Shown piece by piece: positions 1-32,000 of a stretch of DNA of 32,000 bases (positions are counted from its first letter, which is position 1; the number at the start of each line of letters is the position of its first letter). The stretch is taken from positions 1,440,001 through 1,472,000 of the forward strand of contig NZ_CP074694.1 of NCBI RefSeq assembly GCF_018398935.1, read 5' to 3'. The stretch comes from Telmatocola sphagniphila. GTDB taxonomy: Bacteria > Planctomycetota > Planctomycetia > Gemmatales > Gemmataceae. Position numbers and translations under genes: made by a program. The notes under the pieces were generated by a model. That model saw only the letters and a program-made list of their open reading frames with translations, did no database searches and was not told the DNA's origin.

Positions 1-699
1 CGAACCTACTATGCCGACAACTCACCTATTAAATTCGAGAAGATCGGTGAAAATCGAGTTCGATTTACTCCTCCCCCTGAACATTTGTACGAAGTTCAGA
101 AGGTGATGGAGATCGAGCTCGTTGGGGATACCAATAAGGTCAACGTGCATCTGATAGTTTCGAATATCGGGAGCCGTCCTACGGAACTGGCTCCCTGGGG
201 GCCCACCGTCATGGCTCCGGGCGGCATGGAAGTAATACCTCTCCCAGCCAAATTTCCGCATCCCGGCCATCCGAACAATGCCCGTTCTCCGGAAGATTTT
301 GGTCCGAACCAGGAATTGATTCTGTGGCCCTACTTTGATTTCAGCGACAGCCGATGGACTTTCGGGAAGAAATATATTCTTCTCAGACAGGATTCCAAGA
401 AGGGACCTACCAAGATCGGTCTGGCTCATCGGGCCGGCTGGGTGGGTTACGTGAATCGGGGAGCATTGTTCGTAAAACGATTTAACTATATCGAAGGGGC
501 TTTGTATCCGGATCGGGGCACAAATTATCAGACCTTCAGCAATGAAGATATGCTCGAAATGGAAACAGTAGCCCCGCTCGAAGAACTCTTTCCAGACGAA
601 ACGGCGGAGTTGAATGAAACTTGGCAACTCTATCCGTGCGACGCGAAAATCGGCAATGAAGAGGACGTCGACAAATACGTACTTCCTTTGATCAGATAA
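1..699 (+). CDS. hypothetical protein, 5'-partial at window edge (possibly DUF4380 / galactose-mutarotase-like beta-sandwich family)
   Basis: Frame 1 is open from base 1 to TAA 697-699, so the track ORF 85..699 (TTG) is only the tail of a longer gene. The co-directional CBS-PP2C gene follows 32 nt downstream. The family guess is from memory of similar planctomycete proteins; I saw no diagnostic motif. Confidence 0.6.
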   Translation, partial: RTYYADNSPIKFEKIGENRVRFTPPPEHLYEVQKVMEIELVGDTNKVNVHLIVSNIGSRPTELAPWGPTVMAPGGMEVIPLPAKFPHPGHPNNARSPEDFGPNQELILWPYFDFSDSRWTFGKKYILLRQDSKKGPTKIGLAHRAGWVGYVNRGALFVKRFNYIEGALYPDRGTNYQTFSNEDMLEMETVAPLEELFPDETAELNETWQLYPCDAKIGNEEDVDKYVLPLIR

Positions 700-731
700 T
701 CGGTGCTCACGAATGGAATCGAAAGGAAACT

Positions 732-1916
732 GTGTCTAACGATATCAGCGTACGGCAAGTAATGCAGCCCAACCCCGTATCGCTTCGTCCGGATCAGACG
801 ATCCAGGAAGCGATCGGACGAATGAATGAACTTCGTATCGGGGCGGTACTTGTATGCGATAATTCCCGGCTCGTCGGAATTTTCACCGAACGGGATTTCC
901 TGCGAAATGCCGCGATTGCAGAACCCGGCTGGCGTCTCTATCCCATCGAAATGTGGATGACGAAAGATCCACATACCATTGCTCCGAACATTGGTTGGGA
1001 AGAAGCGGCTTTCCAGATGGAGCGCATGCGAGTTCGCCATCTTCCTGTAGTGGAGGATGGCTTAGCAATAGGAATCATTTCTTCGCGCCACTTAATAGCC
1101 CATCGATCCAAGTATCTGGATCAGATGATTGCCCGGAGAACTAGCGAACTTCGGCTGGCCAACGATCAGCTCTTGTCACGCGATGCGGAAATGACCCATT
1201 ACATGAAGGTCGCCGCTAAACTGCAGAAGAAACTGGTGCTTCCTCATAGTCCCCCGAACTGGCCGGAGTTCGACTGGAGCATTTATTTTGCTCCTCTCGA
1301 ACCGCTGGGGGGCGACTACTACGATTTCGTGATGCCGAACGACGAACATCTGGGGTTCCTGATCGCCGATGCCAGTGGCCATAGTATTCCTGCGGCGATG
1401 GTCGCTATCATGGCCAGTCAGGCGTTTACTGAAGTTTCCAAAGAGACTGTGCAGCCTTCGTCTGTACTCGCGGCACTCAACAAGAGGCTGAACGACCTGG
1501 CCGAAGATAGGTTTGTCACAGGATTTTACGGTGTTTTCAATCGCCGTACGCGGGAATTCACGTATGCGAACGCCGGGCATCCATTCCCATTTCACTACTC
1601 CGCAAAACGCAAAATGACTCAGCCACTGTGGGCTCGGGGCTTTTTGCTCGGTGTCAGTCTGGATGAAATGTACACCGAGAAGAGATTGCATCTGGAAGCG
1701 GGCGACCGCCTATGTTTCTTCACAGACGGGATTCCCGATTGTCGAAACGACCAGGGGGAATCTTTCGGTACAGATCGTTTGGCAGCTTTTATCACTGAAA
1801 ATGCCCATCGTCGGCCGGCCGATTTCGTCGAAGTTTTTCGCAATCACCTCAAAGTATTTCGTGAAAATCAAAATCCGACGGACGATATGACGCTTATTAC
1901 ACTCGAAGTTCATTGA
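732..1916 (+). CDS. CBS-pair domain protein fused to a PP2C/SpoIIE-type serine phosphatase
   Basis: GTG start at 732 preceded by AAAGGAAA. N-terminal tandem CBS motifs (VRQVMQPNPVSL...IGAVLVCDNSRLVGIFTERDF; VRHLPVVEDGLAIGIISSRHL), then a helical linker, then a PP2C/SpoIIE core (GGDYYDF, LIADASGHSIPAAM, FFTDG, TDDMTLITLEV). Confidence 0.85.
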   Translation: MSNDISVRQVMQPNPVSLRPDQTIQEAIGRMNELRIGAVLVCDNSRLVGIFTERDFLRNAAIAEPGWRLYPIEMWMTKDPHTIAPNIGWEEAAFQMERMRVRHLPVVEDGLAIGIISSRHLIAHRSKYLDQMIARRTSELRLANDQLLSRDAEMTHYMKVAAKLQKKLVLPHSPPNWPEFDWSIYFAPLEPLGGDYYDFVMPNDEHLGFLIADASGHSIPAAMVAIMASQAFTEVSKETVQPSSVLAALNKRLNDLAEDRFVTGFYGVFNRRTREFTYANAGHPFPFHYSAKRKMTQPLWARGFLLGVSLDEMYTEKRLHLEAGDRLCFFTDGIPDCRNDQGESFGTDRLAAFITENAHRRPADFVEVFRNHLKVFRENQNPTDDMTLITLEVH

Positions 1917-1924
1917 ACCATCGC

Positions 1925-3076
1925 TCAGTTTAGATTTGCTCCCACCTGTTTAACGGGATTCAATGTGCCGGGCGGCAATCTCAGATATTTCGAGTAGATG
2001 CTTGGATCGCCCCAGGTGCTTTCATCAAAGTGCATCTTAATCTGATCGTCGGCTCGGGGTTGTCCCGCGGAGTCTACACCAACAAACGACAGGAAGAATT
2101 TTTCTTTTTTGCGCTCTGCCCCTCGCACCTTGCCGCCGTTATCCATGTCGAAAAAGGCCGACGTTTTGTCGCTGTTATCGACTGGTATGGAATACAGATC
2201 GGCATAGGAATTCATTACATATTTATGTTGATCGGCATTTGTTGGGACTTTCAGACGAGCGGCGCTGCCCATTCCTAAGACCTTATGATCTCCGGCTTTC
2301 AGGAAAACCACAGGTCTGCGCGGGGAATCTTTGGGCTCGTCGATCACTCCACCAACTTCCCAATCGATGGAGTCCTTTAAGCTTTTTTCGATGCTAAATT
2401 TTTTCCCTTTTTCCGGCGGACCGAATGTTTGCTGTGCGGCGTCTTCGAGCCACTTCTCCACGAAGACCTTGTGGAAACATCCGCAAGCCGCGATTGTTTC
2501 GAAGAAGAGCGGAACATTTTCCTGGTCGAGCGTGATGCGAACTACACAACTATCGATATCCGCATAGGACAGATCAATGGCTTTCATTCGAGGATGGGCT
2601 GGGTACCAGGCTGTGTATGTCAACTGAGTATGTTCTGCTTCGTCGATTTTTAACTTTTTCATAATCACATAAACTTTGGGTTCACCGGAGACATAGGATT
2701 TTAGTTTTCCGTCCGAGTCAACCTTCAAATGAGCTTGGCCAATCATGTCGTATTCTTGCGGATACGGATACTTTTGCGCCTGTGTATTGACGCGCTGTTG
2801 GACGAAGATAGGGGAGTAATAACTTACCAGTGTTTCGGCATCCGCACGTGCTAGTTGTTTTCGGTTGAAAAATTTCGAGTCTGGACCGGGAGTAAATACT
2901 ATACCGTCTCCTCCAACGGCCTGGATTGGGTTATCCAGGGCTTTTTGATCGAGCATCTGCCATTGCGTAAGATTATTCGAGAGTTCTTTCATCAATGTTG
3001 AACAACCAAACAGCATCAGGGAAGCACAGCAAAGCAAGGCGAAGAAAAGTTTCGATTTAAGTAATTGCGTTGGCAT
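1925..3076 (-). CDS. putative lipoprotein, function unknown
   Basis: The track ORF runs to 3208, but the ATG at 3076 is preceded by GGGGGAG (rc of 3080-3086). It opens a signal peptide with a lipobox (MPTQLLKSKLFFALLCCASLMLFGC). I recognised no catalytic motif. Confidence 0.7.
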   Translation of the reverse strand: MPTQLLKSKLFFALLCCASLMLFGCSTLMKELSNNLTQWQMLDQKALDNPIQAVGGDGIVFTPGPDSKFFNRKQLARADAETLVSYYSPIFVQQRVNTQAQKYPYPQEYDMIGQAHLKVDSDGKLKSYVSGEPKVYVIMKKLKIDEAEHTQLTYTAWYPAHPRMKAIDLSYADIDSCVVRITLDQENVPLFFETIAACGCFHKVFVEKWLEDAAQQTFGPPEKGKKFSIEKSLKDSIDWEVGGVIDEPKDSPRRPVVFLKAGDHKVLGMGSAARLKVPTNADQHKYVMNSYADLYSIPVDNSDKTSAFFDMDNGGKVRGAERKKEKFFLSFVGVDSAGQPRADDQIKMHFDESTWGDPSIYSKYLRLPPGTLNPVKQVGANLN

Positions 3077-3227
3077 AAAGTCTCCCCCAGTGCCGGTATC
3101 TACACGTGCGAGTTTGTTTCGCAGGTAAATCAAAATCTTATTGCGTGAGGGAAATAGCCGACGTGATATGTTTGCGTCAATAGAGATTTTCGGAAATATA
3201 TGCCGCAAGTCTTGAAATCAGAATAAG

Positions 3228-4460
3228 TTACGTCCGAATTTCAAGTGCCTTTTCCAATGCGACTAGCAATGCATCAATTTCCGTTTTTTCGATAATTAAA
3301 GGGGGCAAAAACGTAATTACATTTCGTCCTACCCCTGATTTACCGATCAAGAAACCGGAATCTTTCAAGCTTTCCAAGATTTGATCGACCAACGCAGGTG
3401 CAGGACCTTTTGTGGAATCCTTGAGTTCGACGCCGATCATTAAACCCAAGCCACGCACTTCGGTTATAGTCGGGCAACGAGCCTGAATTTCCTGAAGTCG
3501 CCCCTGCAAATAGTTGCCTAACCTTTCGCTGCGATCGCCCAAGTTGTGCCGCTTGTGAAAAATCAGCGTCGCCAACGCGGCTGCGCAGGACACGAGATTG
3601 CCACCAAATGTGGCCGCTCCGGGACGGGTATAGTGGGCAGCTATTTCATCACTGGTTATATAGGCCGCGATGGGAAAACCATTTCCGAGTGCTTTGGCGA
3701 CAGTAATAATGTCTGGCGTCACATCCCAGTGCTGAGTAGCAAACCACCGTCCGGTTCGATTCCAAGCGGTCTGGATTTCGTCCGCAATGAGCAAAGTGCC
3801 ATATTGCGAGCAGAGTTTTCTCAGTCGCGGCCAGTAGTTATTCGGGGGAACGATAATGCCGCCATTGCCTTGAATCGGTTCAGCGATTACTGCAGCAATA
3901 GAGCGTTTTTTCAGGAGTTCTTCTAATATTTCCAGGCTTTCCGGATGTCTTGTACCAGGTATCGCGTGGGCAGTGACCATGGGATTGGGATCCGTCCTCC
4001 ACATTTCCAGACCGGTGACGTTAATTGCCCACTTCGTCCGGCCATGGAGTCCTTCTTTCAGATAAGCGATTTCATGGCGACCTGTTGCAAGACTCGAAAG
4101 CATGAGCGCGCCTTCGTTGGCCTCGCTGCCGCTGGCGCAGAAGAAACTGCGTTTAAGATTACCCGGCGTGAGAGAAGAAATCGTTTCAGCGAGCTCCAGC
4201 ATAGGCTCTGTGAGATAGATCGTAGTGGTATGCTGGAGTTTTCGGAGTTGGGTAATAGCAGCTTCAATAATCTCCGGATTAGAATGCCCCGCACTGACGA
4301 CCGTAACGCCACTGAAGCAATCGAGGTACTTTTTCCCATCGGAATCGAAAAGATAAGCCCCTTCCCCACGCACGAGGACTGGGGGCCTCTGGAAAAAGTG
4401 GTAGACACAAGGAACCAAAAACTCTTTTTTCTTATCGATCAATTTCTCGAAATATTCCAA
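3228..4460 (-). CDS. class-III (omega-type) pyridoxal-phosphate aminotransferase
   Basis: TTG start at 4460 with GGGAGG 5 nt upstream. Typical class-III features: RGEGAYLFDSDGKKYLDCFSG, SGSEANEGA, LIADEIQTAW, and a PLP-lysine context DIITVAKALGNGFP. Last gene of the 8717->3228 operon, 15 nt after the upstream stop. Confidence 0.9.
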   Translation of the reverse strand: MEYFEKLIDKKKEFLVPCVYHFFQRPPVLVRGEGAYLFDSDGKKYLDCFSGVTVVSAGHSNPEIIEAAITQLRKLQHTTTIYLTEPMLELAETISSLTPGNLKRSFFCASGSEANEGALMLSSLATGRHEIAYLKEGLHGRTKWAINVTGLEMWRTDPNPMVTAHAIPGTRHPESLEILEELLKKRSIAAVIAEPIQGNGGIIVPPNNYWPRLRKLCSQYGTLLIADEIQTAWNRTGRWFATQHWDVTPDIITVAKALGNGFPIAAYITSDEIAAHYTRPGAATFGGNLVSCAAALATLIFHKRHNLGDRSERLGNYLQGRLQEIQARCPTITEVRGLGLMIGVELKDSTKGPAPALVDQILESLKDSGFLIGKSGVGRNVITFLPPLIIEKTEIDALLVALEKALEIRT

Positions 4461-4475
4461 AACTGCCTCCCTGCT

Positions 4476-5357
4476 TTATCCAACTTGCTTGTGTGCATGT
4501 ATCCGTTCAGGGATCATCCCTTCAATAATCGTCAATTGAGGCATTTCTGAACTCATCCCTAGATCCACAACCTGACAAAGTAGGACGTTTAAAGCCTCCC
4601 GGACATCAGCAGGCATTCGAACCGAGTCGCTATTGGCGAACATCGAAACAAATTTTTCCGTGCACTGCCCCGCTTCACCTCGCCCCATTCTGCGGACACG
4701 CGATAGAGCTTCACTTGAGTGAGCTAGTGAAAATTCAAGGCTTTGTCGGATCCCTGAACAGATTCTTTCCATGGAGGCAGTTCCGAGACTTCGTCTGATG
4801 ACATTCAGACCAACAGGCAATGGTAAATCGTGCCTCTGACACCATTCGGCCCCCAGGTCTGCCACGCACTTCAGTCCCAGTTGCGGATAGTAGAGAAGCT
4901 CTTCATGGATCATCACTCCGGCATCGAGATTTCCCGCGTTGATTGCATCGGCGATTTCATCGAATTGCATCTCTATCATGAGGGCATCCGGACAAAAGCA
5001 TTTCAGGAGAAACCAACCGGTAGTCGGTATGCCCGGAACTCCAACCCGTTTACCATTGAGATTCTCCATTTTCGAAAATTCGCGACTGACCAAAACGGGG
5101 CCATAACCACGACCCACGCTTGTTCCAACGTTGAGAATCGCGTATTCCCTGCTGATTTGAGGGTATATCACCGAAGAAATAGCTGTGACATCGTAAACAC
5201 CTTGTAGTGCCTTCTGATTTAAGCAACTCATATTCTCCGTAAAGAAATGGGGACGAAAACCTGGAAGCGGGATCAGACCGGTTTCAAGGGCATCGTAATA
5301 AAAAGCGTCGTCGCTATCGGGCGTATAGGCAATGGTTAACGTTTTGAGAGTTTTCAT
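4476..5357 (-). CDS. MqnA/MqnD/periplasmic-binding-fold family protein (menaquinone-futalosine-pathway-like paralogue)
   Basis: ATG at 5357 with AGGAGG upstream. The N-terminal LTIAYTPDSDDAFYYDAL and later GRGYGPVLV and VMIHEELL blocks match the VitK2_biosynth (MqnA/MqnD) family pattern as I remember it. I cannot say whether it is MqnA, MqnD or a third subgroup. Confidence 0.75.
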   Translation of the reverse strand: MKTLKTLTIAYTPDSDDAFYYDALETGLIPLPGFRPHFFTENMSCLNQKALQGVYDVTAISSVIYPQISREYAILNVGTSVGRGYGPVLVSREFSKMENLNGKRVGVPGIPTTGWFLLKCFCPDALMIEMQFDEIADAINAGNLDAGVMIHEELLYYPQLGLKCVADLGAEWCQRHDLPLPVGLNVIRRSLGTASMERICSGIRQSLEFSLAHSSEALSRVRRMGRGEAGQCTEKFVSMFANSDSVRMPADVREALNVLLCQVVDLGMSSEMPQLTIIEGMIPERIHAHKQVG

Positions 5358-5370
5358 TAAATCCTCCTGA

Positions 5371-6486
5371 TTAGTAAATTCCTAACTGAAGTTGCTTGGC
5401 GAGTTGTGGCGGCACCTGGGGATTTCGCAGTCCATCCGAAATTCCTCCCAGGGCTATCGCTGCTGGAATTGGCGCGACACGCTCTGCCTGATCACGTTCG
5501 AGGACGTTGAGAAGCAGACAGCTTTCATCCAATCGATGCACGAGTAAACGACCTGGTTGGCCGCGGTCACAAGGGACGGGCCTGAATCGCTCGTTATCTG
5601 AATCGTTCTTATCCCATTCGATAACCTGAAAAATGACTCGCTCGCCTAGTGGGTAGTAATCCATTGCCGATCGATATGTATCAACAGTTTCCATAACGAC
5701 TCCGAAGAGACTGTTGCCGTAGCCCGAGAGGTGCACGGCTGCCGGAAAAGCCAGTTTAAAGTCGTTAAGAGTTTGCGGAGAAATGCTCATTCCGCCATAG
5801 TGAATACCATGCAGAGACTCGCGTTGGCGATCCGTCATACGTTCCGCCAGAGCCTTCAGAGTTGGTGGCGTAGTGAATAGTATGCCGATTTCCTCTCGAT
5901 TCAAAATATCCAGGGCCTGAGAGATTACGTGCTGAAGATACCGATCACGAGCCATGGAGCCCTCGGCCAGCCGTTTCACCCAGCGTGGATCGAAGTCCAC
6001 ACTAAAAGGATCCATGCTCCCGGACTGTCTGGCCAGTTCCCTAACGACCTTGCCGATGATGTGTGGTCCAGAGGGACCCAGCCACAGCCAAGGCTCGCTT
6101 TTGGGGAAATGGGTAGCGTCTGCAACTTTCAGAAACGGAGTGATGAACGCTTCCTGAAATTCATCATTGCGAAATGCCGTTGCACATGGTTCGCCGCTCG
6201 TGCCGGCCGTTTCGCCAAGAATGAATTGGGAGAATAAGTGGTGAAATCGCTTAGGAATGAAGGCTTTAACTGGATATTTTCGGAGATCAGAAACCGGCAA
6301 AAGCCCCAATTTCCAGACATCTTTCATCTCTTGAATTTCAGCTTGAATCGACCAGGTCAGTCTCTCCTGCCGTTGCAGCCAATATGTACTGCCCCAGTTA
6401 GGATCCAGATGGATCTCCAAAAGCTCCCGTAACCGAGCGTCTACAGTGCCTTGGGACTTCGATTCTTGCCACGTAGAACTAGTCAC
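5371..6486 (-). CDS. adenylate-forming enzyme, LuxE / PaaK / F390-synthetase-like (acyl-AMP or acyl-protein synthetase)
   Basis: GTG start at 6486, 7 nt after the upstream stop. P-loop-like GETAGTSGEP (6187-6216, compare LuxE SSGTSG and PaaK SSGTTGKP), then LGPSGPH, IHYGGMS, SGYGNSLFG. The length of ~370 aa fits LuxE-type rather than full ANL ligases. Assignment is by motif only. Confidence 0.6.
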   Translation of the reverse strand: MTSSTWQESKSQGTVDARLRELLEIHLDPNWGSTYWLQRQERLTWSIQAEIQEMKDVWKLGLLPVSDLRKYPVKAFIPKRFHHLFSQFILGETAGTSGEPCATAFRNDEFQEAFITPFLKVADATHFPKSEPWLWLGPSGPHIIGKVVRELARQSGSMDPFSVDFDPRWVKRLAEGSMARDRYLQHVISQALDILNREEIGILFTTPPTLKALAERMTDRQRESLHGIHYGGMSISPQTLNDFKLAFPAAVHLSGYGNSLFGVVMETVDTYRSAMDYYPLGERVIFQVIEWDKNDSDNERFRPVPCDRGQPGRLLVHRLDESCLLLNVLERDQAERVAPIPAAIALGGISDGLRNPQVPPQLAKQLQLGIY

Positions 6487-6493
6487 TCTGATT

Positions 6494-7201
6494 TTACCTC
6501 GTCGGGCTACTCAAAAATTCCAGCACTTTTTGGAGCAACCACTCTTCATGACCTCGAAAAAAATGATTGTCACACCGGCGACTGATCCTCTTGCGGGGCA
6601 TGATCAGTGAATCGTACCAGGTATCGAGGCAAGAATTATCGTTCGCGAAATCGTCTTCGGAGGTCACGACCAAAATGGGCAACTTGAAAGCTTTGAAATT
6701 CGAGTAATCGTGCTTAGTAATCGTGGGCGCAATTAAAACGGCCGCGTAAACCTGCTCAGGAAGTGTCAGAAGCGGCAGCAGCGAGCAACCGAAACTGTAA
6801 GCAATGATCGCTAGTGGAAGCGATTGACCTAGGTTTTTAAGGAATCCAAGCGCGGCCTGAAGATCGCACGAAAAGCTTTCCTCACCAGTAATGTGCGAAG
6901 TTTTCCAGAACTCCGCCATCCGTTGTGGCGAGTTGATAGCCGATCCCTCGCTCTGACCGACCCCTGGATAATCGAATCGAAGTGCGGCGTAGAAATGAAG
7001 CGCCAATCCTTCACAGATATTCTTGACCACATTGTTATTCATGTTGCCGCCGAGAAGTGGATGAGGTCCGGCGAACACTACTGCGGTGTGTGGGTTCGCA
7101 TCTTCGGGATAAGAAAGAAGCCCGTGTAGCTTATTCTCACCACTAGCAAACCAGACATTCTCTGTGATTGGGTTGCTTTCAGTCTTGGGAAGATAGGACA
7201 T
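6494..7201 (-). CDS. alpha/beta hydrolase (COG2945-like, lid-less serine hydrolase/acyltransferase type)
   Basis: ATG at 7201 overlaps the upstream gene end by 23 nt. It carries the PHPLLGGNMNNNVV motif characteristic of COG2945-type hydrolases and a nucleophile elbow AYSFGCS. Confidence 0.75.
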   Translation of the reverse strand: MSYLPKTESNPITENVWFASGENKLHGLLSYPEDANPHTAVVFAGPHPLLGGNMNNNVVKNICEGLALHFYAALRFDYPGVGQSEGSAINSPQRMAEFWKTSHITGEESFSCDLQAALGFLKNLGQSLPLAIIAYSFGCSLLPLLTLPEQVYAAVLIAPTITKHDYSNFKAFKLPILVVTSEDDFANDNSCLDTWYDSLIMPRKRISRRCDNHFFRGHEEWLLQKVLEFLSSPTR

Positions 7202-8717
7202 CAGCCACCTCCTTGGGTGTCGATGTGCCCACTGGGGTTTCTGTAATAAATTGTCCGAATAAGTAAGCTAATTTGAGACCGGATTCAACGTCGCCTTTGA
7301 TGGCAATTTTCTGCTCGAAGAACGCTTCTTGAGGAGATTGTCTCCCCGAGATAATGGCCGCAAAAGTTTGTGTGTCGGAAATATACTTCACCGTGGCCGA
7401 TTCTGGAATTCCCGGTCGCGTGAAGATCAGTTCTCCCTTTTCCCATTTACATGTCCAACAACCACCTCCCTTGCCAGTAAGTGTTATGGTCACCGTGACG
7501 TCCAATTTCGCTTCTCTCGCCAGATCTGATCGGCGAGCCAATATCGGGAAAGTTTTCTCAATGTAGACGGCACAGGCTGACTCTGAATTTATGGTTCCGG
7601 AATAGCCAGGCTTCCCGGAAGACTTTTTGCCCCAGTGGTCGTTATCAGCAAATCGGATCAGCCTCTCAAGCACCGTTCGATCTATCCGAGGTGGCCGTGC
7701 ATCTGGAAGCTCCGCCAGTAGATTTTCCATGGAAAATAACGGATTTCCTGAAATGTAAGGCCAGTACTCCTGAACCCCCTGGCGAAACAGTTCGTCCAAT
7801 CGGCTGAAAATATTTTTTGCAGGTATTTTTGCAAGTTCGATGTTCGTCAGACGAAGTGTCTCTACGCCGATATCTCGAATGAAACTCGTTTTTATTGGTG
7901 AATCCGAAACCAAGTGGAAGATCTTTCCACCGCTGCTCGATCGGTTAAACAGTTTAAGAATCGTCCGAGCCACCCAATCCACGGGAATGAGATTCCATTC
8001 CTCGTTTCCATCGAAGGGGATTCGCAGTGTTGATGTTGCTAACGTCTTTTGAGGAATAGACCTCGCCAGTCGAACAGCGAGTTCCAGAAAACGATATAGA
8101 CCTGTATAAGTCGTTGTGTAGCCGGTTTCGCTGTCGCCAACGATGATGGAGGGACGGTATATCGTGGAGTGGATTTTTTTTGCATTTCTGACAGCAACTT
8201 CCGCAAGAAATTTGCTCTCTTCGTACGGATTGTGAAATCCTGATTCTCCCGTGGCTTCCTGTTCAAGAATCGTTCCCGATCTTCTGCCGCTTACAAAAGC
8301 GGTCGATATGTGATGCCAATTGGAAACGCTCAATGATTCGCAGAGATCCAGAAGTGCCCGAGTACCGTTTAAATTTGTTTTAAAGGGTTCTTGCTCCGGT
8401 GTTTTCCGAAAGGAGAGATTCGCAGCACAATGTAAAACACTCGAGCAATTTTTCTGAATCCAGTTCTTATCCGCTTTGCTGAGACTCGACTTGAGATCGC
8501 TTAAATCGCCGCAGATAATAAAGGGTTTAGAGAGCTTTTTCTGTAACCTTTCTTCCCATAACTCAACGATTTCTGATATTCGTTCAAAACCATTTGCTTG
8601 CTTAGAATTTCTAACCAGTACAGTTGTAGTGCCCATTCGCTGAAGGAGATCTTTTACTAGATACTGACCGAGAAATCCTGTCGCGCCCGTAAGTAAAACG
8701 CCTCGCTGCTGAGGCAT
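7179..8717 (-). CDS. SDR-family thioester/acyl reductase domain (NAD_binding_4-like) fused to a C-terminal SCP2 sterol-carrier domain
   Basis: The track ORF starts at TTG 8744. The ATG at 8717 has AAGGA 8 nt upstream and leads straight into the Rossmann motif LLTGATGFLG (8667-8690). The catalytic YEESK fits a terminal-reductase-type SDR. The last ~110 aa (approx 7179-7520) read as SCP2 (…QEAFFEQKIAIKGDVESGLKLAYLFGQF). Confidence 0.85.
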   Translation of the reverse strand: MPQQRGVLLTGATGFLGQYLVKDLLQRMGTTTVLVRNSKQANGFERISEIVELWEERLQKKLSKPFIICGDLSDLKSSLSKADKNWIQKNCSSVLHCAANLSFRKTPEQEPFKTNLNGTRALLDLCESLSVSNWHHISTAFVSGRRSGTILEQEATGESGFHNPYEESKFLAEVAVRNAKKIHSTIYRPSIIVGDSETGYTTTYTGLYRFLELAVRLARSIPQKTLATSTLRIPFDGNEEWNLIPVDWVARTILKLFNRSSSGGKIFHLVSDSPIKTSFIRDIGVETLRLTNIELAKIPAKNIFSRLDELFRQGVQEYWPYISGNPLFSMENLLAELPDARPPRIDRTVLERLIRFADNDHWGKKSSGKPGYSGTINSESACAVYIEKTFPILARRSDLAREAKLDVTVTITLTGKGGGCWTCKWEKGELIFTRPGIPESATVKYISDTQTFAAIISGRQSPQEAFFEQKIAIKGDVESGLKLAYLFGQFITETPVGTSTPKEVADVLSSQD

Positions 8718-8782
8718 AAATTCGATCCTTCGAAAAAGGGGCAAACTGAAATAGGAAAAAAGATCTTAAGGAGAGAGTCCGG

Positions 8783-8812
8783 ATTTTACCAGATGAAATC
8801 TGGGCAGGTCAA
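8783..8812 (-). promoter_or_regulatory. sigma-70-like promoter candidate for the 8717->3228 operon (TTGACC-N18-TAAAAT) with a palindrome in the spacer
   Basis: The minus strand reads TTGACC (8812-8807), an 18-nt spacer, then TAAAAT (8788-8783), about 65 nt upstream of ATG 8717. The spacer contains the perfect inverted repeat CCAGAT-TTC-ATCTGG (8789-8803). Planctomycete promoter rules are poorly known. Confidence 0.35.
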
Positions 8813-9112
8813 GAGAGGCGTTCTAGGGTGAGTGTTGGCTTTTCATCCGTATCGCATAACTGGCTTGACTCGATAATCGAATCCGAGTATTTCTGACGGC
8901 TCAAGCTCGCGCTAAAAGACGGATAGATTTTATGGGAAGATCCTGAAGATTGCGACTGGGTGGCTGCGGGGGTTTGGGAAAGAGCGATTCGGAAAGATTG
9001 AACAAGAATTCTCTTTCGATTCCTGAAATTCGCTACGCACGGATGACGGCCAAGTCGATCTTATACCGGAGCGAATTTGCAAGCCTCGGTTGAAGTGTTG
9101 TGGGAGCGGACG

Positions 9113-9868
9113 ATGCACGTTATGAGTTCACCGATTCTTTCGGTCTCCTGTCTCTCCAAGACTCATGGCGAAGGGGAATCACGCGTTCAAGCACTTCGTA
9201 GCGTAACCATGACTGTAGAGGCGGGGGAATTCGCGGTACTCATGGGGGTATCTGGCTCGGGAAAAAGTACTCTGCTCAATCTACTAGCCGGACTTGATCG
9301 GCCGACCTCCGGAAGTATTCGACTTTATGGAGAAGAGATCGCTGATCTCGATGACGATGCCCGGACCATTCTGAGACGACAGCGGATCGGCCTCATCTTC
9401 CAATCCTTCCAGCTTCTGGAATCCTTAACGGCCGAGGAGAACGTCGCTTTGCCTCTGACGATTGGCGGCATGAAGGCTCGCGATGCCCGACATCGCGCTG
9501 CCGAGACGCTCGAATGTGTCGGTTTAGCGAAAAGACGTCTGCATCGGCCTCATCAGCTCTCGGGCGGCGAACAACAAAGAGTGGCGATCGCTCGAGCGCT
9601 GGCCATCAAGCCGGCAATTCTGCTCGCAGATGAACCTACGGGGAACCTGGACACCAAAGAAGGAGAACGAATTATCCTTCTTCTCAAGGATCTGGTGGAG
9701 ATCCAGGGACAAACTCTGGTGTTGGTCACCCACGATCCCAGCCATGAAAAATATGCGGATCGAATCATCCATTTGAGGGATGGGCATATCGTCGAGGAGA
9801 TGCTCCAACCGCGTAACAATAATCGGATTCTCCCCACGGCGTGGAATCGGTTGCCGATTGCCGCCTAA
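9113..9868 (+). CDS. ABC transporter ATP-binding protein, MacB/LolD (type VII) family
   Basis: Walker A GVSGSGKST, Q-loop, signature LSGGEQQRVAIARAL, Walker B ILLADEPTGNLD, H-loop VTHD. I prefer the ATG at 9113 (GGGAG 5 nt upstream) to the track start 9077; ATG 9122 is also possible. Confidence 0.9.
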   Translation: MHVMSSPILSVSCLSKTHGEGESRVQALRSVTMTVEAGEFAVLMGVSGSGKSTLLNLLAGLDRPTSGSIRLYGEEIADLDDDARTILRRQRIGLIFQSFQLLESLTAEENVALPLTIGGMKARDARHRAAETLECVGLAKRRLHRPHQLSGGEQQRVAIARALAIKPAILLADEPTGNLDTKEGERIILLLKDLVEIQGQTLVLVTHDPSHEKYADRIIHLRDGHIVEEMLQPRNNNRILPTAWNRLPIAA

Positions 9869-9908
9869 ATCGAATTTGCATTCGCTGCGACCAGTTTAGG
9901 AATTCAAG

Positions 9909-12407
9909 ATGCATCTTCGCGACTACAGCATGCGTGAGTCAATTCGCCGTTATGGTAGAACCACGCTGACACTACTCGGCATCACAATCGGTATGGCCAG
10001 TATCGTGGCCGTGAAAATCACCATCTCGACAATCCATCAAACTTACGCGGGCGTCTTCGCGAATGCCAGTGCGAAACCGGATCTTGAGATTACCAGTGCG
10101 AGCCAAAAAGGAATCGAAGAAAATTCCCTTGGGGCAATTCTGCAAAATGTGGAGGCCATCCAGGAAATCCGCTCTCAAGTTCGGGGCTTGGTCGCTGCGG
10201 TGACGGAAAAGGGGCCGGTACCCGTCAGTCTTTTCGGCTCCACTCCCGATCGCACGCTGAAATTGATAACCGGATCCGAACTTAAAGCGGATAATGAAGC
10301 TTTGATGGAACAATCTCTAGCGAAATCGCTGAACATTCAGTGCGGAGACCAGTTTCAAGTTCTCAGCGAGCGCGGCGCGGCCGAGTTAAAATTGGTGGGG
10401 GTGTTGAAATCGGGATTGCTGGGTGAAGTGAATTCGCGCGGAATCGTTACCAATCTCGAGACGGCTCAGCAAGTATTCAATTTTGATTCTCGCGTTTCCT
10501 GCTTGCAGATTTTTCTTAAAGCAGGCTGCGACGCAGAATCCACTCGTTCGTTAATTGAGCGATTTCTGCCGGAAGGCTGGTACGTTAAGGATGCCAGTGC
10601 TCAATCGGCGGCGACCTCCGATGCCCTCGGCGCTACTGAGATGGGACTGATGTTTCTGGGTGTGATCGTGATCGCATCGGCAGTCTTTATGTGTTTAAAC
10701 TCGTTCCTGCTCACTTTTAACGAACGCCGCAAACAATTTGCTATCTTACGCACGATTGGTGCCACCTCCGTCCAGATCCAGAAGCTCATACTTGCCGAGG
10801 CTTTATTAATGGGCATTGCCGGTTCAATCCTTGGCTGCTTACTCGGTCTAATTTTGGCTCAGGCCTTGATTCGCGGGATGTCGCTCGTTTTGTGTCTCGA
10901 ATTTCCCGGTCCGTATATAACTTGGACGCCCTTTATCTGGGCTTTGCTTCTCGGTCCTCTTCTCTCTGTCCTGGCGGGGCTTCTGCCGGCACGCCTCGCC
11001 GCTTGCCGACAGCCTCTCGATGAACTTAAACCGGTCGATTGTGGCACGAAATGTTCCAAAGGGTATAAGTGCTGCCTCCCGATCGGTCTGCTTTTGCTCG
11101 CAGGGTCGATTGGCGTACGTTGGTTAATATCCTTTTCTTCTTTGAATGGTGAACTCAAGAGTACAATTTTCGTGGCTTCGTTACTCGGGACTGTCCTCGC
11201 TGGAGTCTGTCTGTTACCTTCGATGATCAAATTCGTGCTTCAGATGTTCTCGCACTGCTTCGCCGGTGTGGAAGGGAATTTGGCCGTCCAGAACCTGATC
11301 CGTTACCGTTCCCGAACCGAACTGACCGCGGCTGTATTATTTCTGTCGCTGGCCATCATGGTGACGTTCGGCCAAACGATTTCGGATATCTCGTCCGATC
11401 TCCACCAATGGTGCAGTCAAGCGATCGTCGCCGATTACGTTCTTCGGGGGTCCAAGCCCGATAATTCGCTTTCGATAGTAACGTCTCTCCCGGAAAGTGC
11501 TGAACATGAAATTGAACAACTGGCCGGGGTAGCCGCAGTCGACAAGCTCTCTTTCATTCGTTCTCAAGTGAATGGCCGAAGTGTTTTGATTCTCGCGCGA
11601 GGGCTTCCCAAGGATGGCAGCCTGCCGCTGGTGATTCGGGAGGGGAATGCAATTTCCGCTCGGGAAGCACTACAGCGTGGCGAAGCGATGCTCGGTACCG
11701 CACTGGCTCAAGATTTGGGCCTGCATGCCGGAGATTTCATTCAGATTAATACTGCGAAAGGAGAGCAGCGAGTTCGGGTGGCGGGCACGGTCACGGAATA
11801 TGCCGTCGGTGGCATGGCTCTTTTCATGGAATGGGACGCCGCAAGAAGCTTGCTCGAATTCCAAGGTGTGAACGCCTATATGATTTCCGCTAAGTCCGGT
11901 GAAGCGGAACAACTCCGTCAGTCGCTGGTCCGTTTTAGCGGGGAACGAAAATACTATCTCGAACATATCGGAGAACTGCGCAGCTCTATCGAAGGATTTC
12001 TTTCGAATGTCACTGGAGTGCTTTGGTGTCTGATGGTCATGGTCTTCGTCGTCGCCTCTTTAAGTGTGGTCAACACCCTGTTTATGAACGTACGCGACCA
12101 GAGCCGGGAGTTGGGAATTCTTCGTGCGATCGGTTTGAAGCAGTGTCAGCTAAAAAAAGTCATTCGGCTGCAGGCTGTTTTGTTGGCTTGCACTGTGATA
12201 GTGCCGGGCATTGCTGTAGGATTGATCTTATCGCAAGCGATCGAGACTGGCGGCACGGCCAAACTGCCTTCCACCCCGGAATTTGCAATTCGAGGTTGGG
12301 TCCTAATCGGTAGTTCGCTTCTGGCACTCTTGGTAGCTGGATTCGCAGGCATCTTACCAGCTCGTCGAGCAGCCCGGATGCCGGTAATGGCGGCCATGCA
12401 AAGTTGA
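9909..12407 (+). CDS. ABC transporter permease with two FtsX-like domains (MacB/YbbP-type)
   Basis: 832 aa. An N-terminal TM helix is followed by an extracytoplasmic domain, and FtsX-type four-helix bundles occur twice (around LRTIGATSVQIQKL and LRAIGLKQCQLKKV). It lies 40 nt downstream of the ATPase gene. Confidence 0.9.
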   Translation: MHLRDYSMRESIRRYGRTTLTLLGITIGMASIVAVKITISTIHQTYAGVFANASAKPDLEITSASQKGIEENSLGAILQNVEAIQEIRSQVRGLVAAVTEKGPVPVSLFGSTPDRTLKLITGSELKADNEALMEQSLAKSLNIQCGDQFQVLSERGAAELKLVGVLKSGLLGEVNSRGIVTNLETAQQVFNFDSRVSCLQIFLKAGCDAESTRSLIERFLPEGWYVKDASAQSAATSDALGATEMGLMFLGVIVIASAVFMCLNSFLLTFNERRKQFAILRTIGATSVQIQKLILAEALLMGIAGSILGCLLGLILAQALIRGMSLVLCLEFPGPYITWTPFIWALLLGPLLSVLAGLLPARLAACRQPLDELKPVDCGTKCSKGYKCCLPIGLLLLAGSIGVRWLISFSSLNGELKSTIFVASLLGTVLAGVCLLPSMIKFVLQMFSHCFAGVEGNLAVQNLIRYRSRTELTAAVLFLSLAIMVTFGQTISDISSDLHQWCSQAIVADYVLRGSKPDNSLSIVTSLPESAEHEIEQLAGVAAVDKLSFIRSQVNGRSVLILARGLPKDGSLPLVIREGNAISAREALQRGEAMLGTALAQDLGLHAGDFIQINTAKGEQRVRVAGTVTEYAVGGMALFMEWDAARSLLEFQGVNAYMISAKSGEAEQLRQSLVRFSGERKYYLEHIGELRSSIEGFLSNVTGVLWCLMVMVFVVASLSVVNTLFMNVRDQSRELGILRAIGLKQCQLKKVIRLQAVLLACTVIVPGIAVGLILSQAIETGGTAKLPSTPEFAIRGWVLIGSSLLALLVAGFAGILPARRAARMPVMAAMQS

Positions 12408-12415
12408 GCGAGATG

Positions 12416-12443
12416 AATAGCTCCCGACAGAGCGGGAGCTATT
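12416..12443. terminator. hairpin between convergent genes (putative bidirectional terminator)
   Basis: AATAGCTCCCG (12416-12426), loop ACAGAG, CGGGAGCTATT (12433-12443): a perfect 11-bp stem with a 6-nt loop. It sits between the stop at 12407 (+) and the stop at 12453 (-). The U-tract is weak on both strands. Confidence 0.5.
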
Positions 12444-12452
12444 AGATCCATT

Positions 12453-13772
12453 TTACAAACCTTCTACTTCCCAACCTTTTCGGTAGGTTTTTCGGACGAA
12501 CTGATTCGCCAATTTCTCATTGGTGACCATGAGATTTTTGGCGTCCCATTCCAAAGTCTTTTTGGAGAATCGGGTTGCCAGGCAGCCCAGCAGCACCGAT
12601 TCCGTCAATGGCCCCGCATACTCGAATGGAGCGGAGGTTTTGTCATTCCCTCTCACAGCTTCCACGAACTGCAAATAATGATTGCGGCCATCCATTTTTA
12701 CGACTTTGCCACCAGATGCTTCGCCCAGGAGCACGGGTGCTGCGATATAAGGGGAGTACATCACCCCTTTGGTACCGATATAAATCGATCCTTGATCGCT
12801 CAATTTCGCATTACCGATTAATCCGGTAACGTTAGCCTCGGGTCGCAGGGCTCCGTTGTACCAGGTGAGCTCAACAGTATCGGTCGTGAAAGCAGTTCCT
12901 GGGAAGACGTATTTCACTTTAACGTCGAGCGTCCAGTTGTATTCGTTGGTATTCGGGCCGTACGAGTGTACCGACTTCGGCGAGGTCAGCGCGAGGGATC
13001 CGAAAACGGGATCCAGGATATGGCAGCCCATATCGCCAAAGGTCCCGGTGCCGAAATCGAGTCGCTTTCTCCAATTGCCGGGATGATAATAACCACCTCC
13101 AATAAACGGCCGATCTTGAGCGACGCCCAGCCAGGAATCCCAGTTGAAGCCCTTGGGAATTTCGTCTTTCCGATCAGGTCGGTTAGCGGTGTCCCCCCAC
13201 CCTTTCCCGCTCCAACTATGAACTTCCTTCACTTTACCGATTGCACCCGCTTGAATGGTAGCAACGACGCTGCGATGGACTTCGTGAGAGTGAATCTGAA
13301 TTCCCATCTGCGAGATCAATTTCTTCTCAGAAGCCGTTTTGCTTAGCTGGCGAGCTTCGTAAATCGTCTGAGTCAGAGGTTTCTGAGTATAGACGTGCAG
13401 TCCCTGTTGCATGGCACGCATGGTAATCGGGGCATGCATGTGATCGGGAGTAGATATGTTTACGGAATTGAGAGATTTCTCTTTATCCAGCAGCTCTCGC
13501 CAGTCCTGATAGATCTTCACATCGGGGAATCGCTTTTTAATCTCCCCGACCTTGTTAAGATCGACTTCCGCGACGGCGACCAATTTGAGATTTTTGCTTT
13601 CCGTTAGGGAGGCGATATCCGATCCGGCCATGCCACTGGCGCCGAAACTGGCATGATAAACGGTTTCAATGGGTGCGGCGGAAGCATGATGGCGATAAAC
13701 CATGGGGACTGCCAGGGTCCCCGCTGCGATCGTCTTTAGAGCGTCGCGACGATTGATATTTTGTAAGGTCAT
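12453..13772 (-). CDS. TAT-exported Gfo/Idh/MocA family oxidoreductase
   Basis: The track ORF extends to 13955 and would overlap the upstream gene. The ATG at 13772 opens a twin-arginine signal (MTLQNINRRDALKTIAAGTLAV...ASA). A Rossmann N-domain (FGASGMAGSDI...KLVAVAEVD) and an EKPL-like QKPL motif are typical of Gfo/Idh/MocA. Confidence 0.9.
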   Translation of the reverse strand: MTLQNINRRDALKTIAAGTLAVPMVYRHHASAAPIETVYHASFGASGMAGSDIASLTESKNLKLVAVAEVDLNKVGEIKKRFPDVKIYQDWRELLDKEKSLNSVNISTPDHMHAPITMRAMQQGLHVYTQKPLTQTIYEARQLSKTASEKKLISQMGIQIHSHEVHRSVVATIQAGAIGKVKEVHSWSGKGWGDTANRPDRKDEIPKGFNWDSWLGVAQDRPFIGGGYYHPGNWRKRLDFGTGTFGDMGCHILDPVFGSLALTSPKSVHSYGPNTNEYNWTLDVKVKYVFPGTAFTTDTVELTWYNGALRPEANVTGLIGNAKLSDQGSIYIGTKGVMYSPYIAAPVLLGEASGGKVVKMDGRNHYLQFVEAVRGNDKTSAPFEYAGPLTESVLLGCLATRFSKKTLEWDAKNLMVTNEKLANQFVRKTYRKGWEVEGL

Positions 13773-13848
13773 GGTTGGTCTCTGGTTGTGGAATGGCATT
13801 AAATGTTGAAAGCATCTCGGGGAGTGGAGCGTTCTCCCCAAGCGAAAT

Positions 13849-15207
13849 TTACTTTTGTTCCGCCTTGGATTCCAACTTTTTCGAATCCAGCTTCTTGATC
13901 TCAATGTTCTTGAATGCAACCGGATCGTTATGACCAGCGAAACCGAAGTGGCCACTCGTACGCGTCTTACCGGGGTGAGCGCTGTTCGCCATGTATTCCG
14001 TGACTTTGCTGAGATCGGTATCGAGAATTCGATTGCCGTTTAACTCCACAACAATTTTCGAGCCGACGACGGTAATTTCCTCGAAGTTCCACTCGCCGAC
14101 CGGTCGGGCGTAACCTCGATGCGCGGCCGTCATCCCATAGGCCGAGCCGTTGTACTGTCGAGTATCCAATTTCTCGTAAACTTTGGCCGTGTCGTCGAGA
14201 ACTTGAATTTCGCACATTCCAACATAGGCCGTATCACCCTGGCCGGGATAGCGGATAGCAAAGCCGTTGTTTCCAGCCGGGGGTAGGCGGTATTCGGCTC
14301 GAGCGACAAAATCGGTGAACTCGGTGGAGGTGTAGATCGTTCCTCCTTTATGGGGTTTACAGAGGATAGCCCCTTCGACGACTTGATAATTGTCCAACGG
14401 CCCCGCCCAACCTGTGAAATCTTTGCCGTTGAAATAGCTTTCAAATCCTTTGGTGTTGTGCTTACGCAAAATTTCGTTTGCTTCCTTCGAGGCAATCTCG
14501 CGAATGTACATCTTCCGCCAACTGATCTCACCGCCGTGAGTCTGCAATTGAATCGGCCCCTTCAGCATGAGTGGAAGATTTTTGTTCCAGAAATTTTCCA
14601 GCCGGGCGAAATCGACTACCAATTTGTCGTTGAGATAAACGGTGACCCGTTCGCCAATCATCAGAATTTTCATCGAATTCCATTCGCCAAAGGGCTTATC
14701 GGCGAGAACCAGGGGATCCTTCCCAGGGGCTCCAGGGCTGTTATTCCAGAGCCCGCCACTGCCTTTATCGGCTCCCAGGTTCCATTTTCCACCGGCCTTT
14801 GTGTAGTCCCAAATCTGGACCTGAGGAGTGGCCTTCAGATAAACTCCGCTGTCCGCGAGTGCAACGGTCTTGTATTCCAGCAGAAGTTCAAAATCGCCGT
14901 AATCTTTATCGGTTGTCAGATAAGCACCGTTGCCGTCGTTGATCAGGACCCCCTCTTTGACCGACCAGTGTTTTTTGGCATCCGCCGTCCATTTTTCGAG
15001 CTGAGCTTTTCTTTCGCTTTCGGGCATCTTGGCCAGATCGTATGGATTGAAATGGGGCATGCCATGCCAGCCTGTGAGGTCCTTACCGTTGAAAAGCAAG
15101 GAAAAGCCGGCCGGAGAAACGGGATCCTGGGCACGCGCTCTCGAATTGGAATTCAGTAAGGCGAGTAAACCCGCCACAAATAACAGGTTGAATCGAATGA
15201 GTTTCAT
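13849..15207 (-). CDS. secreted protein with two DUF1080 (3-keto-disaccharide hydrolase-like, concanavalin-type) domains
   Basis: Signal peptide MKLIRFNLLFVAGLLALLNSNSRARA. The DUF1080 opening motif occurs twice (FSLLFNGKDLTGWHG and FESYFNGKDFTGWAG), each followed by the ...GGEISWRKMYI / ...DPVAFKNIEI closing strand. 76 nt upstream of the oxidoreductase gene. Confidence 0.85.
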   Translation of the reverse strand: MKLIRFNLLFVAGLLALLNSNSRARAQDPVSPAGFSLLFNGKDLTGWHGMPHFNPYDLAKMPESERKAQLEKWTADAKKHWSVKEGVLINDGNGAYLTTDKDYGDFELLLEYKTVALADSGVYLKATPQVQIWDYTKAGGKWNLGADKGSGGLWNNSPGAPGKDPLVLADKPFGEWNSMKILMIGERVTVYLNDKLVVDFARLENFWNKNLPLMLKGPIQLQTHGGEISWRKMYIREIASKEANEILRKHNTKGFESYFNGKDFTGWAGPLDNYQVVEGAILCKPHKGGTIYTSTEFTDFVARAEYRLPPAGNNGFAIRYPGQGDTAYVGMCEIQVLDDTAKVYEKLDTRQYNGSAYGMTAAHRGYARPVGEWNFEEITVVGSKIVVELNGNRILDTDLSKVTEYMANSAHPGKTRTSGHFGFAGHNDPVAFKNIEIKKLDSKKLESKAEQK

Positions 15208-15482
15208 AAAGAGTCCACGAAGAGATTGAGAGTAGGTAGGAGCCCCGGTATCTCACCTACCGGGATACTCAAAATATACGAAATGCCCCGGGATTGGCAG
15301 TTGGAGAAAAGACAGATTTTCGCTGCGCGTTGGAAGTACGAGGTACTCGGTTGGCTAAAAGCGGGAAAATAAACGATCCATTCGTGACAGAGCGGATCCT
15401 AGGGCGAATCACAGATTATTAGAACAAGCCGTTTGCTATCAACTGACCAAAGGAGGTTTCCGTTAAACCCGAGAAGCTGCAA

Positions 15483-15986
15483 GTGGAGTTTCAGCGATTA
15501 CTTCGCGAGCATGAGCGAATTCTGTTCAAAATTGCTTATGGCTATTGCCGAAACCCCGGTGAGCGACAGGATCTCATTCAAGAAATCTGCCTGCAATTGT
15601 GGAAAGGATTCCCGCGATACGATGCCGCAAGACCTTTCCCTACCTGGATGTTTAGAATCGGCCTGAATGTCGCAATATCGTTCAAGCGAAAAACTTACAC
15701 CCGCAAAGCGGGGGTAATCTCTGATCTGGAGTTCATCGCTGCGAAAGAGAGTCCTGTTGAAATCGAATTGGAAAGAAACGAACAGTTGGAGCGGTTGAAC
15801 TCAATGATCCATCAGCTCGATGAGTTGAATCGAGCTCTGTTAATCCTCTATCTGGAGGATCACAGTACGCGAGAAATTTCGGAAATTCTGGGAATCAGCG
15901 AGACGAATGTGACAACGAAAATTCATCGTTTGAAGAGCTACCTTCGCTCTCAAATGGAATCGAATAAGACACCGCGAGGAGAATGA
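15483..15986 (+). CDS. ECF-type RNA polymerase sigma-70 family factor
   Basis: Region 2 (RQDLIQEICLQLWKGFPRYDAARPFPTWMFRIGLNVAISFKRK) and a region 4 HTH (STREISEILGISETNVTTKIHRLKSYL). GTG start at 15483. Confidence 0.9.
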   Translation: MEFQRLLREHERILFKIAYGYCRNPGERQDLIQEICLQLWKGFPRYDAARPFPTWMFRIGLNVAISFKRKTYTRKAGVISDLEFIAAKESPVEIELERNEQLERLNSMIHQLDELNRALLILYLEDHSTREISEILGISETNVTTKIHRLKSYLRSQMESNKTPRGE

Positions 15987-16663
15987 AAATGGAAACGGAA
16001 GAACTGAAATCGCTTTGGAATGAATTAGGGAACTTATCCACTAAGGTGGCCTCTTTAGACGGAAAAATCGTTGAGGTTCAAAACCGGCCTAAACTGTCTC
16101 AATATATCAGTCGGTTCAACGCACTACTGATCTTGGAACTGGCTATGGATCTGGTGGCCGTTCTATTCACCGGTAGCTTTCTGTTTACACACTTGCATGA
16201 GCCAAAATTTCTGATACCCGGTTTATTTCTGCATCTGTCTGTCATACTGCTTATTGCACAAAGAATTCGGCTAATAATTAAAACCAAAAAGCTGGATTTT
16301 TCAGCTCCGGTGCTTTGGGTTCAGAAGCATCTTTCGGAAATTCGGGCGCTAAGAGTCACAATTCATCGCTGGATACTGATTCTTTCACCACTTATCTGGA
16401 TCCCGTTTGCAATCGTGGCGACTCAGGGAGCACTTGGAATCGATCTATACAAGGAGTTCGATCCCGCTTGGATTCTTGCCAATCTTCTGCTGGGTCTACT
16501 TATTCTCGCAGGATCTCTTTGGGTTTCCCATCGATATGCTACTTACTTGCAGGAATCGATTTGGTTCGGGCAGATCGCCGATCAACTGGCTGGACGCAGT
16601 CTAAAGCAAATCTCCAAAGTTTTAACAGATTTAGAGAGCTTTGAAACAGAATCTGAGAAGTGA
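15983..16663 (+). CDS. polytopic membrane protein, putative cognate anti-sigma factor
   Basis: ATGA start/stop overlap with the sigma-factor gene (15983-15986). A ~45-aa cytoplasmic head is followed by several hydrophobic helices. There is no HxxxCxxC zinc anti-sigma motif, so the role is inferred from position only. Confidence 0.55.
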   Translation: MKMETEELKSLWNELGNLSTKVASLDGKIVEVQNRPKLSQYISRFNALLILELAMDLVAVLFTGSFLFTHLHEPKFLIPGLFLHLSVILLIAQRIRLIIKTKKLDFSAPVLWVQKHLSEIRALRVTIHRWILILSPLIWIPFAIVATQGALGIDLYKEFDPAWILANLLLGLLILAGSLWVSHRYATYLQESIWFGQIADQLAGRSLKQISKVLTDLESFETESEK

Positions 16664-16766
16664 TAACCTGAAGAGTTTTTTTGAAACCACTCCAAAAGTT
16701 CCGGGAGGATCGGATTACACCGGGATCACCGATGCAATCCGAATTAGGGAATCGTGTTAGGGGCGA

Positions 16767-17219
16767 TTACTTTTTCTTGGTCTGAAGATCCCAGTTTTTT
16801 TCGTTCTTTCCTGAATTCACGGTAAACGTAAGCGTCGTTTTCGCGTTGAATTCCGGAGGTAGAGATTCCTCAATCCAATCGCCCGAAGGACCGCTGCCCG
16901 GACCTTCTTTATTGATGGTTTTCGGTTTTCTTCGAGGTCGGGGAACTCGAATTTCCACTTTGCTGGCGCCGATGGGCACTAGACAGAGATAAGCCCCCTT
17001 CTTCAACGTATCCCCGGCGGATGGAGATTTGCCATCCTGGGGGATAAAGCTGATGGAAGCACCGTCCGCAGGAATTTCTCCGTCAACGGTTACCACTCCT
17101 GTAACCTCCGCGAGATTGGATTCTTTTGCACATCCGGTGATTAAGCCGATTGCTAAAAGAAGTGTGGCGACTCTCAGAAGTCGCCTAGAGGAATTTCCTG
17201 GATTAAAATGATCAACCAT
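16767..17219 (-). CDS. small lipoprotein with carboxypeptidase-regulatory-like (Ig/transthyretin-like) domain
   Basis: The ATG at 17219 overlaps the DUF1559 stop by 8 nt (the track start 17306 would sit deep inside that gene). Lipobox LAIGLITGC, then [22 protein letters not shown]...[16 protein letters not shown], typical of the small partner found after DUF1559 genes. Confidence 0.65.
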
Positions 17220-18159
17220 CCGTTCCAGTCTCCCCACCTGCCATGGATCCCAATGCCGCCCAGGTTTGTGCGGCGATTGAATTGGTGAAGAAACGAACAC
17301 TACCATCGGCCATCGCAGCGTTCACACCACCCGTATGTCGACTGCGTGCGGCGGCCCGTTGGGGGAAGCCGAGTGCTACGGGCATTAGGGGATCACCATT
17401 TTGCTGGAAATAGGAAGCGCTACTGACCAGATCGGGCGCTGTGGAATTCGGAGTGGTCAGAGTATGGAAGCGGAAAAATCCATCGTCATTGTGGATGTCT
17501 CCCCGCCAGTCGTCATCATTAGGATCCTTTGCGATCAGGCCTTCTGAAAACAAAAGGGTATTCGAAGTACCATCCGTTATACTGGCGAAATTAACGATTC
17601 CTGGCGTGGCTCGGTTCCCACCGATGTGATAGAAGGGGCCAAAATTTCCCGAAGTGGCCGTCCCAGTGGGAGGCGCGGCCGTGTCATCATAATAGGCGTT
17701 ACCCCAGTTCACCATGTAGTTGCCGCGGGTGCGCTGGTAATAACCGGTATTCTGGTCGATGACGCCATTGTCGCTCGGGCAGAGATAGATCGGAACATGC
17801 TGGCCACACAGACCATTCAGTGTGTTACCAATCGTTCCGGGCGGATTGTAGAACGGCTGCGTCAGATCGTTCTTCGAAGCCATGGCATTCTGTTCTACGA
17901 AGGCCCAGAGATACATTACCCAGGTCTGACGTGGGGAGTTGCAGGAGCCTAACGGAAACTTCCCTGTAGCATCGTGGAAGTTGTGAGTGGCCAGCGCCCA
18001 CTGTTTCAGATTATTCGAGCATTTCATGCGCGCCGCCGCTTCGCGGACCTTCTGAACGGCGGGTAGCAACAAGCCAATAAGGATAGCAATGATCGCGATG
18101 ACTACGAGAAGTTCTATCAAAGTGAATGCTTTGTGACTTCTCTTAACGAATAGTGGCAT
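17212..18159 (-). CDS. DUF1559 domain protein with type IV pilin-like N-terminal cleavage/methylation signal
   Basis: [44 protein letters not shown] is the canonical prepilin signal plus DUF1559 head. The C-terminal [15 protein letters not shown] is the family's conserved tail. Confidence 0.9.
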
Positions 18160-18930
18160 GGAGAGAGCCTCTAAAAAGAAAAGAATAGGATCTGATGATA
18201 TTAACAGCTTCCGGAAATTCCGCTAGTAGAATATGCCCCCTTTCGAATTTTTATTCGCGTTGTCTGTAATGAAAAAATTGTACGGATTAGAATTTACAGC
18301 CAGTTTGCTCTAAATTGTGTGGTATGCCGTCGAAATTAGCTAAGGAAGTACTCAAATTAGTTGAGTTGAACTGAAGTTGGATTGCTTGGAGCCACTGCCA
18401 AATTCGGCGAGAGAGCGCAAATTATTGCCACGAGCGAAACAGTGCAGTTCTGACACGAGTACCTCGAAATGGCCTTCCCAGTGCCTCTGCCTTCAAATAA
18501 AGCGATTCTTGGGTGTAGACTGCCAATCGAGTCGCAAAAAATGGGAGAGGAGTTGAATTCGCAGTCTAAGAGCGAGAGAGTTTTGCCTCAACCGAAATTT
18601 TTAGTAATCGTAATAGGAGTTTTGCTGATGGCGGAACTGATTTTGTGCCAAGAGAACAAAGATCAGAAGTAGAGAAGCAAGTTCGATCATCCCTGAGAAA
18701 AAGCCTCGCATAAAAAACTCCTTTGGCCAAACTATGGATCCGGTCGGTCATCCCAATCCTGAAAAGGAGTGGTTGTGAGTCACTCCAAATAGGTCCGTGA
18801 ACGAATCCTAGTTCATGGGATAGCAAAAGGAAGGAATTGGGGTATCAGGAAATACCTGTAAGCGGCAGTTTTTGTGCACGAATTATTAATGATTGATGAG
18901 AAGTGAAGCGGTCGAACCGGTAGAGATAAT

Positions 18931-18975
18931 CAAAGTCTGGAGCGTTGGAAGGCAAGGCAGCCCGTCCAGACTTTG
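18931..18975 (-). terminator. hairpin downstream of the small basic protein gene
   Basis: CAAAGTCTGGA (18931-18941) pairs with TCCAGACTTTG (18965-18975): an 11-bp stem with a 23-nt loop, starting 23 nt after the stop at 18998. No U-tract, and the loop is large, so support is weak. Confidence 0.3.
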
Positions 18976-18997
18976 AAACCGATTGACTAGATCCTGC

Positions 18998-19330
18998 TTA
19001 GGCTTCCAGGAGTTCGACCAAACGTTTTAGCTGACCCATCCCGCCCAGTCGACGCGCCAGCTCCTTGACCTGATGAATCATTTCCACGGGATCCTTGATC
19101 CCCATTTGTTGTGTCTTGACAACATTGGCCGCGCGTTTTTCCCGCTTGGCCGTCTTATTCATTTTGCTCTTGATGATGTAGACGAAAGCGGGAGTGACTT
19201 TGACACCCTTTTCGGCTAGTGCATCCACAACCATCTTGTTCTTAGCTTTAGGATTCGCACGGATGTAATCGCGAATCTCTTCAGACTTGTTGACCTTCGG
19301 GGACTCTGCTTCGGGTTTTGCCTTAGCCAA
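18998..19330 (-). CDS. small lysine-rich basic protein, function unknown (possible nucleic-acid-binding protein)
   Basis: 110 codons. TTG start at 19330 with AAGGAGAG 5 nt upstream; the next in-frame ATG is codon 33. The sequence is K/R/A-rich (MAKAKPEAESPKVNK...KSKMNKTAKREKRAANVVK) with predicted helices. The gene stands isolated between two >700-nt non-coding regions. Confidence 0.55.
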   Translation of the reverse strand: MAKAKPEAESPKVNKSEEIRDYIRANPKAKNKMVVDALAEKGVKVTPAFVYIIKSKMNKTAKREKRAANVVKTQQMGIKDPVEMIHQVKELARRLGGMGQLKRLVELLEA

Positions 19331-19999
19331 GATTTCTCTCCTTTTTGTTTTGAAACCTGGGCAAAATAATCTTATGAACGTCTACTATACAAAAAAAACA
19401 CATACCTACCACATTTCTACGCTCTTTTTTTTAATTTTTTTATGTTTTCTATGCATAGGTCAAAGTGTTCGACCTTGAAAACTTTATAAGATCTCACCAC
19501 TCGGAGCTTAGTTCCAGTAGCTCGATCGATAGTTTCCAAGAGCGAAGTTTTAGTAAGTGCTGTTCGATGCTAAGCTCTAAATCCGTTAGCGTTATCGATC
19601 AAAGGACGGATCAAAAAGCTTCCGCGAATATCGAGATTTGTTTCAGATAGGAATTCGGGGAGACTCGTTTCTTTATTCGATTTGATCCTTCCATCGTTTG
19701 GGGCTACGGCGGAAAAAGTTTACCGTTTTAGACGCGTCGAACGTCTATAATCACTCTAAGTATTGGGCTACTACATCAGGAGATGGCCAAGCTAAACTGG
19801 AGTCTGCACAAACACTTGAGATTTCAAATTATAGCTATTAGTCGACCCGGTAGTAACAGCAACTTTCCCCTCCTTCCCGTATCGCATTCAATTCGTTTCT
19901 GGGCCCGAGCGAAAATCCTTACAGGATAATCTGAAATGTAACGAGCGACTTTATCTGAGGGATAGTGCTCTTCACTTTTTGCAGCCTGTCCCTTCGCTT

Positions 20000-20015
20000 T
20001 GGCACGACATATGCG
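20000..20015 (+). promoter_or_regulatory. sigma-54-type -24/-12 promoter candidate (TGGCACgacatATGCG)
   Basis: GG (20001-20002) and GC (20013-20014) have the invariant N10 spacing, and the -24 hexamer TGGCAC(G) is perfect. The -12 element is ATGC rather than TTGC. The predicted TSS near 20026 is ~19 nt before ATG 20045 and just upstream of its GGGAAGG SD. Confidence 0.3.
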
Positions 20016-20044
20016 TAAATTTGCGGAAATTCTTTGGGAAGGCT

Positions 20045-21781
20045 ATGAATTATCACGCTTTGGCTACGGATTACGATGGCACGATTGCCACCGATGGGGT
20101 GGTTTTCCCTGAAACACTCGCAGCACTTAAGAAATTCCGAGAATCGGGTCATCGTCTGATACTTGTCACAGGTCGCGAACTTCCCGACCTTTTTTCCACC
20201 TTCAAGCATTCGGAAATTTTTGATCGCATCATCGCCGAAAACGGCGCGGTGCTTTACGATCCGTCGACCAAAGAATCGCGTCTGCTCAGTTCGGCACCTC
20301 CCGAAAGCTTCCTGGAAGAACTCAAGCGTCGTGACATCGCTCCGATCTCGGAGGGCCAGGTGATTGTTGCCACCTGGGAGCCCCATCAGAATGAGGTCCT
20401 GCAGGTTATCCGGGAGATGGGATTGGGCTTGCAGGTGATTTTTAACAAAGGCGCTGTGATGGTTCTGCCCTCCGGCATCAACAAAGCGACGGGTTTGAAC
20501 GCTGCGTTGACCGAACTGAAACTTTCTCCTCACAATGTGGTCGGGGTTGGTGATGCGGAAAACGATCACTCGTTTCTGGAAATATGCGGTTGTTCCGTAG
20601 CTGTGGCAAACGCGCTACCCGCAGTCAAAGATCATTGCGATTTGGTGATGAAGACCGATCACGGAGCGGGAGTTGTCGAACTGATCGAAGGCCTACTCCA
20701 GGGGAGTTTAAACTTCAGCCCATTCAAATCGATTCCGTTGGGAGAGAACGAGAATAATCTGCCCGTTGCGTTGGATCTCTTGAACGAAGCTGTGCTGATT
20801 TGCGGTACGTCCGGTAGCGGGAAGTCGACTTTAGCCACTTCATTACTCGAACGAGTTTCGGCCGAAGGGCTTCAAATAGTGATTTTTGATCCGGAAGGAG
20901 ATTACAACTCGCTCGAGTTTTTAATCTCCCTGGGAAGTCCGGAGCGAATTCCACTCGTGGAGGAAGTCATTGACATCCTTAGGAATCCAGAACGAAATCT
21001 CTCGCTGAATTTGCTCGGAGTCGCCTTGGAGCATCGGCCCGAACTTTTTGCCGAGATGCTCAAACGAGTGTTAGAATTACGTTCTCGGACTGGCCATCCT
21101 CATTTGATCGTTGTCGACGAGACGCATCATTTGCTTCCCACCGATTGGAAGAAAGAACCTCATCTTTTCCAGCGGAATGGCAAGGGGATTCTTTACATTA
21201 CCGTGCACCCGGAATCGGTCGCCCGATCGGTATTAGAAACTGTGAATTCGGTTTTGGTAGTTGGAGAAAATCCTGAAGGTAAGATCCAGGATTTTTGCAG
21301 CGTTATTGACCGCCCGGTCCCTCCATTACCAGTCTTGGAATCCAAGTTGCCTTCAGGAACAGCACTCTTGTATCGCCGTGAACCTGAAGTGCTGTCTCTG
21401 GTCCGTACGGAAAAACCAACTGTACTCAGAAAAAGACATTCCAGAAAATACCCTGAGGGCAATTTGGGACCGGAACGAAGCTTCTATTTCCGAGGTCCCG
21501 ACGATAAGCTGAATCTTAAGGCCCACAATTTGATTCTGTTCGTTCAATTGGCGGATGGAGTTGATGATGAGACCTGGTTATTTCATCTGCATAAACAGGA
21601 CTATTCCGCTTGGCTCCGTCGGTATATCAAGAATTCGGATTTGGCTCTTGAGGTTTCTCAAATCGAACTGGATAAGTCGCTTTCTCCGATAGAATCTCGC
21701 TTAGCCATCCGTCGAGCAATCGAAGCGAATTACACTTTGCCGGCAGACCAACCTTCAGGACGGATCGATCCACAGAAATAG
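20045..21781 (+). CDS. fusion protein: N-terminal HAD-IIB (Cof-type) phosphatase domain + C-terminal HerA/FtsK-clade (DUF87-like) P-loop NTPase domain
   Basis: I prefer the ATG at 20045 (GGGAAGG SD) to TTG 19979. HAD motifs: DYDGT (20069-20083), LVTGR, GVGDAENDHSF. ATPase motifs: Walker A CGTSGSGKST (GTSGSGKST = 20804-20830), IFDPEGDY, Walker B LIVVDETHH (21104-21130). Confidence 0.85.
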   Translation: MNYHALATDYDGTIATDGVVFPETLAALKKFRESGHRLILVTGRELPDLFSTFKHSEIFDRIIAENGAVLYDPSTKESRLLSSAPPESFLEELKRRDIAPISEGQVIVATWEPHQNEVLQVIREMGLGLQVIFNKGAVMVLPSGINKATGLNAALTELKLSPHNVVGVGDAENDHSFLEICGCSVAVANALPAVKDHCDLVMKTDHGAGVVELIEGLLQGSLNFSPFKSIPLGENENNLPVALDLLNEAVLICGTSGSGKSTLATSLLERVSAEGLQIVIFDPEGDYNSLEFLISLGSPERIPLVEEVIDILRNPERNLSLNLLGVALEHRPELFAEMLKRVLELRSRTGHPHLIVVDETHHLLPTDWKKEPHLFQRNGKGILYITVHPESVARSVLETVNSVLVVGENPEGKIQDFCSVIDRPVPPLPVLESKLPSGTALLYRREPEVLSLVRTEKPTVLRKRHSRKYPEGNLGPERSFYFRGPDDKLNLKAHNLILFVQLADGVDDETWLFHLHKQDYSAWLRRYIKNSDLALEVSQIELDKSLSPIESRLAIRRAIEANYTLPADQPSGRIDPQK

Positions 21782-21800
21782 ATCGACTGCGAATGGAAAA

Positions 21801-21826
21801 GGGGCGAGCAGATTACTGCTCTCCCC
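21801..21826. terminator. hairpin between convergent genes (putative bidirectional terminator)
   Basis: GGGGCGAGCAG (21801-21811), loop ATTA, CTGCTCTCCCC (21816-21826): an 11-bp stem with one C/T mismatch. On the minus strand it is followed by TTTTCC. It lies between the stops at 21781 (+) and 21852 (-). Confidence 0.5.
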
Positions 21827-21851
21827 TTCGAAAGAGTTATTTGAACTGGGA

Positions 21852-22373
21852 TTACTTGCCGTCCATTCGTTTCAGGACAACTGTACATACAGATTTATTG
21901 CTGGGACGGTACGAAGAGGACGACTGGTTCGAATTCGTTCCGTTCGTTCCATTGTTTCGGGAAGTTCCATCTTTGTCTTTATCGCCGTGGACGCAGATCG
22001 CAAGGAAGTCTTTCGCCATCACGAACGTACCACTTTTCGCTTCCTTATAGGTAGTTTCATTCGTATTGGCGTTGTTGTTCTGATTGGCGCCAGTTGTGCC
22101 ATCTTTGGCTTCCCAGACCTGAACCATTCCATGAGGCTCGAACTGGATCTTCATCGTTTTGAAATGGGATTGATTGTCGTGACAAGTAATCACATTATTT
22201 TTGATCGTAACCTGTTTATCTTTTAGCTCGGACACAGGTTGACCGTCCTTTTCCAAACAAAGAACAGTCCAGGTGCCATCGAGAGAAGTGGAATCGGTAG
22301 CTTTCTCGGTTTGGCTTGGGGTGGGTGTTTGTCCAACGAATGCTAAAAGACTGCTGCATAGGATCGCGAACAT
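21852..22373 (-). CDS. secreted TIGR03067-like (planctomycete lipocalin-like) protein with N/T/G/S-rich low-complexity insertions
   Basis: The ATG at 22373 has AAGGAG 7 nt upstream (the track ORF extends to 22493). Signal peptide MFAILCSSLLAFVGQ. LDGTWTVLCLEKDGQPV...VTIKNN...GTFVMAKDFLAICV...VVLKR follows the TIGR03067 pattern as I remember it. Confidence 0.6.
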   Translation of the reverse strand: MFAILCSSLLAFVGQTPTPSQTEKATDSTSLDGTWTVLCLEKDGQPVSELKDKQVTIKNNVITCHDNQSHFKTMKIQFEPHGMVQVWEAKDGTTGANQNNNANTNETTYKEAKSGTFVMAKDFLAICVHGDKDKDGTSRNNGTNGTNSNQSSSSYRPSNKSVCTVVLKRMDGK

Positions 22374-22538
22374 GCTGAAACTCCTTGAACCAGAATAGTA
22401 AAAAAGCGTGCCTCTGGTTCTGTGCACGCCTGATTTCGATATTGCCTGCCTTCGGAGAGGAACAAATCCCATCGTTTTAGGTGAGTCCTTCACAGGCTCA
22501 CAAAGTGATGGAATTCAAGCAAATCTTAAGTAATTCGA

Positions 22539-22554
22539 TGCAAGAGTGGTGCCA
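22539..22554 (-). promoter_or_regulatory. sigma-54-type -24/-12 promoter, perfect consensus (TGGCACcactcTTGCA)
   Basis: The minus strand reads TTTGAC-TGGCAC-CACTC-TTGCA-T, which matches TGGCAC-N5-TTGCW with GG-N10-GC spacing. It is intergenic and points at the 22373 start; the predicted TSS near 22528 gives a ~155-nt leader. Confidence 0.55.
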
Positions 22555-22822
22555 GTCAAATTCGATTAGCTCGATTACATCAATCGCTCACATTGAGATA
22601 TTTCTACCTATTGGATCGGGTCTATTAGGGGCGTTCATCTCAAGAGCAAAATCTGCAATGTAGGTTATAGTTCGGATATTTTAATATGCAGTAAACAATA
22701 ATAGGTGAATCTGATTTCTTAGTACTGCGCAGCTCACTTCCCAAAAAATTGGATATCCCATTCGCTGTAGGTCGAAGCTCTTAAAAATGGTAAATTTCAC
22801 TAAATATAATTTATATTTGCGG

Positions 22823-22838
22823 TGGCACAGTATCTGCT
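22823..22838 (+). promoter_or_regulatory. sigma-54-type -24/-12 promoter candidate (TGGCACagtatCTGCT)
   Basis: Perfect -24 hexamer, correct GG-N10-GC spacing, -12 element CTGCT (4/5). The predicted TSS near 22849 is 30-40 nt before the 22878/22890 start. It is divergent from the 22554 promoter. Confidence 0.4.
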
Positions 22839-22889
22839 ATTTTCATATTTAAGATAATCAATGACAATCCTTATTAGTTGAGCATAGTA

Positions 22890-23363
22890 ATGAATTTCCT
22901 TGATATCGTTGATGCCACTCCTTCGGGGTCATCATCTAAAAATTATACGTTGCATTCACTTATTCGCTGCGAGCGAGCTGCTATCCACGCTTACGAGAAA
23001 ACGCTCGAAAGGTATCGGTGCGAATCACTCGCCTTCTATCTCAATCGGCTTAATGATGATCATCGAGAATTATTAGGTGAGTTGGAATCTTACAGAAATG
23101 AGGGTCTTTCTCACGATATTGCCCTTTTAGGTCCATGGAATTCTTTCGAAAAGATATCTTCAGTATGGGCATGCGATTTAGATAACGCCCTTTTATTTGA
23201 GTTGAAAGCGGCCGAAGCGGATTTGATACATTTCTATGAGGATGCTCTTGCTTCCACTCAACTCGACTCCGAAAGTCGGAAGCTGCTTAGATCCAAGCTC
23301 ATACCCTGGGGTTGGGATCATATCACGGAATTGGATTGGCTGATTGGACTGGAAGCGGCATAA
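22890..23363 (+). CDS. four-helix-bundle protein, ferritin-like / DUF2383 (PA2169)-type, function unknown
   Basis: ATG at 22890; the in-frame TTG at 22878 is the track start, and neither has a clear SD. Two repeats of the helix-pair pattern (CERAAIHAYEKTLERY...DDHRELLGELESY and ELKAAEADLIHFYEDALAS...) resemble DUF2383. The family call is tentative. Confidence 0.5.
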   Translation: MNFLDIVDATPSGSSSKNYTLHSLIRCERAAIHAYEKTLERYRCESLAFYLNRLNDDHRELLGELESYRNEGLSHDIALLGPWNSFEKISSVWACDLDNALLFELKAAEADLIHFYEDALASTQLDSESRKLLRSKLIPWGWDHITELDWLIGLEAA

Positions 23364-23604
23364 CACGAACCGCTAGATACTTACAACTTGACTCGCACTT
23401 CGTTGATTAACTAGTTTTCGATTCCTTGTTTAGATCTTTGATCACTCTCCGCCGTCCGATTTTGACAACAAATTGAGTTGTTTATTTTTGTTTTGAAAAC
23501 ATTTGCATACAGGTCCGAATCGGAAATTCACGAAATGCTATTTGGCATCGTCCAGGGATATCTTGTTTTAAGATTACTATTAGATCGCACTTCGGAGGTT
23601 AATC

Positions 23605-25128
23605 ATGGGCTGGAATAAAGAACGGCTACAAGAGGTGGCCCATAGCAGACTTGCCGGAGCGAAACTTATTATGGTGGTGAATAGAGAGCCCTACATTCAC
23701 CTTCATCAAAAAGAAAGAATTCATTGGATTCGACCCGCCGGTGGATTGACCACTGCTTTAGATCCAGTGATGCAGGCCTGCGGCGCGTTGTGGGTTGCCC
23801 ATGGCTCGGGCGATGCCGATCAGGAAGTTTCGGACGCAAAAGGGCGCATTGGAGTGCCCCCGGACGATCCGCGATATACCCTGAAGCGAATTTGGCTCAC
23901 TCTCAATGAAGAGAAGGGGTACTACTACGGCTTCGCCAATAGCAGTCTCTGGCCTCTGTGCCATCAGGTTTACTCTCGACCCACTTTCGATCCCGATCAT
24001 TGGGATATTTATCGCCGGGTTAACCATAAATTCGCTGAATCGATTTTAGAAGAGGTGGGAAACGAGCCGGCCTTGGTTTTTGTTCAGGATTATCATTTTG
24101 CGTTGCTTCCCAAAATTCTGAAAGACGCGCGGCCCGATCTCGTGGTGGCACAATTCTGGCATATCCCCTGGCCCAGCCCGGAGGTGTTTCGAGTATGTCC
24201 CTGGTATCAGGAGATTATCGAGGGAATGCTGGGAAATGATCTTCTGGCTTTTCACATTCAGAATCACTGTAATAATTTCCTGGATACAGTGGATCGAACT
24301 TTGGAGTGCCGGCTGGATTGGGAACATTTCAGCGTTTTGCGTAACGGCCATACCACGCGCGTGCGTCCCCATCCCATCAGTGTAGATCCTACTCTGAGCG
24401 AGGAGTATCTGGATCAGGACTGGCAGATTCGAGCCCGTCAATTTCGAGATAAATATCAATTAGGCGATCGAAAGCTGATCGTGGGAGTTGATCGACTGGA
24501 TTACACCAAGGGAATTCCTGAGCGGCTTCGGGCCGTCGATCGATTACTCATGACTCATCCGGAATGGGTGGAGAATTTTCATTTCGTTCAGATTGCCGCT
24601 CCCAGTCGAACGCTTCTGGATGCTTACCAATCCCTAACTCAAGAGGTTCAGACTCTCGTCGATGAGATTAACTTGAGATATGGGTCCTCCCATTGGCAAC
24701 CCGTTCTCTTTCTGAACGAACATCTCGGCCCCGAGGATGTCGCCGTCCTTTACAGGATGTCGGAGGGATGTGTGGTAAGTTCTCTTCACGATGGCATGAA
24801 CTTGGTTGCCAAAGAATTTGTCTGTGCCCGATCTGATGAGCAAGGTGTACTGGTTTTATCTGAATTTACCGGTGCGGCCCGCGAGTTGACCGATGCGATT
24901 ATCGTCAATCCCTATGATGTTTCGCAGCTTTCGGATGGCATGCATTCGATACTGACAATGCCTGCCGCGGAGCAGTCTAAACGCATGAAAAAGATGAGAG
25001 CCGAGGTACAGGACAAGAATATTTATCGATGGGCAGGCATGCTGCTCTCTGAGGCTTTGAAACTCGTGGAATCTACTCCGAGCGAAAACTTGGAAAAAGA
25101 GAGTCTTAGCACAGAATTTGCTGCGTAA
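23605..25128 (+). CDS. otsA: GT20-family glycosyltransferase: trehalose-6-phosphate synthase (glucosylglycerol-phosphate synthase-like subgroup not excluded)
   Basis: ATG at 23605 with GGAGG 6 nt upstream. GT20 hallmarks: [62 protein letters not shown]. The NREPY-type N-terminus also occurs in GgpS, so the acceptor specificity is uncertain. Confidence 0.85.
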
Positions 25129-25186
25129 GAGAGGACCGTCATATCAAAGAATCCTCTCCAAACTCCTCTCAAACTCAATTTCAATC

Positions 25187-25226
25187 GGGAGAAGTCGTTC
25201 AACGGCTTCTCCCCTTTTATTTTTCT
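25187..25226 (+). terminator. rho-independent terminator after the GT20 gene
   Basis: GGGAGAAGTCGTT (from 25187) pairs with AACGGCTTCTCCC (to 25213), a GC-rich stem of ~11-13 bp including one G-U. It is followed by CTTTTATTTTTCTC. It also lies 35 nt beyond the stop of the convergent 25248 gene. Confidence 0.7.
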
Positions 25227-25247
25227 CAAATCAATAGTCGAGACAGC

Positions 25248-25475
25248 TTATTTCGTGGAAGGTCCCGTGGGATCTTCGAGATCCAGAACTTCATCCCGAT
25301 CGGATGTGTGCAGCTCTCTCGGTAACTGATTGGCGACCCGGTGAGGATATCGGCTTGGATCCCCCGTTTGCTGATCGGCCACCTTTCGCATCAGGAAATT
25401 GATCGCTACAAGAGCGATGGCAAACAAAATAGCCACCACAATCCAGAATAGGGTCGATTCCAGCAACTTTTCCAT
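25248..25475 (-). CDS. small single-pass membrane protein (75 aa), function unknown
   Basis: The ATG at 25475 has AAGGAGG 5 nt upstream (the track ORF extends to 25544). It has one hydrophobic helix (STLFWIVVAILFAIALVAINFLM) and an acidic tail. Confidence 0.55.
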   Translation of the reverse strand: MEKLLESTLFWIVVAILFAIALVAINFLMRKVADQQTGDPSRYPHRVANQLPRELHTSDRDEVLDLEDPTGPSTK

Positions 25476-25857
25476 GGCATCCTCCTTGTAGCCCGGCTCG
25501 CAACTCACCGCTGAATTTGGTGCTATTGTAAGCCTATCCAGCATTCCTGCAATTCAAAATTTAATTACGTTACGCTTGAGTCCCAGTTTCAGGCTGGCCA
25601 GAAATTGCCCAGAATCCGCTCAGTAGCCCGATTTCGTACGTTCGAAGTTATCGATCAACGTCAAAAAAAGCATTTGCTATGGCCCAACTTTGTTATGATA
25701 ATCACTGCTTACTCCTACCTGAATGCCGGCTGAAACCATTGTCGGCGCGGACCTGTTGATTCCTCCGTAATTGTTTGTTGGTGCGAATTGGCCTTTGCAA
25801 AAAGTTCGGTTCGAAGTGATTTCGCCCTCTTCATTCATCGCGTTCATCAGGATTGCC

Positions 25858-28800
25858 ATGTATTCATGCCAGCCTAAGAGACCATCCCTTCGCAGAAGCA
25901 CACTAGTTCTTTCACTCCTCGCGATTGTGGCTTCCACCGCTACTCATGGAAGTTCCACTGCCCAAAATGCCGATGGACTCTCCGGGGAATTCAAATCGAA
26001 CATTCAGCCGCTGCTCCAAAAATACTGCTTGGGATGTCATTCGACCAAGTTGAAAAAGGGAAGTCTGGATCTGGAGCGATTCACTTCAGTCGATTTAATT
26101 CGCAGAGATCTCAAACCTTGGCAGCAGCTCATTGAGCAAATCGAAGCACGAGAAATGCCCCCCAAAGATCATGCTCAGCCCAAGAGTGAAGAAATCAAAA
26201 AGATTCTGAGTTGGACGCACGACGTTCTGGAAACAGAGGCCCGCGCGAAATCTGGCGATCCCGGCTATGTGCCGTTAAGGCGATTAAGCAATGCCGAGTA
26301 CGATTACACGATCCGTGATCTGACTGGGGTGGATCTACGTCCTACTCGGGAGTTTCCCGCGGATGGGGCGGCCGGTGAAGGTTTCACCAATGCAGCTGAA
26401 TCATTGACCGATATCTCGCCGACCCTTCTGAATAAGTATTTGAACGCCGCCAAGGATATTTCCGAGCGCGTGGTATTGCTGCCGGAAGGGTTTCGTTTTT
26501 CGCCCTCTAAGGCTCGCCGGGATTGGACCGATGAATCGACGGCGGCCTTACGTGGGTTCTACGCTTCTGTCGTTCCTCCCGATGGAAGTCTCGATTTTGC
26601 GCCTTACTTGCGAGCCACGATTCGATATCGGGATCAAATATTGAATCAGAAAATTTCTCTGGCTGAAGTGGCCGTGAAGGAAAAACTCAATGCCCGCTAT
26701 CTCAGTAAACTTTGGATGACATTGGTTTCCAAGCCGAAGACGATGCCGTTACAAGAGATCGCCGCCGAGTGGTTTACTGCTACCGAGCAGGATGCCAACA
26801 AGTTGATCAACGACATTGCATCCTGGCAGACTAAGCTCTGGAAGACGGCTGCGGTCGGCAGTTACATGCGGAACACCGACTCTGGCTATGCAGTGAATTT
26901 GTCTCGTCAGCACTCGAATGATCCTAAAGTTTCCGAAACGGTTTTGCTCAAGCTGGCAGTTAAGACGTCACCTGGGCAAAGCGATGTAGTAATCAATCTG
27001 ATTGCCGATAGTCTCTCACCCGAAATCCCAGGCGATGTAGTTTGGGAAAAGCCGCGTTTCGAGGGAGCCGGAAAGCCCACCCTGTTACTGAAAGATTATC
27101 CCAACTATGCCGCTCAGTTCGAAGTGGACTATACAACGCTTTTCGCAGACACCGAAAAATACCTTCGGGCTGTTCACACCCTCGCAAATGATCCCAAAAA
27201 CAATTTGGAAGATGTGGCGCAGAAAAATGGATTGGATGCCGCATTTCTGAAACGTTGGGTTGAAGTTCTGTCGTTGGAACCCGCGAGCAAAACAGCTGCT
27301 GTTAAATCCATTCCCGCCGTGCCACTGCAGCTGATGACCGAGAAGAACCCGAATAATCCTGAACAGCCTGCCATCAAAGGTTGGCATAAAAAGGATTCGG
27401 ATCTTCCGGTTTTAGTCTCCAATTCCTCTAACGTAGTGGCTCAAATCCCGGGAAGGGTTTCTGCCCATGGAGTTTCAGTTCACCCCCTGCCCCGCGAGTT
27501 TGTCGCGGTCTCCTGGAAGTGCTCGCAGGATTCGGAGTATGAAGTTTCGGGCCTTGTTGCACATGCTCACCCCACTTGCGGCAACGGCGTCTCCTGGTGG
27601 CTCGAACATCGTCACGGCGAACGAGCAATCGTTCTCGGAAAAGGCAATCTCGACTTGGGCAAAGCGATTCGCCTCCCTTTACAAATGGTCAAGTTACTCG
27701 CTGGGGATTCCCTGGTTCTGGCGGTGGATGCCCGTGATGCGAATCATGTATGCGATCTCACGGAGATCGATCTGAAAATTCAGGATCGCAAGCAACCCAC
27801 TCAGAAATGGATTCTCAGTGCGGATGTGGCCGATACAGTATTGCAAGGCAATCCTCATCCCGACAAGTATGGACACGCCGACGCCTGGAGTTTTGTGTAT
27901 GGGCCCTCGAAAGTACCCTCTGCCAAGCCAGTGATCCCTACTGATTCGATTTTGGGACAGTGGGTGAAAGCTGCTGGCGACCCGGAAGCTCAAAAGGATC
28001 TTGATTCACTGGCGAACAAGGTTCAGAGAATGCTGACTGGACCGCTTCCCAAGGATACCAAAGACCCCAATCGGCAGCTGTACGAACGACTCGAGAGTGG
28101 AGACAGCCCGCTATTCAAGCAAGTCGATATCCTTCGATTAGCAAAACCTGCAAAATCCCCAAAAGCTTATGCTTTAGCCGCGAAGCGATTCGGAAAGCAA
28201 AAGGGAAATATCGAACTTGATGATGGATCCCTTCTGACCGCGAACCAGGAAATTATTTCCATGACTCTGCCAGCCCGACTTTTCGAGGGTCGCGAATTTG
28301 TAGTAGGTGGTCGTTCCCTCAGTAAGGATTCTCTCGTTCAACTGCGAGTGAGTGCGAATGCATCGGGGCACTTGAAGGTATGGGATGGTTCGAGTAGGTT
28401 GCTCGCTGCTCCGAGCAACGCCAACTATCATCGGTTACAAGAGGGGTATCAGGAATTTCGCAACCTCTTTCCTCTCTTTACTTGCTTTCCCCAGGTCGTT
28501 CCGACGGACGAAGTGGTTTCGTTGAAGATGTTTCATCGCGAAGATGAACCGTTATTGAGGTTATTTCTATCACAGGAGCAACGGCAGCAAATTGATCGAC
28601 TCTGGGAGATACATCGCTTCGTCAGCCGACAAGCAATCGCGGAGAACAATTATCTGCCGCAATTCATCGGTTTCGTAACGCAGGATCAACCCAAGGAGAT
28701 GGTAGCCTTCTTCGAAGGCCAGCGCCCGGCTTTTCAGAGGCGAGCGGATGAATTAATGAAAACTCGCGAAGCCGCTATTTTAAGCCAGATGAATTCTCTG

Positions 28801-30033
28801 ATGGAGTTTGCGTCCCGGGCATTTCGAAGGCCCCTTCAGAACAAGGAAATCCAGGATCTTAGGGTACTCTACCAGAAGATTCGGAACAAAGGTGCAGATC
28901 ACGAAGAAGCGTTTCGAAGTGTCCTCAGCCGAATACTGGTTTCGCCGGCTTTTTTGTTCCGGATTGAAAAAGCGAGTGCGGGTAAATCCGCCACGAAAAT
29001 TGACGATTGGGAACTGGCAACACGCCTGAGTTACTTCCTGTGGTCTTCGGCTCCGGATGCGGAACTGCGATCGCTTGCTGAAAAACAATCCCTTCGCGAT
29101 CCTAACGTTCTTGTTGCTCAAGTGCAACGAATGCTCAAGGATGAAAGGGTGCGAGCTCTGGCCATCGAGTTTGGGACACAATGGATCCACGTTCGAGGTT
29201 TCGATGAACTGAGTGAAAAGAACGAAAAGCTCTTCCCCACTTTCGATGCCAATCTCAAATCGGCTATGTACGAAGAAGCGATTCTGCTCTTCAAAGACCT
29301 CTTCCAAAACCATCGCTCGAATACTCAGTTACTGGACGCCGATTTTACCTATCTGAACGAAATCCTGGCGAAACACTACGGTATTCCGGGAGTTCAAGGT
29401 GGAAATTGGAGACGAGTGGAAGGAGTTCGCAAGTATGGTCGAGGAGGTCTGCTGGGCCTCGCCAGTGTTCAAACCAAGCAAGCGGGAGCTTCCCGTTCCA
29501 GCCCCGTACTTCGGGGCAATTGGGTCATAGAAACTCTGCTGGGAGAAAAACTACCCCGTCCCCTCGCGAATGTGCCAAAACTCCCCGAATCGGAAGGCGA
29601 TGGCGGCCTAACGATTCGGCAGCAGGTGGAAAAACATGCGAAGGACGCTTCCTGTGCTGCATGCCACATTCGAATCGACCCCTTTGGTTTCACAATGGAA
29701 AAGTTTGATCCGATCGGCCGTTATCGCGAGAAGGATCTGGCTGGACTTCCCATCGACACGAAGGCGACCCTCAAGGATGGTACGCGCCTCGATGGCATAG
29801 ACGGTTTGCGGAATTACTTGCTCACTGAGAAAAAGGATATTTTCGTACGGCTGTTCTGTAAAAGACTTCTGGGTTACGCCCTGGGCCGTTCGGTGGCCCT
29901 GTCGGATGAACAACTTCTGGACGAAATGGTGCGGGAGATGAATCGAAATCAAGGAGATATCTCCACGGCGATTCAAGTGATAGTTCGAAGTTCGCAATTT
30001 GGAATGATACGTGGAGCGGATTACGGCGACTGA
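25858..30033 (+). CDS. large PSCyt/DUF1587/DUF1595/DUF1592/DUF1588/DUF1585-family protein with two CxxCH haem-binding motifs
   Basis: The ATG at 25858 opens a signal-like segment (RRSTLVLSLLAIVAST). CLGCH (26026-40) lies in a planctomycete cytochrome-c-type head. DUF1587-like RRLSNAEYDYTIRDL; DUF1595/1592-like RAFRRPL...SPAFLFRIE and LATRLSYFLWSSAPDAEL; DUF1588-like SSPVLRGNWV; CAACH (29653-67) + IDPFGF (DUF1585-like). Confidence 0.9.
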   Translation: MYSCQPKRPSLRRSTLVLSLLAIVASTATHGSSTAQNADGLSGEFKSNIQPLLQKYCLGCHSTKLKKGSLDLERFTSVDLIRRDLKPWQQLIEQIEAREMPPKDHAQPKSEEIKKILSWTHDVLETEARAKSGDPGYVPLRRLSNAEYDYTIRDLTGVDLRPTREFPADGAAGEGFTNAAESLTDISPTLLNKYLNAAKDISERVVLLPEGFRFSPSKARRDWTDESTAALRGFYASVVPPDGSLDFAPYLRATIRYRDQILNQKISLAEVAVKEKLNARYLSKLWMTLVSKPKTMPLQEIAAEWFTATEQDANKLINDIASWQTKLWKTAAVGSYMRNTDSGYAVNLSRQHSNDPKVSETVLLKLAVKTSPGQSDVVINLIADSLSPEIPGDVVWEKPRFEGAGKPTLLLKDYPNYAAQFEVDYTTLFADTEKYLRAVHTLANDPKNNLEDVAQKNGLDAAFLKRWVEVLSLEPASKTAAVKSIPAVPLQLMTEKNPNNPEQPAIKGWHKKDSDLPVLVSNSSNVVAQIPGRVSAHGVSVHPLPREFVAVSWKCSQDSEYEVSGLVAHAHPTCGNGVSWWLEHRHGERAIVLGKGNLDLGKAIRLPLQMVKLLAGDSLVLAVDARDANHVCDLTEIDLKIQDRKQPTQKWILSADVADTVLQGNPHPDKYGHADAWSFVYGPSKVPSAKPVIPTDSILGQWVKAAGDPEAQKDLDSLANKVQRMLTGPLPKDTKDPNRQLYERLESGDSPLFKQVDILRLAKPAKSPKAYALAAKRFGKQKGNIELDDGSLLTANQEIISMTLPARLFEGREFVVGGRSLSKDSLVQLRVSANASGHLKVWDGSSRLLAAPSNANYHRLQEGYQEFRNLFPLFTCFPQVVPTDEVVSLKMFHREDEPLLRLFLSQEQRQQIDRLWEIHRFVSRQAIAENNYLPQFIGFVTQDQPKEMVAFFEGQRPAFQRRADELMKTREAAILSQMNSLMEFASRAFRRPLQNKEIQDLRVLYQKIRNKGADHEEAFRSVLSRILVSPAFLFRIEKASAGKSATKIDDWELATRLSYFLWSSAPDAELRSLAEKQSLRDPNVLVAQVQRMLKDERVRALAIEFGTQWIHVRGFDELSEKNEKLFPTFDANLKSAMYEEAILLFKDLFQNHRSNTQLLDADFTYLNEILAKHYGIPGVQGGNWRRVEGVRKYGRGGLLGLASVQTKQAGASRSSPVLRGNWVIETLLGEKLPRPLANVPKLPESEGDGGLTIRQQVEKHAKDASCAACHIRIDPFGFTMEKFDPIGRYREKDLAGLPIDTKATLKDGTRLDGIDGLRNYLLTEKKDIFVRLFCKRLLGYALGRSVALSDEQLLDEMVREMNRNQGDISTAIQVIVRSSQFGMIRGADYGD

Positions 30034-30094
30034 TTCTATTAGCGACTAAACTTCAAGGTACGCACAGCCAAGAATCGTGCGAAAGGTGAGAATT

Positions 30095-31399
30095 ATGAAC
30101 ACAATACAACCGCTTTCACGCCGATCTTTTTTGAAGGGTGTGGGCGTCAGCATGGCTTTGCCCTGGCTGGAGTCCGTTCCTGTTTGGGGGGATGATAAAC
30201 AAAAAAATTCAGCTTCTGAACCTCCAGTCCGATTTGCATGCCTCTTTTCCGGTAACGGCTTCCATTCCCGAGAATGGTGGGCGAAGGGCGAAGGTAAGGA
30301 TATGCAACTGGGGAAAGTTCTGGATCCTCTGCTGCCGCACCGCGACAAAGTGCTATTCTTGCGAGGGTTATACAATCAGGAAGCATTGATTGGTGGTATA
30401 CATAGCTGCCAGACGGGAAACCTGCTGACGGGAGCTCACCTCTCTCCCGCGGGCGAAATCAAATCGGGTGTCAGCTGCGATCAGGTCGTAGCCGAGCGCA
30501 TGAAATCGCAGACTAAAGTTCCGAGCCTTGTTCTTGGGTGCGAACCTTCCATCGCGGCCATTCACAAAAATTATTCGATGATTTATAGCTCGCACATTTC
30601 CTGGAGCTCTCCTACCACTCCCACACCGTTGGAACTCTACCCGAGCTTGGCTTTCGATCGGTTGTTCCGAGATCAGGTGGGACGCGCCGACAAAAGCGTG
30701 CTGGATGCCGTGATCGAAGACTCCAATGGTTTACGCAAAAATATCAGTAAGTCGGATCAGCATCGACTCGATGAATATTTATCGTCCGTTCGGGAAGTGG
30801 AGCAACGGATCGATCAGGCAGGCAAAGCGGGACGGCTTCAAGGATGGCGACCCACCCTCACGAAACCCGATATTCCTCGTCCGGCAGATGGCGTTCCGCA
30901 GGATATCGACCAGCATATGCGGCTGATGTGCGATATTATGGTGCTGGCTTTCCGAACCGATACGACTCGCGTTTGCACGCTGAAATTGAATAACGATCAC
31001 TCCTCGCTGCGATTTCCGCATCTGAAAGTCGATTACATGATCCACCACCTATTGTCGCACACGGACGGTGACGACTGGTTGAAGGTCAATCGTTTTTTCC
31101 TGCAGCAACTCGCTTATATCGCCGATAAGCTCGATAAAGTTCAGGAGGGCGAGAGGACCTTACTCGACAACAGTATGATTCTCTACTGTTCGAGTATGAT
31201 GACGGGGAATCACAACAACGATCAACTCCCCGTGGTCATGGTCGGTCGCGGGGGAGGTCAGATCAAAACGGGCAGAATTCTCGATTACTCGAATAAGCCG
31301 AATCGCAAAATGTGCAGCCTGTATCTCTCGATGATGGACAAATCCGGCGTTCATCTGGATAGCTTTGGCGATTCAAAAGAGCGATTGGCGGAAATTTGA
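30095..31399 (+). CDS. DUF1552 domain protein with twin-arginine signal (partner of DUF1592-family proteins)
   Basis: ATG at 30095 (AAAGGTGAG upstream) opens MNTIQPLSRRSFLKGVGVSMALPWLES, the canonical DUF1552 N-terminus. It lies 61 nt after the upstream gene. The later blocks HSCQTGNLLTG and LLSHTDG fit the family as I remember it. Confidence 0.9.
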   Translation: MNTIQPLSRRSFLKGVGVSMALPWLESVPVWGDDKQKNSASEPPVRFACLFSGNGFHSREWWAKGEGKDMQLGKVLDPLLPHRDKVLFLRGLYNQEALIGGIHSCQTGNLLTGAHLSPAGEIKSGVSCDQVVAERMKSQTKVPSLVLGCEPSIAAIHKNYSMIYSSHISWSSPTTPTPLELYPSLAFDRLFRDQVGRADKSVLDAVIEDSNGLRKNISKSDQHRLDEYLSSVREVEQRIDQAGKAGRLQGWRPTLTKPDIPRPADGVPQDIDQHMRLMCDIMVLAFRTDTTRVCTLKLNNDHSSLRFPHLKVDYMIHHLLSHTDGDDWLKVNRFFLQQLAYIADKLDKVQEGERTLLDNSMILYCSSMMTGNHNNDQLPVVMVGRGGGQIKTGRILDYSNKPNRKMCSLYLSMMDKSGVHLDSFGDSKERLAEI

Positions 31400-31411
31400 T
31401 AGTTTGGAAGT

Positions 31412-32000
31412 TCACTGAGCGGTCCAACCGCCATCGATGACCAGGGTTTGGCCCGTGATGTTGCGGGCTAACGGACTGATCAGAAAATTCACAGCCCATA
31501 CTAACTCTTCTATTTCTATGAATCGCTTTTTGGGACAGGGCGCCAGCATGACTTTCTCGACAACTTCCTGTTCCGAAATGTTTCTCGTTCGGGCTTGATC
31601 GGCAATCTGCTTCTCTACCAAAGCGGTTCGGACATAGGCAGGGCAGAGGACGTTGCTGGTGATATCGCAGTTGCCAGTTTCCAAAGCCACCGTCTTGGAA
31701 AAGCCGACAATTGCATGTTTGGCCGCGACGTAAGCGGATTTGAAGGGCGATGCCACCAGAGAATGGATGGAGCCGATGTGAATCAATCGGCCGAAGCCCC
31801 GCTCGCGCATTCCGGGCAACAACGCCTGTGTCATCTGAAAAGTTCCTTTCACCATAACAGAGGTGAGCAGATCCCATTTTTCGATGGGAAATTCTTCCAG
31901 AGTGGAGATGCACTGCAATCCCGCGTTGTTAATTAGAACGCTGATAGGCCAGTTTTGAGCCAGCATTTGTGAAATCTGTGTTAAGTCCGTCACGTCGAGT
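31412..32000 (-). CDS. 3-hydroxybutyrate dehydrogenase-like classical SDR, 5'-partial (N-terminus beyond window end)
   Basis: The frame stays open to base 32000. NNAGLQ...EEFPIEKWD, catalytic S...YVAAKH, CPAYVRTALVEKQI and the terminal VIDGGWTAQ closely follow the BdhA-type pattern. About 65 N-terminal residues, including the Rossmann motif, are missing. Confidence 0.85.
   Translation of the reverse strand, partial: LDVTDLTQISQMLAQNWPISVLINNAGLQCISTLEEFPIEKWDLLTSVMVKGTFQMTQALLPGMRERGFGRLIHIGSIHSLVASPFKSAYVAAKHAIVGFSKTVALETGNCDITSNVLCPAYVRTALVEKQIADQARTRNISEQEVVEKVMLAPCPKKRFIEIEELVWAVNFLISPLARNITGQTLVIDGGWTAQ

Follow-up and report, generated by a model that had tools for sequence, protein, structure and literature searches.

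Telmatocola sphagniphila carries a tightly packed five-gene operon on the minus strand of the window, the whole 32,000-nucleotide stretch of DNA analysed here. We propose, with a probability of about one half, that these genes encode a cytoplasmic module for converting a lipophilic acid, at its carboxyl group, to a primary amine, on a substrate probably linked to the menaquinone enzyme MqnD, before export of the product. The operon itself (Table 1) is real and lies far beyond chance, since its gene order is found again in Planctomycetota genomes and in metagenomes. Literature searches found no published description of this gene system, in keeping with an earlier note on this DNA that had recognised no characterised pathway with this gene set.

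Table 1. The operon and its flanking features in the window
Feature	Position	Strand	Evidence and remarks
Conserved lipoprotein, 383 aa from ATG	1925..3076	-	Lipobox LFGC; 3' of aminotransferase gene
Class-III (omega) aminotransferase, distinct subfamily, 410 aa	3228..4460	-	Aminotran_3 E=2e-99
MqnD-type protein (1,4-dihydroxy-6-naphthoate synthase family), 293 aa	4476..5357	-	VitK2_biosynth E=7e-56
EhpF/ThnN-type adenylate-forming enzyme (adenylase) without ANL C-terminal domain, 371 aa	5371..6486	-	EhpF match by sequence and fold
Lid-less alpha/beta hydrolase, 235 aa	6494..7201	-	Hydrolase_4 E=1.4e-7; 23-nt overlap with reductase gene
Thioester-reductase-type SDR with C-terminal SCP2 lipid-binding domain, 512 aa from ATG	7179..8717	-	NAD_binding_4 E=3e-49; SCP2 E=8e-8
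Candidate sigma-70-like promoter	8783..8812	-	TTGACC-18-TAAAAT with TG, 10/12 matches; consensus match only
ABC ATPase, YbbA/LolD/MacB-like	9077..9868	+	ABC_tran E=7e-37; divergent from operon
Duplicated MacB/LolCE-type permease, 832 aa	9909..12407	+	FtsX x2, MacB_PCD x2

Organisation and conservation of the operon

The five ORFs and their junctions, an overlap of 23 nt followed by gaps of 7, 13 and 15 nt, were reproduced from the sequence as first described. The first ORF begins with the ATG at 8717, in a frame open from a TTG at 8744. SD-like motifs precede every internal start (AAGGAGG before 7201, GAGG before 6486, AGGAGG before 5357 and GGGAGG before 4460) and, with the tight junctions, support a single coupled unit. 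These motifs had been placed inside the ends of the preceding genes; this holds for the first only, and those before 5357 and 4460 fall in the short spacers. The candidate promoter, approximately 66 nt upstream of the first ATG, is the best-scoring sigma-70-like site in 1700-9200, where three such sites were found against 8.0 expected.

To assess synteny, we counted genes in 21 related loci flanked on both sides by 5 kb or more. The reductase and SCP2 domains each occur in 20 of them, the aminotransferase in 19, the hydrolase in 18, and either MqnD or a U32 protein in 18. The gene set recurs in many bacteria, Planctomycetota among them, across deep lineages and in varying gene orders. Natural fusions join its members as hydrolase::adenylase (in Pirellulales, P0364/P0513), SCP2::adenylase, aminotransferase::adenylase (followed by a LuxC-like Aldedh gene) and reductase::SCP2::aminotransferase. 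Synteny and fusions together support the logic of activation, reduction and transamination put forward in the earlier note. Operons can mix functions, and the reductase, 36-37% identical between lineages, is far less conserved than its neighbours (45-51% for the hydrolase, 61-78% for the remaining four cluster genes), as might be expected of unrelated genes packed by genome streamlining. However, the genes keep together across deep lineages even where their order changes, their domains are fused in four ways, and the core stays intact while accessory genes swap; a reading without a shared pathway is strongly disfavoured.

Proposed acid activation and reduction

All five domain assignments were borne out, by Pfam profile searches and, for the 371-aa protein, by its match to EhpF. 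That protein reached Pfam AMP-binding below threshold only (E=1.5e-3). By sequence, it aligns with the EhpF crystal structure over residues 20-338 (E=7e-23) at about 24% identity; its AlphaFold model (pLDDT 91) has EhpF as the top Foldseek match (E=6e-25, TM 0.76/0.81), followed by PaaK1/2, BT_0428, NatL2 and AjiA1. With EhpF best on both counts and PaaK-type aryl-acid ligases next, the earlier view of this protein as adenylate-forming is upheld. The enzymes of the nearest structures activate aromatic or aryl-alkyl acids: phenazine-1,6-dicarboxylate for EhpF and phenylacetate for PaaK, with NatL2 and AjiA1 in the same group. The family is small, with 434 representatives among 1.84 billion proteins, and JGI labels the homologues 'ThnN'. 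In a sister clade, 29 of 36 loci pair the adenylase with a reductase of the Aldedh/LuxC-like kind, which is the EhpF/EhpG arrangement; the adenylase therefore habitually partners a reductase.

The operon's reductase carries TGATGFLG and Y..SK motifs, the latter conserved across the family. Among solved structures it is closest to the MxaA terminal reductase (E=7.5e-21), a PKS reductase domain and CAR reductase domains. Its SCP2 domain, at residues 408-496, is weakly UbiT-type (E=8e-5, under the cut-off). SDRs of the thioester-reductase type usually act on phosphopantetheinyl thioesters. A Pfam search of the operon and inspection of the loci found no phosphopantetheinyl carrier domain or gene, and the related cluster loci examined hold no ACP or PCP genes. 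We know of no established precedent for direct reduction of an adenylate or of an acyl-O-Ser intermediate. Of 31 members of the hydrolase family, 80-95% or more keep the Ser (AYSFG), Asp and His; the solved relatives 3trd, 2i3d and 2fuk of the hydrolase are all unassigned in function.

The hydrolase, adenylase and reductase follow an order that mirrors LuxD, LuxE and LuxC, and among ANL enzymes the adenylase falls in the PaaK/LuxE-like branch. On a Lux-like route, a fatty acid released from acyl-ACP by the hydrolase could be converted to a fatty aldehyde by the adenylase and SDR and to a fatty amine by the transaminase, destined for an envelope lipid that is then exported, with MqnD as no more than a co-transcribed menaquinone housekeeping gene. 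SCP2 is a general lipid binder, some loci are neighboured by a fatty-acid desaturase and a PLD-like gene, and lipid-type exporters (HAE3/HpnN-like RND or DevC/LolCE-like permease) and lipoproteins accompany the cluster. Against this, none of the operon proteins matches the Pfam LuxC, LuxD or LuxE families, the adenylase clade lacks an invariant Cys equivalent to the LuxE acyl-cysteine, and the nearest solved adenylases take aromatic acids. We regard a fatty-acid route as unlikely.

A divergent aminotransferase

The aminotransferase, which contains the PLP lysine motif VAKALGNG, falls under every NCBIfam equivalog cut-off. Its best-scoring models are acetylornithine, LysJ and GABA aminotransferases, and the NCBIfam PigE model also matches. 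The canonical carboxylate-binding Arg ('nviRflPPL' in ArgD, LysJ and PuuE) is replaced by Thr, and a conserved Arg lies four residues upstream ('RNVLT.xPPL'). All but 3 of the cluster-linked aminotransferases readable in this region share the motif and have Thr or Ala in place of the canonical Arg. With the usual Arg missing, any assignment of an amino donor, and even of the reaction type, is tentative; the nearest solved relatives include racemases and lyases.

The model scores would suit a route resembling ArgB/C/D or LysZ/Y/J, in which activation, reduction and transamination at the side-chain carboxyl of an N-acyl-glutamate-type lipid would give an N-acyl-ornithine-type aminolipid, with SCP2 holding the acyl chain and the hydrolase serving as deacylase or acyltransferase. 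Ornithine lipids, also methylated, have been reported from T. sphagniphila, and a proposed function of ThnN/ThnO is to make glutamate semialdehyde. Yet the Arg that binds substrate or donor carboxylates in ArgD and LysJ is the very residue lost here, the core has no N-acyltransferase, and MqnD and U32 are left unexplained, so that we consider this route quite improbable.

MqnD and a probable link to quinones

The 293-aa protein had been called an MqnA/MqnD paralogue. The family is right, and the protein is MqnD-type: its solved relatives include AF1704 (E=6e-51) and MqnD TTHA1568 (E=4e-40), no MqnA match appears among solved relatives at E<=1e-3, and JGI/KEGG and UniRef name it MqnD, the exact protein being that of Telmatocola sphagniphila. 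An IHE motif is present without exception in the 15 cluster-linked copies compared. Since the copies from distant lineages form no dedicated clade, the operon's MqnD may simply be the organism's own, and may tie the operon to menaquinone chemistry rather than represent a side-branch paralogue.

MqnD is present in 11 of the 21 loci and a UbiU/TrhP-like U32 protein (score under the UbiU cut-off) in 7, never both together; three well-covered loci have neither. The U32 protein occupies the MqnD slot, including in the sister lineages L086 and L076. A MenA-like prenyltransferase adjoins one homologue, cytochrome b and multihaem c genes lie within or directly beside U32-type operons, a NapH-like quinol-dehydrogenase subunit abuts Pirellulales-type clusters, and L042 has a cytochrome oxidase cluster upstream. 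The cytochrome neighbours may mirror the many cytochrome genes of those lineages, and a co-transcribed housekeeping role for MqnD is conceivable. The three loci without MqnD and U32 fit the fatty-acid route; a passenger gene would hardly keep one slot in 18 of 21 loci, with MqnD and U32 exchanged between sister lineages. Planctomycetes are reported to have plain MK-6, and we know of no aminomethyl-naphthoquinone.

MqnD makes the last soluble intermediate of the futalosine pathway, whose late steps have been predicted from genomics only (PMC4746308). The cluster might thus process the C6 carboxyl of (prenyl-)1,4-dihydroxy-6-naphthoate toward menaquinone, replacing or operating beside the predicted UbiD/UbiX-like decarboxylation. 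All cluster genes save the reductase show housekeeping-like conservation, and UbiT-like SCP2 proteins reportedly function in quinone assembly (PMC6747719). Nevertheless, an unsubstituted ring cannot be reached from an aldehyde or aminomethyl group by any sensible chemistry, menaquinone offers no role for the aminotransferase, which is tightly linked and sometimes fused, menaquinone needs neither exporter nor periplasmic lipoproteins, and the rare adenylase family is evidently missing from many futalosine-pathway organisms. This variant is improbable.

Associated lipoprotein and exporter

The functional unit exceeds the five genes of the earlier note, whose overall interpretation is partly supported: the conserved lipoprotein (1925-3076) and the ABC exporter (9077-12407) also belong. 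The lipoprotein has no Pfam or NCBIfam match, and its AlphaFold model (pLDDT 73) has no PDB fold match. Its homologues, 66-74% identical and all annotated 'hypothetical', share invariant C177, C198, C200 and H202 ('ACGCFH'), and homologous lipoproteins occur in clusters of distant lineages (12/21 loci). The ABC ATPase matches the YbbA, MacB and LolD models at about 1e-66; its gene is collinear with, and 3' of, the lipoprotein gene in L040, L042 and L007. The permease matches lolCE (E=3e-30) as well as ADOP, YbbP and DevC-like models. An HAE3/HpnN-like RND (MMPL) transporter takes its place in other lineages. Counting RND and MacB types together, 12 of the 21 loci have an exporter. Variant clusters contain extra periplasmic proteins, among them lipoproteins, DUF547 and DUF1574/SGNH.

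Proposed pathway

Judging from gene content, the module most likely converts an acid via acyl-adenylate and aldehyde to an amine on a greasy molecule that is passed to the exporter. The gene set, its domain identities, the conserved linkage and the fusions are established, whereas the chemistry, the substrate and the export are inferred. The EhpF/ThnN-type enzyme would use ATP to form the acyl-adenylate; because it is without the ANL C-terminal domain, it would not itself make a CoA or carrier thioester. The SDR would then reduce the activated acyl group to an aldehyde with NAD(P)H, while the fused SCP2 domain would grip the hydrophobic part of the substrate, and the specialised class-III aminotransferase would convert the aldehyde to an amine. 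The Ser-Asp-His hydrolase would act directly with the adenylase, either by hydrolysing an ester or thioester precursor to the free acid or by carrying the acyl group, as an acyl-enzyme, from adenylase to reductase. The acid, supplied or shaped by MqnD, is probably a naphthoate or quinone-type acid; we favour 1,4-dihydroxy-6-naphthoate or a prenylated form, which would give an aminomethyl-naphthoquinol-type lipid. The product would pass to the adjacent MacB/LolCDE-like exporter, or to the RND transporter in other lineages, and to the conserved periplasm-facing lipoprotein.

Comparison with known systems

The bona fide MqnD-type gene recalls the futalosine pathway (MqnA-E), and the SCP2 domain, as in UbiT/UbiJ, and the UbiU/TrhP-like U32 protein in the MqnD slot of sister lineages recall the O2-independent UbiT/UbiU/UbiV ubiquinone system. 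In contrast to these systems, the cluster has no other mqn or ubi genes and its SCP2 and U32 scores are under the UbiT and UbiU cut-offs; known quinone pathways have no adenylation, reduction or transamination step. CARs or NRPS/PKS terminal reductases paired with an omega-transaminase (polyketide alkaloids, PigE) share the reductase domain family and the acid or thioester to aldehyde to amine sequence proposed here, and the reductase::SCP2::aminotransferase fusion presumably parallels the domain organisation of PigE. Unlike them, the operon has no phosphopantetheinyl carrier, and adenylation falls to a free-standing EhpF-type enzyme rather than a full ANL domain.

LuxCDE, which the earlier note took as the matching logic, likewise combines an alpha/beta hydrolase, an acyl-AMP-forming enzyme without C-terminal domain and an NADPH reductase to give an aldehyde; the operon's reductase comes from a different superfamily, and a transaminase is added. 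Closer precedents are EhpF/EhpG (D-alanylgriseoluteic acid, a phenazine) and the homologous ThnN/ThnO (thienamycin cluster). To our knowledge, the ehp and thn clusters have no hydrolase, aminotransferase, MqnD, lipoprotein or exporter like those of the operon, and their reductases are Aldedh/LuxC-like, whereas the operon's is a thioester-reductase-type SDR::SCP2. As in the operon, both pair an adenylase gene with a reductase gene. In 2010, Bera et al. reportedly proposed that EhpF/EhpG turn an aromatic carboxylate into an aldehyde via an adenylate, and EhpF is of the same family and fold as the operon adenylase, of about 370 aa and likewise without the ANL C-terminal domain.

Architecture of the operon

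Reading the five genes from the sequence reproduced the ORF coordinates and junctions of the earlier note: a 23-nt overlap, followed by gaps of 7, 13 and 15 nt. That note had also placed Shine-Dalgarno sequences inside the ends of the preceding genes; a Shine-Dalgarno-like motif does lie ahead of each start, but only the first motif is inside the preceding gene. About 66 nt 5′ of the first ATG, in intergenic DNA, is the top sigma-70-like site of the interval 1700-9200; the operon genes have no convincing terminator between them. An identical protein assigns the window to Telmatocola sphagniphila, of the Gemmataceae. Domain searches matched NAD_binding_4, SCP2, VitK2_biosynth and Aminotran_3, all of which had been proposed, and the hydrolase was matched also. 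Elsewhere in the window, an N-terminal HAD phosphatase (Hydrolase_3/S6PP-like) is joined to a HerA/DUF87-type P-loop ATPase in a 600-aa protein, an unusual fusion, near a GT20 gene of the trehalose-6-phosphate-synthase family.

Coordinates of cluster genes and other features in the window and, where an L number is given, in related loci from genomes and metagenomes
Feature	Position	Strand	Basis
SDR reductase::SCP2 (gene 1)	8717-7179	-	NAD_binding_4 (PF07993) E=3e-49, C-terminal SCP2 E=8e-8
Small alpha/beta hydrolase (gene 2)	7201-6494	-	Domain search
EhpF/ThnN-type adenylase (predicted), 371 aa (gene 3)	6486-5371	-	EhpF match, predicted fold
MqnD-type protein (gene 4)	5357-4476	-	VitK2_biosynth E=7e-56
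Class-III aminotransferase (gene 5)	4460-3228	-	PF00202 (Aminotran_3) E=2e-99
Lipoprotein with lipobox LFGC, after the aminotransferase gene	1925-3076	-	Homologue of 370-aa protein in L040/L042
ABC ATPase and duplicated MacB/FtsX permease, divergent, upstream of the operon	9077-12407		Homology to L040/L042
HAD phosphatase::HerA/DUF87-type ATPase, near GT20 gene	19979-21781, 23605-25128	+	
Gene pair inserted between MqnD and aminotransferase genes	L002 10052-12307; L005 10136-11194		
MenA-like prenyltransferase to Aldedh	L051 1075-3424		
ArsS-like radical SAM/DUF3641 protein, 812 aa	L085 5328-7766		TIGR04167 E=5e-121

The adenylase and the EhpF/ThnN family

The earlier note took the 371-aa product of gene 3 for an adenylate-forming enzyme. 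Its Pfam AMP-binding match is below threshold, but the assignment stands on its match, in sequence and fold, to EhpF and other ANL enzymes. By phmmer it aligns with the EhpF crystal structure over nearly its full length (E=7e-23), and Foldseek with its AlphaFold model (pLDDT 91) places EhpF first (E=6e-25, TM 0.76/0.81), above all other ANL enzymes, followed by the PaaK-type ligases PaaK1/2, BT_0428, NatL2 and AjiA1. The protein spans the 366-aa EhpF end to end, covers the 425-435-aa PaaK-type targets only partly (TMt 0.58) and, like EhpF, lacks the C-terminal, thioester-forming ANL subdomain of about 110 aa. The family keeps P-loop-like GETAGTSGEP and GYGNSLFG motifs, and adenylation itself is predicted. 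Homologues carry the JGI label 'ThnN' and are rare: 1.84 billion proteins yielded 434 representatives of the family. By sequence and modelled fold, gene 3 thus encodes a predicted member of the EhpF/ThnN-type ANL enzymes, a family in which, to our knowledge, a role has been proposed for EhpF alone. A route from fatty acids to fatty amines is a rival explanation of the gene set; the closest structures of the adenylase, by Foldseek, are all activators of aromatic or aryl-alkyl acids.

Distribution, core genes and fusions

A genome scan, look-ups of representative homologues and a metagenome scan with the family alignment gave 58 non-redundant loci like that of the window (Type I), whose ORFs were assigned to families by HMMs built locally from cluster proteins. 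Core counts refer to the 21 Type I loci in which the adenylase gene has 5 kb or more of flanking DNA on each side; the actinomycete loci L010-L039, which resemble PKS/NRPS clusters, were left out because longest-ORF calling is too noisy in high-GC DNA. The co-occurrence of the five genes, on which the earlier proposal depended, was borne out: the SDR reductase and SCP2 each occur in 20/21 loci, the aminotransferase in 19/21 and the hydrolase in 18/21, and Aldedh in 0/21. MqnD (11/21) and a UbiU/TrhP-like U32 protein of 650-680 aa (7/21) never occur together, and one or the other is present in 18 of the 21. The lipoprotein family is found in 12 loci, and an exporter in 12 (eight HAE3/HpnN-like RND, four MacB type). 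In L048, L057, L060, L063, L073, L076, L078, L082 and L090, a U32 protein scoring below the UbiU/TrhP cut-offs occupies the MqnD slot.

In sister-clade (Type II) loci the adenylase is about 30% identical to that of Type I. A reductase stands beside it in 29/36 loci, of the Aldedh/LuxC-like type, as an SDR-type reductase does in 20/21 Type I loci; MqnD was never found with the Type II adenylase in the 36 loci. In Type II loci (L008, L009, L044, L101-L132) the pair is sometimes followed by ABC/FtsX genes.

Four kinds of fusion bind cluster parts together: hydrolase::adenylase (P0364, which has a cluster member from Pirellulales), SCP2::adenylase (P0404, P0408, P0411), aminotransferase::adenylase with a LuxC-like gene next (P0436), and reductase::SCP2::aminotransferase (L098), P numbers denoting representative homologous proteins. 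The rival view that the genes share no pathway has to be weighed against this linkage. Aminotransferase::adenylase fusions of 824 and 894 aa are also seen in L044/L045 and L107.

Reductase, SCP2 domain and hydrolase

The nearest solved relatives of gene 1 are the terminal reductases of MxaA, of a PKS and of carboxylic acid reductases (CARs). The reductase has the TGxxGxxG and YxxxK motifs of thioester-reductase SDRs and scores 147 bits against TIGR01746, below the cut-off of 213. The usual substrates of thioester-reductase SDRs are carrier thioesters; none of the five operon proteins has a PP-binding domain by Pfam, and no ACP-like ORF was found in Type I loci. The SCP2 domain matches PF02036 with 32.9 bits (cut-off 21.3) and the UbiT model weakly, with 23 bits (cut-off 46.9). 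The reductase-SCP2 protein probably evolves much faster than its cluster partners; identity between the window and the Planctomycetota loci L002, L003 and L007 is only 36-37%, versus 45-78% for neighbouring cluster proteins. In the hydrolase, the Ser-Asp-His positions are kept across the family, and every one of its solved relatives is of unknown function.

A relocated arginine in the aminotransferase

The aminotransferase scores below all NCBIfam equivalog cut-offs and keeps the PLP-binding Lys motif AKALGNG. Class-III aminotransferases bind the alpha-carboxylate of glutamate or 2-oxoglutarate through the C-terminal Arg of 'xxRxxPPL', a residue that ArgD, LysJ, PuuE and a racemase have. At this position the window protein has Thr, versus Arg in 9wrf, 1vef, 7nn1 and 6wj8, and, among cluster-linked copies with a readable motif, Thr or Ala stands there in all but 3. 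A conserved Arg lies four residues upstream of the lost one ('RNVLT.xPPL'). The shift points to an uncommon donor or acceptor, or even to a reaction other than transamination. The loss of the canonical Arg speaks against an N-acyl-amino-acid route, one of the rival explanations of the gene set. The shifted-Arg subfamily takes in the window gene and the aminotransferase genes of L004 and L040-L098. A housekeeping ArgD was rejected for gene 5, whose product scores under every ArgD cut-off and does not have the canonical Arg.

The MqnD-type protein and a possible quinone connection

Gene 4 matches TTHA1568, a characterised MqnD (E=4e-40), and AF1704, with no match to MqnA structures at E<=1e-3; it is annotated as 1,4-dihydroxy-6-naphthoate synthase in KEGG/JGI and UniRef. 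Its IHE motif aligns to those of TTHA1568 and AF1704 and does not vary among 15 cluster-linked copies. The IHE His would be the conserved pocket His145 reported for TTHA1568 (Arai et al. 2009). In one identity matrix, the cluster-linked copies of L046 and L086 are 29-44% identical to planctomycete copies, and TTHA1568 (Thermus MqnD) and AF1704 are 32-39% identical to them; the L086 copy is closest to Thermus MqnD (41%). Because the L046 and L086 copies are no closer than Thermus MqnD and AF1704, a dedicated MqnD paralogue clade was rejected, and the cluster appears, from sequence comparison, to have recruited ordinary MqnD-type genes. In the adenylase tree, the MqnD association is dominant in the planctomycete clade and reappears elsewhere; L086 (MqnD) is the sister of L076 (U32), which points to swapping of MqnD and U32 as accessory genes.

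Planctomycetes use the futalosine pathway (PMC3914697), whose late steps are predicted from genomics only (PMC4746308). A rival reading makes the cluster a variant of the late steps of menaquinone synthesis.

Neighbouring genes also touch on quinones. A MenA-like prenyltransferase precedes one adenylase homologue, a NapH-like quinol-dehydrogenase ferredoxin subunit adjoins Pirellulales-type clusters, and a cytochrome oxidase cluster adjoins the L042 locus. Genes for multihaem c and for cytochrome b (petB/petD-like or b561) either sit in the aminotransferase-hydrolase interval of U32-type operons or directly abut these operons; in L057, L060 and L063, multihaem c and petB/petD-like cytochrome b genes are in that interval, within the operon. 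The weakly UbiT-like SCP2, the MenA, cytochrome and NapH neighbours and the aryl-acid relatives of the adenylase make a quinone link suggestive, and are not proof of it. In L051 and L052 the order is MenA-like prenyltransferase, DUF2284 metal-binding protein, adenylase homologue, Aldedh; this could be a form of the adenylase/Aldedh pair linked to prenylated naphthoate.

Lipoprotein, exporter and added genes

In L040 (a 9.3-Mb genome) and L042 (a 1.3-Mb contig), the five genes are followed collinearly by genes for a 370-aa protein, an ABC ATPase and a duplicated MacB/FtsX permease; one inversion would explain the divergent ABC pair of the window. The functional unit is more than the five genes. 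The 370-aa family of L040/L042 has no Pfam match, and the window lipoprotein has no Pfam, NCBIfam or PDB fold match. Always annotated as hypothetical, the lipoprotein family is 66-74% conserved, with invariant Cys/His residues and the motif 'ACGCFH'. Homologues occur in clusters of distant lineages (L043, L046, L049, L072, L075, L085, L086, L088, L098).

Variant clusters encode additional extracytoplasmic proteins, including a DUF547 protein with a signal peptide. The gene pair inserted in some Planctomycetota (L002, L005) encodes a Pro-rich lipoprotein and a membrane-anchored DUF1574/GDSL-like (SGNH) protein, the latter a hint that the product may be acylated in the periplasm. In L085, a cluster with neither MqnD nor U32, the radical SAM gene is directly upstream of the reductase-SCP2 gene.

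Proposed pathway and significance

We propose that a lipophilic acid, held by the SCP2 domain, would be converted through an acyl-adenylate and an aldehyde to an amine, and that the amine would then be exported and handled in the periplasm. To this chemical logic, backed by linkage and fusions, we give a probability of about 0.7. That the substrate is a naphthoate or quinone-type acid is a tentative suggestion. It is rather unlikely, and offered as speculation, that operon, lipoprotein and exporter make and export a new amine lipid from 1,4-dihydroxy-6-naphthoate (in U32 lineages, from another polyprenyl-aromatic acid) whose site of action lies beyond the cytoplasmic membrane. There the lipid might, for instance, be a membrane-side redox cofactor or shuttle, anchored by its lipid part, of the quinol-oxidising cytochrome b/multihaem c and NapH-like complexes whose genes several lineages carry within the cluster or next to it.

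If true, this widespread, well-conserved gene system, ranging over Gemmataceae, Pirellulales and several other lineages, some rich in multihaem cytochromes, would add a new branch to lipid or quinone metabolism, one that starts from a futalosine-pathway intermediate; the late steps of that pathway still await proof. Other consequences would be a carrier-independent coupling of an EhpF-type adenylase with a thioester-reductase-type SDR, an aminotransferase subfamily defined by a relocated active-site arginine, a new family of lipoproteins marked by a Cys/His motif, a testable function for the otherwise unexplained ThnN/EhpF family and, for planctomycetes, an unrecognised exported amine lipid.

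Comparison with known systems

The full-text literature searched yielded no account of the gene set, in keeping with the earlier statement that no characterised pathway was known to contain it. The parallel once drawn with LuxCDE does not extend to family membership: LuxC (PF05893), LuxD (PF02273) and LuxE (PF04443) have no match at E<=0.01 among the reductase, hydrolase and adenylase, so the system is not LuxCDE. A LuxE-like acyl-cysteine mechanism was likewise ruled out, as no invariant Cys equivalent to that of LuxE exists across the adenylase clade. The proposed working is like that of a CAR or terminal reductase with a transaminase; lacking a carrier, however, the window's system does not belong with the CAR or NRPS reductases. 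The Type II pair of adenylase and Aldedh/LuxC-like reductase has the same arrangement as EhpF/EhpG, the pair from phenazine (D-alanylgriseoluteic acid) biosynthesis, and the window's system would work like EhpF/EhpG with a transaminase added.

Follow-up and report, generated by a model that had tools for sequence, protein, structure and literature searches.

The sigma-54 (RpoN) holoenzyme sits at its promoters as a closed complex and transcribes only after this complex has been remodelled by an ATP-hydrolysing enhancer-binding protein (EBP). Studholme and Dixon reportedly described, in 2004, a predicted sigma-54 regulon for the planctomycete Pirellula sp. strain 1. More recently, a cross-phylum survey published in 2025 recorded rpoN for 32 of the 33 Planctomycetia genera and counted 21.5 EBPs per genome on average (PMC12316311 S1/S8), and the sigma-54 targets that it predicts for the Planctomycetia are enriched in stress functions such as MscS channels, UspA, chaperones and proteases (PMC12316311). 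We found no mention in its main text of trehalose, compatible solutes, COG0380, COG0561 or COG0433 as targets, and no paper that links DUF2383 with sigma-54. In Rhodopirellula baltica the rpoN gene (RB6491) is expressed (PMC2754498). Only a few types of bacterial promoter lend themselves to prediction from sequence, and those of sigma-54 are among them, so that each good one offers a regulatory handle on genes of unknown function; in the locus described here three poorly understood genes gain such a handle.

The locus lies in a stretch of 32,000 nt from Telmatocola sphagniphila (GCF_018398935.1, NZ_CP074694.1, positions 1,440,001-1,472,000 of the forward strand), which we call the window. An earlier note on this DNA had proposed three sigma-54-type promoters here, using the consensus TGGCAC-N5-TTGCW (Table 1). 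Re-reading the sequence bears out the positions and strands it gave, and the three motifs are, as it claimed, intergenic, invariant in their GG-N10-GC spacing (3/3 sites) and directed at a nearby start codon, the distance from motif end to ATG being 165 nt for site 1, 51 nt for site 2 and 29 nt for site 3. Agreement with the extended consensus is 16/16, 15/16 and 14/16 positions respectively, site 3 having A for T at -15 and G for A/T at -11. The gene calls of the note also agree with profile searches (Pfam, NCBIfam). From the quality, position and orientation of the motifs and their recurrence across genomes we infer that they are probably functional -24/-12 promoters bound and read by sigma-54 RNA polymerase. 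At each site an EBP encoded outside the window would then remodel the closed complex: site 3 would drive a monocistronic HAD-IIB::ATPase gene, site 2 a DUF2383 di-iron four-helix gene, perhaps with read-through into the GT20 gene, and site 1, divergent from site 2, would produce a leader of about 155 nt followed by the gene for a TIGR03067-like secreted protein.

Table 1. Features of the T. sphagniphila window, with related clusters from other genomes in the last row; promoter elements and start sites (TSS) are predictions.
Feature	Position	Strand	Basis or remark
Site 3, putative sigma-54 -24/-12 element TGGCACGACATATGCG	20000-20015	plus	2 mismatches; predicted TSS ~20026
HAD-IIB phosphatase fused to HerA/DUF87-type P-loop ATPase, 578 aa	20045-21781	plus	Pfam, NCBIfam
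TIGR03067-like secreted protein gene, 173 aa	22373->21852	minus	NCBIfam resemblance
Terminator-like hairpin GCGUGC, 12-nt loop, GCACGC, U6	22400-22430	minus	centroid fold; inside ~155-nt leader
Site 1, putative sigma-54 element TGGCACCACTCTTGCA	22554->22539	minus	0 mismatches; predicted TSS ~22528
AT-rich spacer between divergent promoters, 268 nt	22555-22822		expected place of activator sites
Site 2, putative sigma-54 element TGGCACAGTATCTGCT	22823-22838	plus	1 mismatch; predicted TSS ~22849
Divergent DUF2383/TIGR02284 ferritin-like four-helix-bundle gene, 157 aa	22890-23363	plus	profile and remote homologues
GT20 (OtsA-like) sugar-phosphate synthase gene	23605-25128	plus	PF00982
Intrinsic-terminator-like hairpin closing GT20 transcription unit	25187-25213	plus	12-pair stem then T-run
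L163/L164 and L169 clusters	GCA_043744775.1, JAYTUC010000208.1		CHASE3-PAS histidine kinase, NtrC/AtoC-type EBP, LEA-like, DUF2383, DUF1328, GH13 enzyme

Site 3 is the poorest match of the three and, judged by comparison of upstream sequences, has the best backing. The protein encoded downstream matches PF08282 (8.5e-29), PF01935 (8e-13) and the NCBIfam family HAD-IIB; its C-terminal region is conserved, and the coverage of sugar-phosphatase homologues in the PDB is limited to residues 1-229. Homologues at 40-56% identity are spread over many phyla. In 10 of the 11 planctomycete loci, whose proteins share 40-54% identity with that of the window, a GG-N10-GC element is the top-scoring sense-strand match upstream of the gene, and the distance to the start codon is 59-63 nt in four loci (L028, L034, L063, L066). 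Six of these ten motifs reach at least 10 bits on the literature matrix described below, as against 6% of random 400-nt windows; the four that fall short comprise three that start with C for T and one (L056) that reads TGGTCC. Of the upstream regions of all 71 scorable loci, 5.6% reach at least 14 bits, compared with 0.5% of random windows. The prediction that the motifs would recur upstream of homologous genes holds for this gene; it holds too for the DUF2383 gene (4/7 loci directly and 2 at the start of a run) and fails for the TIGR03067-like gene, which has a single homologue to compare, and for GT20.

The gene behind site 2 had been called simply a four-helix-bundle gene, and its sequence family indicates a divergent DUF2383 di-iron protein. 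Its own match to PF09537 is below the gathering score (19.8 bits where 30.8 are required, E = 9e-4, confined to residues 20-68); it has 84 full-length remote homologues, and 29 of the 30 that were aligned do match PF09537. In this alignment E28, H58 and E109 are present throughout and E117 and H144 in almost every sequence, residues of the type found in metal sites, and the family profile matches PDB 4etr and a designed di-iron protein. The AF2 model shows four long helices at low confidence (pLDDT 56). Among seven loci of distant family members (25-35% identity, mostly of unassigned taxon, and not orthologues), four (L163/L164, L165, L169, L170) have a motif at 47-57 nt before the DUF2383 gene, the distance in the window being 51 nt; in L167 and L168 it lies at the gene that opens the same-strand run holding DUF2383. 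L165 has a divergent sigma-54 pair resembling that of the window. Two of the four, L163 and L169, have three sigma-54 motifs in consecutive gaps between genes, and their neighbours are genes for an activator, an EBP of NtrC/AtoC type, and for a CHASE3-PAS histidine kinase; when these two loci are aligned, the motifs stand out as conserved islands amid otherwise diverged spacers.

Whether transcription from site 2 would extend into GT20 is a separate question. The GT20 protein matches PF00982 (8.6e-126, 420.9 bits) and scores 434.6 bits on TIGR02400, below the cut-off of 564.85 bits, so the profile does not settle its sugar product. The 241-nt gap before the gene contains neither a sigma-54 motif nor a terminator-like site on the plus strand, GT20 has a strong Shine-Dalgarno sequence of its own, and sigma-54 motifs show no enrichment upstream of GT20 homologues. 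Membership of GT20 in a transcript from site 2 is possible but unproven.

Do the three promoters form one regulon? As the earlier note stated, the window has no EBP gene, since its six-frame translation contains no GAFTGA motif. The spacer between the divergent promoters is indeed AT-rich (GC 0.33-0.42, against ~0.49 for the window), and we identified no activator site in it. Comparing it with the region upstream of site 3 gave only a marginal 12/13 match, AATCTG[A/C]AATGTA at 19928 and 22650, and neither an upstream activator word nor an inverted repeat common to the promoters, or to orthologous upstream regions, rises above shuffles. The idea of one activator for all three promoters thus lacks support, no common upstream site having been found. 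It is a realistic prospect, if not the one we favour, that the promoters are genuine and belong to no single regulon, each answering to its own EBP and signal, with their proximity incidental and GT20 served by a sigma-70 promoter of its own. Such a division would suit a genome with around 21 EBPs, as is typical of the Planctomycetia (PMC12316311), the lack of a common word just described, the gap before GT20, its own strong Shine-Dalgarno sequence and its lack of a sigma-54 motif, and the finding that none of 80 loci shows synteny of the HAD::ATPase gene with a gene of the DUF2383, TIGR03067-like or GT20 kind. However, three neighbouring sigma-54 promoters do stand beside one EBP gene in L163 and L169, and divergent sigma-54 pairs recur next to the HAD::ATPase gene, with BON-domain genes in L002, L005 and L007 and with a Pyrid_ox_like gene in L056; together these arrangements suggest clusters with a common theme.

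The sole argument for site 1 as a candidate promoter is its perfect match to the consensus. The downstream gene scores 24.3 bits on TIGR03067, under the curated cut-off of 40.15, so that "TIGR03067-like" denotes resemblance only; besides the identical window-encoded entry (P0002) it has one homologue (L161, 36% identity), and no motif lies upstream of that one. A strong Shine-Dalgarno sequence, AAGGAG, precedes the ATG at 22373 by 7 nt. The length of the leader allows another role for site 1, in which its main product would be a short leader or small RNA, some 125 nt long, ending at the hairpin and U6 (22430->22400), with conditional read-through (attenuation) into the gene. The centroid fold, in which the GCGUGC/GCACGC stem is followed by UUUUUU, is compatible with this, as is the minimum-free-energy fold, where the loop AGAACCAGA pairs with UCUGGUUC, immediately ahead of the Shine-Dalgarno sequence, in a structure mutually exclusive with the hairpin. 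Yet the folding z-score of the whole leader is only -1.3, 22 of 200 shuffles being as stable, a loop of 12 nt is rather large for a terminator, and the leader matches no Rfam family; we consider this role for site 1 unlikely.

How often would such motifs arise by chance? We scored the window with a literature matrix of 57 validated sigma-54 promoters (the compilation of Barrios et al. 1999, re-collected in PMC12316311 S2 Table) and with a second, independent matrix. Sites 1, 2 and 3 score 18.6, 17.9 and 13.4 bits on the former and 16.6, 16.95 and 13.9 bits on the latter. The training promoters themselves have quartiles of 14.1, 16.0 and 17.4 bits and a 5th percentile of 9.0 on the literature matrix, so all three sites score within the range of real sigma-54 promoters and above shuffled sequence, and sites 1 and 2 exceed the 75th percentile. 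With this matrix the window holds two matches of at least 17 bits (0.047 expected; 0/300 shuffles as good) and five of at least 13 bits (1.05 expected; 1/300 shuffles); with the second matrix it holds four of at least 13.8 bits (0.43 expected; 0/300 shuffles). Of the best five literature-matrix matches three are intergenic, in a window that is 13% intergenic. Counting mismatches to the consensus, we find four matches with at most one (0.74 expected; 0/100 shuffles reach four) and, for the core TGGCAC-N6-TGC, a pattern picked after the sites had been seen, four against 0.16 expected (0/100 shuffles). The earlier figure of 0.015 perfect matches by chance was too low: because W is two-fold degenerate the value is ~0.03 for the window, and it is ~0.004 for its intergenic DNA. 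Three other strong matches, each above ~12 bits, were considered and rejected as promoters: 24146-24161 encodes VAQFWH, a conserved motif of GT20, 25475-25490 reads in reverse complement as the Shine-Dalgarno sequence and ATG of a small minus-strand ORF, and 25107-25122 lacks the GG.

The claim that such motifs should favour intergenic DNA was tested by proxy on other loci. Planctomycete loci totalling 136 kb have a ~9 times higher density of strong matches in intergenic DNA, and in loci from Cyanobacteria and Melainabacteria, which to our knowledge are expected to lack sigma-54, none of 13 strong matches is intergenic. A sigma-70-like match, TTAAAA-18-TATAAT (10/12, at 22781-22810), is located 13 nt before site 2 and might act as promoter of the DUF2383 gene in place of site 2 or in addition to it; a scan for such elements gave 9 matches against 9.4 in shuffles. 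That all three motifs resemble sigma-54 sites by chance or without function, with the genes transcribed from ordinary promoters of the sigma-70 or ECF type in that AT-rich intergenic DNA, would accord with this match, with the three look-alikes traced to coding or Shine-Dalgarno sequence and with the absence of enrichment in the window at up to two mismatches (16 matches against 12.6 expected), but is very improbable given the shuffles without two matches of at least 17 bits, the rarity of perfect intergenic matches, a sigma-70 scan no better than chance and the recurrence of the motif at similar distances before HAD::ATPase and DUF2383 homologues. Those refuting tests named in the earlier note that were run, directly or by proxy, all favour sigma-54, and we regard promoter function through sigma-54 as supported.

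The promoters themselves are of an ordinary kind, but in related genomes the same motif precedes the same kinds of stress-protection genes: LEA-like, DUF2383, DUF1328, BON-domain and general-stress-protein-26-like genes. The window cluster may, by analogy, be part of a sigma-54-dependent stress-protection response to osmotic or desiccation stress. We know of no RpoS- or SigB-type general-stress sigma factor in the Planctomycetota. The HAD-IIB::ATPase gene, present in many phyla, retains a sigma-54 element across planctomycete homologues despite their divergence, and together with the DUF2383/LEA-like/EBP clusters this yields a testable hypothesis, that stress-protection genes of the Planctomycetota are under sigma-54 control, and a candidate type of activator, a response regulator of the NtrC family with a CHASE3-PAS kinase as its partner. 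Such a gene set is possible, and the evidence a modest lead towards it. A fuller version, which we put forward as tentative and rather doubtful, is a desiccation/osmotic protection set switched on by sigma-54 and NtrC-type activators (HAD-IIB::ATPase, DUF2383/DUF892 di-iron, LEA-like, BON-domain and general-stress-protein-26-like proteins, and sugar-phosphate synthases), of which the window would be a local instance and the HAD::ATPase gene an ancient core target, possibly encoding the phosphatase partner of GT20.

Compared with canonical sigma-54 -24/-12 promoters, the sites of the window are alike in having GG and GC exactly 10 nt apart at 29-165 nt before start codons; they differ in having no adjacent EBP gene or recognisable upstream activator sequence, and their start sites are predicted. 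With the predicted Planctomycetota sigma-54 regulons they share the phylum and the promoter type. In E. coli, osmotic and stationary-phase genes that depend on RpoS include otsBA, osmY (BON domains) and yciEF (DUF892 ferritin-like). The resemblance to our locus and its relatives is one of functional analogy only (trehalose-phosphate synthase, sugar phosphatase, ferritin-like four-helix and BON-domain products), RpoS belonging to the sigma-70 family and working without an ATP-dependent activator. The L163/L164 and L169 clusters differ from the window in having an EBP and a kinase next door, promoters in tandem rather than divergent, and no HAD::ATPase, TIGR03067-like or GT20 genes; they resemble it in placing a sigma-54 motif ~50 nt before DUF2383, in packing several sigma-54 promoters within 1-2 kb, and in the carbohydrate enzyme that follows, whose substrates may be sugars used for storage or protection.

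We studied three sigma-54-type -24/-12 motifs (sites 1, 2 and 3; consensus TGGCAC-N5-TTGCW with GG-N10-GC spacing), and a re-reading of the sequence confirms the three-motif observation of the earlier note, with coordinates and strands exactly as it had given them. Its descriptions of the flanking genes match our gene and domain calls, sites 1 and 2 are indeed separated by an AT-rich spacer of 268 nt, and its remark that the window holds no gene for an enhancer-binding protein (EBP, the activator needed by sigma-54) is borne out by the absence of any ORF containing the EBP motif GAFTGA. Taken as a set, the three sites are quite likely sigma-54 promoters, a reading from sequence that is well supported in silico by motif scores, intergenic position and recurrence at the level of gene families; confidence is highest for sites 2 and 3. 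The surrounding gene content is of planctomycete type (DUF1559, DUF1552, PSD-domain and 3-keto-disaccharide-hydrolase genes; GC ~0.49), and an Rfam search of the whole window and the leaders returned no known RNA family.

Motifs and genes in the window, and further sigma-54-like motifs at homologue-bearing loci of other genomes (handles beginning with L)
Feature	Position	Strand	Remark
Site 1	22554->22539	-	TGGCACCACTCTTGCA; perfect consensus match
Site 2	22823-22838	+	TGGCACAGTATCTGCT
Site 3	20000-20015	+	TGGCACGACATATGCG
HAD-IIB phosphatase fused to HerA/DUF87-type ATPase (HAD::ATPase)	20045-21781	+	
TIGR03067-like secreted protein	22373->21852	-	24.3 bits, short of the family cut-off of 40.15
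157-aa helical protein (four-helix gene)	22890-23363	+	
GT20 (OtsA-like) synthase	23605-25128	+	
Strong terminator-like hairpin closing GT20	25187-25213		
BON-gene sigma-54-like motif	L007:5277-5292	-	
BON-gene sigma-54-like motif	L005:5276-5291	-	
BON-gene sigma-54-like motif	L002:762-777	-	
Further L056 motif	L056:5791-5806	-	
Further L056 motif	L056:7873-7888	+	
Further L056 motif	L056:248-263	-	

How often should such motifs arise by chance? Loose matches are uninformative here because the consensus at up to two mismatches is not enriched in the window (16 matches vs 12.6 expected). At up to one mismatch there are 4 matches vs 0.74 expected, a number reached in 0 of 100 shuffles, and the core TGGCAC-N6-TGC, a pattern picked post hoc with the sites already seen, occurs 4 times vs 0.16 expected. 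The chance expectation of 0.015 that had been quoted for a perfect match should be about 0.03 in the window, since W is two-fold degenerate, and about 0.004 in intergenic DNA alone. We also scored motifs with two matrices: a literature matrix trained on 57 validated promoters of E. coli and Desulfomicrobium (S2 Table of PMC12316311), and a second one after a Barrios-type compilation (the Barrios-type matrix). The literature matrix gives 18.6, 17.9 and 13.4 bits for sites 1, 2 and 3; quartiles among its training promoters are 14.1, 16.0 and 17.4 bits. Two matches of at least 17 bits are observed vs 0.047 in dinucleotide shuffles (two reached in 0/300), and five of at least 13 bits vs 1.05 (five reached in 1/300); the Barrios-type matrix agrees on the excess over chance. 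Although intergenic DNA makes up just 13% of the window, it contains three of the five top matches, each aimed at a start codon.

Other matches were rejected as promoters. The one at 25475-25490 (13.9 bits), a candidate fourth promoter, reads in reverse complement as the AAGGAGG...ATG that opens a small ORF on the minus strand; the intragenic match at 24146-24161 consists of the codons of the conserved GT20 motif VAQFWH, and that at 25107-25122 is without the GG. The small ORF itself (25248-25477, minus strand) encodes ~75 aa with a hydrophobic N-terminal segment behind its strong AAGGAGG ribosome-binding site.

A comparison of intergenic with intragenic match rates, proposed in the earlier note for the whole genome, was run by proxy on 136 kb of planctomycete loci, a sample biased to the HAD::ATPase neighbourhood. 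There, the density of matches of at least 13 bits is ~9 times higher between genes than within them (9 of 17 are intergenic, in 10.7% of the sequence). Cyanobacterial and Melainabacteria loci (114 kb) show no such excess, all 13 matches being genic. Cyanobacteria and Melainabacteria are expected to be without sigma-54.

Conservation of the motifs was judged at the level of gene families because close relatives are absent from the collections; with best homologues at 54-56% identity for HAD::ATPase and 70% for GT20, and only a self-fragment for the four-helix protein, true orthologous intergenic regions are not alignable. Site 3 is the weakest match but has the best comparative support, since its signal is kept in Planctomycetota and absent upstream of cyanobacterial homologues. 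HAD::ATPase homologues (40-56% identity) occur in many phyla. Upstream sense-strand regions reach at least 14 bits in 5.6% of 71 scorable loci vs 0.5% of random windows, the signal being concentrated in Planctomycetota, where a GG-N10-GC element is the top sense-strand match upstream in 10 of 11 loci. By the literature matrix, 6 of these 11 reach at least 10 bits vs 6% of random 400-nt windows. Among the four lower-scoring planctomycete motifs, three have C rather than T as their first base, a change that this matrix, with its small training set, penalises heavily, and the fourth (L056, a Pirellula MAG) reads TGGTCC. The distance from motif to start codon is 59-63 nt in L028, L034, L063 and L066, 40 nt in L026 and 16 nt in L074. 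Within the Anatilimnocola clade (L002, L005, L007) the motif stands ~340-370 nt upstream, and in L005 and L007 a conserved small ORF of ~48-72 aa (L005:5725-5940(+), L007:5720-5938(+); ...ARIRNxWSxDEKxDRxHQALLFQQQLLQxCGLVPSDGLEDVITV), for which a Pfam search gave no match, occupies the space between motif and gene. In the window, the HAD::ATPase gene follows an unusually long gene-free stretch (19331-20044, 714 nt; no ORF >63 aa, no Rfam match). An inverted repeat, TCCTTACA-N13-TGTAACGA, lies at 19916-19944, ~100 nt upstream of the predicted TSS of site 3.

Site 2 lies 51 nt from the start codon of the four-helix gene. A word-indexed search makes this protein look like an orphan, the only high-identity match being the self-fragment, and an AF2 single-sequence model was too poor for a fold search (pLDDT 56); an exhaustive search found 84 full-length remote homologues. 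The gene encodes a divergent ferritin-like di-iron four-helix bundle, because 29 of 30 sequences in the family alignment match PF09537 (DUF2383/TIGR02284), the alignment shows E28, H58 and E109 as invariant and E117 and H144 as almost so, and the family profile matches PDB 4etr and a designed di-iron protein. Across seven distinct DUF2383 loci, whose proteins are distant relatives (25-35% identity), a sigma-54-like element stands 47-57 nt upstream of the DUF2383 start in four (L163/L164, L165, L169, L170). Two more (L167, L168) carry it 57-64 nt upstream of the first gene in a same-strand run with DUF2383, and upstream of DUF2383 in L162 none was found. The comparative support for site 2 is at family rather than orthologue level. 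In L163 and L169, genes for a CHASE3-PAS histidine kinase and an NtrC/AtoC-type EBP are followed by those for a LEA-like protein (a K/A/D-rich repeat, also in L164), DUF2383, DUF1328 and a GH13 enzyme. Three tandem sigma-54 motifs occupy successive intergenic gaps, one per gap (L163:2397-3508, L164:641-1752, L169:3429-4505); in the L163/L169 pairwise alignment the first two are conserved islands amid diverged spacers, the third falling outside the aligned stretch. L165 has a divergent pair laid out as in the window, with 18.3 bits toward a DUF4142 gene and 12.8 bits toward DUF2383. Immediately upstream of site 2, a sigma-70-type match, TTAAAA-18-TATAAT (10/12; 22781-22810, plus strand), might serve the DUF2383 gene as an additional promoter.

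Site 2 had also been proposed as a possible promoter for GT20, for which we found neither a sigma-54 motif of its own nor a terminator before it; the gene comes after a gap of 241 nt and has a strong Shine-Dalgarno sequence of its own. The upstream regions of 80 GT20 homologues show no sigma-54 enrichment, and none of these homologues has a DUF2383 or TIGR03067-like gene nearby. In the closest homologue (L081, 70% identity, GC 0.73), the non-coding element TGGTACATCCCTTGCG at L081:189-204(+) starts 113 nt and ends 98 nt upstream of the GT20 start codon, scoring 13.8 bits with the Barrios-type matrix and <10 with the literature matrix. In five metagenomic loci a stand-alone HAD-IIB phosphatase is encoded beside GT20 (at ~5550-6225 or 2195-2893). 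It shares 42-57% identity with the window's fusion over residues 1-218 (to 245 in L143). In L093, L105, L109 and L114 its gene directly follows GT20 and is convergent with it; in L143 it lies ~1.1 kb upstream on the opposite strand. From this adjacency, GT20 may have its phosphatase partner in the HAD domain of the fusion.

Site 1 points at the TIGR03067-like gene, whose only homologue found (L161, 36% identity) has no motif upstream. The same high-GC contig carries CGGCACCCGGTTTGCG at L161:1889-1904(-), in a short gap ~60 nt upstream of a DUF892 (YciE/YciF-type ferritin-like) gene, whose product has no sequence link to the four-helix protein. Downstream of site 1, the ~155-nt leader (22400-22530 region, minus strand) contains a terminator-like hairpin with U6 (22430->22400) and a competing pairing of the hairpin loop with sequence just before the Shine-Dalgarno site. 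Such a structure would fit an attenuator or a small RNA, with a predicted fold that is not statistically unusual (z = -1.3) and no Rfam family. The heptamer TTAAGAT occurs at sites 1 (22523-22529, minus) and 2 (22849-22855, plus) at the identical offset, 10-17 nt past the motif and around the predicted TSS, and is absent at site 3; this sharing may be chance in AT-rich DNA.

Do the three promoters form one regulon, as the earlier note suggested? Comparing 19700-19999 with 22555-22822 yields no shared word or inverted repeat above shuffles, a k-mer search of 11 orthologous upstream regions yields nothing above shuffles and no activator site, and HAD::ATPase shows no synteny with the other three genes in 80 loci. 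Because no activator site was identified and Planctomycetia have ~21 EBPs per genome (PMC12316311), control by a single activator is unproven. Divergent sigma-54 motifs beside HAD::ATPase homologues precede two kinds of gene, BON-domain and Pyrid_ox_like. The BON-domain gene of the Anatilimnocola clade, divergent from the HAD::ATPase unit, has a conserved sigma-54-like motif of its own, 52-74 nt before the likely ATG in L005 and L007, making a divergent promoter pair like the window's. Around the HAD::ATPase gene of L056 (GC 0.49) lie more strong motifs: a Pyrid_ox_like (general-stress-protein-26-type) gene follows one of them at 60 nt, and a gene for a 229-aa membrane protein follows another at 211 nt. 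With LEA-like and DUF1328 genes as DUF2383 neighbours, what recurs across loci, judging by gene content, appears to be a stress-type gene theme.

Use of sigma-54 by the phylum is in line with published work: 32 of 33 Planctomycetia genera have rpoN (PMC12316311), the gene is expressed in Rhodopirellula baltica (PMC2754498), and predicted sigma-54 targets in Planctomycetia show enrichment for MscS channels, UspA and chaperones (PMC12316311). We found no paper that connects sigma-54 with DUF2383, with trehalose genes or with this HAD::ATPase. Sigma-54 promoters are a well-known kind of element and these are in themselves unsurprising; the added value lies in the pattern across genomes, through which the idea of a stress-protection gene set under sigma-54 control in Planctomycetota can be tested directly.
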